A DNA stretch of 64,000 nt. It comes from an uncultured Acidobacteriota bacterium (GTDB lineage: Bacteria > Acidobacteriota > Thermoanaerobaculia > Multivoradales > UBA5704). Positions within the stretch are counted from its first letter, which is position 1. The number at the start of each line of letters is the position of its first letter. A program made the translations under genes and the position numbers. Under the pieces are notes generated by a model. The model saw only the letters and a program-made list of their open reading frames with translations. It ran no database searches and was not told the origin of the DNA. This document shows, piece after piece, positions 1-64,000 of the stretch. The stretch lies in NCBI GenBank assembly GCA_963770895.1, contig CAVYRF010000001.1, positions 704,481-768,480 on the forward strand, read 5' to 3'.

Positions 1-1026
1 TTCCAGCCGGTCGGGCGAAACCGCGATCTCGTGGAAGCTGGGCAGCGCCTTGTCGCTGTCGGGGAAGCGGCCGGCGTGCGGACCGGTGATGATCGCCGTC
101 AGGTCGCTGTGCACGATCTCGTGGCCGTCGAGCATGGCCAGGATCGGCAGCCCGCTGTGTGCATGACCCTGGGGATACCGCTTGGTGTAGTCGATCTCGG
201 GGAGCTTCGCGGGATCGGGACGCGTGCAGACGCCGTTGTCCCACGTGCTGTCCTTGCTCGCCAGGCACAGGTCTTCGTGGTTCACCTGGCTGCGGTACCA
301 CTCGGCGCCGGCAGGCTCAACGATCAGCGCGCCGAACAGCCCCTGCTGCAGCTGACCGCCGTCGCCGTTGCCGCCGTCGGCCAGGCTGAACGTGTCGCCG
401 GTGCTGTACAGCAGGAATTCCCCTTCTTCCGGGGCATACAGCTGATACGTGATCGGCGGCAGGCCAGGCAGAACCAGGCTGCCGGTGCCCCCGGGCGGGG
501 TGCCCTGGCCGTTCAGGCCGACCCACGATCCGTCGTCGGCCGGCCGGTTGAACCAGTTGAGCCCCTGCACGTGCACGCCGGTGGCGCGGGTGGAGGGCTG
601 GCCGGCTTCGGGCGTCGGCGACACCAGGTTGCGGAACTCCACCTGCAGGCACTGCCCGCGGTTGACCCGCAGCACCATCGGCCGGGCGCGCTTGTACTTT
701 TTCAGCTGCACCTGGCCCGCCTGCCAGGTCGTCCAGTCCGCCGTGTTGGCGTTGGTCGACGTCTTGCTGGACGGTTCGACGTCGCCGGCCAGGGCATAGA
801 TCATTGCGTTGGGGAGGGATGCCCCCAGGCGGTTGGCGGTGATGGTCGCGTCGAGCGCCACCACCCGCGCCGTGACCGTCTCCGTGCACGGCGCGCCGCT
901 CTGCGCCATGGCGCCTGCCGGCACCATCCATGCGGCCAGCATCAAAAGGGCCGCGGGCGCCCACCGCGAAACACTGCAAGCAAAGGTGGGCCAAAGTGTA
1001 CGACGGAGCACTGCCGAGCTCTCCAT
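1..1026 (-). CDS. multicopper-oxidase-like (cupredoxin-fold) secreted protein; 3' partial, C-terminus lies beyond the window start
   Basis: Minus-strand frame is open from the ATG at 1026..1024 through position 1 (342 codons). It is absent from the ORF track because it has no stop in the window. A GGGAGGAG RBS sits 4 nt upstream. The N-terminus is signal-peptide-like (MESSAVLRRTLWPTFACSVSRWAPAALLMLAAWMVPAGAMA). It contains MCO domain-1-like blocks (MVLRVNRGQCLQVEFRN ... TGVHVQG ... QQGLFGALIVEP), but the canonical HWHG motif has only one His, so it may be a SufI/FtsP-like protein without copper. Confidence 0.5.
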   Translation of the reverse strand, partial: MESSAVLRRTLWPTFACSVSRWAPAALLMLAAWMVPAGAMAQSGAPCTETVTARVVALDATITANRLGASLPNAMIYALAGDVEPSSKTSTNANTADWTTWQAGQVQLKKYKRARPMVLRVNRGQCLQVEFRNLVSPTPEAGQPSTRATGVHVQGLNWFNRPADDGSWVGLNGQGTPPGGTGSLVLPGLPPITYQLYAPEEGEFLLYSTGDTFSLADGGNGDGGQLQQGLFGALIVEPAGAEWYRSQVNHEDLCLASKDSTWDNGVCTRPDPAKLPEIDYTKRYPQGHAHSGLPILAMLDGHEIVHSDLTAIITGPHAGRFPDSDKALPSFHEIAVSPDRLE

Positions 1027-1267
1027 ATCTCCTCCCGTTGGCAAGTACTACCAGCCGCTGACCCCTACGCGATCGGCCCATCTTGGAGGTCAGGTCCCCC
1101 CAAAGGCCATGGATCAGAATCGCGGCATAATCACTGTGTTGGCGAGTACTTTAGCACGTGACGAGGCGCACCCGCAACGCCTCGATCACCCCCTCGCGCC
1201 CCCGCCCCGCGCGCCCCCGCGAGCGACGCGCGGGCGCCACAGTGCGCCGCCGCGCCGGAGAAGGCGG

Positions 1268-3724
1268 CTAGGTCAGCAGGCCGAGGCGCTTGATGGCGGC
1301 TTGCAGGGTGTCGATGGTGACGGGCTTGGTGAGGTGGATGGCGAAGCCGGCGGCGCGGCTGCGGCGGAGGTCTTCGTCGCGGCCGTAGCCGGAAAGGGCG
1401 ATGCCGCGCAGGGCGTAGCGGCCGGAGAGGCGGCGCATGAGGTCGTGGCCGTCGCCGTCGGGGAGACCCGGGTCGCTGATCACCAGGTCGATGCCGCCGC
1501 GGTCGGCCGCGCGCACGGCGTCCGCGATGGTGCCCGCGACGCTGACTTGCAGGCCCAGCAGCCGGAGGAGCTGATCGATGGCCTCGGCGGTGTCGGCGTG
1601 ATCTTCGACCAGCAGGATGTGGCCCTGCGGCGCGGCCGGCACGCTGACGGCGGGCGCCGCGCCGGACGTCGCCGTCGCCGGCATCGCCGTCGCCGGCGGC
1701 GCCGTGGCGGCCGCGACCGATGCGACCGATGCGTACGATGCCGACTGTGCGTCCGCGGCAGGCGCGCCGGCGTCCGCGTGCCCGGCGCCCGCCGCGGCGA
1801 AACCGGACGCGGCGTCGAGCAGCGGCAGCAGCACGGTGAAAGTGGCGCCGCCGTCCTGGCCGGGGCTGGCCGCGGTCAGGCTGCCGCCGTGGGCGGCGAC
1901 GATGGCGCGGCTGATGGCGAGCCCCAGGCCCAGGCCGCCGAAGCGCCGGGCGGTGCCGGACCGGCCCTGGTCGAAGGCGTCGAAGATGTGCGGCAGCGCC
2001 TGGGCCTCGATGCCGATGCCGGTGTCGGCGATCTCGATCGCCAGGTTGCGCGGCGGTGGCTGCTGCTGGTGCCGGTGCTCCGGCCGCTCGCGATCGGATG
2101 GGGCGGCGGCGCGGGGGGCGATATCGGAGCCGGGGGCGCCGGGAGCGCCGGCACCGGCGACGGCGGCGTCGGGGGCGGGCGCCGTGGCGACGAAGGTGCG
2201 GATGCGGATGGTGCCGCCGGCGGGAGTGAATTTGACCGCATTGCTCAACAGGTTCCAGAAGACCTGCGCCAGGCGTGCCGGGTCGCCCCAGACCAGGTGC
2301 TCTGCGGCGCCCAGGTCGCTGGTCAGGTTGCGCGCCGCAAGCTCCCGTTCGCCGCAGGTTTCGCAGGCCTGGCGGAGGACCGACCGCAGGTCGGTCGGCT
2401 GGCTGTGCAGCTCCAGCTTGCCGCGCGTGCTGCGGGTCAGGTCCAGCAGGTCGTCGATCAGCCGCGCCTCCAGGTCGATGTTGCGGCGGATGACGGCAAG
2501 GTCGGCCTGCAGCGGCGGCGGCAGCGCGGCGTCGGCCTCCAGCTTGGAGGCGATGGCCAGGACCGGAGTCAGCGGCGTGCGCAGCTCGTGGCTGAGGGTT
2601 GCCAGGAAGTGGTCCTTGGCGTGGTTGGCGGCTTCCAGGTCGCGGTACAGGCGCGCGTTGTCCAGGGCCACGGCGGTGCGCCGGGCCAGCTCGATGGCGA
2701 CCGTCAGGTCCTCGTGCTGGTGGCTGCGGAGGGAGTCGCCATAGACCAGGTGCCAGACCCCCAGGGTGCGGTCGCGTGCCACCAGCGGCAGGCTGACCAG
2801 CGAGCAGGGGGAGAGGGCGGCGACGATCGCCGTGCCGGGACCGGCCGCCAGCGCGGCGGGGATCGCCGCCGCCGATCCGTTGGCGAGCAGCACCGGCTCG
2901 CCCGTGCGCATGACGGCTGCCGCGACCGACCCGTCGTGCCACGCGGGCGGCGTGGACTGCAGCTCGGTGAGCTGGCGCTGGCGCTCGCTGTCGGGCGACT
3001 TGCTGACGACGCGCTGGCCGTTGGAGCCGCGGTCCTTCAACAGGTCGATGACGCACCAATCGGCGAGCCTGGGCACCGCCAGCCGGGCGCCGGTTTCCAG
3101 CGCTTCGCCGGGCCCCAGCCAGGCGGACAGCAGCTCGCCGGCGTCGGCGAGCAGGCGCAGGCCGTCTTCGGCGCGCTTGCGCTCGGTGACGTCTTCGACG
3201 AAAGCGACAAACCCCAGGACTTCGCTGCCATGGACGTGCGGCACGAAGCTGGCGCGCAGGCAGCGCTCACCCAGGTCATTGCCCAGGGGGGCCCAGCGCT
3301 CGCACGAAATCTGGCGCCCGGCGAGCGTCGCGTCGATCGCCTCCTTGAGCACGCCGAAGGCGCCCTCGCCCAGCACCTCCGCCATGGTCCGTCCCGAGAT
3401 CTGGTGCACCGGCATGCCGAACCAGGCCTCGTAACGGCGGCTGTTGAAGCGGTAGCACAGGTCGCGGTCGACGTAGGCGACCAGCGCGGGCAGCGAATCG
3501 GTCACCAGGTGGAGCTGGCGGATGAGGTCGGCGGTATCGAGCGTGTACACCTGCTCGCCGCCGGGCGCAAGCATCACGAACGCATCCACCTCGCCGCGGC
3601 GGATGGCGCTCACCGTCTCTTCGGGCTCGGCCAGGCGCGCCCGCAGCTCGGCAATTTCTACCAGCAGCTCCTGGCGGGATTTGGCGGCGTCGATGGCGTC
3701 GGTGGCGGCGTTGGCGTCGGTCAT
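1268..3724 (-). CDS. hybrid sensor histidine kinase / response regulator (PAS-GAF-HisKA-HATPase-REC)
   Basis: 818 aa. H-box LSHELRTPLTPV, HATPase G-boxes (IADTGIGI, GGLGLGLAISRAIV) and a C-terminal receiver domain (ILLVEDHADTAE...DLVISDPGLPDGDG...HLTKP). ATG at 3724. It lies 43 nt downstream of kaiB on the same strand. Confidence 0.9.
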   Translation of the reverse strand: MTDANAATDAIDAAKSRQELLVEIAELRARLAEPEETVSAIRRGEVDAFVMLAPGGEQVYTLDTADLIRQLHLVTDSLPALVAYVDRDLCYRFNSRRYEAWFGMPVHQISGRTMAEVLGEGAFGVLKEAIDATLAGRQISCERWAPLGNDLGERCLRASFVPHVHGSEVLGFVAFVEDVTERKRAEDGLRLLADAGELLSAWLGPGEALETGARLAVPRLADWCVIDLLKDRGSNGQRVVSKSPDSERQRQLTELQSTPPAWHDGSVAAAVMRTGEPVLLANGSAAAIPAALAAGPGTAIVAALSPCSLVSLPLVARDRTLGVWHLVYGDSLRSHQHEDLTVAIELARRTAVALDNARLYRDLEAANHAKDHFLATLSHELRTPLTPVLAIASKLEADAALPPPLQADLAVIRRNIDLEARLIDDLLDLTRSTRGKLELHSQPTDLRSVLRQACETCGERELAARNLTSDLGAAEHLVWGDPARLAQVFWNLLSNAVKFTPAGGTIRIRTFVATAPAPDAAVAGAGAPGAPGSDIAPRAAAPSDRERPEHRHQQQPPPRNLAIEIADTGIGIEAQALPHIFDAFDQGRSGTARRFGGLGLGLAISRAIVAAHGGSLTAASPGQDGGATFTVLLPLLDAASGFAAAGAGHADAGAPAADAQSASYASVASVAAATAPPATAMPATATSGAAPAVSVPAAPQGHILLVEDHADTAEAIDQLLRLLGLQVSVAGTIADAVRAADRGGIDLVISDPGLPDGDGHDLMRRLSGRYALRGIALSGYGRDEDLRRSRAAGFAIHLTKPVTIDTLQAAIKRLGLLT

Positions 3725-3725
3725 A

Positions 3726-3761
3726 GGTCCAGCGTTGGTATCTCGGGCGGGTCGCTGGACC
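3726..3761 (-). promoter_or_regulatory. perfect 9-bp inverted repeat (GGTCCAGCG-N18-CGCTGGACC) filling the kaiB-histidine kinase intergenic gap
   Basis: The rc of 3726-3734 equals 3753-3761 exactly. The stem ends 2 nt before the kinase ATG and 5 nt after the kaiB stop. No U-tract follows, so this is a possible translational or attenuator hairpin. Confidence 0.35.
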
Positions 3762-3766
3762 GCGCA

Positions 3767-4108
3767 TCATCTCCGCGGCAGCACATCCAATCCCACCAGC
3801 ACCCGTTCCGTCTGTGACAGGTCGCCGATGATCTTGCGCATCGGCGCCGGCAGCTTCCTTACCAGGGTCGGGATCGCCAGGATCTGGTCCGCCCGCGCCA
3901 GGTGCGGGTTGGCCATGAGGTCGATCACCTCGACCCGATATCTCCCTGCAAGATGCTCGCCGCAGATCTTTTTGAGGTTGCTGAGCGCCGCCATTGAGCG
4001 CGGGGTCTGGCCGGCGACGTAGAGCCGCAGGTCCCAGGTTCCCTCCTCCTGCTCGGGCGGGAGCGATGGAGGCGATGGAGACGAGGTGGTCTGGTCGTGG
4101 TTGCTCAT
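3767..4108 (-). CDS. kaiB: circadian clock protein KaiB
   Basis: 113 aa. [81 protein letters not shown] is a near-canonical KaiB thioredoxin-like sequence. GGAAGGAA RBS. Its ATG overlaps the kaiC stop (ATGA at 4105-4108). It is embedded in a longer spurious 387-aa ORF. Confidence 0.9.
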
Positions 4109-5892
4109 AGCCGTTCCTTCCGAGCCGGCGAGCGGCCGCCGGCCCCCTCTGTCTGGCGCTTTTGCGCCATGTCCTGCCGCAGGCGGGCGTCGTCTTCGCG
4201 GCGGCGTTGCTCGCCGGCGAGCAGCGCCTCCAGGCGCTCCTCCTCGACTTTGAATTCGTGGCGCAGCAGGGCGATGCGGTTTTCCACGTCCTCGCGCTTG
4301 AGCTCCACTTCGCGCCGCCGCCGCTGCACCTCCAGCTGCCAGTCCGCCATCTCTTTGTCCTGTCGCGCCTGCTCCGCGGTGCGCGCCGAGCCGACCAGGA
4401 TGCCGGCAGGACCTACAAAAACCTCCGACAGCCGGATGCCGTGGTCGGTCAGCAGCAGCTCGCGCGTCTGCCGCGAGTGACCCATGCCGCGCGACTTGAA
4501 CAGCGACAGGGTGCGGTTGCGCTCGCCGCCCGCTTCGACGTCGCTCAACACCAGCCAGCTGTCGATCAGCGACGAGACGCCGACCACGGATTCCTGTTCG
4601 TTGCGGTGTGGCGTCGTCAGGCTGGTGTACAGGGCGGTGACGCGGCGCTCCTTCAGGAAGTCCAGCAGCCGCACCAGCAGCGACCGCACGTCGTTGGCGG
4701 AGCTGGTGGACAGGAAGGTGCCGATCGAATCGATCACGACCATCTGGGCGTCGGTGTCGCGCACCGCGCGGTGGATCACCGCCAGATGGCTTTCCAGGCC
4801 GTGCAGCGTCGGCCGCGCCGCGTGGAAGCGCAGCAGCCCCTCGCGCAGTGGGGTTTCCATGTCGAGGCCGATCGATGCCATGTTGCGCACCACCTGGTCG
4901 TGCGACTCCTCGAAGGAGAAATAGAGGCACTTTTCGCCGCGCTTGCAGGCTGCGGCGACGAAGGACGACGCCAGGCTGCTCTTACCGCTGCCGGCAACGC
5001 CGGAGATCAGGACGCTGCTGCCGCGGTAGAAGCCGCCGCCCAGCATGGCGTCCAGGTCCGGCACGCCGCTCGAGATCCGCTCGCGCGACACCTTGTAGTC
5101 GAGGCCGGCGGCGGTGATCGGCAGCACCTCCAGGCCTTCGCTGTCGATCAGGAAGGGGTATTCGTTGGTGCCGTGGGCCGAGCCGCGGTACTTGACGATG
5201 CGCAGGCGGCGCGTCGCGATCTGGTCCACCACCCGATTGTCCAGCAGGATGACGCAGTCCGACACGTACTCTTCGATGCCGAAGCGGGTGAGCGCGCCGT
5301 CGCCGCGTTCGGCGGTGATGATCGCCGTCACGCCGCGGTCCTTGAGCCAGCGGAAGAGTCGCCGCAGCTCGGCGCGCAGGATGGCCTGGTTGGTGAGACC
5401 GCCGAAGAGCGCTTCCAAGGTGTCCAGGACAACCCGTCTGGCGCCGATCGCGTCGATGGCGAAACCCAACCGGATGAACAGCCCCTCCAGGTCGTAGTCG
5501 CCGCTCTCCTGGATCTCGCCGGGTTCGATGTGCACGGTGTCGACGGTCAGCAGGTGCTGCTTCGCCAGGGCGTCCAGGTCGAAGCCCAGCGAGCGGACGT
5601 TGGCGCTCAGCTCGTCGGCGTTCTCCTCGAAGGCCAGGAAGACGCCGGGTTCGCCGCACCGCGTCGCGCCGTGCACCAGGAAGTGCATCGCCAGGAGCGT
5701 CTTGCCGCACCCGGCGCTGCCGCACACCAGGCTGGGCCGGCCGGCCGGCAGGCCGCCGCCGGTGATCTCGTCGAGACCGGCGATGCCGGTGGCGGCCTTG
5801 GGCAGCGCGCCGGCGGCGGTCTGCACGCGGCTGTGGCTGACGGTGGTCGGCGGCGGTGCGGGCCGCTGGTCGCTGTCCGTCGTCTTGCTCAT
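4105..5892 (-). CDS. kaiC: circadian clock protein KaiC (double RecA-like ATPase) with extended C-terminal coiled-coil tail
   Basis: 595 aa from ATG 5892 (reverse-translation NAMSKTT verified). CI Walker A is GSAGCGKT and CII Walker A is GVAGSGKS, with two RecA/DnaB-like halves. The last roughly 90 aa are charged and heptad-like ([75 protein letters not shown]). The 212-aa Arg-rich N-terminal extension of the ORF-track entry is rejected. Confidence 0.9.
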
Positions 5893-5909
5893 GGCGTTGG
5901 TCTGGCGCC

Positions 5910-7796
5910 TTACCCTGACGATAGCGACCCTCGCTGTATCCGGCCGCCGCCTGCCCGTGCCTGCCGCGGGTGGGAAGCGGTCGGAGTATACACCTCCGGC
6001 ATGGTGGCGCCGGGTGACGACAGCATCCCCCTGGCCGCCGCCAGGGCTGCCGCCAGGGGGATGCGGGCGGGGCGGTTGCGGGCGGCGTCGAAGAGGGCCT
6101 GGCTGAGCGGTCCCGCGGGCTGGGAGTGGACCAGCTTTTCGTGGTGGGCAAAGTAGAGGGTGGGCGTGGCGGCGGCTTCGGCCAGGTGGATCGGGGCGCT
6201 GTCGTTGGAGACCAGCAGGCGCGCGCCGGCGACCAGGGCCGCCAGGGCGCCGAAGGAATCCCGGCGGATGACGATGCGGCCGCGGTCGGCGGCGCCGGCC
6301 TGCCCGCGGCGCAGGTGTTGCTCCACCGCGGCGAGCACCGCGGCGTCGCCGGCGCCGCCTTCGATCAGCACGTGCAGGCCGTCGGCCGCCAGGCCCAGCG
6401 CCAGGGCGGCGAACTTGCGCGCCGGCCAGCGGGTCGACGAGCGCGCGCCGGGGGTGAGCACCGCGAAGGGGGCGTCGCCGATCCCGGCGGCGGCGAGCGC
6501 CGCGGCGGCTTCGTCGCGCCAGGCGGCGCACAGCGGCAGCTCGATGCGGCGGTCGACCGAGCCCGCCGGCGCGGCACCGGGCAGCGGATCGAGCGCGTGC
6601 AGCAGCAGGCGCGGGCTGGGCAGGGTGTTCCAGAAAAACCAGGCCTCGTGGGTGAACAGCGGCGACGCCTCGCGGCCGTCGTCCGCCGCGTCGAAGTATT
6701 CCAGGTTGACCCGCCAGGGAATGCCAAGCTGGGCCGCGGTTTCAGCCAGCCACCGTGCCGCCGGGCGCCGCACAAACGCGAACAGTGCGGCGTCGAAGCG
6801 GCGCGCCGCCAGCTGCTGCACCAAAAGCTGCCGGGGGGAGAGCCCGGCCGCGCCGTGCGGATTGACCAGAGGGTCCAGCGGGTCGAGCGGATCCAGCTGT
6901 GCCAGCGGGCTCGCCGCCTCCGGAGGATGCAACGGGTTCACCCGGTCCGGCGGGTTCGCTGGGGTCGGGCTCACGGGCTTCAGCGCGTTCGGAGTGTTCG
7001 GTGTCTTTGGCGATTCCCGTGGGTCCGGCGGCAGGATCAGCAGCTCACCCAGCCGCGGATTGGTTGCCAGCGCCGGCACCGCGCCCGGGGCGGCCAGCAC
7101 GGTGATCCGGACACCGGGCAGCCGGCTGTGCAGCGCGCGCAGCAGCGGCGTCAGCCACAGCGCGTCCCCCAGATGGGAGCGCGCCTGGAAGACCAGCACG
7201 CTGCGGACCGGGGCGGCGGGGCCGGGCGCCGCGGTCAGCCAGTGCGGCGAGTCCGCCGCCAGCGCGGCGGCGAACGCGTCGCCCGCCGCCCGCGCCGCCG
7301 CCCCGTCGGGCAGCCGCCATTGGAAGGCGCGCGGCACCGGCGCCAGCCACCAGCCGGGCCGCCCGGCAATGCGCTCTGCGATGGCGGCGTCGTCGCCCAG
7401 CAGCACGCCGGCGGCGCCCGGCCGGGCGAGGCCGCCGGGGCTCCAGGGCGGTGCCCCTCCGTCGGGCGCCGCGGCGCCGCCGGGGATCCGCGCGACCGCC
7501 GCCGCCGGGAGCAGCGCAAAGGGGGCGTCGGTGGCCAGGGCCGAGCGCAGCCAGACCCGCGTGCGCACCGCGGGCCGCGCCGCCCCCAGCCCCTCGAGCA
7601 GGCCGTACAGGCCGGCGAATTCCAGCCGGTGATGCACCGGCTGCCCGCACACCAGCTCCAGGTCGAAGCCCGCGGCGACCCCCTCCTGTGCCGCGACGGC
7701 GTCCAGGGCGCGCAGCAGGCCGGCGACGGTCGCGGGCAGCACCGGCAGGGGCAAGGTTCCCGCCGGGCGGCGAAGCTGTGGCTGGGGATCGGTCAT
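5910..7796 (-). CDS. GT9 family glycosyltransferase (ADP-heptose:LPS heptosyltransferase-like) with roughly 210-aa N-terminal domain of unknown function and a Pro-rich insertion
   Basis: C-terminal 400 aa match the GT9 fold (VLVFQARSHLGDALWLTPLLRALH...ITVLA...; GDAPFAVLTPGARSSTRWPARKFAALA...GRIVIRRDSFGALAALVAGARLLVSNDSAPIHLAEAAATPTLYFA). An inserted segment reads PPDPRESPKTPNTPNALKPVSPTPANPPDRVNPLHPPEAASPLAQLDPLDPLDP. Start chosen at ATG 7796 (MTDPQPQ), the first Met after the domain-free Arg-rich stretch. The start is uncertain and there could be two genes. The stop is 17 nt before the kaiC start. Confidence 0.6.
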   Translation of the reverse strand: MTDPQPQLRRPAGTLPLPVLPATVAGLLRALDAVAAQEGVAAGFDLELVCGQPVHHRLEFAGLYGLLEGLGAARPAVRTRVWLRSALATDAPFALLPAAAVARIPGGAAAPDGGAPPWSPGGLARPGAAGVLLGDDAAIAERIAGRPGWWLAPVPRAFQWRLPDGAAARAAGDAFAAALAADSPHWLTAAPGPAAPVRSVLVFQARSHLGDALWLTPLLRALHSRLPGVRITVLAAPGAVPALATNPRLGELLILPPDPRESPKTPNTPNALKPVSPTPANPPDRVNPLHPPEAASPLAQLDPLDPLDPLVNPHGAAGLSPRQLLVQQLAARRFDAALFAFVRRPAARWLAETAAQLGIPWRVNLEYFDAADDGREASPLFTHEAWFFWNTLPSPRLLLHALDPLPGAAPAGSVDRRIELPLCAAWRDEAAAALAAAGIGDAPFAVLTPGARSSTRWPARKFAALALGLAADGLHVLIEGGAGDAAVLAAVEQHLRRGQAGAADRGRIVIRRDSFGALAALVAGARLLVSNDSAPIHLAEAAATPTLYFAHHEKLVHSQPAGPLSQALFDAARNRPARIPLAAALAAARGMLSSPGATMPEVYTPTASHPRQARAGGGRIQRGSLSSG

Positions 7797-7897
7797 CAAC
7801 CGGGTTGGAGCAGTCGATCGCGCGCGCCGGCGCCGGCGCGGCTGCCGGCACCCCGGTGCAGTATTATAGTGCCACCTTACAGCCGCCAAACGAATCG
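7797..7897. promoter_or_regulatory. divergent promoter region between the GT9-like gene and the P-loop kinase gene
   Basis: 101-bp intergenic spacer, locally AT-richer (cagtattatagtgccaccttacagccgccaaacgaatcg), with a TATTAT/TATAGT -10-like element 30 to 35 nt upstream of the ATG at 7898. Confidence 0.3.
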
Positions 7898-8572
7898 ATG
7901 GGTCACGGGGCAAACGACGAAACCTGGCTGCGCGAGCGGCTGCGCCAGGTCTACTGGCTGGGGGGCTCGGCCTGCTCGGGCAAGACCGCCGTGGCGCGCC
8001 GCCTTGCCGCGGCGCACGGGCTGGCGGTGTACCACACCGACGACTCCTTCGAGCGCCATCGCCGGCAGGCCGATCCGCGCCGCTACCCGGCGTTCTGCCG
8101 CGTCGGCGACCTGGCCGTCGAAGCGCTGCTGGCGGCGCCGGCTGATGAGCAGGCCAGCGAAATGCTGGCCTTCCACCGCGAGCACCTGGAGCTGGTGATC
8201 GCCGACCTGGCGGCGGCGCCGCCGGACCAGCCTCTGCTGGTCGAAGGAACGTGCCTGCTGCCGGCGCGCGTCGCGCAGCTGGCGGCGGGGCCCGCGCGGA
8301 CCCTGTGGCTGCTGGCGACGCCGCGGTTCCGGCGCCGCAGCTACCGCCGGCGCGGCCCCTGGGTGGAACGCATGCTCGCCGCGTGCGATCAGCCGGCGGC
8401 GGCCTTCGAGCGCTGGATGGCGCGCGACGACGCGCTGGCCGACTGGCGCCGGCAGCAGCTTGCCGCCCTCGGTCTGGCATGGCGCGACGTCGACGGCAGG
8501 CGCCCGCCGGCAGAAGAGGCCGCCGCCGTGGCAGCCCATTTCCAGCTCGCCGTGCCGGCGGGCGTGGGCTGA
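7898..8572 (+). CDS. P-loop NTPase / small-molecule kinase (AAA_33-like)
   Basis: 224 aa. Walker A GGSACSGKT is followed by a nucleoside/sugar-kinase-like fold (LAVYHTDDSFERH). ATG at 7898 is the first in-frame Met after the divergent spacer. Confidence 0.7.
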   Translation: MGHGANDETWLRERLRQVYWLGGSACSGKTAVARRLAAAHGLAVYHTDDSFERHRRQADPRRYPAFCRVGDLAVEALLAAPADEQASEMLAFHREHLELVIADLAAAPPDQPLLVEGTCLLPARVAQLAAGPARTLWLLATPRFRRRSYRRRGPWVERMLAACDQPAAAFERWMARDDALADWRRQQLAALGLAWRDVDGRRPPAEEAAAVAAHFQLAVPAGVG

Positions 8573-8669
8573 TGAGCGCGCGGCGCGCAGTGGGCGATAC
8601 GCCAGGCCGGCGCGGGCAGTGGGCGATGACGGGCCGGATGCCGCGCCAACCGGGAAGGAGGCAGTGCCG

Positions 8670-9482
8670 ATGGAAGACACCGTAGCGGCGGCGGGCGCCA
8701 CCGACGCCGAGCGCTATTTCTTCGAGGCCAACGGCTACCTGGTGATCCACGACGCCCTGGGGCCGCGCGACCTGGCGCGGGTGTGCGCCGCGGGCGAAGC
8801 CGCCGCCGCGCGCTGGCGGGCCGATCCGGCGCTGCCGGGGCCGCGCCGCGCCGACCTGGAAAGCATCCTGGCGATCGTCGAATACGACCCGGTGTTCCTG
8901 GAGGTGCTGGAAAACCCGCGCGTCCTGCCGGTGGTGCGCGACCTGCTGGGCCCGGATCTCATGCTGGTCGACAACGACTACTTTCTCACCCCGCCCGGCG
9001 CCACGATCCGCCGCGGCTGGCACTACGACGAATCCTTCCCCGGCGTGTATCACCCGCGCTCGCGGCTGCTGGTCAAGGTGTTCTACGTGCTGCAGGACAT
9101 CCCGCCCGGCGGCGGCGCCACGCTGGTGCTGCCCGGCTCGCACTGCTTTGCCGCCGACCTGCGCCTGCCCAACTCCGAGGTGCCCGAAGACCTGCCGGGA
9201 AGCGTGCCGCTCCACCTGCCGGCGGGGGCCGCCTATCTGATGTCCGGGCGCACCTATCACTCGGCCGGCACCAACCGCTCGGCGCTCTACCGCAAGCTGC
9301 TGATCTATACCTATGGGCACAAATGGATGCGCGTCTGGGACAGCTACGAACCCTCGGCGGCGCTGGCGGCGCGCGCCGAGCGGCCGATCACCCGCCAGCT
9401 GCTGGGGCTGACCGATCCCTATGGCGCCAACGCGCCCCTGGCGGCAAGCGACGGCCAGGCGGCCGCCCAGGTGGAAGCGTGA
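8670..9482 (+). CDS. phytanoyl-CoA dioxygenase (PhyH) family Fe(II)/2-oxoglutarate oxygenase
   Basis: 270 aa. HxD...H facial triad (WHYDESF ... TYHSAGTN). GGAAGGAGG RBS 8 nt upstream of ATG 8670. Confidence 0.85.
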   Translation: MEDTVAAAGATDAERYFFEANGYLVIHDALGPRDLARVCAAGEAAAARWRADPALPGPRRADLESILAIVEYDPVFLEVLENPRVLPVVRDLLGPDLMLVDNDYFLTPPGATIRRGWHYDESFPGVYHPRSRLLVKVFYVLQDIPPGGGATLVLPGSHCFAADLRLPNSEVPEDLPGSVPLHLPAGAAYLMSGRTYHSAGTNRSALYRKLLIYTYGHKWMRVWDSYEPSAALAARAERPITRQLLGLTDPYGANAPLAASDGQAAAQVEA

Positions 9483-10261
9483 GCGCGGCCACCCTGTGCG
9501 ACGACGAGCGCCTCTTCTTCGAGGCCAACGGCTACCTCATGCTGGAAGGCGCCCTGACCGCCGCCGAAGTCGCCCGCCTGCGCCAGGTCACCGACGAAGC
9601 CGAGCAGCGTTTTCACCGCAACCCCGATCTGCCGGGCTCGCGCCTGCCGGAATTCCTTGAGCTCGAAGCCATCATGGAGTATCACCAGCAGCTCTTCGAT
9701 CTCGTCGAGCACCCCCACGTCTTCCCGCGCGTGCGCCAGGTGCTGGGCCCCGACATCGCCGTGATCGATCACGCCTACTACGTCACCCCGCCGGGCGGCG
9801 TCGTCACCGGCAGCGCCTGGCACACCGACCTGGGCAAGCGCATTCACGGCGTCTACAACCCGCGCTCGATCCTGATGGTGCGGGTGATGTACACCCTGGA
9901 CGACGTCGGTCCGAACGACGGCGCCACCCTGGTGCTGCCGGGCTCGCACCGCTTCACCCCCGACGTCGCGGTGCCGCGCGTCGAAGTGCCCGAGCAGATG
10001 CCCGGCAGCGTGCGCCTGACATGCCCGGCCGGCAGCGCCTACCTGTTCAACGGCAACATCCTGCACTGCCCCGGCAACAACCGCGGCACCCGCAACCGCC
10101 GCATGCTGCTCTACAACTACGGCCACCGCTGGATGCGCATGTGGAAAGGCCACGACCCGTCGCCATGGCTGGCCCAGCGCGCCACCACCCCCATGCGCCG
10201 CCAGCTCCTCGGCCTCGGCCGCCACTACTACGGCGCCGACGCCCCCTGCGAACCCGCCTGA
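9479..10261 (+). CDS. PhyH-family dioxygenase, paralog 2
   Basis: 260 aa. It parallels the upstream paralog (ERLFFEANGYLMLEGAL; WHTDLGKR; ILHCPGNN). GTG start at 9479 overlaps the upstream stop (GTGA coupling). Start uncertain. Confidence 0.8.
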   Translation: MSAATLCDDERLFFEANGYLMLEGALTAAEVARLRQVTDEAEQRFHRNPDLPGSRLPEFLELEAIMEYHQQLFDLVEHPHVFPRVRQVLGPDIAVIDHAYYVTPPGGVVTGSAWHTDLGKRIHGVYNPRSILMVRVMYTLDDVGPNDGATLVLPGSHRFTPDVAVPRVEVPEQMPGSVRLTCPAGSAYLFNGNILHCPGNNRGTRNRRMLLYNYGHRWMRMWKGHDPSPWLAQRATTPMRRQLLGLGRHYYGADAPCEPA

Positions 10262-11409
10262 GCGCCGGTCTCCTCGATCGTTGCCGGACGCTTGCCCGCC
10301 CGGTGGTGCAGCAAGCCGGGAAGATCTCCCAGGGGGGAGGGCGGCGTCAGGCGATGGTAGGAGAGGGCCTGGACGCTGTTGCCCAGCCAGCGCGGCCAGG
10401 CGCGGGCCAGGGCGAAGCCGACTTCGGCGGGCCAGGTGGCGAAGCGCCGGCGGTAGAGCACCTGGTCGCGGTCGACGTCCACCACGCGCAGCTCGTTGCG
10501 GTCGGCCAGCGCGAAGGCGTAGATGCCGCCGGCGATCTGCTGCACGTCGTGCAGCCAGCGGGAGCCGACGGCGAAGCGGTGGGCGATGCGGCCGCCGTCG
10601 TCCAGGACGATCAGGGCGCCGGCGGTGCTGTCGGCAAAGTAGAGGCGGCCGGCGTCGTCGAAGCGGGCACCGTGGCAGCCGACGAAGCCGCGGGTGACCT
10701 CCTCGTAGCGCTCGCGCTGCAGGTCGTAGACCCCGATCGCCCCCTGGATCAGGGTCGATACCGCGATCCAGCGCCCGCTCGCGTCGGGAAAGGCGGCGTT
10801 CACGTGCGCCGCCTGCAGCCGGTCCGGGACGTAGTGGCGGCGCAGGTCCAGCTCCGGGGTCAGCGGATAGGCGCGCGGGTAGACCGTCGCCGGCAGCGGC
10901 AGCCGGCGGACGACCGCGGCGGCGGCGTCGTCGACGACCAGCAGGGCGTCCGCCGCCGAGCACGACAGCACGGCGCCGCCGCCGGGCAGCGGCGCCACGG
11001 TGTGCAGGCCCGCCAGGTGCGGGTCTTCGCAGCGGCCGGCGAGCTCCGGGCGGGCCGCCGCCAGGCGCGTCACCAGGGCGGCGGACCGCCGCAGGCGCCA
11101 GCTCTCCAGGTGGTGCTCGCAGCCCACCAGCAGGTGGTGCGCGTCGACGAAAGCGGCGTGCTGGATGCGGACGCGGCTGCGCAGGGCGCCCAGCGGCAGC
11201 ACCCGGACGCGGCCGCCGTCCTCGACCACGCGATACAGGCTGAGGCCGCCGCTGTACAGGTGCGTCGCCGGCGGCAGGCTGGCCGCGGGCGGCGGGCGGC
11301 GCAGGCGGTCCGCATCGCCGAAGCGGCGCTCCAGGAACTGCGGCGAGCAGCGCTCCAGGTTGGTGCGCCGGCTCGAATGGGTCAGGCAGAGCAGCCCCAG
11401 GATGCGCAT
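10228..11409 (-). CDS. hypothetical protein (possible beta-propeller-like)
   Basis: 393-aa ORF with GC3 bias in the coding-like frame and low Arg content relative to spurious frames. No recognisable motifs and no SD. Its 3' end overlaps the PhyH paralog 2 end by 34 nt. Confidence 0.4.
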   Translation of the reverse strand: MRILGLLCLTHSSRRTNLERCSPQFLERRFGDADRLRRPPPAASLPPATHLYSGGLSLYRVVEDGGRVRVLPLGALRSRVRIQHAAFVDAHHLLVGCEHHLESWRLRRSAALVTRLAAARPELAGRCEDPHLAGLHTVAPLPGGGAVLSCSAADALLVVDDAAAAVVRRLPLPATVYPRAYPLTPELDLRRHYVPDRLQAAHVNAAFPDASGRWIAVSTLIQGAIGVYDLQRERYEEVTRGFVGCHGARFDDAGRLYFADSTAGALIVLDDGGRIAHRFAVGSRWLHDVQQIAGGIYAFALADRNELRVVDVDRDQVLYRRRFATWPAEVGFALARAWPRWLGNSVQALSYHRLTPPSPLGDLPGLLHHRAGKRPATIEETGAQAGSQGASAP

Positions 11410-11442
11410 GTGCCGCCGCCGCCGGTGTCTCGCCGCCGCCGT

Positions 11443-13359
11443 TCAGAGCCCGCGGCCGAGCAGGGCGTGGATGCGGTCCAGGTACAGGCCGGCGACCGCC
11501 TCCTGCGAGCACAGCCGCGCCACCTTGCGGCGCAGCGGCGCGCCGACGCCGGGGCCCAGGCGGGCCAGCGCCTGGCGCAGCGATGCGACGTCCGGTTCGC
11601 CGTCGCGGCTGTCGACGAACAGGATCTCGTCGGCGAACACCTGCGGCAGGGCGCCGACGCGGGTGGCGATCACCGGCACCCCCAGCATGCCGGCCTCCAC
11701 GACCACCATCGGAAACCCTTCGCTGGCCGACAGCACGACGACCGCGTCGACGCTGCGCAGCAGCGTGCCGATCGCCATGCCCGGCGGCAGCAGGTGCAAG
11801 CGCTGGGTGGTGCCGTGCGCGGCGGCCAGGGCCGCCAGGCCGGCGCGGGTCTGCTCGGCGGTGTCGATGCCCTGCACGACCAGGTTGCAGTCGAGCTCCG
11901 CCAGGCGCTCGACCAGCCAGGCGGCGCGCTTGAACAGCAGCAGCCTGCCCAGGAAGCCCAGGATCGGGGGATGCCGCGATCGTGCCGTCCGCGCCGCGCC
12001 GCCGGCGAACAGGCGCTGGCCGCTGCCGCGCAGGCGATCGCGTGAGCACGGGTTGGGGATGACCACGGCGTCGTCGATGCGGTCGCGCATCACCGGCGAC
12101 ACGCAGGCGCAGTCGTCGATCACGTGCCGCCAGCGCCGGTGGACGTCGACCTCCTGCTCCTTTTCCGTGTGCACCACGCGCAGCGAGCGCGGCCTGCGGG
12201 TCATCGACGCCAGCGCCCGCGGCACGGCGGGATTGAGCCCGTACCACAGCGCCACGTCCTGGTCCTCCAGGGCCGCCACCAGGTCCTGGCCGGTGGCGGC
12301 CACCGTCGCCGTGCCGAAGCGCGCCACCAGCTCCGGCGCCAGGTCGAAGAGCGGCTGCGGCCGCGCGTCGGCGTTGGGATCGTTGGGATCGCGGCGGGCC
12401 GGCAGCGGCGCGCCGCCCGGCACCTGGTCCAGGACGCAGACGGACACGGCGGCCCGGCGGCGCAAGGCCTCGGCCACCGCGATCATCGCGGTTTCGCCGC
12501 CGCCCAGCTCGCGGTGGGGGAAGACCACGCAGACGCGCGGCCGCGCGTGCCGCCCCCGCCGTCCCTGCCGCAGCGGTGCGAGCGGCGGCCGCTTGGCGCC
12601 GATCCCCGCCTTGCGATGGGCGATGAAGCTCCCCCAGGGGTGGGGACCGCCGGGGTCGAGGTGCACGACGTGGGTGGCGGCCAGGGCGTCGGCGATGCGC
12701 GGCGGATTGAACGGGAAGTGCCATTCGCCGCGAATCCAGCCGACGCGGTGCAGGCGGCCGGCCGCCGCCAGGCGCGCCAGGATCTCGCCCTCCGCGCCCT
12801 CGCAGTCCAGTTTCAACAGGTCGATCTCGGGGTTGCCGTGGCGGTCGAGCAGCTCGATCACGTCCAGCGCATCCACCACCACGGTGGCGGCGGCGCCTTC
12901 GCCGTGCGCCAGCGCCGCGCCCACCTCCTCGACGCGGCTGGCCGCGGCGTTGCCGTCCGCGTTGGCGCCGCCCTGGCGCAGCCGGGTGGTGCGCGCCCCC
13001 GGCCGGCCGAGCACCGCGCCGGCAAACACGCTCACCCCGTCCAGGCCGCCGACGTTGTGCGCCAGCAGGGCGGCGCTTTCGGGGTCCGGCTCGGCGGCGA
13101 TCACCCGCGCCTCGGGCCACAGGCGTTTGACCTTCAGGGTGAAGGCGCCGACGTGGGCGCCGACGTCGAGCACCGTGCGCGGGCGGTCGCCCGCCGCGCA
13201 AAGCGGCGCCAGCTGGTATTCGTCGCCTTCCAGGATGGAGCGCACCACTTCCTCGTCGCAGCGCCGCCCCGGCGGCTGGGCGCGCACCCAGAGCGTGAAG
13301 CCGGCCACTTCGATCGGCGCGGCATCCAGCAACAGGCGGGTGGCGACGACGAGCTGCAA
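11443..13359 (-). CDS. FkbM-family methyltransferase fused to GT4 (group 1) glycosyltransferase
   Basis: 638 aa. N-terminal FkbM/MTase-like region (LDVGAHVGAFTL...AAEPDP) and C-terminal GT-B retaining-type motif (VVLSASEGFPMVVVEAGMLGVPVIATRVGALPQVF). Confidence 0.8.
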   Translation of the reverse strand: MQLVVATRLLLDAAPIEVAGFTLWVRAQPPGRRCDEEVVRSILEGDEYQLAPLCAAGDRPRTVLDVGAHVGAFTLKVKRLWPEARVIAAEPDPESAALLAHNVGGLDGVSVFAGAVLGRPGARTTRLRQGGANADGNAAASRVEEVGAALAHGEGAAATVVVDALDVIELLDRHGNPEIDLLKLDCEGAEGEILARLAAAGRLHRVGWIRGEWHFPFNPPRIADALAATHVVHLDPGGPHPWGSFIAHRKAGIGAKRPPLAPLRQGRRGRHARPRVCVVFPHRELGGGETAMIAVAEALRRRAAVSVCVLDQVPGGAPLPARRDPNDPNADARPQPLFDLAPELVARFGTATVAATGQDLVAALEDQDVALWYGLNPAVPRALASMTRRPRSLRVVHTEKEQEVDVHRRWRHVIDDCACVSPVMRDRIDDAVVIPNPCSRDRLRGSGQRLFAGGAARTARSRHPPILGFLGRLLLFKRAAWLVERLAELDCNLVVQGIDTAEQTRAGLAALAAAHGTTQRLHLLPPGMAIGTLLRSVDAVVVLSASEGFPMVVVEAGMLGVPVIATRVGALPQVFADEILFVDSRDGEPDVASLRQALARLGPGVGAPLRRKVARLCSQEAVAGLYLDRIHALLGRGL

Positions 13360-13431
13360 GCGGCTCCTCCTTGGTCAGGCCCCGGATCGCGTGGGAGGCT
13401 CGGCCGGCATGGTATATTCTCCGCGCTCTTT

Positions 13432-14088
13432 ATGGAAAGCCTCATCAGGGTGCTCCCATCGGCTCCCCTCGCCATCCACCGCCGGAACGCTCGTGCCGGA
13501 GCTCTGGCGATGCTCCTGCTGGCCGCCTCCTGGGCCGGGGCTCCCGCTGGCGCCGCTGGGGCCGCGGCGGTTCCGGTCGTCGCCTCGGGCGACCTGCGCA
13601 TCCCGGACGTGACGCTGCTCGACCAGGACGGCCGGCCGGTGCGGTTCTGGAGCGACCTGGCGCGGGACAAGGTGGTCGCGGTCAGCTTCGTGTTCACCAC
13701 CTGCACCACCATCTGCCTGCCCATCGGCGCCAACTTCGGGCGCCTGCGCAGCCAGTTGGGCCGCCGCGCCGGCGCCGACGTCCAGCTCATCTCGATCAGC
13801 ATCGATCCCGAAGAGGACACGCCCGCCCGCCTCAAGTCCTGGGCCGCCAGGTTCGGCGGCGGACCGGGCTGGACGCTGCTCACCGGCCCGTCGCGGGACG
13901 TCGATCGTCTGCTGCGCGCGCTGCAAGCGTATACTCCCGATTTCCGCAACCACTCGTCGCTGATCTTGGTTGGAAACGCGGCGACGGGAACCTGGCGGCG
14001 GATCTCTGGCCTGGCGCCGGCGGACCAGATCGCCGCGCAGCTCACCAGCCTGGCGGCGCCGCAACGGCCGGTGCCGCCGGCCCCCTGA
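13432..14088 (+). CDS. SCO1/SenC family copper chaperone (thioredoxin fold)
   Basis: 218 aa. CxxxC motif FTTCTTICP, a conserved His-containing C-terminal region, and a Tat/Sec-like N-terminus (HRRNARAGALAMLLLAASWAGA). TATATT -10-like element 15 nt upstream. Confidence 0.8.
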   Translation: MESLIRVLPSAPLAIHRRNARAGALAMLLLAASWAGAPAGAAGAAAVPVVASGDLRIPDVTLLDQDGRPVRFWSDLARDKVVAVSFVFTTCTTICLPIGANFGRLRSQLGRRAGADVQLISISIDPEEDTPARLKSWAARFGGGPGWTLLTGPSRDVDRLLRALQAYTPDFRNHSSLILVGNAATGTWRRISGLAPADQIAAQLTSLAAPQRPVPPAP

Positions 14089-14162
14089 CGTTTTCGGTCT
14101 GGCGCCGGTCTTAGGCTGCCAGCCATCGATTTGAGTGTTCGGAGGTTGAGAAGGAGCTGCAG

Positions 14163-14855
14163 ATGAAGTGTCTCATCCGACCCACGCTGGCGGCGCTCTC
14201 CCGGCGCGCCGGCATCGCCTCGGTGCTGGCCGCGATCGCCGCGACCGCGATGGCCGTGATCGTGCTGACCGTCACCGCCGCACCGCTCGGCGCCGCGGTG
14301 GCCTGGACCGACCACCTGACGACGGCCCCTCCCGAACCGCCGCTCGCCCCGCCCGCCGGCCCCGTCTCGCCGGCCCGCAAGTACTTCTCGGACGTGGAGC
14401 TGGTGGACCAGAACGGCCACACCCAGCACCTGTACAGCGACCTGCTGCAAGGTAAAACGGTCGTCGTCGAAGCCTTCTTCACCACCTGCACCGGCGCCTG
14501 TCCGGTGATGGGGCAGAAGCTGGCCGCCCTGCAGGAATGGCTGGGAGACCGCCTCGGCAAGGACGTCTACCTGCTCTCCTTCTCCGTCGATCCGCAGACC
14601 GACACCCCGGCGCGCCTCAAGCAATACGCCCAGCAGCTGGGCGCCCGGCCAGGCTGGTACTTCCTCACCGGCAAGAAGGAAAACGTCGACTGGGCGCTCT
14701 ACAAGCTCGGCGACTACGTCGAGCAGAAGCAGGATCACTCCAACCTGCTGATCTTCGGCAACGAGCCGACCGGTCTGTGGAAAAAAGTCTTCGGTCTGGC
14801 CCAGTCCGAAGACCTGATCCACTCCCTGGATGCGGTGCTGCACGACCGCGGTTAG
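14163..14855 (+). CDS. SCO1/SenC family copper chaperone, paralog 2 (membrane-anchored)
   Basis: 230 aa. FTTCTGACP CxxxC motif, an N-terminal TM helix and a GGAGGTTGAGAAGGAG RBS. Confidence 0.85.
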   Translation: MKCLIRPTLAALSRRAGIASVLAAIAATAMAVIVLTVTAAPLGAAVAWTDHLTTAPPEPPLAPPAGPVSPARKYFSDVELVDQNGHTQHLYSDLLQGKTVVVEAFFTTCTGACPVMGQKLAALQEWLGDRLGKDVYLLSFSVDPQTDTPARLKQYAQQLGARPGWYFLTGKKENVDWALYKLGDYVEQKQDHSNLLIFGNEPTGLWKKVFGLAQSEDLIHSLDAVLHDRG

Positions 14856-16980
14856 CCGCCGCCACCGCCGCTGCTCACTGCCAGGCGGACTGCAAGCAGT
14901 TGCCTGGCTGTGGCTCCTGGCCGCGGCGCCCTGTCTGGCCCAGGGCGCCGGCGCCCCGCCTGCCGCCCAGGCGGCGATGGTCGCCGCCGGCAAGCAGATC
15001 TACCGCACCGGCCATGACGCCGCCGGCCCCGAGATCATGGCCGTGCTCGGCGGCCAGCAGGGCGCCGAGGTGACCGCCGCGGCGCTCCCCTGCGCCGGCT
15101 GTCACGGCCGCGACGGCAAGGGGCGCCCGGAAGGCGGCGTCACCCCGTCCGATCTGACCTGGGACGCGCTCAGCCGCCCCTACCAGCTCGCCGAGCCCGG
15201 CAGCCGCCGCCACCCGCCTTACGACGAGCGCACCCTCAAGCGGGCCATCACCCTGGGCATCGACGCCGGCGGCCAGGCGCTCCAGGCCGCCATGCCGCGC
15301 TACCGCCTCACCCAGGAGCAGGCCGACCACCTGATCGCCTACATCAAGACCCTGGGGCGCGAGGCCGACCCCGGCGTTACCCCCGACCGCCTGCGCCTCG
15401 GCATCCTGCTGCCGCCCGAGCCCGAAGCCGCCGCCGTGCGCCGCGCCCTGGACGCCGCCGCCGCCCGTCTCAACGCCACCGGCGGCCTCTATGCCCGCCG
15501 TCTCGACCTGCGGTACCTGCCGCCATTGCCGCAGTCTGCCGCCATGCCGGGGCCGGAATCGACCGCTTTGGCGGCGTCGGGGATGGTTGCTTTGTCCAGG
15601 CCGGAGCTGGTTGTAGTGCGGGTGTCGGCGCCGGACGCCTTGTATCGGCCGGAGGGGGCTGCAATGCGGACACCAGCGCCGGCGGCGTTGGATGCGGCTG
15701 ACGCGGAGTCACCGCAGCGGGCTTCCTCGCCAGGGCCGGAGGCTGCAATGCGGGCACTGGGGCCGGCTACTTTGGCGGCGCCGGAGCCGGCTGACGCGGA
15801 GCCTCCGGAGAGGGTTTCCTCGCAAGGTTCCGGGGCGGCCGACCCTCTCGCCTCCGGCTCGGTTGTGCCGCCGGCTTCGCCGGCGCAGTCGGCCGCCTGG
15901 CGCGCCGCGGTCGAGCGGTTCCTGGACGCCGAGCAGCCCTTTGCCCTGGTGGCGTCGGCCGCCGCCGGCGAGGAGGCGGCGCTGGCATCCCTGGCCGCCG
16001 ACCGCGAGCTGCCCGTGGTGGGCGCCCTGACCGGGGCGCCGCCGCCGGCTTCGTCGCTCGATCGCTATGTTTTCTATCTCCAGCCGGGACTTGCCGAGCA
16101 GGCGCGAGCCCTGGTCGAGGCGGTATCCGCCGGCCTGGGCGGCGTGCCGCGCCACGCCGGCCTGCTGATCGCCGCGGCGCAGCCCGAAGCCGTGGCCGCC
16201 GCCGCCCGCGACCAGTTCGACCGCACGCGCGTTCAACCCTGGGCGGCGACCTGTGCGCCGGGAGACCGCCAACTGGCCGCGCGCATCGTCGAAGCGAATC
16301 AGGCCGGCGTCGACGCCCTGGTCTTTATCGGCGGCGCCCAGGACGCGCACGACCTGCTCGCCGGCGCCGACGCCCTGGGCTGGCATCCGCGCGTCTTCCT
16401 GCTGGCGGCCCTCGCCGCCGGCGCCGTCCTGGACGCGCCCGCTGCCTTCGCCGGCCGCCTCTACCTGGCCGCCCCCGGCCTGCCGTCGGATCTCACCGCA
16501 AAAGGCGCCGCGGCGCTGCTCGCCGCCGGCCTCGCACCCCCTTCGGGAGCGCCCGCGGCAGCCGCACCGCCCGACAACCAGGCCCCCGGCACCGCAGCCA
16601 ACAGCGGCCCGGCGGCCCAGAGCCCTACGGCTACCGCTCCGGCGCCCACCGCCCCGGCAACCCGCGGCCCGGCGTCCGGAGCCTCGGCCGGCGCCCCGGC
16701 GACACAGGCCAAGGAGCTGCCGCGCGCTACGCTCTACGAGCGTCAGGCGCTGGCGGCCTTTGCGACCTTCACCGAGGCGCTGACCCACTGCGGCCGCGAC
16801 CTCAGCCGCGACCGCCTGATCGACGCGCTGGAGGGGATGCACGACTTTGACACCGGCCTGACGCCGCTGCTCACCTTCGGCCCCGAGCGGCACCTGGGGG
16901 CGTTGGGCGCCTACGTCGTCGTCTTCGATCCCGCCCGCGGCGGCCTGGCTCCGGCCGGCGGTTGGGTGGCGCCACGTTGA
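14830..16980 (+). CDS. c-type cytochrome fused to a type-I periplasmic binding protein (Leu/Ile/Val-BP-like) domain
   Basis: 716 aa. Signal peptide (AVAWLWLLAAAPCLA). Heme site CAGCHG in the N-terminal roughly 200 aa. A Pro/Ala-rich repeat linker. A C-terminal roughly 330 aa PBP1-like domain. The ATG at 14830 overlaps the Sco paralog 2 end by 26 nt and is the only in-frame start that retains the signal peptide. Confidence 0.75.
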   Translation: MRCCTTAVSRRHRRCSLPGGLQAVAWLWLLAAAPCLAQGAGAPPAAQAAMVAAGKQIYRTGHDAAGPEIMAVLGGQQGAEVTAAALPCAGCHGRDGKGRPEGGVTPSDLTWDALSRPYQLAEPGSRRHPPYDERTLKRAITLGIDAGGQALQAAMPRYRLTQEQADHLIAYIKTLGREADPGVTPDRLRLGILLPPEPEAAAVRRALDAAAARLNATGGLYARRLDLRYLPPLPQSAAMPGPESTALAASGMVALSRPELVVVRVSAPDALYRPEGAAMRTPAPAALDAADAESPQRASSPGPEAAMRALGPATLAAPEPADAEPPERVSSQGSGAADPLASGSVVPPASPAQSAAWRAAVERFLDAEQPFALVASAAAGEEAALASLAADRELPVVGALTGAPPPASSLDRYVFYLQPGLAEQARALVEAVSAGLGGVPRHAGLLIAAAQPEAVAAAARDQFDRTRVQPWAATCAPGDRQLAARIVEANQAGVDALVFIGGAQDAHDLLAGADALGWHPRVFLLAALAAGAVLDAPAAFAGRLYLAAPGLPSDLTAKGAAALLAAGLAPPSGAPAAAAPPDNQAPGTAANSGPAAQSPTATAPAPTAPATRGPASGASAGAPATQAKELPRATLYERQALAAFATFTEALTHCGRDLSRDRLIDALEGMHDFDTGLTPLLTFGPERHLGALGAYVVVFDPARGGLAPAGGWVAPR
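15650..15840 (+). repeat. imperfect ~85-bp tandem duplication encoding the Pro/Ala-rich inter-domain linker of the cytochrome-PBP fusion
   Basis: gctgacgcggag(t/c)c(a/t)ccg...cctcgcca(g/a)gg(c/t)ccgg and ggctgcaatgcgg(a/g)cac each recur twice. Confidence 0.4.
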
Positions 16981-17810
16981 TGGGCGCCGCCCCCGCCAGC
17001 GCCGGCGGGCAGGTCGGCGCTGCCTACGACTCGATCGCCGCGGCATACGATGGCTTGGTCAGCGAAGACGCCTGGATGCGCGAGCGGCTCTGGGCGCACC
17101 ACCTGCGGGTGTTTCCCGCCGGCGCGCGAGTGCTGGACGTGGCCTGTGGCACCGGCCTCGACACCCTGCACCTTGCCGCGCGGGGTCGCCGCCTGACCGG
17201 TGTGGACGCCTCGCCGGGGATGCTGGAAGCGCTGCGCGACAAGGCCGCGGCGCTCGGGCTTGCCGGTCAGGTCGCGGTGCGGGCGGGCGACGCCGGTCAG
17301 CTGGACGATTGGGAACCCGCCAGCTTCGACGGCATCCTGTCGTCTTTCGCGGGCCTCAACACCACCGACCTGTCCGCCTTCGCCGCCGCCGCCGGCCGCC
17401 TGGTACGTCCGCGCGGCCGGGTGGTGATCCACCTGCTCGCGCCGGCCGGCATCTGGGAGCGCCTGCGCCTCGCCGCCGCCGGGAGCCCCGGCGCCGCGCT
17501 GCGCCTCGGCCGCCGCCGCCAGCTCACGGTCACCATCGCCGGAAGCGCCGTGACGCACCACCTGCTGCCCGCCGGAGACCTCTATCGCCGCCACTTCCAC
17601 GCCGCCTTCCACCTGCGCCGCTGGTACGGCCTGGGCTGGCTCTGGCCGCGCCAGTTCGGCGCCCGGCTAGGCCCCCGCACCGCCCGGGTGCTGGGCGGGC
17701 TGGACGCCGCCCTGGGCCGCTATGAACCCTGGCGCCGCTGCGCCCGCTTCCTCGTTCTCGACCTGGAGCGCCGCGACGACCAGGCCGGCCCCATCGAACG
17801 GCACGGTTGA
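16980..17810 (+). CDS. class I SAM-dependent methyltransferase
   Basis: Motif I VLDVACGTGLDTLHLA. Its ATG overlaps the upstream stop (TGATG). In frame with ORF-track entry 16962..17810. Confidence 0.75.
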   Translation: MGAAPASAGGQVGAAYDSIAAAYDGLVSEDAWMRERLWAHHLRVFPAGARVLDVACGTGLDTLHLAARGRRLTGVDASPGMLEALRDKAAALGLAGQVAVRAGDAGQLDDWEPASFDGILSSFAGLNTTDLSAFAAAAGRLVRPRGRVVIHLLAPAGIWERLRLAAAGSPGAALRLGRRRQLTVTIAGSAVTHHLLPAGDLYRRHFHAAFHLRRWYGLGWLWPRQFGARLGPRTARVLGGLDAALGRYEPWRRCARFLVLDLERRDDQAGPIERHG

Positions 17811-17895
17811 GCCGGCCGGGCAGCCGCACCCCAATTCCCGCGGCGCCCCCGAAACCTCCCTGGTGGCGGCCCCGTAGGGTTCGGCACGGGCGGAG

Positions 17896-18837
17896 ATGTA
17901 CTCGCGGAGAGGGCGCATGCGCAAGCTGTTGGCGGTGCTGTTGGAGCTGGCGATCGGACTGATCGTCGTGGCGGTGTTGTTCGTCGACGTGCGGGTCCTG
18001 CTGCAAAGCCCAACGTTGATCTATCTGTTCCTGCCGGTCGTCTGCGTGATCACTCTTGGCGTGGGCGCCTGGCGCGGCCGCACCAGCCCGCTCGCTGGTT
18101 GGCAGGTGGTGGCGCTGATCAACCTGCCGACGCTGGTGATCGTTGCTGCGACCGCGGGACGCGCCTGGCTGCAACTGCTCGCGTTGCCGGTTCTAGGGGC
18201 GGCGTGTACCGGTCTGGGATTGGCCGTGGCGCGCGGCCCGGCGGCCCGGCGACCGTGGCGGGCCGTGGTGCCGCTTTTGGCCATCGTGCTGGTTGCCTTG
18301 GGAGCCCTGGGCCCGCGGTTCGCCCGATCGCTGGTGTTCAGCGACGAGCAGCGCCAGCCCGCCGTCGCGTTCCGCTTCACCGACCTGGGCACCGGCGCGG
18401 TCGTCGGTGCGGAGCAGCTGCGCGGCCGCGTCGTGGTGATCGACTTCTGGGCCACCTGGTGCGTGCCCTGCCAGCACGAGCTGCCCGAGCTGGACCGTAT
18501 TGCGCAGCGCTTTGCGGGCGACCGCCGGGTGGCGTTCTACGCCGTGGACGTCCCGATGACCGACACGCCGAACGACCAGGGCGACACTCCCGAGCGGGCG
18601 CGGGCACTGTTCGGCCGCCGCGGGTTTCGCCTGCCGCTCGGTTTCGACGCCGGCGGCAGCGCGGCCGTCGCGCTGCACGCCCACGGCCTGCCGACGCTCA
18701 TCATCCTGGATCGTACAGGCCAGATGCGGCTGCGCCGCGTGGGCTACACCGGTGCCGAGGACCTCGGCGCAATCCTGGACGCCACCCTCGGGAAGCTCCT
18801 GGCCGAAGGCGCCGCGACCCCGCCGAGCCCCTCCTGA
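17896..18837 (+). CDS. membrane-anchored TlpA/ResA-like thiol:disulfide oxidoreductase
   Basis: 313 aa. Four predicted N-terminal TM helices, then a thioredoxin domain with WCVPC (FWATWCVPCQHELPEL). Confidence 0.8.
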   Translation: MYSRRGRMRKLLAVLLELAIGLIVVAVLFVDVRVLLQSPTLIYLFLPVVCVITLGVGAWRGRTSPLAGWQVVALINLPTLVIVAATAGRAWLQLLALPVLGAACTGLGLAVARGPAARRPWRAVVPLLAIVLVALGALGPRFARSLVFSDEQRQPAVAFRFTDLGTGAVVGAEQLRGRVVVIDFWATWCVPCQHELPELDRIAQRFAGDRRVAFYAVDVPMTDTPNDQGDTPERARALFGRRGFRLPLGFDAGGSAAVALHAHGLPTLIILDRTGQMRLRRVGYTGAEDLGAILDATLGKLLAEGAATPPSPS

Positions 18838-18886
18838 AGAGCGGCCCCACCGCCTTGCCGCGCCGGAGCCAGGGAGGCGCGCCAAG

Positions 18887-18920
18887 TTGAACGATGTTGG
18901 CTTTTTGATATGTTGTAATT
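18887..18920 (+). promoter_or_regulatory. putative sigma70-type promoter of the microgene
   Basis: TTGAAC (18887-18892), 16 nt spacer, TATGTT (18909-18914). TGTAAT immediately follows. AT-rich island in a 70% GC background. Confidence 0.4.
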
Positions 18921-18955
18921 GCGGTCAATGTACCAACGGCCCAAGGAGGGCTCCG

Positions 18956-19084
18956 ATGAAGAAAACGCTGATCAAGATTCGTCGTGAGACGCTGATCCCA
19001 CTCGAGGATCAATCCACTTGGCGCATCGCGGTGGTGGGCGCGACGGGCAAGTGCCCTTCCATCAACATCGGGTGCAATCAGTAA
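18956..19084 (+). CDS. 42-aa Cys-containing small protein/peptide (MKKTLIKIRRETLIPLEDQSTWRIAVVGATGKCPSINIGCNQ)
   Basis: Consensus RBS AAGGAGGG 5 nt before the ATG. Its own promoter-like island lies upstream and a hairpin 18 nt downstream. It is only the in-frame tail of the 110-aa ORF-track entry 18752..19084. Confidence 0.5.
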   Translation: MKKTLIKIRRETLIPLEDQSTWRIAVVGATGKCPSINIGCNQ

Positions 19085-19101
19085 AGCCCGAATCGGTATC
19101 G

Positions 19102-19131
19102 TCTGCGGGCGGGTTACAACCTGCCCGCAGA
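19102..19131. terminator. 12-bp stem / 6-nt loop hairpin between convergent genes (putative bidirectional terminator)
   Basis: TCTGCGGGCGGG-TTACAA-CCTGCCCGCAGA with one mismatch. It sits between the microgene stop (19084) and the ICL-family gene stop (19222). Confidence 0.4.
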
Positions 19132-19221
19132 TCCGGCCATTTCACCAATTCGCCCAGGAGCGCCGCCTTCGCGGCTGGTGCCGTTGTTCATCGCTGGGCT
19201 CGCCGAGCACTTGCAAATGAC

Positions 19222-20052
19222 TCATGACGCGAAGATCGCGCTGATCTCGCGCGGGCTGGCGGCCTCCTCGGCATAGGTGAAGGTGCCGTGCTCGCGCATC
19301 TCGCGCGCGGCGCGCAGGAAGGCGCCCAGCGCGGCGCGCGCCAGCGAGCTGCCGATGCTGATCCGCCGCACCCCCATCTCCGCCAGGGCGGCCTGGCTCA
19401 GCTGCACGCCGCGCAGCCCCATCACCACGTTGACCGGCCGGTCCACCGAGCTGATCACCGCCGCGATGTCTTCCCTGGTCGCCAGGCCCGGCGCATACAG
19501 CACGTCGGCGCCCGCCTCCTGGTAGGCCTGCAAGCGGGCAATCGTGTCCTTGATGTCCGGACGGCCGTGCAGGTAATTTTCGGCACGGCCGGTCAGCATG
19601 AAGGGGACGGGGAGCGCCCGCGCCGCCTCCGCCGCGGCGCGCACCCGATCCGCCGCCAGCTCGCGCTCATAGATCGGACTGTCGGCGCGCCCCGTCGCGT
19701 CCTCGATCGAACCGCCGACCACGCCCGCGGCCGCCGCCAGCCGGATCGTCTCGGCAGCCGCCTGGGGGCTGTCGCCGAAGCCGTTTTCCAGGTCGGCGCT
19801 CACCGGCAGATCGGTCGCGTACGCGATCTGCGCCAGGTGTTCCATGATCATTTCGCGGTCGACCGCGTTATCCAGCTTGCCGACCGAAAACGCGAAGCCC
19901 ATGCTGGTCGTAGCCAGCGCTTCGAAGCCAAGGTGGGCCAGCAGCCGCGCGCTGCCGATGTCCCAAGGATTGGGAATGATGAACGCCCCGGCGCGCTCAT
20001 GCAGCGCCCGAAACGCCTGTCCTTTTTCAACTTGCGAAGTCATCGTCGTCAC
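19222..20052 (-). CDS. isocitrate lyase / PEP mutase family protein (2-methylisocitrate lyase-like)
   Basis: 276 aa. IIPNPWDIGSARLL, TSMGFAF and GGSIEDATG blocks are typical of the ICL/PEPM superfamily. Confidence 0.85.
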   Translation of the reverse strand: MTTMTSQVEKGQAFRALHERAGAFIIPNPWDIGSARLLAHLGFEALATTSMGFAFSVGKLDNAVDREMIMEHLAQIAYATDLPVSADLENGFGDSPQAAAETIRLAAAAGVVGGSIEDATGRADSPIYERELAADRVRAAAEAARALPVPFMLTGRAENYLHGRPDIKDTIARLQAYQEAGADVLYAPGLATREDIAAVISSVDRPVNVVMGLRGVQLSQAALAEMGVRRISIGSSLARAALGAFLRAAREMREHGTFTYAEEAASPREISAIFAS

Positions 20053-20199
20053 CCGATCTCAAGCGCCTTGCCAGTGAACCGCCAGCAGCGGAGCTCCCGC
20101 CAGCGCCAGCGCCAGCCCAGGCCGCCGCCGTGAGCCCTCAGTATATTGCGCCGGCACCCTCGGCAGTGTGCCGCCGGGTCGGCCGGAAGGTAGCGCGCA

Positions 20200-20630
20200 A
20201 TGGCGGTGGGCCGGTGCCTGGGCGGCGATGCGCCGGCGAGGTGGACCGGCGGGTCGGTCGGTTGGTCGATCGGGCGGCCGAGTGGACCGGTGGACTGTGT
20301 GGTGATCGGTCGGCGGGGCGGACCGGTGGGGCCGGTGGGTCAGTTGGCGATCGGTCGGCGGCTTGGATCGGGGGTCGATGGGTCAGGCGTGCAATCAGGG
20401 CGAAAAAGGTAGCGGGTCGAGGGGGAGGTCGGGTGGTGGACCGGTGCACCGGCGACGATGGTTCGGCGGAGGGGACCGGGCGGGTAAGTCGGTTGGCGAA
20501 GCGATGGAATGATGGGGCTGCGGCGGACCGTTGGGTCGGCCGGCGAAGGGTCGGCGGGGCAATGGAGCGTTGGGCAGGTGGGGTGGTGGGCAGGGGGTGT
20601 GGGATGTGAGTCTGGCCGATGGGATAAAAT
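20200..20630. repeat. strand-biased GT-rich degenerate repeat tract (GGTCGG / GGACCGGTGG / GATCGGTCGGCGG units)
   Basis: About 430 bp of non-coding sequence between divergent genes, made of imperfect reiterations of G/T-rich 9-13-mers. Both ORFs predicted here are compositionally aberrant. Confidence 0.4.
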
Positions 20631-20637
20631 TGCCGCC

Positions 20638-21915
20638 ATGCAGCTTGCATTTCTCACGCTCTTTTTGGGCCTGGTCACAGGCTCGCTGCCGCTGTCGCTC
20701 ACCGCCGGCCCCGACGTCGCCAAGGTCGAGATCGTGCTGGACGGCGCTCCGGTTCAACGCCTGGCCGCGCCGCCCTGGAGCGGCAGGATCGACTTTGGCG
20801 CCGCGTTGCTGCCGCACCACCTGGAGGCGCGCGGCCTGGATGCCCAGGGGCGCGAGGTGGCGCACGCCGAGCAGTGGATCAACGTCCCGCGCGACCCCGC
20901 GGAAGCGCAGATCGTGGTCGAAAAAGCCCAGCCGGGCCAGCCTCGCACCATCCGTCTGGCCTGGCAGAGCATCACCAGCGACGCGCCCACCAAGGTGGCG
21001 CTCACCTTTGACGGCGCGCCGCTCGCCTTCGACAGCCAGTACCGCGCCGTCCTCCCCGCCCTCCACGGCACCGACACGCACGTCGTCGCGGCCGAGCTGC
21101 AATTTGCCGGCGGCGCCACGGCGCGCCACGCCGTCGCTCTCGGCGGCGAATATGACGACGCCGTCGCCAGCGACCTGACCGCGGTCCCCGTCTGGATCGC
21201 GCCGCGCGCCGAGCTGCCGCCGCTCGCCAGCCTGCAGGGGTGGTTTGCCGAAGAGGGCCGCCCGCTCCAGGTGCAGGCTGCCGACGCTGCCGCGCCCTGG
21301 CTCCTCACCGTGCGCGACGCCGCGGCCATGAAACTGCTCCGCCTCAGTTGGATGGCCCGCGACCGCTTCCGCTTCAAGCTGCCGCCGGGCAGCCGCATGC
21401 GCTTCATCTGGCCCCAGGCCAAGCGCCATGAAGCCTCGGGCCTGCCTTCCGAGATCTTCGACAGCAGCACCTACGCCATGGACGTGGCGCGCGACAGCAT
21501 CCCCTGGCTGCTCACCCGCGTCCAGCAGCCCGGCGCGGACCATCCCCGCCTGGCCGACGCCGCCGCCGCCTCAGGCCTGGCGCTGGCCGCCGCCGCCGGC
21601 CCCCGCGCCCTGATCGTCGTCCTGGATCCCGACACCAAGGACTACAGCCACCTCGACAGCGCCACCGTCCGCCGCTACCTGGAAGCCATCCACATCCCCC
21701 TGTTCGTGTGGGCAGTCGGCCCCCCCTCCGCCGACCTGACCGCCACCTGGGGCCACGTCACCAACATCTCCGTCGAATCCGGCATGGAATCCGCCTTCGC
21801 CGCCCTGCGCCAGGTCCTGGACCGCCAGCGCATCGTCTGGCTCGCCGGCCACCACCTTCCCCAACGCATCGCCCTGACCCCAGCCGCCGCCGGCCTCCAG
21901 CTCACCCCGCCCTGA
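20638..21915 (+). CDS. secreted hypothetical protein
   Basis: 425 aa from ATG 20638. Sec signal (MQLAFLTLFLGLVTGSLPLSLTA). GATAAAAT -10-like element upstream. No recognisable catalytic motifs. Confidence 0.6.
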   Translation: MQLAFLTLFLGLVTGSLPLSLTAGPDVAKVEIVLDGAPVQRLAAPPWSGRIDFGAALLPHHLEARGLDAQGREVAHAEQWINVPRDPAEAQIVVEKAQPGQPRTIRLAWQSITSDAPTKVALTFDGAPLAFDSQYRAVLPALHGTDTHVVAAELQFAGGATARHAVALGGEYDDAVASDLTAVPVWIAPRAELPPLASLQGWFAEEGRPLQVQAADAAAPWLLTVRDAAAMKLLRLSWMARDRFRFKLPPGSRMRFIWPQAKRHEASGLPSEIFDSSTYAMDVARDSIPWLLTRVQQPGADHPRLADAAAASGLALAAAAGPRALIVVLDPDTKDYSHLDSATVRRYLEAIHIPLFVWAVGPPSADLTATWGHVTNISVESGMESAFAALRQVLDRQRIVWLAGHHLPQRIALTPAAAGLQLTPP

Positions 21916-22103
21916 CGGCCCCCCGCCGGCGGCGTTCACCGGATCAGCAAGGTTTTTGCGCCCGGCGACCGCCCGCAGCGGGCGCATCGCGCGGCATGCG
22001 CCGGCGATTTAGCTTCTTCGCCGCGATTCATCGATCTGCATACTGCGATTCGATAGCGCCCCGCGGCCGCCCCGGTGGTCCGCCGGTCGGCACCTACTAG
22101 GGT

Positions 22104-25100
22104 GTGTCTGACAGCGAGCACCCTTTCGCCGCGCGCGGAGCTGGCGCGGCTCCGCAGGACCTCGCGCCGGCCGGCGATCTGGACGGCGGGGACGGCCGTG
22201 ACGCGATGCTGCGGGCGGCCGGGCCGGAAGAGCGGGCCGCCCTGGCGCTGGCCTGGCTGCGGCGCCAGGCGGCGGCCACCCTCGACCGGGACGCCGCGCA
22301 GCTCCCCGCGGACCGTTCGCTGGTGGCCCTGGGATTGGACTCGCTGGCGGCGGCCGAGCTCTCGGGCGCCGTCGAAAACATCCTGAAAGTGCCGCTCGGT
22401 GTAGCCGACCTCCTGGCCGGCGCCAGCCTCGCGGAGCTGGCCGGCGACATCGCCCGCAATCTCGATGAGGCTGCGGCGGCGTCGCACGCCGGCCAAGCCG
22501 GCGGTACGGTCCACGCCGGGGACGACGGCCGCCAGGTGGTCGTGCCGGAGCCCCACCGCGCCGGCGCGCCGCCCCCCGCCGCGCCGTCGCCCCGCACCGC
22601 CCTGTCGTGGGGCCAGCGCGCCCTGTGGCTGGTGGACCGCATGGCGCCGGGCAACCCGGCCTACATCCTGGCCGGCGCCGCGCACGTCGGGGTTGGCGCC
22701 GCGCGCGGCGGCGACCTCGACGTGGCGCGGTTGTGTCAGGCCATTACCGCCCTGGTCGCTCGCCATGCGGCCTTGCGCATGCGGTGCGAGCAGGGGAGCG
22801 ATGGAGAGGTGGTGCAGGTGGTGGGCGACCAGCCGCTGTTCGGCTGGCTTGAGGTGGATGCCGGCGTCCTGAGCGAGCAAGGGTTGCACGAGCTGGTGGC
22901 AGAGGAGGCTTGGCGGCCGTTCGACCTCGCCCGCGGGCCGCTGCTGCGAGTGGCTCTGTTCCGCGGTGGCGGCCGGGCGCCGCTGCTGGTGCTCGCGGTG
23001 CATCACATCGTCGCCGACTTCTGGTCGCTCGGCGTGATGATCGACCAGCTGGGTGCGCTCTACCAGGGGCGCCTCCTGGCGCCGCTCGCGGCGACGCATG
23101 GCGAGCACGCGCGGCGCCAGGCGGAGCGGTTGGCGGGACCCGAGGGGGAGGCCCTGGCGGCCTGGTGGCGCGCCGCGCTGCCGCCGGGGGCGCCGGCGCT
23201 CGAGCTGCCGACCGACCGGCCGCGGCCGCCGGTGCAGGGATTCCGCGGTGGCGCGCGGACGCGCTGGTGGGAGCGGGAGCTGGTAGGGGAGCTCGACCGG
23301 CTGGGCCGGCGGGCCGGGGCCACGCCGTTCATGACCCTGCTGGCCGCCTACATGACGCTGCTGCACCGCTACACCGGCCAGCCGGAGCTGCGGGTGGGGA
23401 CGCCAGCGTCCGGCCGTGGCGCGCCGGACCTCTCGGGCCTGGTGGGCTACTTCGTCAATCCGCTGGTGGTGCGCGGCGAGCTGGCCGGCAACCCCGGCTT
23501 CGAGCAGCTGCTGAGCCGGGTGCGGCAGGCCGTGCTCGCGGTGTTTGCCCACCAGGACTTCCCGTTTGCGCTGCTCGCCGAGCTGCTGGGCGGCGCCCGC
23601 GATCCCAGCCGGCCGCCGGTGTTCCAGGCGATGTTCGTGTTCTACAGCGAGCGGCGCGCCGGCGAGCGCGGGATGAGCGGTTTCGCGCTGGGCGAGGCGG
23701 GCGCGCGGCTCGATCTTGGCGGCCTCACGCTCGAATCGGTGCGGCTGCCGCGGCGCGGCGCGCAGGTCGATCTGACGTTGCTGGCGGCCGATCGCGACGA
23801 TCGCGACCAGCGCGCCGAGCGCGAGGGTGCGCGGGCGGTCTCGTTGCAGTTCGACAGCGTGCTCTTCGACGGCGCCACGGCGGAGCGGATGCTGGGTCAC
23901 CTGTGCGCGCTGGCCGCCGCCGCGGTCGCCGATCCGGGGTGCGGCATCCGCGACCTGCCGCTGCTCACCGCCGGCGAGCGCCAGCAGGTGGCGGAGTGGA
24001 ACGCCACCGCCGTCGCCTGGCCTGGCGACCTGCGCCTGCACCAGCTTTTCGAAGAGCAGGCGCGCCGCACCCCGGACGCGGTGGCCGTGGTGGTCGACGC
24101 CGCTACCGACGCCGACGCCGACGCCGACGCTGATACCGGCGCCGACACCGCCGGCGCCGGGTCCCGTCGCGGCCCCGCACCGCCGGCGGCCGGCCGCGCG
24201 GTGGCTTCCGCCGCGTGCTGGACCTACCGCGGCCTCGACCGGCGCGCCGACCGGCTGGCGCGAAGGCTGCGGCAGGCCGGCGTCGGGCCGGAATCCGTGG
24301 TGGCGATCCTGGCCGAGCGCTCGGCCGCCATGGTCGCCGGCCTGCTCGCCATCCTCAAGGCGGGCGGCGCCTACCTGCCGCTCGATCCCGACCACCCCGC
24401 CGAGCGCCTGCGCCAGATGCTGCACGACTCAGGCGCCGGCGTGCTCCTGGCACAGCGCCGGCTGCTGCCGCGGCTGGGCGAGCCGGACGCGCCGCCTGTC
24501 GTCGCGGCCGCGGTGCTGGTGCTCGACGATCCCGACCGGGACGATTCCGCCCAGGACGAGCAGGACGATCCCGCCACCGGCGGTGCCGCGTTCGGCGCTG
24601 CCGCTCTTGCGCTGGCGCCCGACGGCCGGCCGGAGCGTGCGCCGCCGCCGCTGGAGCGCGCCGTCCACCCGGATAGCCTGGCGTACGTGATCTATACCTC
24701 GGGCTCGACCGGCCGGCCCAAAGGCACCATGAACACGCACCGGGGCATCGTCAACCGGCTGCTCTGGATGCAGCAGCAGTACCGATTGGCGGCCGACGAC
24801 CGGGTGTTGCAGAAGACGCCGCTGTCCTTCGACGTGTCGGTCTGGGAGCTGTTCTGGCCGCTCGCGACGGGGGCGTGCCTGGTGATGGCCCGTCCGGGCG
24901 GGCACCGCGACAGCGGCTACCTGCTGGCGGCGCTGGCGGCGCACCAGATCACCACCGTGCATTTCGTGCCGGCGATGCTGAGCGATCTTCTCGCGGCCCT
25001 GCCGCCGCGGGGCGATGCAAGCTCGGGCGCCGGCCCGTGGGACGCCGCGCCGGCAGGGCTGCGCCGGGTCGTGGCAAGCGGCGAGGCGCTGCCCTACGGT

Positions 25101-28100
25101 CTCCAGCAGCGCTATTACGCGGCGCTCGCGGCGCCGCTGCACAACCTCTACGGCCCTACCGAAGCCGCGGTCGACGTCACCCATTGGGCGACCGACCCGG
25201 ACGCCGATCGGCGGCTGGTGCCGATCGGGCGGCCGGTGGCCAACACCTGGATCCGGCTGGTCGACCGCCAGGGCGGGCTGGTGCCGATCGGTGTACCGGG
25301 CGAGCTGTGCATCGGCGGCGTGCAGCTGGCGCGCGGCTACCTGGGCCGCCCGGCGCTGACCGCCGAAAGGTTCGTGCCCGATCCGCTGGGCGACGCGGCA
25401 GGAGCGCGCCTCTACCGCACCGGCGACCTGGCGCGCTACCTGCCGGACGGTGCCATCGACTACCTGGGCCGCCTGGACCACCAGGTGAAGATCCGCGGCG
25501 TGCGCATCGAGCTCGGCGAGATCGAAGCTGCCCTGCTGCGCCATCCGGCCGTGCGCGAAGCGGTCGTCACCGTGGCCGCCGTGGCGGACCACGCCTCGCC
25601 GGCCGGCGCCGACCCGCGGCTGGCGGCCTACCTGGTGACGCGCGGGGCGGCCGCGCCGCCGCGGGCGGGAGAGCCGGCGGCTGGGGAGCCGGCCGCGCCG
25701 CCTGCTGCGCCGGCCGCCGCGCCGCCGTCCGACCTGGCCGACGACCTCCGCCGCCTGCTGCGTCAGAGCCTGCCGGAGGCGATGATCCCGGCGGCCTTCG
25801 TGGTGCTGCCCGCGCTGCCGCTGTCGGCCAACGGCAAGGTGGACCGCCGGGCGCTGCCGGCGCCGCGGTGGGGCGCCGCCGCGGTCGCGGGCACGCCGCC
25901 GCGCACTGCCGACCAGGAGATCCTGGCCGGCCTGTTCGCGGAGCTGCTGGGGCTCACGGTCGCTGGCGACCGCAGCGGCGACAGCAGCGGCAACGGCGGC
26001 AGCAGAGCTAGCGGCGACAGCAGCGACGACGGCGAAAGCAGCGGCAACGGCGGAAGCAGCGGCAACGGCGGAAGCAGAGGCAGCGTCGACAGCGGAGGCA
26101 GCGGCGCCGCGGCCGGCGGGTGGGTGGCTGGAACACAGGGGGGCGAAGCCGCGGACGCGCGCGGCGTCGCGGCGGCGAGCGGTGGGGAGCAAGGCGGCGG
26201 CCTTGGCATCGACCAGAGTTTTTTCGATCTCGGCGGCCATTCGCTGCTGGCGACCCGCCTGCTGGCGCGGGTGCGCCAGGTGTTCGCGGTGGAGCTGCCG
26301 CTGCGGCAGGTGTTCGAGGCGCCGACGGTGGCCAGGCTCGCCGCGGCGATCGCGGCGGCGCGGCGGGGCGACCTGGCGGCGGCGCCGCCGCTCGTGCCGC
26401 TGCCGCCCGCGGCTCGCCAGGGGCCGCTGGCGCTCAGCTTCGCGCAGGAGCGCATGTGGTTTCTCGACCAGCTGGAGGGCGGCGGTGCCACCTACAACAT
26501 GCCCGGCGTGCTGCGCCTCGCGGGCCCGCTGCAGGTGGCGGCGCTGCGCGCCGGGCTGGCGGAGGTGTGCCGCCGCCACGAGGTGCTGCGCACGACGTTC
26601 ACCGTGCGCGATGGCGCCGCGGGGCCGGTCGCCCGCGTCGCCCGGCCGGCCGCCGCTCCGGGGCCGCCGCTGCCGCTGGTGGATCTGTCCGGGCTGGCGG
26701 CCGGCTGCCGACAGGCGGTCGCCTCGCGGCTCGCCGCCCTGGAGGCGCGGCGCCCGTTCGACCTCGTCGCGGGCCCCGTGCTGCGCGCCGTGCTGCTGCG
26801 CCTGAGCGGCGGGCCGCCCGCGGCGGCGCAGGCGCTCCACCTGCTGCTGCTCACGCTGCACCACATCGCCGCCGATGCCGAGTCGGTCGAGGTGCTGGCG
26901 CGCGAGCTGGCCGCCCTCTATACCGCGGGTGCGACCGGCAGGCCGCCAGACGCGGCGGCGCTGCCGCCGCTCCCCGTCCAGTATGCCGACTTCGCCGCCT
27001 GGCAGCGGGCGGCGCTCAGCGGCGACCGGCGCGCGGCCGAGGTGGCTTTCTGGCGCGAGCAGCTTGCCGGCGCGCGCGGCGCACCGCCGGTGCTCGAGCT
27101 GCCCTGCGATCGGCCGCGCGGCACGGTGAGCGGCCGGCGCGGGGCGCGGCGCCCCGTGGTGCTGCCCGCCGCGCTGGCCGGCAGGCTCGCGGCGGTGGCG
27201 CGGGACCACCGCGCCACCCTGTTCATCGCCTTGCTGGCGGCCTTCGACACCCTGCTGGGCCGTTACGGCGGCCAGGACGACGTCGCGGTGGGCGTGCCGG
27301 TCGCCAATCGCGACCGCGCCCAGATCCAGCCGCTGATCGGGCTGTTCGTCAACACGCTGGTGCTGCGCCTCGACCTGTCGGGCGACCCCACCTTTGGCGA
27401 GCTCCTGGGGCGCGCGCGGCAGACGGCGCTGGCCGCCTACGGCCACCAGGAGATGCCGTTCGAGCAGCTGGTCGCCCACCTGCAGCCGCGGCGCGCAGCG
27501 GGCGAAAGCCCGTTCTTCCAGGTGGTCCTGGCGCTCCAGCCCGGCCTGGCGGCGCCGGCGATGGCGGGCCTGGCGGTCGAGCTCGCCCCCGGCGACACCG
27601 GCACCGCCAAGTTCGACCTGTCTTTGGCGCTCGACGTCGCGCCCGACGGCAGCCTTGCCGGCACCTGGACCTGGCGCGCCGGCCTGTTCGACCCGGCGAC
27701 GATCGAGCGGCTTTCGGTGCAGCTGCGGCAGCTGCTCGCGGCGGTCGCCGCGGGCGAACCGGGACCGGCGGGCCGCCTCTCCGAGCTGCCGCTGCTCGGC
27801 CCGGCCGAGCGCCACCAGCTGCAGCGGGAATGGAACGACGTCTGGCAGCCGGGCGGCGGCGACCTGCTGCATGCGGCGTTCGAGCGGCGGGCGGCGCAGG
27901 TGCCCGACGCGGTGGCGGCGGTGGAGGCCGGCCACGACGGCCTGATGGGGCGCAGCCTCACCTACGGCGAGCTGGCGGCGCGCGCCGGCCGGCTGGCGTG
28001 CCGGCTGGCGGCGCTGGGAGTCGCGCCGGAGCGGATCGTCGGCGTCTCGCTCCCGCCGTCGCTCGACCTGCTGGTGGCGCTGCTCGGCATCCTCAAGGCG

Positions 28101-31100
28101 GGCGGCGCCTACCTGGCGCTCGATCCGGCGCAGCCGCGGGAGCGCCGGGCGCAGATCCTGGCCGAGTCGTCGGCACTCCTGGTCGTCGCCGCGAGTCCTG
28201 CGGCGCCCACCGCTCCGGTTACCGCCGCCACCGCCGCCGCCTCCTCCTCCGTCATCGCGGCCACCACCGCCGCCGCCGCCGCGCGCCCGTCCGCGGTCGA
28301 GGGCCTGATGCTGCTCGGCCCGGACGGGCGCGCGGCGGCGCTGGGCGCCGCGGCCGGCGCCACCCCCCGGCGCACCCCGTTCCCCCCGGCCCCGGATCCG
28401 GACCCCGACAACGCCGCCTACGTCCTCTACACCTCCGGCTCCGGCGGCGCGCCCAAGGGCGTCGTGGTCAGCCATCGCGCCGTCGTCAACCGTCTGCGCT
28501 ACCAGGTTGCCGCCGACCTCGCGCCCGACTCGCGGGTGCTGCAACGGGCGCGCCTCGCCTTCGACGTCTCGGTGCTGGAGCTGTTCGCGCCGCTCTGGGC
28601 GGGCGCCGCGGTGGTGCTGATCGATGCCGCCCGCCAGCAGGACGCCGGCTACCTGGCCCGCGTCGTGGCCGCGCAGCAGGTCACCAACTTCAACGCGCCG
28701 CCGGCGTTGCTCCCGGCCCTGCTGGCCGAAGACGAGCTCCGCCGCTGCCGCGCGCTGCGCCGCGTGGTGCTGGGCGGCGAGCGGGTGCCGGTCGACCTCG
28801 CTCACCGATTCGCGACGATGATGGCGGCTGGGCCTGGGGCGGCGCCGTTGCTGCTGTCGCGCTACGGTCCGACCGAGGCCACCATCTCGGTGACCGAATG
28901 GCACTGCCGCCCCGCGCCGGCCGCGCCTGCCGGTTCGGCCGGACCGCTCGGCTGGCCGATCGCCGGCGCTCGCCTCCACCTGCTGGACCGCCATGGCCGC
29001 GAGGTGCCGCCCTCGGCTCCGGGCGAGCTCTGCATCGGCGGCATCTGCCTGGCGCGCGCCTATCTCGCCCGGCCCGACCTGACCGCCGCGGCGTTCATCC
29101 CGGACCCCTTCGCGGCGCCGGGCGAAGAGGCGGGCAGCCGCCTCTACCGCACCGGCGACCTGGCGCGCCGGCGCGCCGGCGGCGAGCTGGAATTCCTCGG
29201 CCGCATCGACCGCCAGGTCAAGATCCGCGGCTTCCGCGTCGAGCTGGGCGACGTCGAGGCGGCGCTCGCCCGCCACCCCGGTGTGCGCGAAACGGCGGTG
29301 GTGGACCGCGACGAGCCGGCGACCGGCGGCAGGCGCCTGGTGGCCTACGTGGTGCCCCGCCAGGCGGATGCCGGCGGGCTCGAGCCGCAGGCGCTACGGT
29401 CTTTCGTCGCGGAGCACCTGCCGCCCTACATGCTGCCCGCCGCCTGGGTCCTGCTGGACTGCCTGCCGCTCACCGCCAACGGCAAGCTGGACCGGCGGGC
29501 GCTGCCCGAGCCGGCCGACCTGTCGCCGGCGGCGGACGCGGCGGAGCCGGCTGCGCTGGACGGGGCGAGCGGCCGCCGCGGCGCCGCCCCCCGCACCCCG
29601 GCCGAAGAGCTGCTGGCGGGGATCTGGTGCCAGCTCCTGGGCGTCCGGCAGGTATCCATCGGGGACGACTTTTTTCACCTGGGCGGCCATTCGCTGCTCG
29701 CCACCCAGCTGGTGTCCCGGCTGAGCGCGACGCTGGCGGTCGACCTTCCCCTGGCCAAGGTTTTCGAGCACCCCACCCTGGCGGCGATGGCGTCGGCGAT
29801 CGAGCAGGCGCGCGGCCTGGGCGGCGCGGAGCCCACCGTCGCCGGGCTCGCCGGCCGTCTGACGCCGGCGCACGAAGCCGGCGGCGGCGCCGGCCGGGGC
29901 GACGGCGCGCGGCCGGTGCCGCTACCGCTCCTGCCGCGGCAGGCGGGCGGCGCCGCGGCGCAGCTGCCGCTGTCGTTTGCCCAGCAGCGGCTCTGGTTCC
30001 TGGACCGCCTGGCGCCCGGCTCGCCGGCCTACAACATGCCGCTGGCGGTGCGGCTCTCCGGCGACCTGGACATCCCCGCCCTGGCTGCCGGCGTCGCCGC
30101 CCTGGTGGCGCGGCACGAGACCCTGCGCACCACCTTCCACGAGACCGCGGGCGAGCCCTGGCAGCGGATCGCGCCGCCGCTCGCCGCCGGTGCCAGCTCC
30201 GGCGCCGGCGCCGGCGCGGCCGCCACAAGCGCGCTGCCGGTCGTCGACCTGCGGGCGCTGGTGGACGCCGGTGAACCGGACGGCGAGCCGGGCGGTGGGC
30301 CGGGGCTGGATGCCGGCTGGCCAGGTCAGCCGGATGGTTTCGCGCCGCTGCCGCTGCCGCGGCGCGCGCTCGCCGCGGCGCTCGACCTGGCCGCGGCCGC
30401 GGCGCGGCGGCCCTTCGACCTGGCGCGCGGCCCGCTCTTCCGGCCCCTCCTGCTGCGGTTGACCGGGCGCGAGCACCTCTGGCTGGGGACCATGCACCAC
30501 ATCGTCTCCGACGGCTGGTCGCTGGGCGTCCTGGTGCGCGAGCTGACCGCCGTCTACGCCGCGCTGGCGGCCGGCCGGGAGCCCCGTCTGCCGGCCCTGC
30601 CGGTGCAGTACGCCGACTACGCCGCCTGGCAGCGCCAGCGCCTGTCCGGCGACCTCTTGGCGGCGCAGATCGCCCACTGGCGCGAGCGCCTGGCGGGCCT
30701 GCCGGCGCGGCTCGACCTGCCGGTGGACCGGCCGCGCCCGGCCGTCGAAACCGTCGCCGGCGCCCAGCGGCGCTGGCGCCTGGCCGGCGACGTGGCCGGC
30801 CGGCTGCGCCAGCTGGCGGCAGCGTCGGGGGCGACCCCGTTCATGGTCCTGGTCGCCGCCTTCCAGGCGCTCCTGGGGCGCTGGTCCGGTCAACAGGACC
30901 TGGCGGTTGGCACGCCGATCGCCGGCCGCAACCGCATCGAGATCGAAGGCCTGATCGGCTTCTTCGTCAACACCCTGGTGCTGCGCGCCGATCTCTCCAG
31001 CGGGCCGCGGCGCCTGGCGTTCGACCAGCTGCTGGCCCGCACCCGCGAGGCGACCCTGGCCGCGTACGCCCATCAGGAGCTGCCGTTCGAACGGCTGGTC

Positions 31101-34100
31101 GAAGAGCTGGCCCTGCCCCGCGACCTCGCCTCGACGCCGCTGTTTCAAGTCATGTTCGCGCTGCAGAACGCGCCCGCGGGGGGCCTCGAGCTGCCGGGCC
31201 TCCGCCTGGCGCCCGTCGCGGTCGGCTCGCGCACCGCCAAGTTCGACCTCACCCTGTCGCTGTCCGAATCCGCCGCGTTCGCTGCTGCGCTCGCACCGGC
31301 GCCGGACCAGGCGGCAACCTTTGCCGGCTGGCTCGAATACAAGACCGACCTGTTCGACGGCGCCACCGCCGAGCGCCTGCTGGACCACTTCGCCGCCCTG
31401 CTCGAGCGCGTCACCGCCGACCCCTCGGCGCCGCTCGCGGACCTCGACCTGCTGGGCGCCGCCCAGCGCCACCAGCTGCTCGTGGAATGGGGGCACGGCC
31501 CGGCGCTCGATACCGCCGGCGCGGCCGTCACCCTCGACCAGTATTTCGAAGCCTCCGTCGACCGCGCCCCCGACGCGGTGGCGCTGGTCTGCGAGCACGC
31601 CAGCCTCACCTACGGTCAGCTCGACCGGCGGGCCAACCGCCTCGCCCATCACCTGCGCCGCCTGGGAGTCGGGCCGGAGACCCCCGTCGCCCTCTGCCTC
31701 GAACGCTCGCTCGACATGGTGGTCGCCATCCTCGCCATCGTCAAGGCAGGAGGCGCCTACGTGCCGCTAGACCCCAGCTATCCGCAAGAGCGCCTGCGTT
31801 TCATCGCCGCCGACGCCCTGGCCGCCGCCAGGCGTCCGGTCCTGGTCACCCGCAGCGGCCTCGCCGGCCGCTTCGTCCGTCTACTGGGTGGGGGCGGTGG
31901 GGAAGGGGAGGGGGTCGGGACCGCCAGCACGCCCTTCCAGCTGGTCCTGGTCGACGCCCACCAGCGGCGCATCGCCCGCGCCCGCGCCAGCGCCCGCCGC
32001 CCGCGCGCCGGCGTGCCGTCCGCCGGTCTGGCCTATGTCATCTATACCTCCGGCTCGACCGGCCGCCCCAAGGGGACGATGAACACCCACCGCGGCATCC
32101 TCAACCGCGTGCTATGGATGCAGGGCGCCCACCCCCTGACCCCCGGCGACCGGGTGATGCAGAAGACCCCCATGTCCTTCGACGTCTCGGTGGGCGAGCT
32201 CTTCTGGCCCCTGCTGGCCGGAGGCTGCCTGGTCCTGGCCCGCCCCGAGGGGCACAAGGACGCCGCCTACCTGGTGCGCCTGGTCTGCGAGCAGGCCATC
32301 TCCATCCTGCACTTCGTGCCGGCCCTGCTCGACCTCTTCCTCGACCAGCCGCAGGTGGCGCAATGCCGCAGCATGCGCCAGCTGGTGGTGGGCGGCGAAG
32401 TGCTCTCGGCCGAGCTGCGAGACCGCTTTCGGGCTCGCCTCCCGCACTGCGAGCTGCACAACCACTACGGCCCCACGGAAGCCGCCATCGACGTTTCGGC
32501 GTGGACCTGCCGGCACGCCGGCGAGCAGGCGCCGGTGCCCATCGGCCGGCCGGTCGCCAACACCTGGCTCTACGTCCTCGACCGCGACCTGCGCCCGCTG
32601 CCGGCGGGGGTGCCCGGCGAGCTGCTCATCGGCGGCGTCCAGCTCGCCCGCGGCTACCTCGGGCGCCCCGACCTGACCGCCGAGCGCTTTGTCCCCGACG
32701 CCTGGAGCGCCGGCGGGCGCCTCTACCGCACCGGCGACCTTGCCCGCCACCGGTCGGACGGCGCCCTGGAATACCTCGGCCGCCTGGACCACCAGGTGAA
32801 GCTGCGCGGCTTCCGCATCGAGCTCGGCGAGATCGAGACGGTGCTCGCCGGACACCCGGCCGTGCGCCAGGCAGCGGTGCTCCTGGTGGATGCGCCGCCG
32901 GCAGGCGCTCAGCTGGTGGCCTGCGTGGTGGCACAACCGGGCGCCGGCACCGGCGCCGAGGCTGCCGCGATCTGGCCGGAGCTGCGCGCCTTCCTCGCCG
33001 CGCGGCTGCCCGACCACATGGTGCCGGCGGCGGTGGTCTGGAGCGCGGCGCTGCCCACCACGCCCAACGGCAAGATCGACCGCCGCGTCCTCACACAGCA
33101 GGCCGCCGACGCCGCGGCGGCGGTACGCGGCACCGCCCTGCCTGCCGCCGCCCCGCCCCGCGATGCCGTCGAAGCCGCCCTGACCGCGATCTGGTCCGAG
33201 ATCCTGGGCCGCGGCACGCTCGACCGCGACGACAACTTCTTCGACCTGGGCGGCCACTCGCTGCTCGCCGTCCGCCTGATGGCCAGGATTCGCCAGCGCT
33301 TCGGCCGCGAGCTGCCCCTGCAGACCCTGTTCCGCGCTGCCACCGTGGGGCAACAGGCGGCGTTGCTGCGAGCCGGCGCGGCGACCGCCGGCCGCTCCAT
33401 CCTGGTCGAGCTGACCCCCATGGCCAGCACCGCCGCCAACGCCGGCACCTCCACCAGCGCCGGCACGCCCACCAACGCCGGCACCTCCGCCGACGCCGGC
33501 ACCTCCGTCAAGGCTGGCAGCCCCGCCGCATCGGAGCCCGCAGCCCGCCCGTTCTTCTGCGTCCACCCCGCCGGCGGCAACGTCCTCTGCTACGCCGAGC
33601 TGGCGCGGTCGCTGGGAGCGGACCAACCCTTCTACGGCCTGCAACTGCCCGACCTGCGAGACCTGCCGCCCGACGCCACGGTCGAGGCGCTCGCCTCCCG
33701 CTACGTGACCGCCCTTCAAGCCGTGGCCCCCAACGGTCCCTATGCCCTGGGCGGCTGGTCGCTCGGCGGAGCCATCGCCTACGAGATGGCCCATCAGCTG
33801 CGCCTGGCCGGCGAACAGGTCGACCTGCTGGCCCTGATCGACCCCTCGCCGCTTTCCGTCACCCACCCGCAGTCGCCGGAACCGGAAGATCCTGAAACCT
33901 CGGCCGCAAGTCCGGCGACGACTGCCAGTGCCGGGATGCCGGCTGCGGAACCGGAAGATGGGAACCACGGCGCCGACGCGCAGCTCGCCGCCGCCTTTGC
34001 CTACGACCTGGCCGCCCTGAGCGGCCACGACGCTGCGCAGCTGGCCGCGGCGCACGCGTCGCTGCACCTCGATCCAACCCGCCCGCTGCCCGACCTGCTG

Positions 34101-34448
34101 GCGGCCGGCCGCGCCGCCGGCCTGCTGCCAGCCGACCTGGCAACCGACGACGTGGAGCGGCTCTTTGACCTCTTCCGTACGACCTGGCAAGCCTTCCGCC
34201 GCTATCGCCCCGAGCCCTACCCAGGCCGCCTAACCCTCCTGCGTGCCGCCCACCGCCGATCGTCCGCCAACGGCCATCCGCCGACAGAGCCCGCCGCCGC
34301 CTGGGCCGCGCTAGCCCGCCAAGGCGCCGACATCGAAACCCTGGCCGGCGACCACTACTCGATCGTCCGCCCACCCGCCGTCGATCGCCTGGCCCAAGCC
34401 CTCCGCCGCCGTCTGACCGCAACCAGCCGCGGCTCCGGCCCCAAGTGA
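22104..34448 (+). CDS. non-ribosomal peptide synthetase, 3 modules: T0-C-A-T-C-A-T-C-A-T-TE
   Basis: 4114 aa. Four carrier motifs (LGLDSL; FFDLGGHSLLATRL; FFHLGGHSLLATQL; FFDLGGHSLLAVRL). Three C domains (HHIVADFWS; HHIAADAES; HHIVSDGWS). Three A domains (A3 AYVIYTSGSTGRPKG / AYVLYTSGSGGAPKG; A5 NxYGPTE; A7 YRTGD; A8 GRxDxQVKIRGxRIELGEIE). Terminal thioesterase GWSLGG. Start is GTG 22104, the first start after an in-frame TAG. Later Met starts are possible. Confidence 0.95.
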   Translation: MSDSEHPFAARGAGAAPQDLAPAGDLDGGDGRDAMLRAAGPEERAALALAWLRRQAAATLDRDAAQLPADRSLVALGLDSLAAAELSGAVENILKVPLGVADLLAGASLAELAGDIARNLDEAAAASHAGQAGGTVHAGDDGRQVVVPEPHRAGAPPPAAPSPRTALSWGQRALWLVDRMAPGNPAYILAGAAHVGVGAARGGDLDVARLCQAITALVARHAALRMRCEQGSDGEVVQVVGDQPLFGWLEVDAGVLSEQGLHELVAEEAWRPFDLARGPLLRVALFRGGGRAPLLVLAVHHIVADFWSLGVMIDQLGALYQGRLLAPLAATHGEHARRQAERLAGPEGEALAAWWRAALPPGAPALELPTDRPRPPVQGFRGGARTRWWERELVGELDRLGRRAGATPFMTLLAAYMTLLHRYTGQPELRVGTPASGRGAPDLSGLVGYFVNPLVVRGELAGNPGFEQLLSRVRQAVLAVFAHQDFPFALLAELLGGARDPSRPPVFQAMFVFYSERRAGERGMSGFALGEAGARLDLGGLTLESVRLPRRGAQVDLTLLAADRDDRDQRAEREGARAVSLQFDSVLFDGATAERMLGHLCALAAAAVADPGCGIRDLPLLTAGERQQVAEWNATAVAWPGDLRLHQLFEEQARRTPDAVAVVVDAATDADADADADTGADTAGAGSRRGPAPPAAGRAVASAACWTYRGLDRRADRLARRLRQAGVGPESVVAILAERSAAMVAGLLAILKAGGAYLPLDPDHPAERLRQMLHDSGAGVLLAQRRLLPRLGEPDAPPVVAAAVLVLDDPDRDDSAQDEQDDPATGGAAFGAAALALAPDGRPERAPPPLERAVHPDSLAYVIYTSGSTGRPKGTMNTHRGIVNRLLWMQQQYRLAADDRVLQKTPLSFDVSVWELFWPLATGACLVMARPGGHRDSGYLLAALAAHQITTVHFVPAMLSDLLAALPPRGDASSGAGPWDAAPAGLRRVVASGEALPYGLQQRYYAALAAPLHNLYGPTEAAVDVTHWATDPDADRRLVPIGRPVANTWIRLVDRQGGLVPIGVPGELCIGGVQLARGYLGRPALTAERFVPDPLGDAAGARLYRTGDLARYLPDGAIDYLGRLDHQVKIRGVRIELGEIEAALLRHPAVREAVVTVAAVADHASPAGADPRLAAYLVTRGAAAPPRAGEPAAGEPAAPPAAPAAAPPSDLADDLRRLLRQSLPEAMIPAAFVVLPALPLSANGKVDRRALPAPRWGAAAVAGTPPRTADQEILAGLFAELLGLTVAGDRSGDSSGNGGSRASGDSSDDGESSGNGGSSGNGGSRGSVDSGGSGAAAGGWVAGTQGGEAADARGVAAASGGEQGGGLGIDQSFFDLGGHSLLATRLLARVRQVFAVELPLRQVFEAPTVARLAAAIAAARRGDLAAAPPLVPLPPAARQGPLALSFAQERMWFLDQLEGGGATYNMPGVLRLAGPLQVAALRAGLAEVCRRHEVLRTTFTVRDGAAGPVARVARPAAAPGPPLPLVDLSGLAAGCRQAVASRLAALEARRPFDLVAGPVLRAVLLRLSGGPPAAAQALHLLLLTLHHIAADAESVEVLARELAALYTAGATGRPPDAAALPPLPVQYADFAAWQRAALSGDRRAAEVAFWREQLAGARGAPPVLELPCDRPRGTVSGRRGARRPVVLPAALAGRLAAVARDHRATLFIALLAAFDTLLGRYGGQDDVAVGVPVANRDRAQIQPLIGLFVNTLVLRLDLSGDPTFGELLGRARQTALAAYGHQEMPFEQLVAHLQPRRAAGESPFFQVVLALQPGLAAPAMAGLAVELAPGDTGTAKFDLSLALDVAPDGSLAGTWTWRAGLFDPATIERLSVQLRQLLAAVAAGEPGPAGRLSELPLLGPAERHQLQREWNDVWQPGGGDLLHAAFERRAAQVPDAVAAVEAGHDGLMGRSLTYGELAARAGRLACRLAALGVAPERIVGVSLPPSLDLLVALLGILKAGGAYLALDPAQPRERRAQILAESSALLVVAASPAAPTAPVTAATAAASSSVIAATTAAAAARPSAVEGLMLLGPDGRAAALGAAAGATPRRTPFPPAPDPDPDNAAYVLYTSGSGGAPKGVVVSHRAVVNRLRYQVAADLAPDSRVLQRARLAFDVSVLELFAPLWAGAAVVLIDAARQQDAGYLARVVAAQQVTNFNAPPALLPALLAEDELRRCRALRRVVLGGERVPVDLAHRFATMMAAGPGAAPLLLSRYGPTEATISVTEWHCRPAPAAPAGSAGPLGWPIAGARLHLLDRHGREVPPSAPGELCIGGICLARAYLARPDLTAAAFIPDPFAAPGEEAGSRLYRTGDLARRRAGGELEFLGRIDRQVKIRGFRVELGDVEAALARHPGVRETAVVDRDEPATGGRRLVAYVVPRQADAGGLEPQALRSFVAEHLPPYMLPAAWVLLDCLPLTANGKLDRRALPEPADLSPAADAAEPAALDGASGRRGAAPRTPAEELLAGIWCQLLGVRQVSIGDDFFHLGGHSLLATQLVSRLSATLAVDLPLAKVFEHPTLAAMASAIEQARGLGGAEPTVAGLAGRLTPAHEAGGGAGRGDGARPVPLPLLPRQAGGAAAQLPLSFAQQRLWFLDRLAPGSPAYNMPLAVRLSGDLDIPALAAGVAALVARHETLRTTFHETAGEPWQRIAPPLAAGASSGAGAGAAATSALPVVDLRALVDAGEPDGEPGGGPGLDAGWPGQPDGFAPLPLPRRALAAALDLAAAAARRPFDLARGPLFRPLLLRLTGREHLWLGTMHHIVSDGWSLGVLVRELTAVYAALAAGREPRLPALPVQYADYAAWQRQRLSGDLLAAQIAHWRERLAGLPARLDLPVDRPRPAVETVAGAQRRWRLAGDVAGRLRQLAAASGATPFMVLVAAFQALLGRWSGQQDLAVGTPIAGRNRIEIEGLIGFFVNTLVLRADLSSGPRRLAFDQLLARTREATLAAYAHQELPFERLVEELALPRDLASTPLFQVMFALQNAPAGGLELPGLRLAPVAVGSRTAKFDLTLSLSESAAFAAALAPAPDQAATFAGWLEYKTDLFDGATAERLLDHFAALLERVTADPSAPLADLDLLGAAQRHQLLVEWGHGPALDTAGAAVTLDQYFEASVDRAPDAVALVCEHASLTYGQLDRRANRLAHHLRRLGVGPETPVALCLERSLDMVVAILAIVKAGGAYVPLDPSYPQERLRFIAADALAAARRPVLVTRSGLAGRFVRLLGGGGGEGEGVGTASTPFQLVLVDAHQRRIARARASARRPRAGVPSAGLAYVIYTSGSTGRPKGTMNTHRGILNRVLWMQGAHPLTPGDRVMQKTPMSFDVSVGELFWPLLAGGCLVLARPEGHKDAAYLVRLVCEQAISILHFVPALLDLFLDQPQVAQCRSMRQLVVGGEVLSAELRDRFRARLPHCELHNHYGPTEAAIDVSAWTCRHAGEQAPVPIGRPVANTWLYVLDRDLRPLPAGVPGELLIGGVQLARGYLGRPDLTAERFVPDAWSAGGRLYRTGDLARHRSDGALEYLGRLDHQVKLRGFRIELGEIETVLAGHPAVRQAAVLLVDAPPAGAQLVACVVAQPGAGTGAEAAAIWPELRAFLAARLPDHMVPAAVVWSAALPTTPNGKIDRRVLTQQAADAAAAVRGTALPAAAPPRDAVEAALTAIWSEILGRGTLDRDDNFFDLGGHSLLAVRLMARIRQRFGRELPLQTLFRAATVGQQAALLRAGAATAGRSILVELTPMASTAANAGTSTSAGTPTNAGTSADAGTSVKAGSPAASEPAARPFFCVHPAGGNVLCYAELARSLGADQPFYGLQLPDLRDLPPDATVEALASRYVTALQAVAPNGPYALGGWSLGGAIAYEMAHQLRLAGEQVDLLALIDPSPLSVTHPQSPEPEDPETSAASPATTASAGMPAAEPEDGNHGADAQLAAAFAYDLAALSGHDAAQLAAAHASLHLDPTRPLPDLLAAGRAAGLLPADLATDDVERLFDLFRTTWQAFRRYRPEPYPGRLTLLRAAHRRSSANGHPPTEPAAAWAALARQGADIETLAGDHYSIVRPPAVDRLAQALRRRLTATSRGSGPK
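25968..26110 (+). repeat. reiterated AGCGGCAACGGCGG(A/C)AGCAG units encoding an roughly 80-aa Gly/Ser/Asp-rich insertion between A1 and T1 of the NRPS
   Basis: Encodes DRSGDSSGNGGSRASGDSSDDGESSGNGGSSGNGGSRGSVDSGGSG. No equivalent linker occurs in modules 2 and 3. Confidence 0.5.
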
Positions 34449-34474
34449 GCGCCAAGCCCAGCGGGCGCGCATAT

Positions 34475-34717
34475 TCAATCGCTCAGCGACCTCTTCTCAC
34501 CCAGCAGATCCTCGATCTCCGCGAGCAGGTCATCAGCCTTTCCAGCGTATGCCCGCGCGAGACCCGCGTCAGTCTCCCGGCGACGCTTTGCTGAAAAATA
34601 GGTTTTGACAGCTGAGCTGATAAAGGCCGAACGACCCTTTTGTTGGGTTTCTGGATCGTCGTCGATCCGTCGCAGCAGCTCTTGATCCAGCCAGATCCTT
34701 ATGGGGCGAGTTGTCAT
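34475..34717 (-). CDS. ribbon-helix-helix (CopG/antitoxin-like) DNA-binding protein
   Basis: 80 aa. MTTRPIRIWLDQELLRRIDDDPETQQKG is a typical RHH N-terminus. An alternative start 13 codons upstream (34756) is possible. It is convergent with the NRPS, and no toxin partner is adjacent. Confidence 0.6.
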   Translation of the reverse strand: MTTRPIRIWLDQELLRRIDDDPETQQKGRSAFISSAVKTYFSAKRRRETDAGLARAYAGKADDLLAEIEDLLGEKRSLSD

Positions 34718-34779
34718 GTTGTGATTATGCAATACAAGTTTGTGTTGTCGGGTCATCAAGTCGCGCGCGGCGCGCGGCG

Positions 34780-35196
34780 TCAGCCGGCGCGGAGCAGCAG
34801 GACGGGGACGTTGACGCTGTGCTGGACGCGGTTGGCGGTGACGCCCAGGAAGAGGTCGGCCAGGAAGCGGTGGCCGTGGGTGCTCATGGCGACCAGGTCG
34901 CAGCCGCGTTCGCGGACCCAGCGGACGATTTCGGTGGCGGGGTCGCCGTAGGCCAGCTCGGCCTGGGCGGGGATGCCCAGGGCCTCGAATTCGACGCGGA
35001 CGGCTTCCAGGTAGGCGGTGTCGTCGCGGATCTCGGGGCTCACGGCGTCGGGGCCGAAGGTGCGGGCGGCCCAGCCGGTGGCGACGTGCAACAGGACGAT
35101 GCGGGCCTGGGTGAGCTGGGCCAGGGGCTTGACGTGCTCGATGATGGCGCGATCGCTCCTGGTGGTGTCGAGGGTGACGAGAATGCACTGATACAT
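34780..35196 (-). CDS. universal stress protein (UspA family)
   Basis: 138 aa. Contains ILVTLDTT...IVLLHV...GDPATEIVRWVRERGCDLVAMSTHGHRFLADLFLGVTANRVQHSVNVPVLLLR. GGAGGGG RBS. Embedded in a longer 188-aa ORF. Confidence 0.85.
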   Translation of the reverse strand: MYQCILVTLDTTRSDRAIIEHVKPLAQLTQARIVLLHVATGWAARTFGPDAVSPEIRDDTAYLEAVRVEFEALGIPAQAELAYGDPATEIVRWVRERGCDLVAMSTHGHRFLADLFLGVTANRVQHSVNVPVLLLRAG

Positions 35197-35216
35197 CGCC
35201 CCTCCTGCGCAGCCGT

Positions 35217-35382
35217 TAGTGGCCTGTCCTGGAGAATTCGAAAGCGGATGGCGCCGGCAATCGGCGGCGGGGGCCAGGCGCGCCGACGCAGGCATAGTCG
35301 GAACTATGTCGAGGAGGCGCAACGCCGCACCCGCCGTCGAGGGCAAGCCAGGCGCTTTCGAATTCTCCAGGACAGGCCACTA
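35217..35382. repeat. perfect 30-bp inverted repeat (TAGTGGCCTGTCCTGGAGAATTCGAAAGCG) separated by 106 bp
   Basis: The arm at 35217-35246 equals the rc of 35353-35382. It lies between the mntH stop and the usp start, and each arm contains GAATTC. Confidence 0.7.
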
Positions 35383-35402
35383 GTGTGCCGCCGCCATGGG
35401 AA

Positions 35403-36794
35403 TCAACCGGTGGGGCCGCCGGCGACGACCTGCCAGGCGGTCCTGAGGGCGTCGGGCAGGCCGTACAGGTCCATGGCGGTGATCAGCAGGGCGCTGGCCC
35501 AGCCGGCGCCGGTCAGCAGCCAACCGGTGCGCCAGGCGCCCATGCGCTGGCGCGAGGCGGTGAACCAGAGCAGCGGGAACATGGCGAAGGGCAGCTGCAG
35601 GGCCAGCACGACCTGGCTCAGGGTGAGCAGGTCGGTGACGCTGCGGTCGCCGTGCCAGGCGATGACTGCGACGGCGGGGACGATCGCGGCGCAGCGGGTG
35701 ATCAGGCGCCGCAGCCAGGGCGACAGGCGCCAGTGCATGAAGCCTTCCATCACCACCTGGCCCGCCAGGGTGCCGGTGATGGTGCTGCTCTGGCCGCTGG
35801 CAAGCAGGGCGATGGCAAAGAGCGCGCTGGCGGCGAAGGTGCCCAAGAGCGGCGCCAGGGTGAGGAAGGCGATGCGGATCCAATCGCTGTCGGGGCGGAA
35901 GGCGACGACCTGGCCGCCGGCCAGGGTGACGCTGGCCTTGCCGAAAAAGACGGTGGCCGCCAGGACCAGGATGGCGGCGTTGACCAGGAACGCGACGCCC
36001 AGCGCCGCGGTCGAATCCAGGGTGTTGAAGCGAATCGCCTGCCGCATGGAGGCCTTGTCGCGCTGCAGCCGCCGGCTCTGCACCAGCGCCGAATGCAGGT
36101 AGAGATTGTGCGGCATGACGGTGGCGCCGATGATGCCGATGGCGACGTAGAGCATACCGCGCTGGCGCAGGCCGGGCGCCGCCAGGGCGCGTCCCATCTC
36201 CAGGAACTGGGGCCGCGTCGCGGGGAGCACGAAGATCTCGGTGAAATAGCAGATGCCGATGGTCGCCACCAGGACCAGGACCACCGCTTCGATGGTGCGC
36301 ATGCCGAAGCGTTGCAGGCCGAGCAGCAGCAGGACGTCCAGGCCGGTGATCACCACGGCCCACAGCAGCGGCAGGTGAAACAGCAGGTTGATCGCCACGG
36401 CGCTGCCCAGCACCTCGGCCAGGTCGCAGGCGGCGATCGCCACTTCGCAGAACAGCCAGTTGGGCCAGCGGGTCCAGGGGGGGAGCCAGTCGCGGCTGCA
36501 CTGCGCCAGGTCCTTGCCGGTGACGACGCCCAGGCGGGCGGCGATGACCTGCAGGAAGATCGCCATGACGCTGGCCAGGGCGACGACCCACAGCAGGCCG
36601 TACTTGAACTGCGCGCCGCCCTGCAGGTCGGTGCCCCAATTGCCGGGATCCATGTAGCCGACGCTGACCAGCAGCGCCGGTCCCGCGAACGCCCGCCAGT
36701 GCCGCCAGAAGCCCTGGTCGGCGCGCGGCACCGCGACGCTCGAATGGACCTCCTGCAACGATTGCGTGGCGGAGGGCGCCGAGGCGGGGCTCAT
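35403..36794 (-). CDS. mntH: NRAMP-family divalent metal (Mn2+/Fe2+) transporter MntH
   Basis: GYMDPGNWGT and ATVMPHNLYLHS signature motifs with about 11 TM segments. The first ATG is at 36794 (MSPASAPS). The ORF track starts at a GTG at 36812, which lies inside the palindrome. Confidence 0.9.
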   Translation of the reverse strand: MSPASAPSATQSLQEVHSSVAVPRADQGFWRHWRAFAGPALLVSVGYMDPGNWGTDLQGGAQFKYGLLWVVALASVMAIFLQVIAARLGVVTGKDLAQCSRDWLPPWTRWPNWLFCEVAIAACDLAEVLGSAVAINLLFHLPLLWAVVITGLDVLLLLGLQRFGMRTIEAVVLVLVATIGICYFTEIFVLPATRPQFLEMGRALAAPGLRQRGMLYVAIGIIGATVMPHNLYLHSALVQSRRLQRDKASMRQAIRFNTLDSTAALGVAFLVNAAILVLAATVFFGKASVTLAGGQVVAFRPDSDWIRIAFLTLAPLLGTFAASALFAIALLASGQSSTITGTLAGQVVMEGFMHWRLSPWLRRLITRCAAIVPAVAVIAWHGDRSVTDLLTLSQVVLALQLPFAMFPLLWFTASRQRMGAWRTGWLLTGAGWASALLITAMDLYGLPDALRTAWQVVAGGPTG

Positions 36795-36803
36795 GTCGGA
36801 TGT

Positions 36804-36817
36804 TTTGAGCACTCAAA
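36804..36817. promoter_or_regulatory. palindrome TTTGAG-CA-CTCAAA 10 nt upstream of the mntH ATG (candidate metalloregulator operator)
   Basis: 6-2-6 perfect dyad. A minus-strand TTGACA hexamer lies about 30 nt further upstream. A DtxR/MntR-family regulator gene is 0.8 kb away. Confidence 0.35.
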
Positions 36818-37036
36818 GTATTGAATCACAGGTACCCGAATTGTGTCAAAGCCCAGGTAGCAGGATGGTGACAGCTGCGCTTTCGGCGCTCGCCGCGCTC
36901 GCGCCGCGCCCGCCATCGTCTAGGATACGGGGCCTGGGCTTGTCGGGCAGCAAGGCCCGCCATCATGCGCTCCGCCCGGCGCGGCTTGCGCGCCGTCGCG
37001 GCAGCCTCAGATCGACCCGATCAAGGAGAGAAAATC

Positions 37037-37417
37037 ATGGGAAACCCGTTCTGCCACGTTGAGCTGACCACGACCGACATGGACAAGGCCAAGAGCTTCT
37101 ACACCGGCCTGTTCGATTGGAATCTCCAGGACGTGCCGATGGGTCCTGGCGGCAGCTACACCTTGATCGGCGTGGGCAAGGACAAGGCCGGCTGCGGTGG
37201 CGGCATGATGTCGATGCCGGGCGCCCCGACGGCGTGGATGGCCTACGTGCTGGTGGACGACGTCAAGGCGTCCACCGAAAAGGCCCGCTCGCTCGGTGCC
37301 ACCATCGTCAAGGATGTGATGGAGGTGCCGGGCGCCGGCTGGATGAGCATCATCACCGATCCGGGTGGTGCCACGCTCGGTCTCTGGGAAGCGAACCCGA
37401 ACGCCCAGCAGTCCTGA
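37037..37417 (+). CDS. VOC (glyoxalase/bleomycin-resistance) family protein
   Basis: 126 aa. AAGGAGAG RBS. Contains MGNPFCHVELTTTDMDKAKSFYTGLFDW and GATLGLWE, typical of the VOC fold. Confidence 0.8.
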   Translation: MGNPFCHVELTTTDMDKAKSFYTGLFDWNLQDVPMGPGGSYTLIGVGKDKAGCGGGMMSMPGAPTAWMAYVLVDDVKASTEKARSLGATIVKDVMEVPGAGWMSIITDPGGATLGLWEANPNAQQS

Positions 37418-37605
37418 TCGCCCAACCTGCCGCCGGCGTGGCTAGTGAGCCGCCTGTACCCGGCGGCCGCGGACAAGCCAGAGCTGGTCGAGGGCAGGCC
37501 CGGCGCCAGCGGTTTTGCTGGTACAGGTCCCTGGTGCCCCGGTCGTCGGGGCACCGGGCGCCCGGTGGGCGGGGTCGGCCGCGGGGCGGGGCCGGCGGCG
37601 CGGTT

Positions 37606-38271
37606 TCAACCGGCGCTGCTGGCGTGGATGCGGCGGGCGGCGGCGGTGCCGACGACGACGGCCGGGTGGCCGGCGGCGCGCAGGGTCACGGCGTCGGCCA
37701 CCGGGTCCAGGCGCTCGACCACCACCTTGCGGCCCGGCACCAGGCCGTGCTCTTCGGCAAAGCGCAGAAACTGGCCGTCTTCGGATTCGACGCGCGCCAC
37801 CTGCACTTCGCACCCCGGCTCGTAGTCGGCCAGGGTGCGGACGCGCAGCTGGACGACTTCCCCCGCGGCGTCGGGGATCGGGTCGCCGTGCGGGTCGGCG
37901 GTGGGGAAGTCCAGCACTTCGTCGATCCGCCGCAGGACCTTTTCGGAAACCGCGTGCTCGAGCACTTCGGCTTCTTCGTGCACTTCGCTCCAGTCGAGGC
38001 CCAGCACCCGCACCAGGAACAGCTCCAGCAGGCGGTGGCGGCGCAGCACGTGCAGGGCGAGCTTTTCGCCGCTGCGCGTCAGCCGCACGCCGGTGCGCGG
38101 TTCGTAATAGACCAGGCGCGCTTCGTCGAGCGCCTTGACCATGCTGGTCACGGTGCCCGGCACGACTCCCATGAGGGTCGCCAGGCGGCCCAGCGGCACC
38201 AGGCGCTCGGGACAGCGCTGCTGTTCCATGTACAGGCGCTTGACGTAGTCCTCGACCGTGCTGGTGGGCAT
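37606..38271 (-). CDS. DtxR/MntR-family metal-dependent transcriptional regulator with C-terminal FeoA/SH3-like domain
   Basis: 221 aa. The N-terminal winged HTH (EDYVKRLYMEQQR...LMGVVPGTVTSMVKALDEARLVYYEPRTGVRLTRSGE) is DtxR-like, followed by a C-terminal FeoA-like domain. Confidence 0.85.
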   Translation of the reverse strand: MPTSTVEDYVKRLYMEQQRCPERLVPLGRLATLMGVVPGTVTSMVKALDEARLVYYEPRTGVRLTRSGEKLALHVLRRHRLLELFLVRVLGLDWSEVHEEAEVLEHAVSEKVLRRIDEVLDFPTADPHGDPIPDAAGEVVQLRVRTLADYEPGCEVQVARVESEDGQFLRFAEEHGLVPGRKVVVERLDPVADAVTLRAAGHPAVVVGTAAARRIHASSAG

Positions 38272-38468
38272 TGCGGGGGGAGTCTACCAGGTAGGGTGGG
38301 AGTCGATTGCGTGCTTTCGAACGGTGCGGCAGGCGGGGACATGGTATCATTTGCGCACATTCGACGGCCAGGTATTTGTCGCCGCCGAGCCGCTGTAGTA
38401 CCTTAGTACCCAATGGCGAAAATGCTGGTGCCTCGGTGGGTCGTGCGACGGGTCAAGGTCACCGCGCA

Positions 38469-39227
38469 ATGAAGACCGTGTCCCGCCTGCTGTCCGTCGC
38501 CGCCTACGGCCTGGTGCGACCGTGGATGCGGCGCCGGGTGGGCCGGACGGTGCTCGAATCGATCGATGGCGTGCCGCTGGTGGTGTTGCCCCAGGTGCTC
38601 AACCCGCGCGTCTTCCGCACCGGCGCCTGGCTGGCGCAGGCGGTGCCGCCGGCTGCCGCGCCGGCGGCCACCCGCCGCGCTCTCGACATGGGCACCGGCT
38701 CGGGCATCGGCGCCATCTTCGCCGCCCGCCGCGGCTATCGCGTGACGGCGCTCGACATCAATCCCCACGCCGTCCGGTGCGCTCGCGTGAACGCCCTGCT
38801 CAACGGCCTGGACCAGCAGATCGACGTGCGGCAGAGCGACCTGTTCGACGCCGTCGCCGGCGAACGCTTCGACCTGGTGCTGTTCAATCCGCCATTTTTC
38901 CCCGGCACGCCGCGCGATCCGCTGGACGCGGCCTGGCGCAGCCACGACGTCATCGAGCGCTTCACCGCCGGCCTGCCCGCGGCGCTGGCGCCGGGAGGGT
39001 CGGCCCTGCTGCTGCTGTCCAGCGCCGGCGGCTCCGACAGCAAGCTCCTGGCCCACGTCCCCGCCCAGCTGCGCGTCGCGCCGGTCTTCCGCCGCGGCTT
39101 TGCCGGCGAAACGATCACGCTCTTTGCCGCCACCTGGGTCCCCGCCGCCAGCGCCAGCGCGGCCCAGGCCGGCGCCGCCCGGCCGCTGGCGGCGCCCGCG
39201 CTGTCCTCCGTGGAGGTGATGCGATGA
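38469..39227 (+). CDS. class I SAM-dependent methyltransferase (HemK/N5-glutamine-MTase-like, NPPF motif)
   Basis: ALDMGTGSGIGAIFAARRGYRVTALDINPHAV...LVLFNPPF. Start at ATG 38469. Confidence 0.75.
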   Translation: MKTVSRLLSVAAYGLVRPWMRRRVGRTVLESIDGVPLVVLPQVLNPRVFRTGAWLAQAVPPAAAPAATRRALDMGTGSGIGAIFAARRGYRVTALDINPHAVRCARVNALLNGLDQQIDVRQSDLFDAVAGERFDLVLFNPPFFPGTPRDPLDAAWRSHDVIERFTAGLPAALAPGGSALLLLSSAGGSDSKLLAHVPAQLRVAPVFRRGFAGETITLFAATWVPAASASAAQAGAARPLAAPALSSVEVMR

Positions 39228-40816
39228 GCGCCAGCGTTGCCTCGGCAGGCGTGTCGGGCGCGGCGGCGGGCCGCCAGCGGGTGCTGCTGGTCAATCCGCG
39301 CATGTGCTCGCGCCGCTCGATGCGCCTGCCGCTGTCGCTGCTGTCGCTGGGTTCGGTCCTGGAAGGGCGCTACGACTACCAGCTGATCGACGGCAATGTC
39401 GATCCCGACGCCATCGGCACCGCGCTCGCCGCGCTGGCGCAAGGCGACCATGCAATGGTGGGGGTGAGCGTCATGCCGGGGCCGCAGGTGGGGCCGGCGA
39501 TCGCGCTGTCCACCGCGGTGCGCGCGCACTTCCCGCAGGTGCCGATCGCCTGGGGCGGGTACTTCCCGACCCTCTACCCGGATTCGGCGATCAACGCTTC
39601 GTACGTCGACTACGTGGTGCGCGGCCAGGGCGAAGAAACCCTGCTGGAGCTGCTGGCGCGGCTGCCCGACGCCGGGCCGCCGGCGCCGCCATCCGACTCG
39701 GCTGCCGACGCCGGCGCCCTGGCCGGCCTGGCGGGCCTGACCTTCAAGCACGACGCCGAAGTGCGGCACAACGCCGACCGCCACTTCAAGCCGCCGGACG
39801 ACCTGCCGCCGCTGCCCTACCAGCGCCTGGCCGACGTCACGCCCTACCTGCGCCCGACGTTCATGGGGGCGCGCACCGGCGTGCACCAGGCGGCCCTGGG
39901 CTGCCGCTATCGCTGCAGCTTCTGCGGCGTCGTCACGATGTTCAACGGCGTCACCCGCCTGCAGGGAGCGTCGCGCCTGGCGCAGGCGGTGACGACGCTG
40001 CGCGACAAGTACGGCGCCGACTCGATGCAGTACTACGACAACAATTTCTTCGACCGCGAAGAGAGCAGCGTGCCGCTGCTCGAAGAGCTCGCCCGCCTGC
40101 AATCGCCCTGGTGGTGCTATGCGCGCGCCGACACCATGGCGGGCTTTTCGACCCGCACCTGGGAGCTCATCCGCCAGAGCCGCATGCGCATGGCCTACAT
40201 CGGCGCCGAAGCGGGGAGCGACGCGGCGCTGCGCCAGATGAAAAAGGGGTCGCGCGTCGAAGACACGTTGGAGGTCGCGCGCCTGTGCCGCGCCTACGGC
40301 GTGGTGCCCGAGCTGTCGTTCGTGCTCGGCGGCCCCGACGATCCCGAAGGCGAGGTCGAGCACACCCTGAGCTTCATCAAGCGCATCAAGCAGATCCACC
40401 CCACCTGCGAAGTCGTGCTGTACTTCTACAGCCCGACGCCGCGGCGGGAAGCCGCGTCAGAGGCGACGCGGGCCAGCGGCCTGCGCCTGCCGGTGATGGA
40501 CAACTACGGCCCGGACGGCCCGCCGCTGCCGACGACGCCGCTCGAATGGACCGAGCGCAAGTGGATCGACTACGTGTGCCACCAGGACGCGCCCTGGCTG
40601 TCGCCGCGCCTGCGCCGCCGCGTGCGCGACTTCGCGACCGTGCTCGGCTGCCGTTTCCCGACCGTGCAGGACGCCAAGACCCCGGACTGGGGCAAGGCGA
40701 TCCTGCGCAACCTGTCCCGCTGGCGCTACAGCAGCGGCCTCTACGGCAGCCCCTGGGAGCTGGAGCTGGCCCGGCGCCTGGTGCCCTTGCGCCAGCCGCA
40801 GCGCGAAAGCCTGTGA
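39224..40816 (+). CDS. B12-binding-domain radical SAM protein (class B rSAM)
   Basis: 530 aa. N-terminal cobalamin-binding-like domain and CRYRCSFCG radical SAM cluster. ATGA overlap with the upstream methyltransferase. Confidence 0.85.
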   Translation: MSASVASAGVSGAAAGRQRVLLVNPRMCSRRSMRLPLSLLSLGSVLEGRYDYQLIDGNVDPDAIGTALAALAQGDHAMVGVSVMPGPQVGPAIALSTAVRAHFPQVPIAWGGYFPTLYPDSAINASYVDYVVRGQGEETLLELLARLPDAGPPAPPSDSAADAGALAGLAGLTFKHDAEVRHNADRHFKPPDDLPPLPYQRLADVTPYLRPTFMGARTGVHQAALGCRYRCSFCGVVTMFNGVTRLQGASRLAQAVTTLRDKYGADSMQYYDNNFFDREESSVPLLEELARLQSPWWCYARADTMAGFSTRTWELIRQSRMRMAYIGAEAGSDAALRQMKKGSRVEDTLEVARLCRAYGVVPELSFVLGGPDDPEGEVEHTLSFIKRIKQIHPTCEVVLYFYSPTPRREAASEATRASGLRLPVMDNYGPDGPPLPTTPLEWTERKWIDYVCHQDAPWLSPRLRRRVRDFATVLGCRFPTVQDAKTPDWGKAILRNLSRWRYSSGLYGSPWELELARRLVPLRQPQRESL

Positions 40817-42537
40817 CGGACACCCAGCCCGACAGGCTGCCGGCAGCGAAGCTGCCGCTGCGGCACGGCGCCTATGCGTGGCAGACGCGCTGGCGCCCCG
40901 GCGAGCTCGCCACCGCCCGCTTCATGCCCATGGGCCTCCACCTGGAGCTGGTCACCAACAGCCCGCCCCTCCTGGCTGCCGCCCGCCAGTGCTTCGGCGG
41001 CTACGGCGAGCCGGCGCCAGACCGCCCCGTCGATCTCACCCTGAGGCTCTACCAGCACTCCGTCGACGCGCCGGCGCCAGGCGCTGGCGTCGCTACGACC
41101 GCCGCTACGTCCGGCCACCTCGCCACGGCAACGGCCGCCGCCGCCAACCCGGCCGGCACCGCCGGCCTCCCCGACCTGGCCAACACCGCCAACCCCGCCG
41201 ACCAGGGGTTCAACGGGGGCAGCGTCGCGGCGATCCACCCAGTGAGGGCGGCTGCCCTCCCGGAGGCCGGGCCGCCCGGCGCCGCCACGTCCGGCAGCTG
41301 TGTCGCCGCAACCGCCGCCGGCGCCACCCCCGGCTCCGTCGCTGCAACCGCCATCCACGCCTCGACGACCGGCAACGCCGCTGCTGCAACCGCCATCGGC
41401 GCCGCCATGTCTGGCAGCTCTAGCGCAGCAACCGCTGCCGACGCTACGACCGGCAACTCCGCTGCTGCAGCCGCCATCGGCGCCGCCATGTCTGGCAGCT
41501 CTAGCGCAGCAACCGCTGCCGACGCTACGACCGGCAACTCCGCTGCTGCAGCCGCCATCGGCGCCGCCATGTCTGGCAGCTCCGTCGCCGCAACCGCTGC
41601 CGACGCTACGACCGGCAGCTCCAGTGCCGCAACCGCTGCCGACGCTACGACCGGCAGCTCTAGTGCAGCAACCGCTGGCGACGCCACGACCGGCAGCTCC
41701 GTCGCCGCCACCTCACCTGTCGCCGCGATGGCTGGTGCCGCCGCCGGCGGCCGGGACGTGCATTTCTTTGACGGCGGCGCCGCCGGCGCGCCGCTGTCCG
41801 CGCCGATCCTGCGCTGCGAGGGTCCGTATCTCTACCAGGCCAGCGGGTCTGACACGGTGATGGTGGCCGACCGCGGCGCCGGGGTCACCTTCGGCTACCT
41901 GGCCGCAGCGACCGTGGCCGATGCAGCGCACCTCACCTGGCACTACCTGTGGCCGGCGGTTTCCTATCACCTGGAATGCCGCGGTTTTGCCGGAGTGCAC
42001 GCCGCCGCCATCGCGCGGCGAGGCCGCGGGCTGCTGCTGCGCGGCCGCAGCGGCCAGGGCAAGACGACGCTCACCTATGCGGCCACCCGTCGCGGCTGGC
42101 AGGCCGTCAGCGAAGACATCGTATGGGTGGACGCCCGCGGCGCCACCTGGTGGGGCTCGCCCTGGACCTTCCACCTGCTGCCGGACGCCCGCCAGCTCTT
42201 TTCCGAGTTGAGCGGGCGCGGCGTCGCCCTGCAGCCCAACGGCGAAGTCAAAGTGGTGGTCGACATGGAATCCCTCTGGCCCGGCAGCACCCTGCCCAAG
42301 GCCGCGGCCGGCCCGGTGGTCATCCTGGAGCGCCGCCATGGCGGCACCAGCAGCCTGGTCACCCTCGACCCGGCCACAGCGCACCACGAATGGCTGGACG
42401 GCTGCGCCCGCCACGAGCGCCAGGCCCCCGGCTACGACCAGACGGTGGCGGACCTGCTCAGCAGAGGTTGCCACCGCCTCCACCTGGGAGACGACCTGGA
42501 CGGCGCCCTGGACCTGTTGGAGCCGCTCCTGCCATGA
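40813..42537 (+). CDS. HPr kinase/phosphorylase-related Ser kinase-like protein with N-terminal Ala/Thr/Ser-rich repeat region
   Basis: The C-terminal domain carries an HprK-like P-loop and downstream block (LLLRGRSGQGKTTLTYAATRRGWQAVSEDIVWVD; compare HprK [27 protein letters not shown]). GTG 40813 overlaps the upstream stop (GTGA). An alternative ATG is at 40924. Confidence 0.7.
   Translation: MTDTQPDRLPAAKLPLRHGAYAWQTRWRPGELATARFMPMGLHLELVTNSPPLLAAARQCFGGYGEPAPDRPVDLTLRLYQHSVDAPAPGAGVATTAATSGHLATATAAAANPAGTAGLPDLANTANPADQGFNGGSVAAIHPVRAAALPEAGPPGAATSGSCVAATAAGATPGSVAATAIHASTTGNAAAATAIGAAMSGSSSAATAADATTGNSAAAAAIGAAMSGSSSAATAADATTGNSAAAAAIGAAMSGSSVAATAADATTGSSSAATAADATTGSSSAATAGDATTGSSVAATSPVAAMAGAAAGGRDVHFFDGGAAGAPLSAPILRCEGPYLYQASGSDTVMVADRGAGVTFGYLAAATVADAAHLTWHYLWPAVSYHLECRGFAGVHAAAIARRGRGLLLRGRSGQGKTTLTYAATRRGWQAVSEDIVWVDARGATWWGSPWTFHLLPDARQLFSELSGRGVALQPNGEVKVVVDMESLWPGSTLPKAAAGPVVILERRHGGTSSLVTLDPATAHHEWLDGCARHERQAPGYDQTVADLLSRGCHRLHLGDDLDGALDLLEPLLP
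41390..41700 (+). repeat. in-frame tandem repeat: 81-bp unit x2 perfect (AIGAAMSGSSSAATAADATTGNSAAAA), then degenerate 33-bp units
   Basis: 41390-41470 is identical to 41471-41551. Shorter SSxAATAADATTG units follow. Confidence 0.8.
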
Positions 42538-43721
42538 CGCTCGAAGCAATCGCGGACCAGGAGGCTACACCGCCTGCCGCCGCCGCCGCTGCCGGCGGGT
42601 CGCCTTCCGCCGCCGTCGCCGGTGGCGAGCCGCCACCCGGCGCTGCAGGAGACGCCGGGCGTCTGGCGTGGATGTGCGAGCGGCTGGCCGTTTGGGTGGT
42701 CGCCCCGCCGCCGCAGCCGCCGCCGGCGTGGCCGGCCGCGGCGTGGGAGGACTTTCGTGCCGCCACGCAGGTCCACGGCGTCGGCCCGCTGCTGGGGCGG
42801 CGCCTGGGCGACCGCCAGCCATGGTCGCAGGCGGCAGCCTGGCTTGGCGCCGAGCATGCCGCCAACCGCTTGCGCGTCGAGCGTCTGCACCAGGACTTGC
42901 GCGCGATCCTGGCGCGCTTTGCCGCCGCGGACGTGCCGCTCATGCCGCTCAAGGGCGCGGTGCTGGGGCCGCTCTATTATTCCGACCCCGCGGAGCGGCC
43001 AATGGCCGACCTGGACCTGCTGGTGCGCGCCGAAACGCTGGCGCAGAGCGCCCAGCTGCTGGTCGACATCGGCTATGAGGTGGTCTTTGAAGGCCGCAAA
43101 CACGTCAAGCTGGCGCCGCGCGGCGGCCGTCGCCGCCCGGTCAGCGACGCCGGCGGCGCCAGCGACGGCGACGTTGGCGCCGACGCCGGTGGTAGCCCCG
43201 GCCCCGGCCCCGGCGACCACGAGGCGGCCGGCGAGCACCCCGACAACCCGCGCTGGGTCGAGCTGCATCCGGCCTGCGGCGAATGGCTGGGGGACGAGCG
43301 CATCGATCTGACCGGCCCGATCTGGGCCGGCGCCCGCCGGCAGCCGCTGCTGGGCGAGCCGGCCTGGCTGCCCGACCCGGCGACCCATTGGCTCTACCTG
43401 TTGGTGCATGCCACCCACCACATCCTGATCAATCGCTTCCGTCTCATCCAGCTGCTCGACCTGCTGCTGCTTTGCCCGACGGACCTGTTGGGCGCCGCCC
43501 TCCAGGTCGAGCCGCCCGCCGCCGCGGCCGCCATGGCGCGCGCCCTGTACCCGCCTCTCGCGCTCCTCCAACGGTACTTCCCGGCGGGCGCCACCGCCGC
43601 CGCGACGGCCCTGCGCCAGGACTTGCGCGCGCGGCTGGCGCCCGGCTACGCGGCCTGGGCCGACGGCCTGGACCTGTTCCAGGCTTGCTATCTCGACGCC
43701 GCGCCGTGGAGGGCGCCATGA
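42534..43721 (+). CDS. nucleotidyltransferase-family protein (PF14907/NTP_transf_5-like)
   Basis: 395 aa. Contains LMPLKGAVLGPLYY...MADLDLLV (G-x-DxD nucleotidyltransferase core) and a C-terminal HATHH helix. ATGA overlap with the upstream gene. Confidence 0.7.
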   Translation: MTLEAIADQEATPPAAAAAAGGSPSAAVAGGEPPPGAAGDAGRLAWMCERLAVWVVAPPPQPPPAWPAAAWEDFRAATQVHGVGPLLGRRLGDRQPWSQAAAWLGAEHAANRLRVERLHQDLRAILARFAAADVPLMPLKGAVLGPLYYSDPAERPMADLDLLVRAETLAQSAQLLVDIGYEVVFEGRKHVKLAPRGGRRRPVSDAGGASDGDVGADAGGSPGPGPGDHEAAGEHPDNPRWVELHPACGEWLGDERIDLTGPIWAGARRQPLLGEPAWLPDPATHWLYLLVHATHHILINRFRLIQLLDLLLLCPTDLLGAALQVEPPAAAAAMARALYPPLALLQRYFPAGATAAATALRQDLRARLAPGYAAWADGLDLFQACYLDAAPWRAP

Positions 43722-45148
43722 GCGAGCCTGGCGCCGTCAGCGAGCCGGGCACCGTCGGCGAGCAGGGTGCCGTCAGCGAGCCGGGCGCCGCCAGCGAGCC
43801 GGGCACCGTCAGCGAGCAGGGCGCCGTCAGCGGGCCGGGCGCGGTCAGAGCGCGGGGCGCCGTCAGTGGGCCGCGCGGCATGAGCGGTCAAGGCGCCATG
43901 AGCGAGCGCCCGGTGGTGGTGGTGGTGGGCGACGCCGTGGCGCCCACCGGCTTCGCGCGCGTGCTGCACAGCATTCTGGGGCGGCTCGCCGACCGTTACG
44001 AGTTCCATCACCTGGGGGTCAACTACGGCGGCCAGCCGCACGAGCACGCCTGGCAGATCTATCCCGCGGACGGCGGCGGCGACCTGCACGGCGTGCGGCG
44101 CGTGCGCGACCTGGTGGAAAAGGTGCGGCCCCGCCTCGTCTTCCTGCTCAACGACCCCTGGCTGATGGGCGGCTACCTCGACGCCTTGGGCGATTGCCGC
44201 GCCGGCATCAAGGTGATCGCCTACGCGCCGGTCGACGCCGGCCCGCTGGAGGCGGAGCTGGTGGCGCCGCTCACCGGCCTGGATCACCTGGTGCTCTATA
44301 CCCGCTACGGCCTGCAGGAAATGGAGGCGTCGGCGGCGCAGCTGCGCCGCCTGCGCCCCGACGCGGCCGCCTTCCCGGCGCTGTCGGTCGTGCCGCACGG
44401 CGTCGATTCGGACCTCTTCCGCCCGCTCGCCGGCCCGCCCACGGCGGCGGCGCCCGGCGACTTTGCCGCCTCCCGCGCCGCGGCGCGCCGCCAGCTGTTC
44501 GTCGACCCGGCGCTGCACGACGCCTGGATCGTCTTGAACGCCAACCGCAACCAGCCGCGCAAGCGCATCGACGCGACGATCAAGGGCTTCGCGCTCTTTG
44601 CGCGCGACAAGCCGCCCAACGTCCGCCTCTACCTGCACATGGGGATGGTCGATTGCGGCTGGAACGTGGTCGCCCTGGCGCGCCGTCACGGCATCGAAGA
44701 CCGGCTCATCCTGACCGCCGAGGAGCACTTCCTGCCGGCGGTCGCCGACGATCTGCTCAACCAGATCTACAACGCCTGCGACGTGGGCATCAACACCTCC
44801 CTGGGCGAGGGCTGGGGCCTGGTCAACCTGGAGCACGCCGCCACCGGCGCCGCCCAGGTGGTGCCCCGCCACAGCGCCTGCGCCGAGATCTGGGACGGCG
44901 CCGCCGAGCTCGTCGAGCCCGTCGCCAGCCTCACCATGGAAGGCCTGCTGACCGAAGGCCGCCTGGTCGGCCCCGAAGGGGTCGCCCGCGCCCTCGATCG
45001 CCTGTACACCGATCCCTCCCACCTGCGCCGGCTGTCCGCCGCCGCCTACCAGGTCGCCACCCGCCCCGAATACCGCTGGGACGACGTCGCCCGCCGCTGG
45101 GACGATCTCTTCCAGCAGATGCTGGCGGCCACCCCCACTGCCGTCTGA
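43718..45148 (+). CDS. GT4 (group 1) glycosyltransferase with N-terminal hexapeptide-repeat tail
   Basis: NTSLGEGWGLVNLEHAATGAAQVV (EX7E) in the C-terminal Rossmann half. ATGA overlap at 43718. If the repeat tail is untranslated, an alternative start would be near 43895 (MSERPVVVVVGD). Confidence 0.8.
   Translation: MSEPGAVSEPGTVGEQGAVSEPGAASEPGTVSEQGAVSGPGAVRARGAVSGPRGMSGQGAMSERPVVVVVGDAVAPTGFARVLHSILGRLADRYEFHHLGVNYGGQPHEHAWQIYPADGGGDLHGVRRVRDLVEKVRPRLVFLLNDPWLMGGYLDALGDCRAGIKVIAYAPVDAGPLEAELVAPLTGLDHLVLYTRYGLQEMEASAAQLRRLRPDAAAFPALSVVPHGVDSDLFRPLAGPPTAAAPGDFAASRAAARRQLFVDPALHDAWIVLNANRNQPRKRIDATIKGFALFARDKPPNVRLYLHMGMVDCGWNVVALARRHGIEDRLILTAEEHFLPAVADDLLNQIYNACDVGINTSLGEGWGLVNLEHAATGAAQVVPRHSACAEIWDGAAELVEPVASLTMEGLLTEGRLVGPEGVARALDRLYTDPSHLRRLSAAAYQVATRPEYRWDDVARRWDDLFQQMLAATPTAV
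43721..43900 (+). repeat. 18-bp tandem repeat x~10 (AGCGAGCCGGGCGCCGTC; peptide SEPGAV)
   Basis: Ten consecutive 18-mers with 1 to 4 substitutions each, at the 5' end of the GT4 gene. Confidence 0.7.
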
Positions 45149-45283
45149 GAAAATCGCCGTTGATCTGACCCGCTACCACCGCCCCAGACCACTAGACGTG
45201 CGATCGGGGGGCGTGGTATCTTCTAAAACAAGCAGACCAATGTCGTCCTTCGATCCTGTTTGGATGGGGGAGAGGAGGTAAGC

Positions 45284-45589
45284 GTGGCGATTACGGTTGT
45301 CAATCAGTCGGTCGGTGCTCTGTCCTATACCGTGTTCGGCGGCTCGACTTCGGGTTCGGGCACGGGCGGGTCGGGCAGCAAGGGTTCGGGAACCACGGGC
45401 TCCGGTACCCACGGCTCGGGCGGCGGCTCGGGTGTCGTGGCTTCGGGCGTCGTCGGTCCGGGTGGCACCGCGTCCGGGATCCAGGTGGGTGCAGGCTCCT
45501 ATACCGTGGTCTTCGGGTGGAAAACCTTCCCCAGCTACACGGTTTCGGCCTCGGGTGTGGTCAAGGTGACGACGACCGTCCAGCCGTAG
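45284..45589 (+). CDS. small Gly/Ser/Thr-rich repeat protein (101 aa), candidate modification substrate
   Basis: GGGGAGAGGAGG RBS 5 nt before GTG 45284, downstream of an AT-richer spacer. Central region GSTSGSGTGGSGSKGSGTTGSGTHGSGGGSG is flanked by related beta-strand-like ends (SYTVFGG / SYTVVFGW). The ORF track lists 45260..45589. Confidence 0.55.
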   Translation: MAITVVNQSVGALSYTVFGGSTSGSGTGGSGSKGSGTTGSGTHGSGGGSGVVASGVVGPGGTASGIQVGAGSYTVVFGWKTFPSYTVSASGVVKVTTTVQP

Positions 45590-45621
45590 CGCGTTCCGAA
45601 CGGTTGCCAGCGCGGCGCGGC

Positions 45622-46656
45622 GTGTCCAGACCTTCGCTGTTCGTCGTCTCGCTGCCGCGCTCTCTTTCGACGCTGCTCTACCACGCGATCCGCCAATCGC
45701 TGGCGTTGCGTGAGCCGCAGTGGACGACGGACGGGGAGATCCTCAACGTCCGTCGCTTTGCCTTTCTGGCGGAGGAGGGCGCGGTCGAGGGGGTGCGCTA
45801 CGTCCAGCGCGATCACGACGGGCCGCGCTTCGCGAAGCTCCTGGCCTTCCTCGACCAGGTGACCCAGGCTCAAGGCTTTGCCTACAAAGACGTCATCCAG
45901 CCCTTCGTCGTCGGCGAATGGCTGGCGCGCCAGAGCGCTCCGCCGGTGGGCGTGAACCGGCCCGCTGCAGCGGCCTCCTCCTCAGCCGCTGCCGAAGGCG
46001 CCACCGCCGCTGCGGCCGCCGCCGAGCGGCGCCGCTCGGCGTCATCGCCGAACAGCCCCGCACGCCCCACACCAGCGGCGCCAGCCCCCGCGGCCGTCTC
46101 TGCCTCCAGCGCTGCGGCACCCGCCCCGCGCGTCCTGGTCATCGACCGGCCGGTGCCTGACGTGGCCGCCTCGTTGCTCGATCGCGGCTGGCTGTATCCA
46201 GCGCTGGCCGCCGACGGCGCGGCGGCGCTTCCAGAGGCCGCGCGCGCGGTGGTCGCCGGTGCCCACACCGCCGACCTGTCGGCATTCCTCCCGCCCGACC
46301 AGGTGGAACGGGCGCTGGTGTCCGGCTTGCTGCGCGCCCGCCGGACCCTGGCCCGCCTGGCGGACCCGCCCCCGGCATGCGCCAGCCGGTGGGTGGTCTA
46401 CGACCAGCTGATCCACGACGAAGCGCCCTTGCATCAGGCCTTGCAGGCGCTCTACGGCGAAGACGTCCCGCCGCCCGCCTATCTGGACGACGAGTTCTGT
46501 CGCCAGCGCGATCAGGTGCTGCGCCGCCGCGCCAGCCCGCTCTACCAGCGCCTGCAGGCGCTCAGCGACGAGCTGGCGACCACGATGCTGGCCGCGCCGC
46601 CGGCCGCCGCCATCGGCGCCGGCGTCGCCGCGGCGCCACGGCGCCGCACGCAGTAG
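45622..46656 (+). CDS. sulfotransferase-family protein
   Basis: 5'-PSB-like loop LPRSLSTLLYH near the N-terminus. Start chosen at GTG 45622 just before it. The ORF-track start at 45517 would overlap the small protein. Start uncertain. Confidence 0.55.
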   Translation: MSRPSLFVVSLPRSLSTLLYHAIRQSLALREPQWTTDGEILNVRRFAFLAEEGAVEGVRYVQRDHDGPRFAKLLAFLDQVTQAQGFAYKDVIQPFVVGEWLARQSAPPVGVNRPAAAASSSAAAEGATAAAAAAERRRSASSPNSPARPTPAAPAPAAVSASSAAAPAPRVLVIDRPVPDVAASLLDRGWLYPALAADGAAALPEAARAVVAGAHTADLSAFLPPDQVERALVSGLLRARRTLARLADPPPACASRWVVYDQLIHDEAPLHQALQALYGEDVPPPAYLDDEFCRQRDQVLRRRASPLYQRLQALSDELATTMLAAPPAAAIGAGVAAAPRRRTQ

Positions 46657-46679
46657 CCACCTGCAACACGCTCCGCTCA

Positions 46680-46867
46680 CCGCTCGCCTTCACGGCTCGC
46701 GGTTCGCCACCTGCCTCTTGCGGTTCGCCGCTCGCCCTTCACGGCCCGCGGTTCGCCACCCGCCTCTTGCGGTTCGCCGCTCGCCTTCACGGCTCGCGGT
46801 TCGCCACCCGCCGGTTGCGGTTCGCCGTTGCCGCGGCTCGCGGTTCGCCACCCGCCGGCGGCCTTCG
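46680..46867. repeat. intergenic ~48-bp tandem repeat x3.9 (CCGCTCGCCTTCACGGCTCGCGGTTCGCCACC(T/C)GCC(TC/GG)TTGCGGTTCG)
   Basis: Copies at 46680-46727, 46728-46776, 46777-46824, and a partial copy to 46867. It lies between the convergent sulfotransferase and B12-rSAM gene ends. Confidence 0.7.
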
Positions 46868-46895
46868 ACTGGCGGCCTGAGAGGGCGCCGGCGGA

Positions 46896-48320
46896 TCAGG
46901 ACAGGCGTTGTGCCGGGCGCAGGAAGTTGGCGACCTGCTTTTCGATCGGGGCGGCGTAAAAGTCGCGGTCGCAGCGCCAGCGGGCCAGCGCGCGCAGCGG
47001 CCGGCTCCAGGGTCGGCCGGAATCCCAGGCCAGCTGCTGGAAGAATTTGAAGCGCTCGATCAGCCGGTACTTTTCGGGCGACACCCACGGACCGATCGAG
47101 CCCACGAAGTCAAATTCGCTCCATTCGTCCAGCGTGCAGGGGAGGGTGAAGCCGGCGGCCACCGCGTTCTGGGTGATCGAGGTGCCGGGATAGGGTTTGA
47201 AATAGAAAATCGGCGTCTGGAAGTCGGGGCTCATGGCGCGCAGCCGCTTGACCACCTGCAGGGTGGCGCGCACGTTGTCCTCGGTCTCTTCCGGGAAGCC
47301 GACGATGAAGGGGAAGTTGACCGCCACGCCGAACTTGCGACAGCGCTCGGCGACAAAAAAGACCTGCTCCAGCTTGATGTCTTTTTTGATGCGATCCATC
47401 ATTTCCTGCGAGCCCGATTCGACGCCGACCAGCAGGCGGCGCAGCCCCGAGCGCTTGCACTTGGCGAAGACCTCTTCGCTCATGCGCTGGCCCTGGTCGG
47501 CGCGCATGGTGGCGGCCCAGGTGATGGGGAGCTTGCGGCGGATGAGCTCTTCGGCGACCGCTTCGACGCGCTGGGCGTAGGTGAAAAAGGTTTCGTCCTG
47601 GAAGTTCACGTCGTCGTAGCGCGAGCGGTGCCACAGCGCTTCGAGCTCTTCGCCCATGCGCTCGGGCGACAGGCCGGTCCACTTGCGCTGGTAGACGAAC
47701 GGATCGGCGCAAAAGGCGCAGCGGAAAGCGCACCCCTGCGACGAGATGTAATCCAGCTGGCGCTTGCCCTTGAGGCGATAGTACGGTTCGATGTCGATCA
47801 GGCCGTAGTTGTGGACCGCCAGGGTGTTGACGTCGGCCAGCGGGCGGGCCGTGTTCACCTGCGCGGCGCCGTCCTCGCGGTAGGTGCAACCCTGGCAGCC
47901 GGTCAGTGGCCGCCCTTCAGCCAGGCGCTCGACGATCTCGGCAAAGGTGATTTCCCCCTGGCCTTGCACGGTCACGTCGACGCTCGGTTCCGCCAGGCAT
48001 TCGCGGCCGAACATCGACGGGTGCCAGCCGCCCCAGACGACCGGCAGGTCGGCGCGGCTGGCCTTGGCGGCGCGGCTGGCCGCAACCGCGTCGGCGATCG
48101 GCGCCCCGGTGAGCACCGTGACGCCCAGGCAGAGCGCGCCTTCCAGCTCCGCCACCAGGGCGCGGTGTGCCGCTTCGGGGTTTTTGGCCAACCGGGCGTC
48201 CACGACCACCACCTGGTAGCGCTCGGGATCGAGGTGCGATCCGATGGTGAGCAGCGCCAGCGGCATGGTGTAAAAGACCGCGGTCGGGTTGTACAGCACG
48301 ATTTTGTGGCGGCGACTCAT
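46896..48320 (-). CDS. B12-binding-domain radical SAM protein
   Basis: 474 aa. Contains MSRRHKIVLYNP...VVVVDARL (B12-binding-like) and CAFRCAFCADP (CxxxCxxC). ATGA overlap with the upstream gene. Confidence 0.85.
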   Translation of the reverse strand: MSRRHKIVLYNPTAVFYTMPLALLTIGSHLDPERYQVVVVDARLAKNPEAAHRALVAELEGALCLGVTVLTGAPIADAVAASRAAKASRADLPVVWGGWHPSMFGRECLAEPSVDVTVQGQGEITFAEIVERLAEGRPLTGCQGCTYREDGAAQVNTARPLADVNTLAVHNYGLIDIEPYYRLKGKRQLDYISSQGCAFRCAFCADPFVYQRKWTGLSPERMGEELEALWHRSRYDDVNFQDETFFTYAQRVEAVAEELIRRKLPITWAATMRADQGQRMSEEVFAKCKRSGLRRLLVGVESGSQEMMDRIKKDIKLEQVFFVAERCRKFGVAVNFPFIVGFPEETEDNVRATLQVVKRLRAMSPDFQTPIFYFKPYPGTSITQNAVAAGFTLPCTLDEWSEFDFVGSIGPWVSPEKYRLIERFKFFQQLAWDSGRPWSRPLRALARWRCDRDFYAAPIEKQVANFLRPAQRLS

Positions 48321-49399
48321 AAGGGCTCCGGGGTCAATGCCAGCGTGCAGACGCATTTGCGACAGATCGCATCGCGGTCGGTGTCCAGGCCGCGGCGCCA
48401 GGCGAGCGCCTGCGGCGAATTGACGATCGCGTCCAGGCTTGCCGCCTGCCGCAGGTTGCCGAGCGGCGGCTGGAAGAAGCACGGCCGCACCGTGCCGTCG
48501 GCTTCGATCACCGTCGACACCCACGGCGCGTTGCAGCGATGCGGCGGAAAATCGCCGTGGCCGCACAGTGCGGCGTAGTAGTCGTAGAGCCGCGCCCGCA
48601 GCTTCGCCGCGCCCTCGACGATGAAGCCGGATGCGAAGTCGGCCGCGTGCTCGCGTTCCAGGGCGTCCAGCTCGCCGGCCAGCCGCGGCAGCTCCTCTTC
48701 GAGCAGCGCCACCTGGCCGGCGCGCGCCGCTTCCCAGGGCTGCGGCCGGTTGAAGGCGTCGCTGCTGACGTCGGCGGCCAGCAGGCTCAACCAGTTCAGG
48801 CCGATCGCGCGGGCCGCCGTGACGGTGCCGCGCAGGTGGGCGAAGTTGGCCCGCTGGACGGTGCAGCGCCCGCCGATCGTCAGCTGAGGCGCGGCTTGGC
48901 GCACCGCCGCCACCCCGTCGGCCAGCTTGGCGAAAGCGCGCGGCAGGTTGCGGATGTGATCGTGCACGGGCTGCGGCCCGTCCAGGCTGACGATCACTTC
49001 GGAGCAGTAGGCGGCGACCTGGGTCGCGTCGCGCCGCAGCAGCAGACCGGTGGACAGCAGGGTGATCGCGATGCCGGCGCGCCGCAGGTGCTCGCACATC
49101 TCCCACAGGTTGCGGTGCAGCAGCGCTTCGCCGCCCGACAGCGCGACCTGGCGCACCCCCATGCGCTGCCATTCGGCAACCCACTGTGCCACCTCGGCCG
49201 CGCCCAGCTCCTGCTTGCCCGGATCGCGCCAGATGTCGCACATCAGGCAGCGGCAGTTGCAGCGGCTGTGCGGGAACAGGATGACGATCGGCAGCCGCTC
49301 GACCGGTTGGGGCCGCGGCAACCCGTCGGCCGCCCCGCCGCTCCACGCGTTGGCCGGCAGCTCGGCGGCCGGCAGCACCGGAAGCACGGTCGAGCTCAC
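48317..49399 (-). CDS. radical SAM protein with SPASM/twitch-like C-terminal Cys cluster
   Basis: 360 aa. HSRCNCRCLMCDIW (CxxxCxxC). The C-terminus has C-x13-G-x4-C (CNAPWVSTVIEADGTVRPC) and CRKCVC. GTG start overlaps the upstream stop (GTGA). Confidence 0.8.
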   Translation of the reverse strand: MSSTVLPVLPAAELPANAWSGGAADGLPRPQPVERLPIVILFPHSRCNCRCLMCDIWRDPGKQELGAAEVAQWVAEWQRMGVRQVALSGGEALLHRNLWEMCEHLRRAGIAITLLSTGLLLRRDATQVAAYCSEVIVSLDGPQPVHDHIRNLPRAFAKLADGVAAVRQAAPQLTIGGRCTVQRANFAHLRGTVTAARAIGLNWLSLLAADVSSDAFNRPQPWEAARAGQVALLEEELPRLAGELDALEREHAADFASGFIVEGAAKLRARLYDYYAALCGHGDFPPHRCNAPWVSTVIEADGTVRPCFFQPPLGNLRQAASLDAIVNSPQALAWRRGLDTDRDAICRKCVCTLALTPEPL

Positions 49400-50385
49400 C
49401 GCCGCTCCAACTCCAGCAGGTAATGGTCGGCCAGCCAGGGCAGCGGCGGCCAGGTTTCGGCACGCCGCTCCCAGCGCCCGAGCAGACGCAGCAGGCGCGG
49501 GTGGCGCGCCGCCCAGCCTTCGGCGTAGGTGGGCGGCAGCAGCGCGCCGACCGCCGCGCGCCGGCGCAGGCGGAAGGCGGGACCGAACAGGCGCCGCAGC
49601 GCGCCGACCGACGGATAGCGGATGGTCAGGCCGCGCCAGCGCGTGCCGCCCGGCCGCAGCCGGCGAAAGGCGCGCCCCGGCTGCGCGTGGCCCAGGTACC
49701 AGGCCCACTCCCACGGCACCAGCGGGCCCATCACGCAAACGACCGCCATGGCGCCCGGCCGCAGGTTTGCCGCCAGCCAGCCCGCCAGCTGCCGCAGGTC
49801 GGCTGGCGCCACGCAGTTGAGGCCGCCGAAGTTGGACAGCACCCCGTCGAACGGCCGCGGCGCCGCCGGTGTGGCGCCGGCAGCAGGTGCGGCAGCGGGT
49901 ACAGGCGCGGTGGCGAGTACAGACGCGACCGCGGGCATAGGCGCAGCGGCGGGTACAGACGCGGGCGCGGGTGCCGGGTCCGCCGGCGGTGATTGCTGGG
50001 GGTGCCAGGGTTGCCGGGGCTGCCGGGTCAGCTGTTCGATGGTCTGGTGGCGCAGATCGACCCGATCGCCCAGGCCGGCGCTCGCGATCTTGTCGCCGGC
50101 GCGTTCCAGCATGCCGGCGGCGGCGTCGATGGCGGTGACGCGCACGCCGCGGCGAGCCAGGTACAGGGCGTCTTCGCCGGTGCCGCAGTTGAGCTCCAGC
50201 ACGTGGCTGCCGGGGGCGAAGCAGGCGTCCAGCCGCCGCCAGACCGCCTGGCGCATCTGCGTGCCGATGGCGCTGCCGGTGAAGCTGGCGTCGTAGGACG
50301 CGGCCATGCGGTCGAACGCGGTGGCACCCGTGGCGTCGCCATCGCGGCGCGCCGGCAGCACGGGGAGGACGGCCGGTTCGGTCAT
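49396..50385 (-). CDS. class I SAM-dependent methyltransferase with Pro/Ala-rich insertion
   Basis: 329 aa. Motif I VLELNCGTGEDALYLA. ATG 50385 lies 2 nt after the upstream stop. Confidence 0.8.
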   Translation of the reverse strand: MTEPAVLPVLPARRDGDATGATAFDRMAASYDASFTGSAIGTQMRQAVWRRLDACFAPGSHVLELNCGTGEDALYLARRGVRVTAIDAAAGMLERAGDKIASAGLGDRVDLRHQTIEQLTRQPRQPWHPQQSPPADPAPAPASVPAAAPMPAVASVLATAPVPAAAPAAGATPAAPRPFDGVLSNFGGLNCVAPADLRQLAGWLAANLRPGAMAVVCVMGPLVPWEWAWYLGHAQPGRAFRRLRPGGTRWRGLTIRYPSVGALRRLFGPAFRLRRRAAVGALLPPTYAEGWAARHPRLLRLLGRWERRAETWPPLPWLADHYLLELERR

Positions 50386-50387
50386 CG

Positions 50388-51785
50388 TCACGGCGCCGCC
50401 GGCGACTCCTCGGGCCAGGAGAGCAGCGCCTGGTGCGCCGCTTCCGCCATCTGCAGCTTTTCGGCGGCGTCCGCCGGGTTGTCGGACTGCAGGCGGGCGG
50501 CGGCGACGCTGTTGCGCAGCCACCGGTCGGCCTGTTCGTAGTAGGCGCGCGAGCGCTGGCCGCGCAGCCGGTAGTCGCGGTCGGTGGCGGTATCCCAGCT
50601 CTTGTCGAGCTGCACGCGGTCGGCCACCTGGCGGAAGTAGGCGGTGTTCTTGATCGGGTAGGCGACGGTGGTGAAGAAGATGTTGGGGTTGGCCTTTTTG
50701 ACGTGCTCGACGGTGGCTTCGATGTCGGCCAGCGTTTCGCCCTGGTAGCCCCACATCAGGAACATGCCGACTTCGATGCCGTGGCGCTGGGCGGCGTGGG
50801 TCGCCCACTGCACCTGCTCGGCGGTGACGCCCCGATCCATGGCGTCCAGGATGCGCTGGCTGCCGCTTTCAGAGCCGATCCAGATGCGGTAGCAGCCCAT
50901 TTCGGCGAGCGTCGCGATCACTTCGTCCTTGAGCAGCCGATCGGCGCGCGAAATGGTTTCGAAAGGGCGCACCAAGCCGCGCTTCTTGAGCAGGCCGGCG
51001 AACTCGAAGAGCCAGCGGTGGTGGATGGTGAACACGTCGTCGGCGTACCACAGCTGTTCGGGCTGGTAGGCTTCGACGATGTGCGCCACTTCGTCGGCGC
51101 AGTCGAGCGCGCTGCGCCGGCGATGGGTGTAGCCGAACACGGCGTGCGAGCACCATTTGCAGCGATACGGGCAGCCGCGCGCGGTGATCAGGTTGACGCT
51201 GCCCATGCCGTGGTGGGTGTGCCAAACGTCGACGTAGCGGGCGATGTCGATCTGCTCGCGATCGGGCCAGGGGAGGCTGTCCAGGTCGGCGATCTGTTCG
51301 CGGTCCGGATTGGTGACGACCTCCCCTTCTTCGTCGCGGAAGACCGTGCCGTGCAGGCCGTGCAGACGGTGCGGACCGCGCAGGGCGAGCGCCGGCAGCA
51401 GTTCCGCGAGCGTCGCTTCGCCTTCGCCCACCACCACGACGTCGGCGCCGTGGGCCAGGTATTCGGCCGGGTAGTTGGCCGATTCGGGGCCGCCGAGCAC
51501 CACCGTCCAGCCGTGCTGCCGCGCGGCGGCGATGATGGCGAGGATCGACGCGCGGGTCATCAGGTTGGTGTAGATCCCCACCACGCCGCCGGGAGTGGCG
51601 GCAAGGCGCTGGCGCAGCGCGGCGCGCTCGGCGAACGTGGAATCGAAGATCTCGACGCTGAAACCGGCGCGACGCAGATACGAAGAGATGTAGAGCAGCC
51701 CCAGCGTCGGGTAGGGCTTCATGATCTGCAGCTCTTTGGGATCTTCGTGCAGGAAGTAGCCGTGGGTCAGCAGGATGTCGGCCAT
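50388..51785 (-). CDS. B12-binding-domain radical SAM protein
   Basis: 465 aa. Contains ADILLTHGYFLHEDPKE...VVLGGP and CPYRCKWC. Confidence 0.85.
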   Translation of the reverse strand: MADILLTHGYFLHEDPKELQIMKPYPTLGLLYISSYLRRAGFSVEIFDSTFAERAALRQRLAATPGGVVGIYTNLMTRASILAIIAAARQHGWTVVLGGPESANYPAEYLAHGADVVVVGEGEATLAELLPALALRGPHRLHGLHGTVFRDEEGEVVTNPDREQIADLDSLPWPDREQIDIARYVDVWHTHHGMGSVNLITARGCPYRCKWCSHAVFGYTHRRRSALDCADEVAHIVEAYQPEQLWYADDVFTIHHRWLFEFAGLLKKRGLVRPFETISRADRLLKDEVIATLAEMGCYRIWIGSESGSQRILDAMDRGVTAEQVQWATHAAQRHGIEVGMFLMWGYQGETLADIEATVEHVKKANPNIFFTTVAYPIKNTAYFRQVADRVQLDKSWDTATDRDYRLRGQRSRAYYEQADRWLRNSVAAARLQSDNPADAAEKLQMAEAAHQALLSWPEESPAAP

Positions 51786-51786
51786 A

Positions 51787-53367
51787 TCAGTTCCAGCTCT
51801 TGCTCAGGTCGGGCATCGCCGGCGTCGTGTAATCTTTTCGAATCGCCGTCGGCCGTTCGCTGCGGCTGCACGCTTCAAGCCGCCCCAGCTCCAGCCAGGC
51901 GCTGCACAGCTGATCCAGCTCCTGCCGGATCTCCGCATCGGACGCGCCGTCTACAGCCGCAGGCGCGCCGGCGGCGGCGTTTGCAGGCAGGGCGGGCGGG
52001 GCAGGGGCAGCGCCCCGGGACCTGTCGCGCAGGCGCTGGCGGACCAGCAGATCGCGGTGCAGCAGGCGATGCAGGTGGCGATAGAAAGGCGTCTGATAGG
52101 TGCCCTGAAACATCATCGCCAGGTCGTTGCTGTCCTGCCAATGATCCTGCCCGTTGAGCTGGGCCTTGACCATCTCATGGAAGCGCGTGCCGGGCAGCGG
52201 GTAGCTGACGCTGATGCCGATCTCGTCGGGCAGCGTGTCGCGCACCAGCTGCACCGTCTGCTCGATGTCTTCAAAGGTTTCACCGGCGTAGCCGAACTGC
52301 AGGAAATAGCAGGCGCGGATGCCGGCGTCGCGCAGACGCTCGCGCACCACCGGGATCTGGCGCGCGTCGGTGCCCTTGTCCATGGCGTCCAGGATCTTCT
52401 GGCTGCCGCTTTCGACCCCCAGCCAGACCTCGTGGCAGCCGGCCTTGGCCAGGCCGGCCACGGCTTTTTCCGTCATGAGGTCGATGCGCGACTGGATCTT
52501 GAACGGGATCGAGCCGTCGAGCGCCGTCACCCGGTCGGCAAATTCGGCGACCCAGCGCGGCTGCAGGCCGAAGATGTCGTCGGCAAACCAGATCAGGTCG
52601 GGCTTCAGGCTGCGCTTCAGCAGCGCCATCTCTTCGGCCACGCTGGCCGGCGAGCGCATGGCGTAGCGCTGCCCCCAGATCGGTTTTGCGCACCAGTTGC
52701 AGTGGAAGGGGCAGCCGCGGGTGCTCACCATGTTGAGGCTGAAGTAGCCGTGGGCGCCGCGCCAGGCATTGCGGTAGCGTTCCACGTCGAGCAGGTCCCA
52801 GGCCGGCAGCGGAAAGACGTCGGGGTGGCGCTCGACGGCGCGCGAGCAGGTGCGCTGCACCCCGTCCGGCGCCGCCGGATCGGGGATCGCGAGGCCGGCC
52901 ACTTCGTTCACGCACCGGCCGTTGGCGCGGCCGGCAAGGATGTCGACCAGCTCGCCCAGGGTGTGATCGGCTTCGCCGGCCAGCACGTATTGCACGCCCT
53001 CGCGGAAGTACACCTCGGGATGATCGGACGCGTCGGAGCCGGCGGCGATCACCGTGGCGCCGGCGGCGCGCGCGTGCCGGCTCATGTTGCAGCCGGCGCG
53101 GCGGCTGTGCGCCAGACACATCTTATTGAGAAAGTTGAATTGATCTTCGTAAAGGGCGACGATAGCCGGTTGCGTTTCGGCCAGGAGCCGTTCGAACTCC
53201 TCTTCGCCATCGGCCAGCATGGCGTCGAACAGCGCCACCGAATAGCCGCGCCGCCGCAGTTCGCTGGCCGCGTACAGCGTGCCGAGCGGCGCGTAGGGCG
53301 ACATCTTTTCGATCTGCTTCGGATCATTCTTCAGAAAGAACGAATGGGCGAGGAGGATGTCGGTCAT
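51787..53367 (-). CDS. B12-binding-domain radical SAM protein (paralog of the preceding gene)
   Basis: 526 aa. Contains TDILLAHSFFLKNDPKQ and CPFHCNWC. First gene of the minus-strand operon. Confidence 0.85.
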   Translation of the reverse strand: MTDILLAHSFFLKNDPKQIEKMSPYAPLGTLYAASELRRRGYSVALFDAMLADGEEEFERLLAETQPAIVALYEDQFNFLNKMCLAHSRRAGCNMSRHARAAGATVIAAGSDASDHPEVYFREGVQYVLAGEADHTLGELVDILAGRANGRCVNEVAGLAIPDPAAPDGVQRTCSRAVERHPDVFPLPAWDLLDVERYRNAWRGAHGYFSLNMVSTRGCPFHCNWCAKPIWGQRYAMRSPASVAEEMALLKRSLKPDLIWFADDIFGLQPRWVAEFADRVTALDGSIPFKIQSRIDLMTEKAVAGLAKAGCHEVWLGVESGSQKILDAMDKGTDARQIPVVRERLRDAGIRACYFLQFGYAGETFEDIEQTVQLVRDTLPDEIGISVSYPLPGTRFHEMVKAQLNGQDHWQDSNDLAMMFQGTYQTPFYRHLHRLLHRDLLVRQRLRDRSRGAAPAPPALPANAAAGAPAAVDGASDAEIRQELDQLCSAWLELGRLEACSRSERPTAIRKDYTTPAMPDLSKSWN

Positions 53368-53474
53368 TCGATCCCCTACTCAAGGCCGCTGGCGATGGCG
53401 AGCGGCGGCAATGCTCAACTTTCGATCGTTGGCGGCGCGCCCGAGCCGACGAACTGATCTCCTAAGACCTCGTG

Positions 53475-53503
53475 AGAATACTTCTATCCTGCACGGTCGT
53501 CAA
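53475..53503 (-). promoter_or_regulatory. sigma70-like promoter of the five-gene rSAM operon (minus-strand TTGACG-N17-TATTCT)
   Basis: -35 at 53503..53498 and -10 at 53480..53475, about 110 nt upstream of ATG 53367. Confidence 0.5.
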
Positions 53504-53535
53504 CGCCAAAGTCAATGTCGGCACCGCGCGCGCCA

Positions 53536-53601
53536 GATCGGGGCCGCGCGCCGCCAGACGGCCAGCCCGATCCGGGCCGCGCGCCGCCAGGCGGCCAGCC
53601 C
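53536..53601. repeat. two tandem 33-bp direct repeats (GATC(G/C)GGGCCGCGCGCCGCCAG(A/G)CGGCCAGCCC) upstream of the rSAM-operon -35
   Basis: 53536-53568 and 53569-53601 differ at 2 positions. Candidate activator binding sites. Confidence 0.5.
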
Positions 53602-53653
53602 GCATGCCGCCTGGCGAGAGGTGCCGGAGAGACAGCGGGGAACCGGCCTTCCT

Positions 53654-54916
53654 TCAGGGTGAAGGCGGCGTGCCGGCGGCGGCGCTCAGCGGCAGAAAGC
53701 GCGGCTCCGACACGACGCCCTTGTCGACGTTGCGCAGCACCAGCCCGGAGCCGCCGGCGGTGGCGGCACAGCCGGACAGCAAGACCCAGCTGTCCGCGGC
53801 CGGCACCAGCACCTGCGTCACCGGCAGGCGCTCGCCGTTTTTCGACACCACGTCGGCAGGCGCCTGGGCGACCTGCGCCCACGCGCCGTGCGGGTTCAGG
53901 CGTGTCAACACCACCTGTTCGGCGGCCGGCGAGCGGCGGTCGTACCACACCATCTGCAGGGCCCCGCGGCGATCGGCAAGCGGCAGGTCGATGCCGTACT
54001 CGGTGCCCTGCCGCCACATGCCGGTGGTGTCGCCGCCGCCCCACGGCGTCCAGGCGGAGCGCCGCCAGCTCTTGCCCAGGTCGGACGACAGGTAAGCCAC
54101 GCCGTCGGCCGAGATGTACGCGGCGTCGTTGCCGCCCAGGGCCAGGATCTGGCCGCGCCGGTCTGCTGTCACGCCCGGCAGCCCCTTGACCCAGGTTTCG
54201 GGCGGCGCGCCGGCGCTGAACAGGCCGGTGCCCGAGACCACGCCGTCCGCCTGCTGCGGCGCCGGCGTCACCTGCGGCTGGCCGACCGCCGTCACCTCCA
54301 GGCCGCCGTGCGATTTCCACTCGCGCCCTTCCAGGCGGTAGGCCCACGCCTGGTAGAGGCCCGGCTTGGTGCCCGCGGCATGCGCCATCAGCCACGGGGC
54401 GCCGCCCTCGTCATAGGTGCCGGCCAGGGTGGCCCCCGCCGGCAGGGTCACCGCTTCGCCGAGCGGCTGCCAGCCGCCGTGGTCCCAGCGCACCGGCTGC
54501 ACGCATTGCGCGCCGCAGGGCTCGACCGCGACCACCGGCCCCGGCCCGATCGAGCCGCCGTAGCGGCCGGAGGGGCGCTCGGGAAACGCTCGCGCTTCGT
54601 GCCCGCTGCCGTCCAGCTGCACCGTCCAGCCGCCGCTGCCGCCGCTGTCGCCGTTGTCGTCGGTCAGCGAGAACAGCATCAGGCCCGAGCGGGTGTCCAT
54701 GCCGATCAGCGTCAACGCCGACGCGGCGTCGCACGCCGGTCCGCCGCCCGCGGCATTGCCGGCGCGCCCTTGCACACGCTCGGGGGGCGGCGCCGCTGCC
54801 AGGCGGGGCGCGCCGGCCAGCAGCGCGGTCATCGCGACGATCAGCAGCGCCGCCGGGGCAGTGGTGAAGAGCGCCGCGGTAGCGGCGGGGCGTGAGATCG
54901 CGGCGCTTCGTTTCAT
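53654..54916 (-). CDS. secreted BNR/Asp-box repeat protein (sialidase/glycosidase-like beta-propeller)
   Basis: 420 aa from ATG 54916 (MKRSAAIS). Signal peptide. Asp-box SSDLGKSW. GGGAGA RBS. The upstream part of the 562-aa ORF-track entry is Arg-rich and rejected. Confidence 0.65.
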   Translation of the reverse strand: MKRSAAISRPAATAALFTTAPAALLIVAMTALLAGAPRLAAAPPPERVQGRAGNAAGGGPACDAASALTLIGMDTRSGLMLFSLTDDNGDSGGSGGWTVQLDGSGHEARAFPERPSGRYGGSIGPGPVVAVEPCGAQCVQPVRWDHGGWQPLGEAVTLPAGATLAGTYDEGGAPWLMAHAAGTKPGLYQAWAYRLEGREWKSHGGLEVTAVGQPQVTPAPQQADGVVSGTGLFSAGAPPETWVKGLPGVTADRRGQILALGGNDAAYISADGVAYLSSDLGKSWRRSAWTPWGGGDTTGMWRQGTEYGIDLPLADRRGALQMVWYDRRSPAAEQVVLTRLNPHGAWAQVAQAPADVVSKNGERLPVTQVLVPAADSWVLLSGCAATAGGSGLVLRNVDKGVVSEPRFLPLSAAAGTPPSP

Positions 54917-55953
54917 CTTGAGGTCTCCCGGCCGCCTGGGCCGCCTGAATGATTGGGCTGCTGAGCCATCCCCACCCGCACCGGCCGCGCCGGCACGCCC
55001 GCCACCGTGACGCCGGCGGCCACGTCGTCCACCACCACGGCGCCGGCGGCGACCGTCGCATCGTCGCCGACGTGGACGCCGCCCAACACCAGCGCGCCGG
55101 CGCCGATGGTGACCCGGTCGCCGACCCGCGGGTAGTCCAGCTCGTCGAAACGGGCTTCCCCCAGCGTGACGCCGTGCAGCAGCGTGCAATCCTGTCCGAT
55201 CACCGTGTAGCCGCCGATCACCAGGCCGACGCCATGGGCGATGATGCAGCCGCCGCCGATCTGGGCGCGCGGCAGGATGTCGACGCCGCAGGCGCCGATC
55301 GCCCAGCGGCGGCAGGCCGCGGGCAGCGCCGGCACCCGCCACCGCAGCAGTGTATGCGCCATCCGGTAGGCCAGCAGCGCCTGAAACCCGGAATCGAACA
55401 CCAGGGCATCCAGCAAGGCCACCAGGAAGCTACGCCCCTTGACTTGGCGCAGCCGATGAAAATCTCGTGCCAGCGGCTGCCAGAACCGGGCCGCCGCCAG
55501 CCGGGGCGGTGGTGTCGTCGTGCCTCGCCGCACTCCCGTTGGGCGGTTGTCGGCCGCGGCTGGATCGCTCCCCGTCGGTGCGGGCTCGACCGCCGCGGGT
55601 GCGGGTTCGACCGCCGTGGGTGTGGGCTCGACCGCCGTGGGTGCGGGTTCGACCGCCGCGGGTGCGGGCTCGACCGCCGCGGGTGTGGGCTCGACCGCCG
55701 GGGGTGCGGGTTCGACCGCCGTGGGTGCGGGTTCGACCGCCGCGGGTGTGGGCTCGACCGCCGGGGGTGGGGAAGGCCGCGGTGCGGCGCCGGACGGCGT
55801 CGTGTCGAGCGCCTCCGGCCGGCGCGCCGGTTCGGCGCCGGCAGGCGCCGCCCCTGGACCGGATCGCCCGGCTTCCGTGGGTGCCTCAGGTGGGTTGTCC
55901 CGCGCTGACGGCTGACCGGCCGGCCCGGTGGCGTTTGGGTCGGCGGCGCTCAT
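54913..55953 (-). CDS. serine O-acetyltransferase-like (left-handed beta-helix) acyltransferase with N-terminal AVEPxP repeat tail
   Basis: C-terminal hexapeptide-repeat domain (IGGGCIIAHGVGLVIGGYTVIGQDCTLLHGVTLG) preceded by a SATase-like helical region. ATGA overlap with the downstream gene. GGAGAT RBS at ATG 55953. Confidence 0.75.
   Translation of the reverse strand: MSAADPNATGPAGQPSARDNPPEAPTEAGRSGPGAAPAGAEPARRPEALDTTPSGAAPRPSPPPAVEPTPAAVEPAPTAVEPAPPAVEPTPAAVEPAPAAVEPAPTAVEPTPTAVEPAPAAVEPAPTGSDPAAADNRPTGVRRGTTTPPPRLAAARFWQPLARDFHRLRQVKGRSFLVALLDALVFDSGFQALLAYRMAHTLLRWRVPALPAACRRWAIGACGVDILPRAQIGGGCIIAHGVGLVIGGYTVIGQDCTLLHGVTLGEARFDELDYPRVGDRVTIGAGALVLGGVHVGDDATVAAGAVVVDDVAAGVTVAGVPARPVRVGMAQQPNHSGGPGGRETSR
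55577..55770 (-). repeat. 21-bp tandem repeat x~9 encoding (P/A)AVEP(A/T)P
   Basis: ggtgcgggytcgaccgccgyg reiterated on the plus strand. In frame within the acetyltransferase N-terminus. Confidence 0.7.
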
Positions 55954-56831
55954 CGGGGATCTCCGGCGGCTGGCCGATGGCGGCCGGGGGCGGGCCGCGC
56001 GCGGCGGCGCAGGGCGCGCAGCAGGCCCAGGCGGGGCAGGCGGCTCCACCAGGGGTAGGCGCCGCTCGCCTTGAGCAGCAGCTCGAAGCGGCTGTCGCCG
56101 GGGTTGACGGCGAAGCGGGGTACTGCAAATGGATCGCCGGCGCGGCTGGATGCGCCGGCGTGGGCAGTGGCGGCGGTGGCGGCGGTGGCGACAATACCGT
56201 GGATGGCGGCGGCGGCCAGGTAGCCGGCGGCGGCCACGGCGGCGCGGGTGCGGGAGTTGTAGGCGCCGTAGGGGTAGCAGAAGGTGGCGACCGGTTGGCC
56301 GACCGCCGCCGCCAGGTCCTCGCGCGAACCGGCGATCTCGGCGGCCAGGCCGGCTTCGTCGCAGGTGGTCAGGTCGCGATGGTGCCGGCTGTGCGAGCCG
56401 ATCTCGATGCCGGCCGCGGCCAGCCGGCGCAGCGCCGCCGCGTCCAGCAGCTCTTCGCGGCGCTCGGCCGGTCCCCGCGGCGGCCGGTCCCAGGCGTTGG
56501 TGCCGCCCAGCTCGCCGCTGACCGCGAACAACGTTGCAGTCATGCCGCGTGCGGCCAGCGCCGGCGCCGCGTGGTCGCGGAAGCAGCGGCAGCCGTCGTC
56601 GAAGGTGAGCACCACCGGCCGCCGCGGCAGCGGCCGCCCGTCGCGCTGCCGCGCCATGGCGTCCGCCAGCGTCAGCGTCGTGCAGCCGCGCGCGGCCAGG
56701 GCGTCCAGCGCCGCGTCGAACTGCCCCTGCGCCAGGTAGCTGTCGGGGTGCATCGGCGGCGGTTCCAGCTCGCCCGCCGGCACCGCCTCGACATGGTGAA
56801 ACATCAGCACCGGCAGCACCCGACGGATCAT
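55950..56831 (-). CDS. polysaccharide deacetylase (NodB homology domain)
   Basis: 293 aa from ATG 56831 (MIRRVLPVLMFHHVE). Contains VLTFDDGCRCFRDHAAPAL...TATLFA and IGSHSRHH. ATGA overlaps on both ends. Confidence 0.8.
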   Translation of the reverse strand: MIRRVLPVLMFHHVEAVPAGELEPPPMHPDSYLAQGQFDAALDALAARGCTTLTLADAMARQRDGRPLPRRPVVLTFDDGCRCFRDHAAPALAARGMTATLFAVSGELGGTNAWDRPPRGPAERREELLDAAALRRLAAAGIEIGSHSRHHRDLTTCDEAGLAAEIAGSREDLAAAVGQPVATFCYPYGAYNSRTRAAVAAAGYLAAAAIHGIVATAATAATAHAGASSRAGDPFAVPRFAVNPGDSRFELLLKASGAYPWWSRLPRLGLLRALRRRARPAPGRHRPAAGDPR

Positions 56832-58363
56832 GACGTGGGCCGCCGCGCCGGAGACGCCGCCGGCTGCGCCGGCTCCGGCATCGCTGGCGCGACAGCGGCC
56901 GTGGCGGCCTTGGTGGTCGTGGCGCGATCCAGGAGGGTCCCGCCCGGCTCGTCGCCGGCGCGGTCCGGCGGTGTTCCGGCGGCGCCTGCGCCGGCGGCCG
57001 GCGACGGCGGCGTCACGGCAGGCAGCGGCGACGGCGGCGTCACGGTCGGCGGCGGCTGCGGCGTCACGGTCGGCGGCGGCTGCGGCGTCACGGTCGGCGG
57101 CGGCGGCGGCGTGGCAAGCCCCGGCGCCTGGGGCCGCGAAGCCAGGGAGGTCAGCAACTGGGCGTAGGCTTGCACCATGGCTTCGATCGGAAAGGATGCG
57201 GCCCGCTGCCTGGGTAGCTCGCCCCAGTCGCGCGCCAGCGCGCTGCCCAGGGCCTGCGCATAGGCGTCGGGATCGGCGACGTCGCAGAACACCCCGGCGG
57301 CGCCGATCACTTCGTGCCGCACCGCGTCGTCCGGCGCGACCACCGGCAGGCCGCAGGCCAGCGCTTCCAGGTAGACCAGGCCGAACGACTCCGTGCGCGA
57401 CGGTAGCGTAAAGCAATCGGCAGCCCCATACCAGGCGGGCATCTCGCCGCGCGGCACCACCCGCCGCAGGTAGCGGCCGGCGCCCAGGCGCTCACCCGCC
57501 AGCCGATCGAGCGCCGCGGCCTCGGGTCCGTCGCCCAGCACCACCAAGCTGCCACCGCCGGCACTACCGCCGCCGGCCTTACCGCCCCCGCCGCTCCCGC
57601 CGCCGCTACTACCGCCGCCGGCCAATCGCGCCACCGCCTCGACCGCCAGGTGCATCCGCTTGTGTGCATCGACCGCCCCCACCGCCAGCACGCGCGGATG
57701 CGGCAGCGCATCCAGCTCCGCTGGGGGAGCCCCGGCCGGCGCCGGCGGCGCCGCCGCGGCGTCGTGCGCCGGGCCATCCATCGGCGGCCGGTGGGCCGGA
57801 GGGCGGAAGAGCGCCAGGTCCACGCCGTGCGGGATCACCACGACGTGGGCGCCGGGGGCGCGCTGGCGCAGCATCGCGGCGGCGGCGGCGGTGAAGGTGA
57901 CGACGCGATCGGGGCGCTGGCGCGCAAAGGCGCCTTCCCACTTGGGGTCCAGGCCGTGCGCGATGTCCACGAACGGCACGCCGCGCACGCGCCGCAGCAG
58001 GCGGCACAGCCAGGCGCCCACCAGGCCGCCCTCCATCACCACGACGTCGAAGCCGCCGCGCCACAGGTGGGGCAGGGCCGCCAGGGCGGCGCTGTACCAT
58101 TCCAGGCTCAGCGGATCCAGAAACAGGGTGTCCAGCGCCTTCTTCCCCAGGCGCGTGGCGCGGTAGGCGGCCACCACCCAGCGCTGGTCGCGCGGCAGGG
58201 CGCGGATGCGGCTGTGCGGCACCGTCGCCGGCGCCGGGCCGCGGCTGAACAGCCGCACCTCCCAGCCGGGCAGCGCCGCCAGCCGCTCGCACAGCTCGAC
58301 CACGAACGCCTCGGCGCCGCGCCGCTCGATCCCGACGCCGGGCATGACAAAGCCAACCCGCAT
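56828..58363 (-). CDS. GT4 (group 1) glycosyltransferase with C-terminal PPTVTPQ repeat tail
   Basis: 511 aa. TLPSRTESFGLVYLEALACGLPVVA (EX7E). GGAGAC RBS. Confidence 0.85.
   Translation of the reverse strand: MRVGFVMPGVGIERRGAEAFVVELCERLAALPGWEVRLFSRGPAPATVPHSRIRALPRDQRWVVAAYRATRLGKKALDTLFLDPLSLEWYSAALAALPHLWRGGFDVVVMEGGLVGAWLCRLLRRVRGVPFVDIAHGLDPKWEGAFARQRPDRVVTFTAAAAAMLRQRAPGAHVVVIPHGVDLALFRPPAHRPPMDGPAHDAAAAPPAPAGAPPAELDALPHPRVLAVGAVDAHKRMHLAVEAVARLAGGGSSGGGSGGGGKAGGGSAGGGSLVVLGDGPEAAALDRLAGERLGAGRYLRRVVPRGEMPAWYGAADCFTLPSRTESFGLVYLEALACGLPVVAPDDAVRHEVIGAAGVFCDVADPDAYAQALGSALARDWGELPRQRAASFPIEAMVQAYAQLLTSLASRPQAPGLATPPPPPTVTPQPPPTVTPQPPPTVTPPSPLPAVTPPSPAAGAGAAGTPPDRAGDEPGGTLLDRATTTKAATAAVAPAMPEPAQPAASPARRPTS
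57002..57110 (-). repeat. 21-24-bp tandem repeat x4 encoding PPTVTPQ at the GT4 C-terminus
   Basis: ggcggcgtcacggtcggcggcggctgc units on the plus strand. Confidence 0.6.
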
Positions 58364-58536
58364 CAGGTCTCCGGCCCCTCTCCCGCCCCCGCTCCAGCTC
58401 CCGGCCCCGCCCCCGGCGGCGCCCAGCGGCCCTGGGACCGGCGGTTCGCAAAGCTGCGGCGGCGGTGCGGCCAGCGCCGCCGCGCCAGGGAGCGCACCAA
58501 GCCGGGGGAAGGACGGGATGTCTCCATCACGTCACC

Positions 58537-60066
58537 TCAACGGTCCGTCAGCGGCAGCGCCGCGTCGCCGGGCAGCGCCGCCTGCTCGCCCGCCAGGGCG
58601 GCCGCCCACGCCGCCGGCGGCGGCTCGGGAGCGGCGGCGAAGAAGCCGCGGAAGGGCCTGCCGAAACGCAGCAGGTAGAGGCCGCAGGCCGCGACTGCGG
58701 CGGGCACCGAGGCCGCCAGGCGCCCCCAGCTGGCGGCGGGCTGCCACCAGGCGACCAGGGCGAACAGCGGCAGCGGCGCCAGGTAGACGTAGGCCAGGTC
58801 GAGCGCCAGGCGGCCGAACTCGGCGCCGCCGCAGATGCGGTAGATGCGCCAGCCCATCAGCAGGCCGCCCAGCAGCAGGTAGTTCGCCCAGGCCATGCCG
58901 ATGGTGCCGAGGTGGGTGGTGAGCAGGACCCCGAAGGCGGCCAGCGACACCATGTTCAGCGCCACGACGGCGAACCAGTCGCGATCGTGGCCCTCGGTTT
59001 TGAGCAGCTCGCCGCCGAGCGGCGAAAAGGGATCGGCGAGCGGCGCAAAGCAGAGCACCTGCACCAGCGGCACCGCCTTGACCCACTGCGGGCCGATCAG
59101 GATGCGCACCAGGACGATCTGGGCGTTGAACGACAGGAAGTAGGCGCCCAGGGTCTGCAGGCCCAGGAGAGTCACCGTCCCCATCCGGTAGGCGCCCAGG
59201 TAGCGCGCGCGGTCGCCGCGCCGGCGGTAGTCGATGAGCGCCGGATAGAGCACCCGCGCCACCGCCGGCAGCACCAGTTCCTGCAGGCGGAAGCCCCATT
59301 CGCGCGCCTTGCTGTATTGCGCCGCCCAAAAGGCGCCGGCTGCCACTCCCAGGCCGGAGCCGACGATGAGGTTGCTGACCTGCGGCACCGGCAGCGCCGC
59401 CAGGGCGATCAGAAACAGAAACGAGCTGCCGGCGATCATGCGCGGCAGCAGGCGCAGGTCGGCCGCCGTCAGGGCGAGCGGTACCCGCCCCCAGGCGCGG
59501 CGCCACAGCAACACGGCGAACAGCGCGGCGCCGGCGAGCTGACCGGCGACCAGGCTCCAGACGCCTGCCCCGGCCGCGGCCATGGCGATCGAAACCGCCG
59601 CCACCGCCGCGCCGCGCGCGATCTCGGGCGCCACCAGCCGGCCGACTGCCAGCTCGCATTCGAAGTAGACGCGCGGCACGACCGCCAGCCCGTCGAGCAG
59701 CACCCACCAGGCATAGACGCCGAGCACCGCCGGCAGCTCCCGGCTGAGCCCGGCGCTCCACGGCGCCGCCAGCGCCAGACCGGCGGAGAGCACGACGCCC
59801 GCCCCCACCTCCCAGGCCAGGACCGCGCCGTACGGCCGGCGCGGGTGCCGCACCAGCTCGTAGGGGAGCCCCAGGTCGCGCACGATGCCGACGATCACCG
59901 TGAACGCCAGCGCCAGCGCGTAGACGCCGAAGGCGTCGGGCAGGATGATGCGGGCCAGGGCCAGGTCGCTGGCGGCACGGATCAGCACCCGCGCCAGCTG
60001 GCTGCCGTAGGCCGCCAGGGTGGACTGCAGGAATCGCCGCTCGCTGTCCCGCATGTGGCGGCTCAT
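58537..60066 (-). CDS. polysaccharide biosynthesis protein / Wzx-like flippase (MOP superfamily)
   Basis: About 510 aa with 12 or more predicted TM helices and the polysaccharide-biosynthesis family fold. Start at ATG 60066 (MSRHMRD), or alternatively at 60054. Confidence 0.8.
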   Translation of the reverse strand: MSRHMRDSERRFLQSTLAAYGSQLARVLIRAASDLALARIILPDAFGVYALALAFTVIVGIVRDLGLPYELVRHPRRPYGAVLAWEVGAGVVLSAGLALAAPWSAGLSRELPAVLGVYAWWVLLDGLAVVPRVYFECELAVGRLVAPEIARGAAVAAVSIAMAAAGAGVWSLVAGQLAGAALFAVLLWRRAWGRVPLALTAADLRLLPRMIAGSSFLFLIALAALPVPQVSNLIVGSGLGVAAGAFWAAQYSKAREWGFRLQELVLPAVARVLYPALIDYRRRGDRARYLGAYRMGTVTLLGLQTLGAYFLSFNAQIVLVRILIGPQWVKAVPLVQVLCFAPLADPFSPLGGELLKTEGHDRDWFAVVALNMVSLAAFGVLLTTHLGTIGMAWANYLLLGGLLMGWRIYRICGGAEFGRLALDLAYVYLAPLPLFALVAWWQPAASWGRLAASVPAAVAACGLYLLRFGRPFRGFFAAAPEPPPAAWAAALAGEQAALPGDAALPLTDR

Positions 60067-60172
60067 TGTGTCACCACCGGCCGCGCGCTTGGCACCCAGC
60101 GCCGCCGCCCGGCGCCGCCAGCGGTGGCGATCCGCCGTCGCCACCCTCGCCGCCGGCGCGCGGCGCGCTGGT

Positions 60173-61063
60173 TCACGGCTCCGGCCAGCTGGCCAGGATG
60201 GCGCGGTACCAGGCCAGCCGGAAGGCGGCGACCGCCGGCAGCGACCGCCAGCAGGGGAGCAGCATCGGGTGGCGAAGAAAGATCGACGCGGCGCCGATCC
60301 ACGCCTTGAGCGGCGCCGCCAGGCGCAGGCGGCGGCGGGTCGCCCAGGTGGCGCCGGTGGCGAAGGCGCCGGGGTGGCGGGCCAGGAACTCCCGGAAGTG
60401 CCGGCCGTACCAGGCGGCGTGCCCTTCGAGATCGCGGCGGCTGGCGCGCACGGCGGCGTGCTCGACGACGGCGCCGGGCACGAAGGCGGTGGCCAGGCCG
60501 GCGGCGCGGGCGCGCAGCACCCAATCGTGGTCTTCGCTGGTCGGCAGCGCTTCGTCGAACGGCCCGACGCGCTCCCAGGCGTCGCGGCGGACCGCCAGGT
60601 TGAGGCTGCCCAGCGGGCGCCGCGTGTCGGCCTCCGCCGGGCGGTCGGGCAGCAGCGGGTGAAACGAGGCGATGTTGTCGGCCAGCGCCCAGCGCGCGGC
60701 GCCGCGGCGGGCGTCGCGTCCGCGGGCGAAGGTGACGGCGCCGCCGGCGATCGGCGCGCCGGCCAGCGCCGCCGCCAGCTCGCTCACCCAGCCGGCGGCG
60801 GGGCGGCAGTCCGCGTCGGTGAACAGCAGCAGGTCGCCGCGCGCCGCCACGACGCCGCGGTTGCGCGCCGCCGCCGGGTTGAGCCGCTCCGGCGTTTCGA
60901 CGAAGCGCACCGCCCCGTCGCGCGGCACCGCCCCCGGCGCGTCGCGCCCCACCACCACCACCTCCACCCCCTGGCCCGGCGCCCCCTGCGCGGCGAGCGC
61001 CGCGAGGGTCGCGCCGACCAGCGGCGAATCCAGGTTGGGCACCACGACGCTGATCAGGGGCAT
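60173..61063 (-). CDS. GT2 family glycosyltransferase
   Basis: ISVVVPNLDS...LFTDADC...SEDHDW (DxD and ED motifs). Confidence 0.85.
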   Translation of the reverse strand: MPLISVVVPNLDSPLVGATLAALAAQGAPGQGVEVVVVGRDAPGAVPRDGAVRFVETPERLNPAAARNRGVVAARGDLLLFTDADCRPAAGWVSELAAALAGAPIAGGAVTFARGRDARRGAARWALADNIASFHPLLPDRPAEADTRRPLGSLNLAVRRDAWERVGPFDEALPTSEDHDWVLRARAAGLATAFVPGAVVEHAAVRASRRDLEGHAAWYGRHFREFLARHPGAFATGATWATRRRLRLAAPLKAWIGAASIFLRHPMLLPCWRSLPAVAAFRLAWYRAILASWPEP

Positions 61064-61190
61064 GTCCGGTTCGAGTCGATAGCGCCTGGCGGGTGGGGCG
61101 CGATCCGCGAGCGATGGGTCCAGGGCCGGCCGCCTGCGCTGACCGGTGCCGGACCAGGCGGCCGCCGCGGTGGACCGCGGCGGCGGCGCG

Positions 61191-62294
<1,104 letters not shown>

Positions 62295-62545
62295 CGGCTC
62301 CCTTTCTGAAGCACGCTCGCCGGCGCGCCCCGGCTGCTGCTGGCCGCGCCGCGGCTGAATGGTAAAGGACCTGGACCTGGACGCGGAGCCCGCACCGACG
62401 AGAACCCGGCAGCCCGCCGGGCTGGGTCGGGAGGGATCGATGCCGGGCACTGCAGACCGCCACCTGATGCCCCTCCCTGGAAGGGCGAACTGCGGCGAAG
62501 TGTAGCCCAGCCGGTCAGGCGCGGCAACGCCGGGGGACTATGCGC

Positions 62546-63646
62546 TCAGGACGTGGGAGCGGCCACGGCCGGGGGAGCGGCGCCGGCGCCGCCGCCCAGC
62601 TCGGCCAGCAGCATCGCGGCCAGGATGAGGGCGCCGCCGAAGGTCAGCGCGGGCGTCCACGACTCGCGGCCGACGGCGACCGAAAAGACGGCGGCGACGA
62701 CCGGCTCGGCGGCCAGCAGCAGCACCGTGTCGGTCGCGGGCAGGTGGCGCTGGGCGTACAGCTGGCACAGGTAGGCCAGCACCGTGCCGGCGAGCGCCGT
62801 CAAGCCGATGGCGAACAGGGCGAAGGGCGTCGCCTCGCCGGCGCGCGGCGGCGCCAGCAGCAGCGACGGCGCGGCGAGCAGCGCGACCACCGCGAACTGC
62901 GCCACCGCCAGGGCGGTCAGCGACATGGCGCCGCGGCGCAGCACGCGCTCGATGCCGACGATGTGCAGCGAAAACGCCAGGGTGCCGGCCAGGGTCAGGG
63001 CGTCGCCGCGCCCGAAGGTCCAGTCGCCGTGCAGCCCCGCCGGCCGGTACAGCAGGTAGAGGCCGGCGGCGGCGCACAGCACCCCGGCGGCCGGTCCGGC
63101 CCGCCGGCGCGGCGCGGCGCCGACAGCGGCCGCCAGGCCGGCGCCGCGTCCCATCCGCAGGGAGAGCCAGGCGAGCGGCGGCACCAGGACGACGGCAAGG
63201 CCGGTCAAAAAAGCCGAACGCGACGGAGTGGTCCACAGCAGGCCGCTCGTCTGCAGCGCGAAGCCGGCGAACAGCAGCAAACCCAGGATGGCGCCCTGGG
63301 TCAGCAGCTCCTTGGCCGGACCAGCGCCGCCCGCCCTGGGGCCGGGTTCCAGGGCGCCGCCGGCACGGCGGGCGAGCGCCACCGGCAGCAGCAGCAGGGT
63401 CGCCAGGCTGAAGCGGTACGCCAGGAAGTGAAAGATCTGCACGTCGGCCAGGGCGCGCTGCACGACGGTGAACGAGGTGCCCCAGATCACCGTCGCGCCG
63501 AACAGGGCCAACCGCGCCAGCAGCCGCGCGTGCGCCGCCGGCGCCGCCGTGCGCGCCCCGCCCGTGGCGCCGGCCGCGGGCGCCGCGCCGCCCAGGTCCC
63601 CCGCCCCCGCTCCTGCCTCCGCCCCCTCCCCCTCCCCCTCTGACAT
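62546..63646 (-). CDS. DMT-superfamily (EamA-like) transporter
   Basis: Ten predicted TM helices and a duplicated EamA-like architecture. The Gly/Ala-rich N-terminal tail makes the true start uncertain. Confidence 0.75.
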   Translation of the reverse strand: MSEGEGEGAEAGAGAGDLGGAAPAAGATGGARTAAPAAHARLLARLALFGATVIWGTSFTVVQRALADVQIFHFLAYRFSLATLLLLPVALARRAGGALEPGPRAGGAGPAKELLTQGAILGLLLFAGFALQTSGLLWTTPSRSAFLTGLAVVLVPPLAWLSLRMGRGAGLAAAVGAAPRRRAGPAAGVLCAAAGLYLLYRPAGLHGDWTFGRGDALTLAGTLAFSLHIVGIERVLRRGAMSLTALAVAQFAVVALLAAPSLLLAPPRAGEATPFALFAIGLTALAGTVLAYLCQLYAQRHLPATDTVLLLAAEPVVAAVFSVAVGRESWTPALTFGGALILAAMLLAELGGGAGAAPPAVAAPTS

Positions 63647-63655
63647 CGCGACGGC

Positions 63656-64000
63656 TCAGAGCTTGCCCAGGGCGGCCAGGACCTCGGCGTCGTGGCCGTC
63701 CACGTTGACGCGCTTCCAGACCTTGCTCACCCGGCCCTGGCGATCGATGAGGAAGGTCGAGCGCTGGATGCCCATCGACTTCTTGCCGTACATGTTCTTT
63801 TCGCGCCAGGCGCCGTAGGCGTCCGCGACGTGATGGTCGGGGTCCGCCAGCAGCGGGAAGTTGAGGCTGAACTTGTCGCGGAACTTGCCGTGGCTCGCGG
63901 TGTCGTCCGGCGAGACGCCCAACACGACGGCGCCGTGCGCCGCCAGGTCCGATTTGCGGTCGCGGAAGGCGCACGCCTCGCGGGTGCACCCCGGCGTGTC
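63656..64000 (-). CDS. bcp: thioredoxin-dependent peroxiredoxin Bcp; 5' partial, N-terminus beyond the window end
   Basis: The reading frame continues through 64000 with DTPGCTREACAFRDRKSDLAAHGAVVLGVSPDD (peroxidatic Cys in PGCT). The C-terminus matches Bcp. Confidence 0.85.
   Translation of the reverse strand, partial: DTPGCTREACAFRDRKSDLAAHGAVVLGVSPDDTASHGKFRDKFSLNFPLLADPDHHVADAYGAWREKNMYGKKSMGIQRSTFLIDRQGRVSKVWKRVNVDGHDAEVLAALGKL

Follow-up and report, generated by a model that had tools for sequence, protein, structure and literature searches.

A probably KaiA-less kaiC-kaiB operon of the Rhodobacter sphaeroides type with a downstream hybrid sensor histidine kinase gene

The window, which is the whole 64-kb stretch of DNA that was analysed, contains a genuine but ordinary case of the operon type known from the KaiA-less KaiB/KaiC 'hourglass' of Rhodobacter sphaeroides. 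The locus is read, with a probability of roughly 0.8, as encoding a KaiB-KaiC timer, or a sensor of energy state, of the R. sphaeroides type that works without KaiA and is accompanied by a signalling kinase, and the class reading at its centre (a KaiC resembling R. sphaeroides KaiC (KaiC-RS), a KaiB, no KaiA nearby and a kinase that is likely coupled) is supported. The features of the locus are given in Table 1. Pfam searches with the three products identified two KaiC domains in the first, KaiB in the second, and PAS_4, GAF_2, HisKA, HATPase_c and Response_reg domains in the third. The junction sequence bears out the translational coupling of kaiC and kaiB that had been proposed from the ATGA overlap, and a Shine-Dalgarno-like run, GGAAGGAA, lies upstream of the kaiB ATG. 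The kinase gene had been placed 43 nt beyond kaiB and read as encoding a hybrid kinase with PAS, GAF and receiver domains; the domains are as described, and the spacer measures 42 nt.

Table 1. Location of the features of the Kai locus and its upstream neighbour in the window.
Feature	Position	Strand	Description or basis
kaiC	4105-5892	minus	595 aa, ATG to TGA; KaiC-RS-type (kaiC2 clade) double-domain ATPase/autokinase
KaiC CI domain (residues ~29-262)	5107-5808	minus	Walker A GSAGCGKT 58-65; catalytic E89/E90
KaiC CII domain (residues ~263-500)	4393-5106	minus	Walker A GVAGSGKS 298-305; catalytic E328/E329
Ser440/Ser441 codons	4570-4575	minus	Equivalents of KaiC-RS phosphosites S413/S414 (alignment to 8DBA, 8FWI)
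KaiC C-terminal helix (residues 501-582), predicted coiled-coil arm	4147-4392	minus	AlphaFold2, heptad statistics, 8DBA alignment
kaiB	3767-4108	minus	113 aa; ATG overlaps kaiC stop as ATGA
Hybrid sensor histidine kinase gene	1268-3724	minus	818 aa; Pfam, motif positions, conserved place after kaiB
Kinase N-terminal module (residues 17-61)	3542-3676	minus	Helix, helix with AIRRGEVDA, beta-hairpin (GGEQVYTL)
GT9-like (heptosyltransferase family) ORF	5910-7742	minus	PF01075; neighbour, outside the Kai unit
TATACT, candidate -10 element of kaiC promoter	5985-5990	minus	~93 nt upstream of kaiC ATG, inside GT9-like ORF
Putative kaiC leader block GGCAGGCGGCGGCCGGATACAGCGAGGGTC	5926-5955	minus	Common to L082/L083

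PF06745 matched KaiC in two stretches (371.4 bits, E=1.9e-111), and the protein scored well above the cut-off of NCBIfam NF006799 (707.8 bits against 408). K64, T65, E89 and E90 of CI were invariant across 59 homologues, as were E328/E329 of CII and the Walker lysines, and S440 and S441 were retained in all 59, giving a Ser-Ser pair where cyanobacterial KaiC has Ser-Thr. The best solved relative was KaiC-RS (8DBA, E=4.5e-191), with residues 29-567 of the query aligned to 4-542 of the chain. Foldseek returned 8FWI (the S413E/S414E mutant of KaiC-RS), 8FWJ and 8DBA as top matches, with 54-56% identity over 528-558 aligned columns, the tail included. A KaiABC oscillator of the cyanobacterial type was rejected, as KaiC reached 338.4 bits with TIGR02655, for which 546.25 are required, and no KaiA was found in the window. 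KaiB was recognized by PF07689 (90.5 bits against a cut-off of 27), and its best solved relative was KaiB-RS (8FWJ_M, 7.3e-31); the equivalog cut-offs of NCBIfam were narrowly missed (104.2 against 110 and 99.2 against 145.3), as expected of a non-cyanobacterial KaiB. No match to the KaiA family was found among the 41 predicted proteins of the 64-kb window or nine ORFs from its unassigned gaps, in agreement with the original prediction.

The locus shares with R. sphaeroides KaiBC (8DBA, 8DB3, 8FWI, 8FWJ; PMC10076222) a double-domain KaiC with the Ser-Ser pair, a heptad-patterned C-terminal helix of equal length (KaiC 501-567 aligns with the 8DBA coil without gaps), a KaiB closest to KaiB-RS and no KaiA nearby. 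The assignment to the same architectural class is supported by the 8DBA alignment through the coil, the KaiB match, the Foldseek results, the heptad helix and synteny. The locus KaiC differs from KaiC-RS in coming from a different high-GC lineage, in a disordered N-terminal extension of 27 residues, in Ser395 at the position of E369 and within the allosteric network, published for KaiC-RS as S413, S414, W419, Y436, L438, V449 and R450 (PMC10076222). W446 and R477 of this network were also invariant, but S463 is found in place of Tyr, F465 in place of Leu and T476 in place of Val/Ile. Apart from these three network positions, R474 stands for Asn. The S463, F465 and T476 substitutions were common only to a 93% relative (L081), and coupling between coil and phosphosites may therefore differ from that in KaiC-RS. 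Synechococcus elongatus KaiABC has a homologous KaiC fold (~36% identity), a homologous KaiB and a histidine kinase coupled to the oscillator; in contrast, the locus has no KaiA in the window, Ser-Ser rather than Ser-Thr, and a KaiC with a net extension of ~67 residues (92 against 25 past the common core).

By analogy with KaiC-RS, a homologue of 54-56% identity that serves as the model for its oligomeric state, its independence of KaiA and its sensitivity to ATP/ADP, we infer that the locus KaiC would form dodecamers and act as a timer. Following the R. sphaeroides work (PMC10076222), six subunits would form a hexamer, and the tails of two hexamers would combine in a 12-helix bundle to give a tail-to-tail dodecamer. 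The dodecamer would keep the A-loop exposed, so that KaiC could phosphorylate S441/S440 without KaiA, and a register shift of the coil, coupled to the phosphosites, may lead to faster dephosphorylation. KaiB on the CI ring would then tip the system to dephosphorylation as the ATP/ADP ratio falls, and, given this response of KaiB, the cycle is proposed to be environment-driven and hourglass-like, not self-sustained.

In a non-phototroph, the same proteins may, with clearly lower probability, sense energy charge or stress in general and not act as a day-night timer. KaiC homologues of Legionella and Pseudomonas have reported roles in stress resistance. No phototrophy genes were found in the 64-kb window, which fits this reading; among named relatives, those nearest to KaiC, KaiB and the kinase come from Thermoanaerobaculia/Acidobacteriota MAGs from soils, and the clade extends over many phyla that are not phototrophic, with members in Bacteroidota, in Planctomycetota and in a Methanoperedens MAG. 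The cue for KaiC-RS is, moreover, the ATP/ADP ratio, a readout of metabolic state and not a direct one of light (PMC10076222). However, a sensor of this kind differs in physiological use and not in mechanism, sequence does not separate the two, and daily temperature and substrate cycles also reach organisms of soil and sediment.

As judged by comparison with related loci, the most likely start of kaiC transcription is a promoter that is conserved in the lineage and lies within the 3'-terminal part of the GT9-like ORF. The original prediction had noted that kaiC begins only 17 nt after this ORF and that there was no room for a promoter; the gap is as described, but a conserved TATACT and leader block are both located within the last ~100 nt of the ORF, where a promoter had been suggested as a possibility. 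TATACT was conserved in L081 and in two further relatives with KaiC 72-74% identical (L082 and L083), in which it falls in a true intergenic region, and the leader block was kept in L082/L083 despite different upstream genes. The common strand and the narrow gap, an arrangement retained in L081, would also allow kaiC, kaiB and the kinase gene to be the distal end of a longer transcript that begins at or before the GT9-like gene and is tied to envelope polysaccharide synthesis. Glycosyltransferase and methyltransferase genes are indeed abundant in the surrounding region, and no sigma-70 consensus promoter was found, but such a transcript is unlikely given the conserved TATACT and leader and given that GT9 lies upstream of kaiC in L081 only, being absent from the 72-74% relatives and, but for two distant, non-adjacent matches, from 80 GTDB loci. 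Conservation is also poor over the last ~35 codons of the ORF, where a 7-nt indel with respect to L081 breaks the frame. The GT9-like product scored below the cut-off of TIGR02201.

The KaiC tail, of which residues 507-572 had been singled out as heptad-patterned, was modelled by AlphaFold2 (monomer) as a single helix over 501-582, with 583-595 predicted to be disordered; block means of pLDDT were 83-92 over 501-560, dropping to 81 and 65 by 580. In one unbroken register, 11 of the 16 L/I/V/M/F residues occupy a/d positions, a score matched by 0.16% of shuffles (p ~0.002), and the spectral peak was at a period of 3.5. The tail was free of indels in 115 of 121 homologues, and R579 was kept in 58 of 59. 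By the alignment, each residue of the tail has its counterpart in the homologous coiled coil of KaiC-RS, and the constant length is an indirect sign, consistent with a dodecamer. That it is instead an unstructured or single-helix appendage without hexamer pairing, on a KaiC that is a plain hexamer, is highly improbable: half of its 82 residues are charged, its first half is poor in hydrophobic a/d positions, D568 stands at one core position where the family has Leu and pairing cannot appear in a monomer model, but against this are the gapless match to a crystallographically observed 12-helix bundle, the significant register, the pLDDT over 501-560, the retention of R579 and a constancy of length across phyla which is hard to square with disorder.

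The rarity implied for this architecture did not survive comparison, as the tail was present in nearly all of the 120 best KaiC homologues, from many phyla, and a KaiC with such a tail is the usual form across a very large, multi-phylum clade. This extended kaiC2 clade and its mechanism have been published (Pitsawong et al., Nature 2023, PMC10076222), and an operon of kaiC, kaiB and a PAS/HK gene was already described in 2016 (Ma et al., PLoS Genet, PMC4794148); the locus is therefore another instance of a known system. By published description, the Rhodopseudomonas palustris operon has the same order of kaiC, kaiB and PAS histidine kinase gene, a KaiC with a longer C-terminus, no KaiA and one promoter predicted for the three genes, and a kaiC mutant had a fitness defect only under cycling conditions (PMC4794148). 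Set against that description, the locus kinase differs in combining PAS and GAF domains with a receiver in one hybrid protein.

The domains of the kinase are arranged as an N-terminal Kai-linked module, PAS, GAF, HisKA (H379), HATPase_c and REC (D751). The H-box is SHELRTP (378-384), the HATPase boxes are LLSNAVKF (492-499), DTGIGI (567-572) and GGLGLGL (596-602), and the receiver has LVISDPGLP (747-755, with the acceptor Asp) and HLTKP (797-801); by these motifs the protein is a hybrid two-component sensor histidine kinase. An output kinase of the SasA type was rejected, as NF006800 gave 102.3 bits against 342, with a match confined to the kinase core at profile positions 141-314, and a helix-hairpin and PAS stand in place of the KaiB-like (thioredoxin-fold) N-terminal domain that SasA has in S. 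elongatus. The order kaiC-kaiB-kinase was kept in L081-L083 and in 73 of 78 GTDB loci, which supports the likely coupling of the kinase to the Kai proteins, a plausible clock partner as first suggested. Among 70 proteins encoded downstream of kaiB, GAF was found in only 12 and REC in 26.

A published precedent for contact between KaiB and an N-terminal region with PAS is KidA (PNAS 2022, PMC9478674), described as a multi-PAS protein that binds KaiB in its fold-switched form; the authors of that work state that, outside cyanobacteria, PAS genes often share an operon with kaiBC (PMC9478674). Unlike the locus kinase, KidA is a GGDEF/EAL protein and its gene does not adjoin kaiB. Going by gene order only, the N-terminal helix-hairpin module of the kinase would dock to KaiB and/or KaiC, and the kinase would merge the state of the Kai proteins with its own PAS/GAF inputs into a phosphorelay output.

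This kaiB-linked module is the one lead that goes beyond the original prediction. Neither Pfam nor NCBIfam has a family that extends over it, and no description of a helix-AIRxGEVDA-hairpin module was found in the literature searched. The secondary structure is taken from an AlphaFold2 model of low confidence (pLDDT 56-65); the signature of helix, AIRxGEVDA and hairpin within the first ~60 residues also draws on an alignment and a motif census. The short module marks genes that follow kaiB, almost exclusively: in a metagenome scan of the 80 matches closest to the query module, a sample that leans towards Kai-linked relatives, kaiB was upstream in 71 of the 73 informative loci retrieved by the module motif alone.

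An independent gene call by codon-position GC returned kaiC, kaiB and the hybrid kinase at coordinates identical to those of the original prediction, all on the minus strand. The translational coupling that had been claimed for kaiC and kaiB was evident in the junction sequence, where the kaiC stop overlaps the kaiB start in an ATGA preceded by GGAAGGAA. The kinase follows kaiB as described, but the spacer measured 42 nt rather than 43 nt. A longer kaiC ORF, starting from a GTG at 6531, was rejected on the basis of a 600-nt overlap with the GT9-like gene in a frame without a coding signature. Terminator-like matches were also rejected as the end of the operon; three of the four fall within coding sequence, two at ∼4441-4424 within kaiC and one at 969-951 where the next gene encodes its signal peptide, and none was used as evidence. 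An Rfam search of the window gave no match. As had been predicted, no kaiA was found in the window: no match to the KaiA family was obtained among its 41 predicted proteins and nine ORFs from unassigned stretches. The locations of the features are shown in the table.

Features of the kai operon and of the region directly upstream of kaiC (window coordinates)
Feature	Position	Strand	Description
kaiC	4105-5892	-	595 aa; two KaiC domains (Pfam)
kaiB	3767-4108	-	113 aa; KaiB domain (Pfam)
Hybrid kinase	1268-3724	-	818 aa; PAS_4, GAF_2, HisKA, HATPase_c, Response_reg (Pfam)
Kai-linked module	3542-3676	-	Kinase residues 17-61: helix, AIRxGEVDAxVV, beta-hairpin; also in loci L001-L083 and L084-L163
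KaiC codons 463, 465, 474, 476	∼4465-4506	-	Three belong to the published R. sphaeroides KaiC allosteric network
GT9-like ORF (heptosyltransferase family)	5910-7742	-	Ends 17 nt before the kaiC ATG
Leader block GGCAGGCnGCGGnCCGGATnCnGCGAGGGTC	5926-5955	-	30 nt; common to window, L081, L082 and L083
TATACT(C)	5985-5990	-	∼90 nt upstream of kaiC; common to window, L081, L082 and L083

Among named relatives, Thermoanaerobaculia MAGs were the closest for KaiC, KaiB and the kinase alike. The best solved relative of KaiB was the Rhodobacter sphaeroides protein (8FWJ_M, 7.3e-31). The window has a single kaiB; in many extended-KaiC loci (L003, L005, L006, L013 and ∼40 further GTDB loci) two tandem kaiB genes lie between kaiC and the sensor gene, the second copy being 40-63% identical to the window KaiB.

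For KaiC, the best solved relative was that of R. sphaeroides (KaiC-RS; 8DBA, E=4.5e-191), with residues 29-567 aligned to chain residues 4-542 and no gaps in the tail, while the alignment with S. elongatus KaiC (KaiC-SE) stops at residue 503. The protein passes NCBIfam NF006799 and fails the cyanobacterial model TIGR02655. An AlphaFold2 model built from 59 homologues contained the CI and CII domains followed by one helix (501-582), with a block-mean pLDDT of 83-92 across residues 501-560; residues 1-27 and 580-595 were disordered. Within the helix, 11 of 16 L/I/V/M/F residues occupy a/d positions of one unbroken heptad register, a count matched by just 0.16% of shuffles, and the hydrophobicity spectrum peaks at a period of 3.5. 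The same a/d columns were present in the family profile (522, 529, 536, 540, 543, 547, 554, 557/558, 568 and 575). The helical, heptad-patterned tail of the original prediction was therefore borne out. When the 95-aa tail alone was searched with phmmer against 1.84 billion representatives, only seven weak fragment matches were obtained; this was uninformative, probably because of composition correction on the charged helix. When the model was compared with the PDB by Foldseek, 8FWI, 8FWJ and 8DBA ranked first (528-558 aligned columns, 54-56% identity), above 8DB3, which lacks the tail, and every cyanobacterial KaiC. By analogy with a solved homologue of this identity, window KaiC would be expected to have a similar oligomeric state, to act independently of KaiA and to behave as an hourglass; the system may follow day and night or, more generally, metabolic state. 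The Walker lysines, both Glu-Glu pairs and S440/S441, the equivalents of KaiC-RS S413/S414, were invariant across the 59 homologues, and as judged from these residues the catalytic machinery is intact.

The tail was common among relatives. Of at least 8000 relatives in the database, almost all of the best 120 had a length of 565-630 aa. A scan with one genome per species gave at least 588 relatives, the majority of matches extending to query residue 579 or further; the 80 loci kept include Acidobacteriota, Planctomycetota, Bacteroidota, several classes of Pseudomonadota, Nitrospirota, Verrucomicrobiota, Myxococcota, Desulfobacterota, Gemmatimonadota, Chloroflexota and one Methanoperedens MAG. 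No indel was found across residues 501-582 in 115 of 121 homologues and R579 was retained in 58 of 59, which fits a geometric constraint on the KaiC arm. A large clade with a tail ∼50 aa longer, mainly the kaiC2 subgroup and with two serine phosphosites, has been reported (Nature 2023, PMC10076222), and a 2026 preprint traces dodecameric KaiC back to an ancient ancestor. The KaiC-RS-type architecture was thus correctly identified but is not exceptional, since the tail is the rule in its clade. The window locus represents one more, somewhat divergent, member of a large known clade in which KaiBC systems lack KaiA and have a coiled-coil KaiC tail.

Of the residues named in the KaiC-RS allosteric network, W446 and R477 are retained and three differ: window KaiC has S463 where 52 of 59 homologues have Tyr, F465 where 51 have Leu and T476 where 55 have Val, Ile or Leu. 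It also has R474 in place of a well-conserved Asn. These four residues were common only to the window and one relative (L081, 93% identical). KaiC-RS E369 (KaiC-SE R385) has been tied to CII activity in the 2026 preprint; the window protein, like most of the family, differs from KaiC-RS in having Ser at this position. Window KaiC constitutes a natural test of the generality of the KaiC-RS mechanism, because the coil, phosphosites and catalytic residues are kept while three residues of the proposed allosteric path differ.

The original prediction had left no room for a promoter between kaiC and the GT9-like gene on the same strand, and had named the inside of that gene as a possible site. The GT9-like gene is upstream of kaiC in the window and L081 only; in two relatives with KaiC 72-74% identical (L082 and L083) its place is taken by a divergent ArsR-type operon. 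The TATACT element and leader block, which lie in a true intergenic region in these relatives, were found in the window within the ∼35 codons that end the GT9-like ORF, a segment of poor conservation in which the window and L081 differ by a 7-nt indel. Conservation of both elements despite different upstream genes contradicts the lack of room for a promoter and suggests that, most likely, the promoter and leader of kaiC constitute an old unit into which the GT9-like reading frame has run, with read-through from the GT9-like gene the less likely alternative. A sigma-70 consensus scan of 900-8000 identified no promoter, as expected at 72% GC, and this was not counted as absence of one. The leader motifs were not found upstream of kaiC in more distant loci and are therefore lineage-specific.

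A hybrid PAS-GAF kinase with a receiver after kaiB was confirmed by its Pfam domains, with intact H, N, G1 and G2 boxes and a receiver acceptor aspartate. The kaiC-kaiB-kinase order was retained in L081, L082 and L083, and the L083 kinase has the same PAS_4-GAF_2-HisKA-HATPase-REC architecture. The kinase was not SasA-like by the NCBIfam model. A kaiC-B-PAS/HK operon is already known (PMC4794148) and contact of PAS domains with KaiB has been proposed (PMC9478674). The sole part that may be new is the kaiB-linked module at the N-terminus of the kinase, for which no description was found in the literature searched and which lies outside all Pfam and NCBIfam models.

The module (helix, AIRxGxVDAxVV, hairpin GExVYTL) opens the next ORF in 73 of 78 GTDB loci with kaiB, usually followed by a PAS domain, in any phylum and in proteins of ∼150-1218 aa. 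The 70 complete module proteins carried PAS (62), HATPase_c (59), HisKA (38), HisKA_3 (20), receiver (26) and GAF (12) domains; the module thus forms a constant front end to a variable output. In a motif census of 1.2 Mb of fetched loci it occurred 71 times directly after kaiB, with just two genuine occurrences elsewhere. Metagenome contigs were scanned independently by the AIRxGEVDA pattern alone and, among the 80 matches kept for their greatest similarity to the query, kaiB lay within 500 nt upstream in 71 of the 73 loci whose upstream sequence was 450 nt or longer. For the collection scan a narrower module alignment (A5) served as seed in place of the broad one (A4), whose diversity was too great. 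AlphaFold2 placed helices at 17-30 and 34-42 and a hairpin at 48-61, adjoining a confident PAS domain, at low confidence (pLDDT 56-65); a word-indexed search with kinase residues 1-200 returned seven proteins only, and the alignment was therefore shallow. With a probability of about 0.45, the first ∼60 kinase residues, which begin with a coiled-coil helix, may be a dedicated, undescribed Kai-docking adaptor portable across many phyla. Such an adaptor could link HisKA, HisKA_3 and HWE kinases, LuxR-type regulators and PAS-only proteins to the KaiB/KaiC state, and would have the role taken in cyanobacteria by the KaiB-like domain of SasA and the pseudo-receiver of CikA. Understanding of the output or input partners of Kai systems outside cyanobacteria is lacking, and the module, almost diagnostic for the gene after kaiB, offers a testable handle on the transfer of Kai state to two-component signalling; it may matter more than the KaiC finding.

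At 1-1029 (-), the gene after the kinase codes for the N-terminal part of a giant protein that is secreted and has a signal peptide; it exceeds 1973 aa in L081 (5166-10148; 91% identical) and has no Pfam match. The very well-conserved intergenic region between this gene and the kinase contains a direct repeat, AGTACTYGCCAAC, at 1037-1049 and 1138-1150 (-), both copies of which are also in L081 and which may serve as a site of regulation. A tandem pair of PhyH-family dioxygenase paralogues (8670-10261, +) is situated a short way upstream of the region with the GT9-like gene. Two stretches of 0.8-0.9 kb (13333-14162 and 40817-41757) have no ORF with the coding signature of the genome, the first codon position being GC-richest in their longest ORFs, and no Pfam match. 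B12-binding radical SAM genes form a cluster at 46896-53367 (-) and 39281-40816 (+), three adjacent, one at 46896 and one at 39281, together with a SPASM radical SAM gene and a methyltransferase, and adjoined by glycosyltransferase/polysaccharide genes. A single 4114-aa non-ribosomal peptide synthetase is encoded at 22104-34448 (+), and comprises three adenylation and four carrier domains, four condensation stretches and a thioesterase at its end.

Follow-up and report, generated by a model that had tools for sequence, protein, structure and literature searches.

A lineage-restricted orphan small gene, probably translated, between two operons of an uncultured acidobacterium

We describe a 42-codon gene positioned between two operons of an uncultured, acidobacterial bacterium. 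It is a lineage-restricted orphan small gene. Judged from the DNA, it is probably a real, translated gene, and the reading that we prefer for its product, with a probability of about 0.35, is an exported peptide made as a leader plus a core. The window referred to below is the whole 64-kb stretch of DNA that was analyzed, and all coordinates are counted from its first nucleotide. The features of the locus are as follows.

18887 to 18914, plus strand: candidate promoter-like site, read from sequence, with TTGAAC (18887-18892), a 16-nt spacer and TATGTT (18909-18914)
18943 to 18950, plus strand: Shine-Dalgarno sequence AAGGAGGG, followed by a 5-nt spacer before the ATG at 18956
18956 to 19084, plus strand: 42-codon open reading frame (ORF) with its TAA stop, translation MKKTLIKIRRETLIPLEDQSTWRIAVVGATGKCPSINIGCNQ
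19102 to 19131, no strand assigned: hairpin with a 14-bp stem and a 4-nt loop, separating the ORF from the convergent PEP-mutase-family gene
19222 to 20052, minus strand: PEP-mutase-family gene, convergent to the ORF and lying beyond the hairpin

Every element that the first-pass annotation had described, from TTGAAC-N16-TATGTT through AAGGAGGG-N5-ATG and the 42-codon ORF to the hairpin, is present where it had been placed. The hairpin, described there as an imperfect 12-bp one, has a stem of 14 bp and a loop of 4 nt in our fold. The AT-rich island is also real, being the second most AT-rich spot in the window. The 200-nt segment 18884-19083 has a GC content of 52.5%, against a mean of 73.2% (SD 5%), which ranks it second lowest in the 64 kb.

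Under a codon model derived from the genes of the window itself, the frame of the ORF scored +1.8, while the other five frames scored between -15 and -63, and none of 2000 shuffles reached the score of the ORF frame. Since no other of the six frames comes near this codon score, the ORF is probably translated. Its GC contents at codon positions 1, 2 and 3 are 0.48, 0.45 and 0.76. The ORF was annotated by gene callers in NCBI/ENA, and the copy in its relative was annotated in JGI. An identical locus is present in the run ERR11571140. In-frame codon-position bias, a ribosome-binding site (RBS) at functional spacing and a frame kept in a relative, by which a genuine small ORF is recognized, were all found here; the bias and the intact frame in the only relative also back the self-contained layout that had been proposed for this small gene. 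The codon usage is atypical, at the 2nd-5th percentile among the window's genes. Together with the AT island, this fits a recently acquired accessory gene; we found no convincing terminal inverted or direct repeats marking the promoter-to-hairpin unit as a mobile insertion.

The promoter-like hexamers match the consensus at 8 of 12 positions, which is why a consensus scan did not report the site. A TG at 18906-18907, which the first-pass annotation had left out, turns the -10 hexamer into an extended -10 (TGnTATGTT), and this segment, GCTTTTTGATATGTT, is identical in the relative, L001. The -35 hexamer is not kept there: its region has diverged and contains a 3-nt indel. Two further readings of this region were discarded: a sigma-54-like reading of the L001 -35 region, judged by eye, is not conserved in the window, and a 9-bp long-range pairing of the promoter region with codons 18-23 is no better than chance expectation. 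The Shine-Dalgarno sequence is much the strongest of the ~25 start sites inspected (starts roughly called). AAGGAGG-N6-ATG occurs once in the 64 kb, both strands counted, against a chance expectation of 0.07, and AAGGAGG is retained in L001, where the spacer is 1 nt different. Folded with its flanks (19085-19145), the hairpin reaches -34.1 kcal/mol (z = -5.5; none of 200 shuffles as good). Its sequence occurs once in the window and is kept in L001 except for one additional G. Because positions 19102-19131 have no U-tract, we do not call the hairpin a canonical intrinsic terminator; it is likely a two-way terminator or a 3'-end stabilizer.

Next to this equipment stands a very narrow distribution. 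The peptide was searched against ~15 billion proteins and against genome, metagenome, viral, plasmid and phage DNA collections. In 5.8 billion protein clusters, a word-indexed search picked up nothing but the ORF itself and a single relative, 81% identical. Back-translated DNA scans of genome_contigs, metagenome_contigs and viral_contigs gave no match to the peptide, tblastn against plasmids and phages gave only matches at E ~1 or worse, and sequence searches of Pfam, NCBIfam and PDB gave none at E <= 10. Rfam returned chance-level matches only (E >= 1.1). The sole addition from a full HMMER scan of 1.84 billion representatives was a HEAT protein, P0003, in which ELIPLLQDQSxWVRxSVVAA resembles the segment ETLIPLEDQSTW-RIAVVGA of the peptide, as in a HEAT_2/PBS-lyase repeat. 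Its E-value of 1.9e-11 was reached by adding up 10 repeats within one NACHT-HEAT protein; the best single alignment has 27.7 bits and requires gaps at core positions. The peptide matches no HEAT model, and we regard P0003 as a chance resemblance inflated by repeats.

Searches that started from the neighbouring genes were consistent with this distribution. Among relatives of the TlpA-like protein in the protein collection, identity drops from 94% straight to 67%, and synteny is absent from the contigs carrying the 65-67% relatives. The best relative in genome_contigs, from a Thermoanaerobaculia MAG (61%), has a different gene after tlpA. Going by this nearest TlpA relative, the narrow lineage that carries the ORF probably belongs to Thermoanaerobaculia (Acidobacteriota). 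At 61-67% identity, the TlpA orthologues are in other contexts and have no such 42-codon ORF. The peptide was also absent, by tblastn, from 80 metagenome loci round PEP-mutase-family orthologues (67-80%). Two orthologues (62-63% identity) of a 425-aa neighbour protein lie in different contexts (DNA examined for one); a 42-aa gene adjoining one orthologue of this protein is unrelated to the peptide, a coincidence of length.

The only relative, L001, is a syntenic metagenome contig. Its copy of the gene has the frame, start, RBS, stop and hairpin all intact, with no indel or stop in the ORF. The outcome that had been named as refuting the gene, a reading frame that is not conserved, was thus not seen, but the single relative is too close to make this a strong check. 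Between the two sequences the ORF shows 7.8% substitutions and 0 indels, compared with 16.4% substitutions and 5 indel events in the upstream spacer (Fisher p = 0.047 for the substitutions). At the indel density of the proximal flanks, the probability of finding no indel in the ORF is ~0.01, and indels of 61 and 73 nt lie just beyond the promoter-to-hairpin unit. The protein-level comparison gives a different picture. Of 10 substitutions in the ORF, 9 are nonsynonymous (P = 0.0016 under the neighbours' omega of 0.2), and therefore the peptide is without sign of purifying selection; its sequence may be under no selection at all. Its dN/dS is ~2.8, against 0.14-0.22 in the adjacent genes, a value indistinguishable from neutral change (P = 0.29); the comparison comprises two sequences, which are closely related. 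The peptide's dN of 0.099 is 3-7x that of the adjacent genes (partial NRPS comparison excluded). Rapid amino-acid change is often seen in peptides that are secreted or serve in competition.

The residues that did not change include Thr30, Cys33, Ser35 and Cys40 and, in longer blocks, IKIRRETL, DQSTW, AVVGATG and SINIGCNQ. The variable positions in the putative core are K32R and P34I. Although some substitutions alter the charge, both sequences have a net charge of +4. The substitutions are evenly spread, with 6 in the 29 residues of the putative leader and 2 in the 13 of the putative core.

What could such a peptide do? It has two Cys only, in a C-x6-C arrangement, no His, and the initiator as its sole Met. 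With a best 19-residue Kyte-Doolittle mean of 0.7 and a GRAVY of -0.14, it holds no transmembrane-grade hydrophobic stretch, and we found no signal peptide, lipobox, transmembrane segment or signal-peptide-like hydrophobic core in it. AlphaFold2, run on the two-sequence alignment, gave a pLDDT of 48 and predicted no fold; a precursor-type peptide would be expected to look like this, but the model in itself is uninformative.

Our model suggests that the ORF unit would be transcribed alone, or else together with the sco-tlpA operon, whose last cistron it would be. The ORF would be efficiently translated, and transcription would stop at the hairpin, which would also close the convergent gene. The product would be a cationic peptide (+4) without a fold of its own, that is, a leader-plus-core pre-peptide. 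We hypothesize that the leader comprises the N-terminal ~29 residues, with the K/R-rich IKIRRETLxPLxDQ and the ending VVG-A, and that it would be recognized and cut off by a processing/export system encoded elsewhere in the genome. The core would be the 13-mer TGKCPSINIGCNQ, whose invariant pattern T-x2-C-x-S-x4-C could give a C33-C40 disulfide loop or, alternatively, two thioether rings, if a lanthionine synthetase exists elsewhere. The calculated monoisotopic masses are 1333.61 Da for the free core, 1331.60 Da for its disulfide form, 1297.59 Da for a core with two thioether rings and 4680.54 Da for the full-length peptide. Once freed, the peptide would work extracellularly, either like a bacteriocin or as a signal. 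If the gene is taken as real, this mechanism becomes slightly more probable, while staying below even odds.

RiPP and bacteriocin precursors normally adjoin at least one maturase, exporter or immunity gene. The first-pass annotation had proposed a RiPP-like precursor, a possible reading that the context does not support: among the ORFs scanned in the 64-kb window no maturase, C39-ABC exporter or immunity gene was recognized, and precursor-family HMMs (Pfam, NCBIfam) gave no match to the peptide. C39 leader peptidases are often encoded apart from precursor loci (PMC8939145).

The leader-plus-core reading can be compared with three kinds of known precursor. Like double-glycine precursors, the ORF is short and encodes a charged N-terminal half and a small, Cys-containing C-terminal part. 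Double-glycine-type leaders are cleaved by C39 peptidase-ABC exporters and occur in class II bacteriocins, microcins and class II lanthipeptides. The peptide shares with them the invariant G28-A29 at -2/-1, a weak two-residue motif, and a hydrophobic Val26 at -4; the leader of lacticin 481, a class II lanthipeptide, ends in GA. Their consensus is of the type LSxxELxxIxGG (positions -4, -7, -8 and -12), whereas the peptide has Arg/Ser at -7, Trp at -8 and Asp at -12. Unlike for C39 substrates, the window ORFs that were scanned showed neither a C39 nor an ABC-transporter domain. As in lanthipeptide precursors, the invariant T30-x2-C33 and S35-x4-C40 have spacings typical of (methyl)lanthionine rings. 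In contrast to lanthipeptides, the peptide matches no family HMM and has no clear FNLD-type or ELxxBxG leader box, and the window ORFs scanned include no LanB, LanC, LanM, LanKC or LanL domain. Finally, own expression signals and the lack of an adjoining enzyme recall stand-alone precursors of the prochlorosin type. Prochlorosin-type precursors far from their enzyme are multi-copy families sharing one leader, while no paralogue of the peptide, with the same leader or otherwise, was found in the 64-kb window.

A related contig, L167, carries a second small Cys-rich ORF of 58 residues (MQKKKAVRLKLQRESLRHIG...CPPTAVACHSGPDCTVVTCPTL) with a similar KLQRESL motif. As it was found by a regular expression of our own, we treat it as a weak lead. 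It is quite unlikely, though conceivable, that the 42-codon ORF gives a first sight of an undescribed leader-plus-core family in Thermoanaerobaculia-like Acidobacteriota. Such a family would have the leader K-[IL]-x-R-E-[ST]-L, a Thr/Ser/Cys core and distant maturation enzymes; the L167 ORF would be a distant cousin, and its adjoining uncharacterized secreted proteins would be candidates for new maturation factors.

Other peptide classes were considered and set aside. The first reading had called the peptide not lasso-like, and we concur: no register places Thr at leader position -2 together with Gly, Ala, Ser or Cys at core position 1 and Asp or Glu at core positions 7-9, as in a lasso precursor; T30 at -2 would make the core start with Lys, and no acidic residue occurs past position 18. 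Neither a lasso cyclase (Asn-synthetase-like) nor leader peptidase/RRE genes were found among the ORFs scanned across the window. For a radical-SAM-modified peptide (sactipeptide, ranthipeptide or proteusin), there is no adjacent maturase and no curated RiPP-family cut-off was reached. The nearest radical-SAM gene (38522-40816) is 19 kb from the ORF, past NRPS and metal-homeostasis genes, and the gene for a SPASM protein (48317-49738) is 29 kb away. A methanobactin or bufferin was rejected, with no DUF692/MNIO, MbnC or DUF2063 found in the window and no signal-peptide-like core in the peptide, where bufferins have a Sec signal peptide. A type I toxin or small membrane protein was rejected since the hydrophobic transmembrane helix is missing (Kyte-Doolittle 0.7).

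The best of the alternatives, which we regard as possible but doubtful, is an intracellular microprotein: the full-length 42-mer, with its basic N-terminus MKKTLIKIRRE, would stay in the cytoplasm and use the basic N-terminal half to bind nucleic acid or a larger partner. The gene looks real and has strong translation signals, its product has none of the export or membrane signals sought, and the nearby genes are mostly unrelated to peptide processing; all of this would suit such a protein. Minimal ribbon-helix-helix (RHH) proteins (CopG/Arc, ~45 residues) offer a superficial parallel, with a similar length, a basic N-terminal strand-like segment, then a would-be helix and a G-x-T at 28-30, where RHH proteins have G-x-S/T/N. 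G28-A29-T30 even shares residue numbers with the G-R-S of an RHH-like small gene at 34475-34717. However, neither RHH nor any other family was matched even at E <= 10, hhalign against the window's RHH-like protein gave a probability of 0.8%, and the partner toxin gene of RHH systems is missing. The would-be helix B (TGKCPSINIGCNQ) holds helix-breaking G31, P34 and G39, and the would-be helix A contains Pro15. RHH membership is not supported. For any structured binder, the missing AlphaFold structure also counts against the idea, and the fast amino-acid divergence would be unusual.

We rate a second alternative as unlikely: the ORF could be a young, effectively neutral proto-gene, transcribed and perhaps translated but without a selected function, and its conservation would only reflect a short divergence time. 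The dN/dS not different from 1 is what this would predict, and the ORF's dN of 0.099 is near the dS of its neighbours (0.08-0.16). There are just two known carriers, the ORF being missing from every other relative examined, and the atypical codon usage and lack of a predicted fold would also be expected. Yet an accidental ORF would hardly come with so many signals: an ideally spaced consensus RBS that is unique in the 64 kb, an extended -10 that is conserved, and a strong hairpin. In addition, GC3 of 0.76 against 0.46 implies that codons have been read in this frame for a while, and the ORF is indel-free with half the substitution density of the upstream spacer.

It is very unlikely that the ORF is fortuitous and the conserved block non-coding, serving the sco-tlpA operon as untranslated 3' tail and terminator or forming a small RNA. 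The hairpin is indeed the best-conserved and most significant element, and no conserved terminator separates tlpA from the ORF, as an 11-bp inverted repeat at 18854-18886 is lost in L001. Taken as a whole, the 231-nt stretch has a somewhat better fold than its shuffles (z = -2.8), and the ORF substitutions show no protein-level constraint. Against this, the chance expectation of a Shine-Dalgarno sequence, an ATG and an open frame together is far below 0.01 for the spacer, the codon score of the ORF frame is far above those of the other frames and of all shuffles, the frame is intact in L001 though the flanks are dense in indels, and an Rfam match is absent.

The gene had also been read as a thiol/metal-handling partner of an upstream Sco/Sco/cytochrome/TlpA cluster. 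Of that cluster we confirmed one SCO1/SenC gene, a cytochrome c gene and a TlpA-like gene, with a SAM methyltransferase gene between the latter two; the second Sco was not confirmed. A micropeptide serving as TlpA substrate or as Cys-based carrier in copper-centre assembly could draw on the two invariant Cys, the TlpA-like gene 118 nt upstream on the same strand, and possible co-transcription with tlpA. We consider it highly improbable, given that the TlpA orthologues at 61-67% have other neighbours and lack the ORF, a search of the window turned up no MNIO/DUF692, MbnB/C or bufferin-type genes, and the AT-rich, atypical composition separates the ORF from the operon. C-x6-C without His or a non-initiator Met corresponds to no copper site known to us. 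A regulatory leader peptide (attenuator), suggested by a short ORF followed by a hairpin, is barely credible: we reject it because the gene layout leaves nothing downstream to regulate, the hairpin being followed by the 3' end of the convergent gene and the next plus-strand gene starting at ~20509-20638, ~1.4-1.5 kb past the ORF, and there is neither a regulatory codon run nor an alternative anti-terminator pairing.

The practical value of this 42-codon gene is modest until expression or a product is demonstrated. If the ORF were a neutral young one, it would represent a tidy lineage-specific microgene, fully equipped with promoter, RBS and terminator, which bears on the origins of small genes. 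If, as we prefer, the gene is real and its product is processed, it would add a bioactive peptide scaffold not seen before, from an uncultured lineage of acidobacteria that has been little studied, and a precursor encoded apart from its machinery, a kind that cluster-based genome mining misses by design.

Each element of the self-contained microgene that the first-pass annotation had proposed at 18887-19131 (promoter-like hexamers, RBS, ORF, inverted repeat and AT-rich island) was present on direct reading:

18887-18892 and 18909-18914, + strand: candidate promoter-like site, TTGAAC and TATGTT separated by 16 nt
18943-18950, + strand: Shine-Dalgarno AAGGAGGG, 5 nt before the ATG at 18956
18956-19084, + strand: 42-codon ORF with TAA at 19082-19084, translated as MKKTLIKIRRETLIPLEDQSTWRIAVVGATGKCPSINIGCNQ
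19102-19131: inverted repeat (hairpin), 14-bp stem and 4-nt loop

The promoter-like site agrees with the consensus at 8 of 12 positions and carries an extended -10 (TG two bases 5' of the TATGTT hexamer), and a consensus scan did not call it. The hairpin, whose sequence occurs once in the window, folds with its flanks at -34.1 kcal/mol (z = -5.5, equalled by 0 of 200 shuffles); it has no U-tract and was not called by a consensus terminator scan. Both are candidate rather than demonstrated signals. GC content is 73.2% across the window and 52.5% in the 200 nt at 18884-19083, about 4 SD under the mean; only one value in the window is lower. Another inverted repeat (18854-18886; 11 bp, CTTGCCGCGCC ... 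GGCGCGCCAAG, 11-nt loop) lies after the tlpA stop and ahead of the promoter-like site, and could mark the end of the tlpA operon.

The motif AAGGAGG-N6-ATG occurs once in the 64 kb, counting both strands (expected 0.07), and hardly any of about 25 other starts inspected, which were called roughly, has a comparable Shine-Dalgarno. Under a codon model trained on the window's confident genes, the ORF frame scored +1.8 bits versus -15 to -63 in the other five frames; 0 of 2000 shuffles scored as high, and of real-gene windows read out of frame just 0.1% did. Its GC1/2/3 values (0.48/0.45/0.76) run in the direction of a translated frame in this genome. The codon score falls at the 5th percentile of in-frame real-gene windows and synonymous choice at the 2nd, making the ORF compositionally atypical. 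In the NCBI/ENA entry for the 2.24-Mb source contig, gene callers annotated the ORF, and it is also present in an independent assembly of run ERR11571140. These signals, the frame bias and the intact frame in a related contig (L001) make the microgene reading reasonable, and we put the probability of a real, separately expressed orphan gene at roughly 0.8.

L001 is a 9.1-kb JGI metagenome contig encoding P0002, a 42-residue protein with 81% identity; apart from the ORF itself, it was all that a word-indexed search across 5.8 billion protein clusters returned. Its gene order is that of the window: methyltransferase, TlpA, peptide, convergent PEP-mutase-family gene, ~425-residue protein and NRPS. 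The neighbours in the window are:

14163-14855, + strand: SCO1/SenC gene, upstream of the ORF
14830-16980, + strand: cytochrome c fused to a periplasmic-binding-protein-like domain, upstream
16962-17810, + strand: SAM methyltransferase, upstream
17896-18837, + strand: TlpA-like thioredoxin-fold protein, upstream
19222-20052, - strand: convergent PEP-mutase/isocitrate-lyase-family gene, downstream; its product scores far under the cut-off of true PEP mutase
20638-21915, + strand: secreted or anchored protein of ~425 residues, without Pfam or NCBIfam family
22104-34448: three-module NRPS with a thioesterase domain

When 1.84 billion representatives were scanned in full with HMMER, the sole addition was P0003, a NACHT protein whose sequence contains many HEAT_2/PBS-lyase repeats. 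We rejected it as a repeat-inflated chance resemblance, because its E-value of 1.9e-11 sums over 10 repeats, its best single alignment (27.7 bits) is gapped at core positions, and no HEAT model matched the peptide even at E <= 10. Nothing was found for back-translated conserved blocks against the genome_contigs, metagenome_contigs and viral_contigs DNA, by tblastn against plasmids and phages, or against PDB sequences and NCBIfam. The nearest TlpA relative among species-representative genomes (61%, a Thermoanaerobaculia MAG) is directly followed by a different gene; its affiliation makes Thermoanaerobaculia the probable lineage of the window. Among TlpA matches in the large protein collection, L001 stands at 94% and the next at 67%, with none between, and contigs at 65-67% shared no synteny. 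By tblastn, no trace of the peptide appeared at 80 metagenome loci around PEP-mutase-family orthologues (67-80%), at the TlpA loci or at the locus of one ~425-residue-protein orthologue. A 42-residue gene called beside that orthologue is unrelated. On this evidence the ORF is confined to one sparsely sampled lineage and is no conserved companion of any neighbour.

The layout of the peptide looks precursor-like. Its N-terminal half is K/R-rich with E-T-L-x-P-L-x-D, a Gly-Ala pair stands at residues 28-29 with Val at -4, and the 13-residue tail has T-x2-C and S-x4-C spacings, from which either a single disulfide loop or a pair of thioether rings might form. The peptide would then be a leader-plus-core pre-peptide made from its own transcription unit, and would be processed and exported by machinery encoded outside the window. 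This is the reading we prefer, at somewhat under even odds if the gene is real and slightly less than that overall. The odds are low because there is no processing gene in 64 kb, no family match and an imperfect double-glycine consensus. Across plausible ORFs of the window, no C39/ABC transporter, LanB/C/M, YcaO, ATP-grasp, MNIO/DUF692 or lasso enzyme was recognised. Four B12-binding radical SAM genes, one radical SAM/SPASM gene and one NTP_transf_5 gene lie 19-34 kb from the ORF amid glycosyltransferase/polysaccharide-export genes, and none reached any curated RiPP-family cut-off. Of the RiPP-like precursor suggested earlier, the peptide layout stands. The ORF belongs to no known family, and apart from that layout the locus shows none of the features that define RiPP or bacteriocin loci.

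An intracellular microprotein is a less likely product. The peptide has neither a lipobox nor a transmembrane- or signal-peptide-grade hydrophobic stretch (best 19-residue Kyte-Doolittle mean 0.7); a ribbon-helix-helix-like layout found no support. The AlphaFold2 model (pLDDT 48, essentially no secondary structure) is uninformative, though in keeping with a peptide that does not fold by itself.

That the ORF is young and effectively neutral is rather unlikely, a little more so than a microprotein, and here the comparison with L001 bears directly:

tlpA-to-ATG spacer: 116 aligned nt, 19 substitutions (16.4%), 5 indel events, one of 61 nt
ORF: 129 aligned nt, 10 substitutions (7.8%), 0 indel events
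Stop codon to hairpin end: 51 aligned nt, 4 substitutions, 1 indel event of 1 nt

A 73-nt indel directly follows the hairpin. This sole relative keeps the start, RBS, stop and frame intact, and the promoter-to-hairpin block, with dense indels in its flanks, forms a conservation island within a fluid spacer. For the lower substitution density in the ORF the significance is marginal (Fisher p = 0.047), and the absence of indels has P ~0.01 given the flanks. In L001 the arms of the 18854-18886 repeat are lost, split by the 61-nt insertion. Nine of the ten ORF substitutions are nonsynonymous (dN = 0.099, dS = 0.035, omega ~2.8 from two close sequences); four adjacent genes have dN 0.014-0.035, dS 0.08-0.16 and omega 0.14-0.22, and a partial NRPS comparison gave omega 0.48. 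Such an excess is improbable under the neighbours' constraint (P = 0.0016) and agrees fully with neutral change (P = 0.29). Thus, the frame is conserved, yet no purifying selection is seen on the peptide sequence, and two close sequences do not separate diversifying selection from neutrality. The eight amino-acid changes are T4A, L5Q, I14V, E17Q, R23S, I24N, K32R and P34I; the blocks IKIRRETL, DQSTW, AVVGATG and SINIGCNQ do not vary, nor do Thr30, Ser35 and the two Cys, and each peptide has a net charge of +4.

It is improbable that the region is a non-coding tail or small RNA carrying a fortuitous ORF; Rfam gave chance-level matches only (E >= 1.1). A thiol/copper partner of Sco/TlpA is very unlikely. 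Of the Sco/Sco/cytochrome/TlpA cluster described upstream, the cytochrome c, the TlpA-like protein and one Sco were confirmed and the second Sco was not. The regulatory leader peptide, an attenuator, is refuted by the convergent downstream gene.

We also ran a motif scan on all collected loci, requiring of each small ORF a basic N-terminus, [KR]E[ST][LIVM]xx[LIVM] and a Cys in the C-terminal part; this returned the two family members and a JGI-called ORF (MQKKKAVRLKLQRESLRHIGIEPLQQAAGDGYYTVPCPPTAVACHSGPDCTVVTCPTL) on a related contig (L167/L168):

4996-5172, - strand: 58-residue Cys/Thr/Pro-rich ORF, starting MQKKKAVRLKLQRESLRHIG, leader-like and resembling IKIRRETLIPL
4200-4907, - strand: 235-residue protein with signal peptide, after the ORF, no assigned family
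3662-4090, - strand: 142-residue protein, after the ORF, no assigned family

Genes for a zf_CopZ protein, MerT and MerR are close by, and the contig also has an orthologue of the ~425-residue protein. A stricter scan of shuffled data gave 0-2 matches, none with SD. Since the motif was self-designed, this ORF is a weak lead and not homology evidence; the locus is a possible uncharacterised peptide locus.

The ~425-residue protein has 76 homologues (33-63% identity) in varied contexts, mostly in Thermoanaerobaculia and other Acidobacteriota assemblies, and represents a conserved family without assigned function. The spacer before it (20150-20620, from the PEP-mutase-family gene) is strongly G-skewed (GC skew up to +0.52), with about five degenerate copies of a ~45-nt unit (GGACCGGTGG...GATCGGTCGGCGG) spaced 36-45 nt, plus shorter GGTC repeats. 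AT content in the window is highest at 34475-34717 (- strand, 50.5% GC), where a small gene encodes ~80 residues (MTTRPIRIWLDQELLRRIDDDPETQQKGRSAFISS...) resembling a ribbon-helix-helix or HicB-type antitoxin (weak HicB_lk_antitox match, E = 0.034). This gene and the 42-codon ORF sit in two AT-rich islands flanking the PEP-mutase/~425-residue/NRPS block (19.2-34.4 kb), both directed inwards, and the islands may be borders of an acquired island. Further genes are:

34780-35346, - strand: universal stress protein
35403-36812, - strand: Nramp/MntH transporter
36965-37417, + strand: glyoxalase-family protein
37606-38271, - strand: DtxR/MntR-type repressor with FeoA domain
38522-40816 (+), 46896-49463 (-), 50388-51785 (-) and 51787-53367 (-): B12-binding radical SAM genes
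41949-43721, + strand: NTP_transf_5 nucleotidyltransferase
48317-49738, - strand: radical SAM/SPASM gene
49396-50808, - strand: SAM methyltransferase

The first four form a metal-homeostasis group (34780-38271) directly after the NRPS, whose product might therefore be a metallophore. The others belong to a cluster (38522-60144) that also has several GT4 glycosyltransferases along with a hexapeptide transferase and a Wzx-like flippase. Its genes all fell short of curated family cut-offs; its product may be a modified glycan or lipid, or it may be a peptide cluster. The ORFs at 46896-49463 and 48317-49738 overlap by more than 1 kb in different frames, both with radical SAM matches, and coding calls are poor at 39-43, 45-50 and 53-57 kb, suggesting assembly frameshift errors or unusual overlapping genes.

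We class the 42-codon ORF as an orphan small gene restricted to its lineage and without proven function, and its interest would grow if the source genome has a matching processing system or leader paralogues.

Follow-up and report, generated by a model that had tools for sequence, protein, structure and literature searches.

An intact trimodular NRPS with an ACP-like, FAAL-less start in an uncultured bacterium of the Thermoanaerobaculia

The window (the whole 64,000-nucleotide stretch of DNA analysed here, from an uncultured Acidobacteriota bacterium) contains one gene encoding an intact trimodular NRPS, whose protein begins with a carrier domain (T0) placed straight before a condensation domain (C1). 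By homology, this FAAL-less start appears to be the remnant of a fatty-acid-loading module whose fused FAAL was lost. We consider it somewhat probable (roughly 0.58) that T0 is served by a FAAL in trans and that the product is an N-acyl tripeptide with Ser in first position.

The reading frame is free of stops and frameshifts over 12.3 kb, and its GC3 of 0.92 lies in the range usual for genuine coding sequence of this DNA. The start codon at 22104 is GTG, and an in-frame TAG at 22098-22100 stops the frame from reaching further upstream, just as had been read before from the sequence. In a second, independent assembly of this organism, the gene call begins at ATG 22206 (Met35) instead, which gives a protein of 4080 aa; with either start T0 is whole. 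The junction upstream of the gene is recovered in that assembly, and the FAAL-less start is therefore no assembly artefact. Pfam was run on the complete protein as well as on ten sub-pieces, and returned the order PP-binding, Condensation, AMP-binding (with its C-terminal part), PP-binding, Condensation, AMP-binding (likewise), PP-binding, Condensation, AMP-binding (likewise), PP-binding and Thioesterase, that is, four PF00550, three PF00668, three PF00501 with PF13193 and one PF00975. The single-gene, three-module architecture T-C-A-T-C-A-T-C-A-T-TE proposed in the earlier note is thereby confirmed. The gene and its domains are the following:

21916..22205, no strand: intergenic region and possible 5' leader (from the sequence; no FAAL coding remnant by tblastn)
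22104..34448, + strand: NRPS gene, 4114 aa (ORF list, Pfam, GC3 0.92)
22254..22445, + strand: T0, ACP-type carrier, aa 51-114, Ser80 in LGLDSLAAAEL (PF00550, E=2e-11)
22602..23987, + strand: C1 condensation, aa 167-628, HHIVADFWS (HHIVADF at 300) (PF00668, E=1e-69)
24210..25838, + strand: A1 adenylation, aa 703-1245, hand-derived code DVWHVSLVDK, Ser-like (PF00501 and PF13193)
25902..26351, + strand: T1 PCP, Ser in LGGHSL at aa 1380 (PF00550, profile positions 18-67 only)
26418..27821, + strand: C2 condensation, aa 1439-1906, HHIAADAES at 1586 (PF00668, E=5e-80)
27879..29486, + strand: A2 adenylation, aa 1926-2461, hand-derived code DVLNVGRISK (PF00501 and PF13193)
29610..29801, + strand: T2 PCP, aa 2503-2566 (PF00550)
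29961..31481, + strand: C3 condensation, aa ~2620-3126, HHIVSDG at 2798 (PF00668 in two stretches)
31545..33074, + strand: A3 adenylation, aa 3148-3657, hand-derived code DVGHVGHIDK (PF00501 and PF13193)
33177..33368, + strand: T3 PCP, aa 3692-3755 (PF00550)
33549..34406, + strand: TE, type I thioesterase, aa 3816-4101, GWSLG (PF00975, E=2e-32)

All features expected of a type I modular NRPS are present, namely the core motifs of the A domains, the carrier Ser (motifs at aa 80, 1380, 2530 and 3719), HHxxxD in the C domains (aa 300, 1586 and 2798) and GxSxG in the TE (aa 3884). A motif scan found the A7, A8 and A10 motifs in all of A1, A2 and A3, and the A3 and A5 motifs in the A1 and A3 domains; the A2 domain carries a variant A3 motif (SGSGGAPKG) and the A5 motif SRYGPTE, both read directly from the sequence. 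The T1 PCP is split by an insertion of about 80 aa rich in Gly, Ser and Asn, in a region with an 18-bp tandem repeat of 7.5 copies (25972-26106), and C3 contains an insertion of about 65 aa around aa 2700-2765.

Regarding the first carrier, its closest solved relatives are the ACPs of PKS and FAS systems (CurA, the Pks13 ACPs, PpsC), with no NRPS PCP ranking above them, and the control carrier T2 matches NRPS PCPs at about 1e-30 to 5e-30. Judged by these matches, T0 resembles PKS/FAS-type ACPs. The subtypes of the C domains were likewise assigned from PDB matches, and for C1, C2 and C3 the best of these are all LCL-type elongation domains. In the case of C1 they are those of Txo2/Txo1, TycC and fuscachelin; PvdL is found among the matches at only 90 bits, and the starter structures CDA-C1 (4JN3) and RzmA-Cs are both absent. 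The suggestion that C1 could be a starter-type domain thus finds no support, and a Cs-type lipoinitiation does not fit a C1 that is preceded by T0. An ArCP-Cy start does not fit either, as C1 carries HHIVADF, not DxxxxD. C2 had been considered a possible dual E/C domain; its N-terminal region (LSFAQERMWFLDQLEGGG...RHEVLRTTF) has no second HH motif, which, together with the LCL-type matches, speaks against it. Two findings had been named in the earlier note as speaking jointly against delivery in trans, a canonical LCL-type C1 and a loading A-T didomain encoded upstream: C1 is indeed LCL-like, and the didomain is absent.

An elongation-type C1 normally links two aminoacyl or peptidyl carriers, and it is here that loading in cis has to be weighed, in which A1 would charge both T0 and T1 and C1 would join two identical residues, yielding an uncapped tetrapeptide Ser-Ser-X-X. 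There is precedent for an A domain serving several carriers in HMWP2. In addition, the Ser of T0 is intact in about 10 FAAL-less loci, so some enzyme must load it, and a trans loader is absent from the window and from beside the FAAL-less relatives. What makes this reading quite unlikely in our opinion is the ACP-like character of T0, which over 65 residues shares just 32% identity with T1, as well as the derivation of T0-C1 from FAAL-served pairs, whose signature motif it has retained.

This derivation follows from a comparison with the 80 related loci (numbered with the prefix L) that were retrieved with T0-C1. Far from being a novelty, the pair appears by homology to add a new protein to a large and known carrier-condensation family with members in Acidobacteriota, cyanobacteria and Chloroflexota, the closest relatives of the window NRPS being MAGs of Thermoanaerobaculia (51-60% identity). 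At about 60 of the 80 loci, the ORF carries 557-931 residues ahead of the T-C match, an extension of FAAL size (about 600 aa); L057, the sole extension scanned with Pfam, gave PF00501 together with the FAAL-type PF23024, and the precomputed domains of database homologues likewise show both. T0-C1 shares 36-47% identity with the FAAL-linked pairs and 51-59% with its closest, FAAL-less relatives (L001-L008). In an NJ distance tree of the T-C pairs, calculated without support values, the window groups with L001-L008, L062 and L080 in a FAAL-less clade nested among the FAAL-bearing L021, L077, L057, L051 and L043, and the internal T-C pairs of the window fall outside this family grouping. The motif HHIVADFWS of C1 is kept in FAAL-linked members of three phyla, and LGxDSL is common to T0 and the FAAL-linked carriers. 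These relationships show, as far as homology can, that lipopeptide synthetases initiated by a FAAL (FAAL-ACP-C-A-T...) supplied the ACP-C pair from which T0-C1 descended. Since T0-C1 is homologous to the ACP-C that directly follows a FAAL-sized extension in most relatives, a FAAL is the best candidate for its loader, and the earlier claim that a carrier-then-C start implies delivery of the first unit in trans is supported.

Such a descent raises the question whether T0 and C1 are functionless leftovers, with synthesis starting at A1-T1 and leading to a plain tripeptide, or with the whole gene being a silent stranded remnant. Erosion of the start evidently happens in this family, as the carrier has been lost in L035, L050 and L069 and is degenerate in L080, and the window NRPS has neither FAAL, exporter, MbtH nor tailoring genes, nor neighbours conserved alongside it. 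We nevertheless hold this to be unlikely in view of the open 12.3-kb frame with its GC3 of 0.92 and of catalytic motifs which are all intact, including the Ser of T0 and the HHxxxD of C1. T0 is well kept despite an overall divergence of 45-60%, and because the FAAL-less clade (about 10 loci) has retained LGLDSLAAxEL together with its Ser, this carrier seems to be still under selection.

A FAAL for the proposed loading in trans was sought in the window and beyond. There is none fused to the NRPS, where the TAG ends the frame and no FAAL-like coding sequence precedes it, and tblastn in all frames found nothing upstream of 24654. Stand-alone A domains or FAALs had been reported as absent from the window, and this holds: tblastn with five FAAL domains matches just A1, A2 and A3, the sole ANL enzymes across the 64 kb. 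Pfam of the other ORFs of the window revealed no ANL enzyme, PPTase or TEII beside the NRPS, and no transporter, in agreement with the earlier statement that its flanks lack an exporter; a motif scan of the window likewise bore out the absence of MbtH. In a FAAL profile search of a set of 5.8 billion proteins, none of the best 120 matches was traced to the contig of the window; stand-alone FAALs turned out to be plentiful in Thermoanaerobaculia. FAALs can occur stand-alone, as a didomain or fused to an NRPS as alternative arrangements, and their genes usually adjoin that of their ACP (2025 review, PMC11837247), so that an unlinked FAAL partner, as proposed here, would be atypical. A literature search combining FAAL, condensation domain and lipopeptide in Acidobacteria gave nothing relevant.

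Another reading is a split assembly line, in which the NRPS would form the downstream subunit and a FAAL-ACP-C-A-T... partner would be encoded elsewhere, T0 serving for docking or handover and the product being larger than a tripeptide. L002, closest in the tree, is reminiscent of this, with a FAAL-ACP-C-A-(T)-C-A-T gene, a MacB-type permease and then a T-C-A... gene, all on the same strand. However, the first gene of L002 already terminates in a T domain, and we know of no catalyst for direct T-to-T transfer. No FAAL match was found within 10 kb upstream of the T-C gene in L001, L003, L004, L006, L007 and L062, and the window has no such upstream partner, all of which renders a split line improbable. 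Another locus, L083, was considered as a natural split into a FAAL gene and a T-C-A gene, and was rejected as most likely a frameshift: helix 1 of the ACP runs on in the +1 frame past the FAAL stop, and the gene boundary that follows looks frameshifted as well.

Two genes next to the NRPS, those of the PEP-mutase-family and the secreted protein, had been put forward as possible donors of the starter unit. Together with the convergent ORF downstream, the neighbouring features are:

19222..20058, - strand: PEP-mutase/isocitrate-lyase-family protein
20638..21915, + strand: secreted hypothetical protein
34475..34717, - strand: small convergent ORF, ribbon-helix-helix-like by eye

Apart from their nearness, nothing connects the PEP-mutase-family or the secreted protein with providing or loading a starter. 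Both lack an adenylating or acyltransferase domain, and neither is syntenic with the NRPS across the 80 related loci. The family of the secreted protein occurs in Thermoanaerobaculia/Acidobacteriota, and in the two contexts of homologues that were examined, which are unrelated, it sits apart from any NRPS. A donor role of either protein is hardly credible. More generally, tblastn of 14 neighbour proteins of the window against the 80 related loci found none with conserved linkage to the NRPS; the neighbours were left out of the cluster. Several related loci have MacB-type permeases; the window NRPS is flanked by no exporter or tailoring gene, and could therefore be a stranded remnant. A DtxR-family regulator and Nramp genes lie nearby, and a link to metallophores was considered on their account and set aside; we take the two to be an ordinary Mn-homeostasis pair, and a hydroxylase/monooxygenase like that of L004 is absent from the window.

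Among known systems, the closest are NRPSs with a fused FAAL-ACP-C start. In PvdL of pyoverdine the same ACP-type carrier stands straight before the C domain responsible for acylating the first residue, and members from Acidobacteriota, cyanobacteria and Chloroflexota are homologous over T0-C1 and share HHIVADFWS; the difference is that here neither the polypeptide nor its 64-kb surroundings contain the FAAL. In M. tuberculosis, the N-terminal ACP of Pks13 receives its load in trans from the FAAL FadD32, and a further pair is FadD26-PpsA. Both resemble the window NRPS in having an N-terminal ACP that requires a separately encoded FAAL, and the Pks13 ACPs are near T0, but they are PKSs whose ACP passes its load to a KS, not to a C domain, and their FAAL genes are adjacent, whereas here there is none. 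Lipoinitiation of daptomycin and CDA employs a stand-alone FAAL (DptE), a stand-alone ACP (DptF) and a starter C domain. As in the route proposed here, a FAAL activates the fatty acid, an ACP carries it and a C domain condenses it with the first amino acid; in the window, by contrast, the ACP is part of the NRPS polypeptide itself and C1 is LCL-like, with 4JN3 absent from its matches. The synthetases of aryl-capped siderophores HMWP2, MbtB and PchE start with ArCP-Cy, and a stand-alone adenylating enzyme charges this carrier in trans; they share with the window NRPS the carrier-first start and the trans loading proposed here. They differ in the Cy motif DxxxxD, where C1 has HHxxxD, and T0 is ACP-like, with relatives served by FAALs rather than by aryl-acid ligases. 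A further example of a FAAL-ACP-C start is the vioprolide NRPS (PMC11837247).

Which residues follow the acyl group depends on the A domains, whose specificity codes were taken by hand from motif anchors; two of the three (A2 and A3) match no substrate, and a literature search with the three hand-derived codes gave no matches. A1 probably activates Ser, to judge from its code, and its PDB matches include EntF, which activates Ser. A1 and A3 do have in common the strings from which a module duplication within the gene had been deduced (aa 860/3310 and 909/3359). Yet the two domains are just 49.6% identical overall, and A1 is nearer to A domains from other genomes (up to 59-65%), so the duplication is not upheld. 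Because YTSGSTGxPKGxMNTHRGIxNRLxWMQ is found in A domains at 16 other loci, cyanobacteria among them, the common string is a signature of an A-domain subfamily.

In the mechanism we favour, loading of T0 by a FAAL in trans, a PPTase would turn T0-T3 into the holo form, and a FAAL or a similar acyl-loading enzyme, its gene lying in another part of the genome, would adenylate a carboxylic acid, fatty or otherwise, and transfer it to Ser80 of T0. C1 would then condense the acyl-S-T0 donor with the aminoacyl-S-T1 acceptor (probably Ser supplied by A1), C2 and C3 would append two further L-amino acids, and the TE would free the N-acyl tripeptide in linear or cyclised form. The domain order, the intact motifs, the homology and tree placement of T0-C1 and the lack of a FAAL in 64 kb are observed; the loading in trans, the kind of acyl group, the amino acids built in and the mode of release we infer. 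The small N-capped tripeptide of the earlier note remains the most plausible product. Altogether, the architecture given in that note is confirmed and its delivery in trans and N-capped tripeptide are supported; the module duplication, the neighbouring donor, the starter-type C1 and the dual E/C nature of C2 are not.

Looking at the FAAL-less Thermoanaerobaculia clade (the window, L001, L003, L004, L006, L007 and L062), one could also think of an undescribed route of NRPS lipoinitiation for loading the ACP, for example transacylation from acyl-ACP or acyl-CoA, the FAAL of another synthetase acting in trans, or the module's own A domain. We regard this as rather unlikely; if the clade does use such a route, it would constitute a recurrent alternative logic of initiation and not a single loss.

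The enzyme is intact yet fairly ordinary for a three-module NRPS, and the finding touches no long-standing open question. If our reading is true, the gene is a further uncharacterised synthetase of small lipopeptides, from a high-GC and uncultured lineage of Thermoanaerobaculia, a group of which, to our knowledge, little natural-product chemistry is known. For genome mining it implies that a carrier-first NRPS start in such genomes should be read as a lipoinitiation module of FAAL type whose FAAL is to be sought elsewhere, neither as a new mechanism of initiation nor as an error of assembly. Following the repeated FAAL losses through the family would reveal how modules for initiation come apart and are rearranged.

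The NRPS gene (window 22104..34448, +; 4114 aa) is genuine: in a window of 69-78% GC, its GC3 is 0.92 and its GC pattern by codon position is that of real genes of the same genome. The upstream frame is closed immediately before the ORF by TAG at 22098-22100, and the upstream junction is identical in an independent assembly of the same organism, whose gene call begins at the position of ATG 22206 and still leaves T0 complete. Pfam, run on the whole protein and on ten overlapping pieces, gave the following domain limits:

aa 51-114: T0, carrier
aa 167-628: C1, condensation
aa 703-1245: A1, adenylation
aa ~1267-1416: T1, carrier
aa 1439-1906: C2, condensation
aa 1926-2461: A2, adenylation
aa 2503-2566: T2, carrier
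aa ~2620-3126: C3, condensation
aa 3148-3657: A3, adenylation
aa 3692-3755: T3, carrier
aa 3816-4101: TE, thioesterase

Since the catalytic motifs are also intact throughout, the domain string T-C-A-T-C-A-T-C-A-T-TE put forward in the earlier note is correct; the NRPS contains no E domains. T1 is interrupted between helix 1 and the LGGHSL serine by a Gly/Ser/Asn-rich insertion of ~80 aa, encoded by an 18-bp tandem repeat (7.5 copies, window 25972-26106), and is therefore covered by Pfam at profile positions 18-67 only. The C3 match is split in two by a ~65-aa low-complexity insertion (aa ~2700-2765, window ~30200-30400), with short tandem repeats at window 30352-30432 in the C3 region, and the T3-TE linker holds an 18-bp tandem repeat (5.8 copies, window 33423-33527) encoding (A/T)NAGTS-like repeats.

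From sequence comparison we conclude that T0-C1 is the ACP-C half of a FAAL-type lipoinitiation module (FAAL, fatty-acid-activating enzyme) from which the FAAL has been lost; this conclusion draws together the extensions found in the family, a tree, signature motifs, an ACP-like T0 and an LCL-like C1. With T0-C1 as query, Acidobacteriota proteins of <=55% identity were found, several of them carrying PP-binding and Condensation domains plus FAAL-type PF23024 or PKS domains. In about 60 of the 80 related loci fetched by a genome scan with T0-C1, the ORF has a further 557-931 residues ahead of the T-C match, and the Pfam-scanned extension of one of them (L057) is PF00501 + PF23024, that is, a FAAL. 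Such extensions occur in Pyrinomonadaceae, Blastocatellia, other Thermoanaerobaculia, Nostoc/Scytonema/Calothrix and Chloroflexota. Like the window NRPS, the ORFs of the closest relatives (L001-L008 and L062, 45-59% identity) begin with the carrier, and so does that of L080, where the carrier is degenerate. In a neighbour-joining tree without support values, this FAAL-less group is nested among FAAL-bearing lineages, and the T1-C2 and T2-C3 pairs of the window NRPS fall outside as outgroups. Alignment identified the unusual C1 active-site string HHIVADFWS as a family signature of FAAL-linked C domains, and LGLDSLAAxEL with the Ser of T0 is kept across the FAAL-less clade, being degenerate in L080 only.

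The PDB matches of T0 are PKS/FAS ACPs (CurA, Pks13 ACPs, PpsC), albeit weak (E 0.005 to 1), those of the control T2 being NRPS PCPs with E down to 5e-30. A conserved carrier needs some loader, and A1 might charge T0 as well as T1; T0, however, resembles ACPs and shares only 32% identity with T1. For each of C1, C2 and C3, the best matches are elongation C domains of the LCL type (Txo2, Txo1, TycC, fuscachelin PCP-C); starter C structures are missing from the C1 match list and rank far lower for C2 and C3. C1 is thus not of the starter type and C2 is not a dual E/C domain, two options considered earlier. Nor is this NRPS an ArCP-Cy siderophore synthetase.

By homology, the group on T0 would be a fatty acyl or some other acyl group and, no FAAL being present in cis, T0 would have to be loaded in trans; C1 would join acyl-S-T0 to the T1-bound residue, and TE would release an N-acyl tripeptide. 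Among the trans donors suggested in the earlier note, the homology of T0-C1 to FAAL-linked pairs favours a FAAL. Domain homology suggests a working like that of PvdL-like or vioprolide-like FAAL-initiated lipopeptide NRPSs, and the N-terminal ACP, if trans-loaded, recalls FadD32-Pks13; unlike FAAL-initiated NRPSs, the window NRPS has a FAAL neither in cis nor adjacent. Stand-alone FAALs are common in Thermoanaerobaculia, and stand-alone, didomain and NRPS-fused arrangements have been described as interchangeable (PMC11837247). The weak point of trans loading is the missing partner: tblastn detected none in the window or beside the FAAL-less relatives, and none of the best 120 FAAL-profile matches in the protein database was traced to the contig of the window. 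That the FAAL-less clade of Thermoanaerobaculia charges its carrier by some means besides a dedicated FAAL seems unlikely.

The neighbourhood comprises:

upstream: SCO1/SenC gene
14818-16980, +, upstream: cytochrome c-periplasmic binding protein fusion (cytochrome c domains and Peripla_BP_6 in one ORF), between the SCO1/SenC and thioredoxin-like genes
upstream: thioredoxin-like protein
upstream: SAM methyltransferase
upstream, opposite strand: PEP-mutase-family protein
upstream: membrane-anchored hypothetical protein without Pfam match
34475-34717, -, downstream, convergent with the NRPS: RHH-like small ORF
within 34780-38283, downstream: Usp (-), Nramp/MntH-like transporter (-), glyoxalase (+), DtxR-family regulator with FeoA domain (-)
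downstream: B12-radical-SAM and glycosyltransferase genes

As noted earlier, the window offers no stand-alone partner: adenylating enzymes other than A1-A3, FAAL, MbtH, PPTase, type II TE and exporter were all absent from it, tblastn with five FAAL domains matching A1-A3 only and an MbtH motif scan being empty. No synteny with the NRPS was seen in related loci for any of 14 neighbour proteins, and the family of the upstream hypothetical, secreted protein, which occurs in Thermoanaerobaculia/Acidobacteriota, has other surroundings without an NRPS in the two contexts examined; the NRPS thus stands alone locally. The same data leave without support the earlier proposal that the PEP-mutase or the secreted neighbour donates the start unit. 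The lack of accessory genes, together with carrier loss in some clade members, could indicate a vestigial T0-C1 or a stranded gene, against which stand the intact 12.3-kb ORF and its conserved motifs.

The small convergent ORF (80 aa, MTTRPIRIWLDQELLRRIDDD...RSAFISSAV..., lower GC) looks like a putative ribbon-helix-helix/CopG-type antitoxin. The Usp/Nramp/glyoxalase/DtxR set looks like ordinary Mn homeostasis without evident NRPS link; a close homologue of its regulator bears the JGI name 'Mn-dependent transcriptional regulator'. Five B12-binding radical SAM or radical SAM/SPASM ORFs (38399-40816 +, 46896-49625 -, 48317-50755 -, 50388-51803 -, 51787-53379 -; some calls overlap), interspersed with a nucleotidyltransferase and glycosyltransferases (38399-53379), may, together with a GT4 and a polysaccharide-biosynthesis (flippase-like) gene further on (56828-60783), make up a distinct cluster for glycan or lipid modification. 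At 1268-6741 (-), a KaiC-family double-ATPase gene lies beside a PAS/GAF hybrid histidine kinase with receiver domain.

The NRPS might also be the downstream subunit of a split assembly line. In L002 (2-13300, one strand), a FAAL-ACP-C-A-(T)-C-A-T gene is followed by a MacB/FtsX permease gene and by the T-C-A... gene closest to the window NRPS, so that two carrier domains face each other across the subunit boundary; the first gene, however, already has a T domain at its end, and in the other relatives the 10 kb ahead of the T-C gene contain no FAAL match. MacB_PCD/FtsX permeases of ~820 aa adjoin the carrier-first NRPS on its upstream side in five of the relatives examined (L002, L003, L004, L007 and L062), L003 having two plus an ABC ATPase; the window contains none. 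Since Acidobacteria are very rich in permeases of this kind, the linkage may partly be chance. In L004 (716-9859; L006 similar), the region upstream of the carrier-first T-C-A NRPS encodes a luciferase-like monooxygenase joined to an AMP-binding fragment (-), together with an MFS transporter, a MacB/FtsX permease and a Lys/Orn N-monooxygenase (PF13434). The context resembles that of a hydroxamate siderophore, and the A-monooxygenase protein could be a trans loader in this locus. In L083 (5755-21782), penicillin-amidase-family (PF01804) and haem-oxygenase-like genes diverge from a FAAL ORF and a T-C-A... NRPS; both the FAAL/ACP and the A/T boundary there have the look of frameshifts. The amidase is reminiscent of PvdQ, the enzyme that strips the pyoverdine precursor of its acyl cap, and similar cap removal is conceivable here.

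Specificity codes were hand-read from motif anchors at what we take to be the EntF and GrsA reference positions. That of A1 (DVWHVSLVDK) is near known Ser codes, EntF being among the A1 PDB matches; those of A2 (DVLNVGRISK) and A3 (DVGHVGHIDK) found no match in a literature search and were left unassigned. The intragene duplication of A1 and A3 proposed earlier does not hold: they share 49.6% identity (A1-A2 41%, A2-A3 43%), A1 is closer to A domains elsewhere (L002 59%, L001 54%, L021 65% over the core), and the string on which the proposal was based recurs in the A domains of 16 further loci, Nostoc and Scytonema among them. This string marks an A-domain subfamily that also includes EntF, and not a recent intragene duplication.

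Synthetases that begin with a carrier and are loaded in trans form a well-known class, to which the window NRPS therefore adds a member from a poorly explored phylum.
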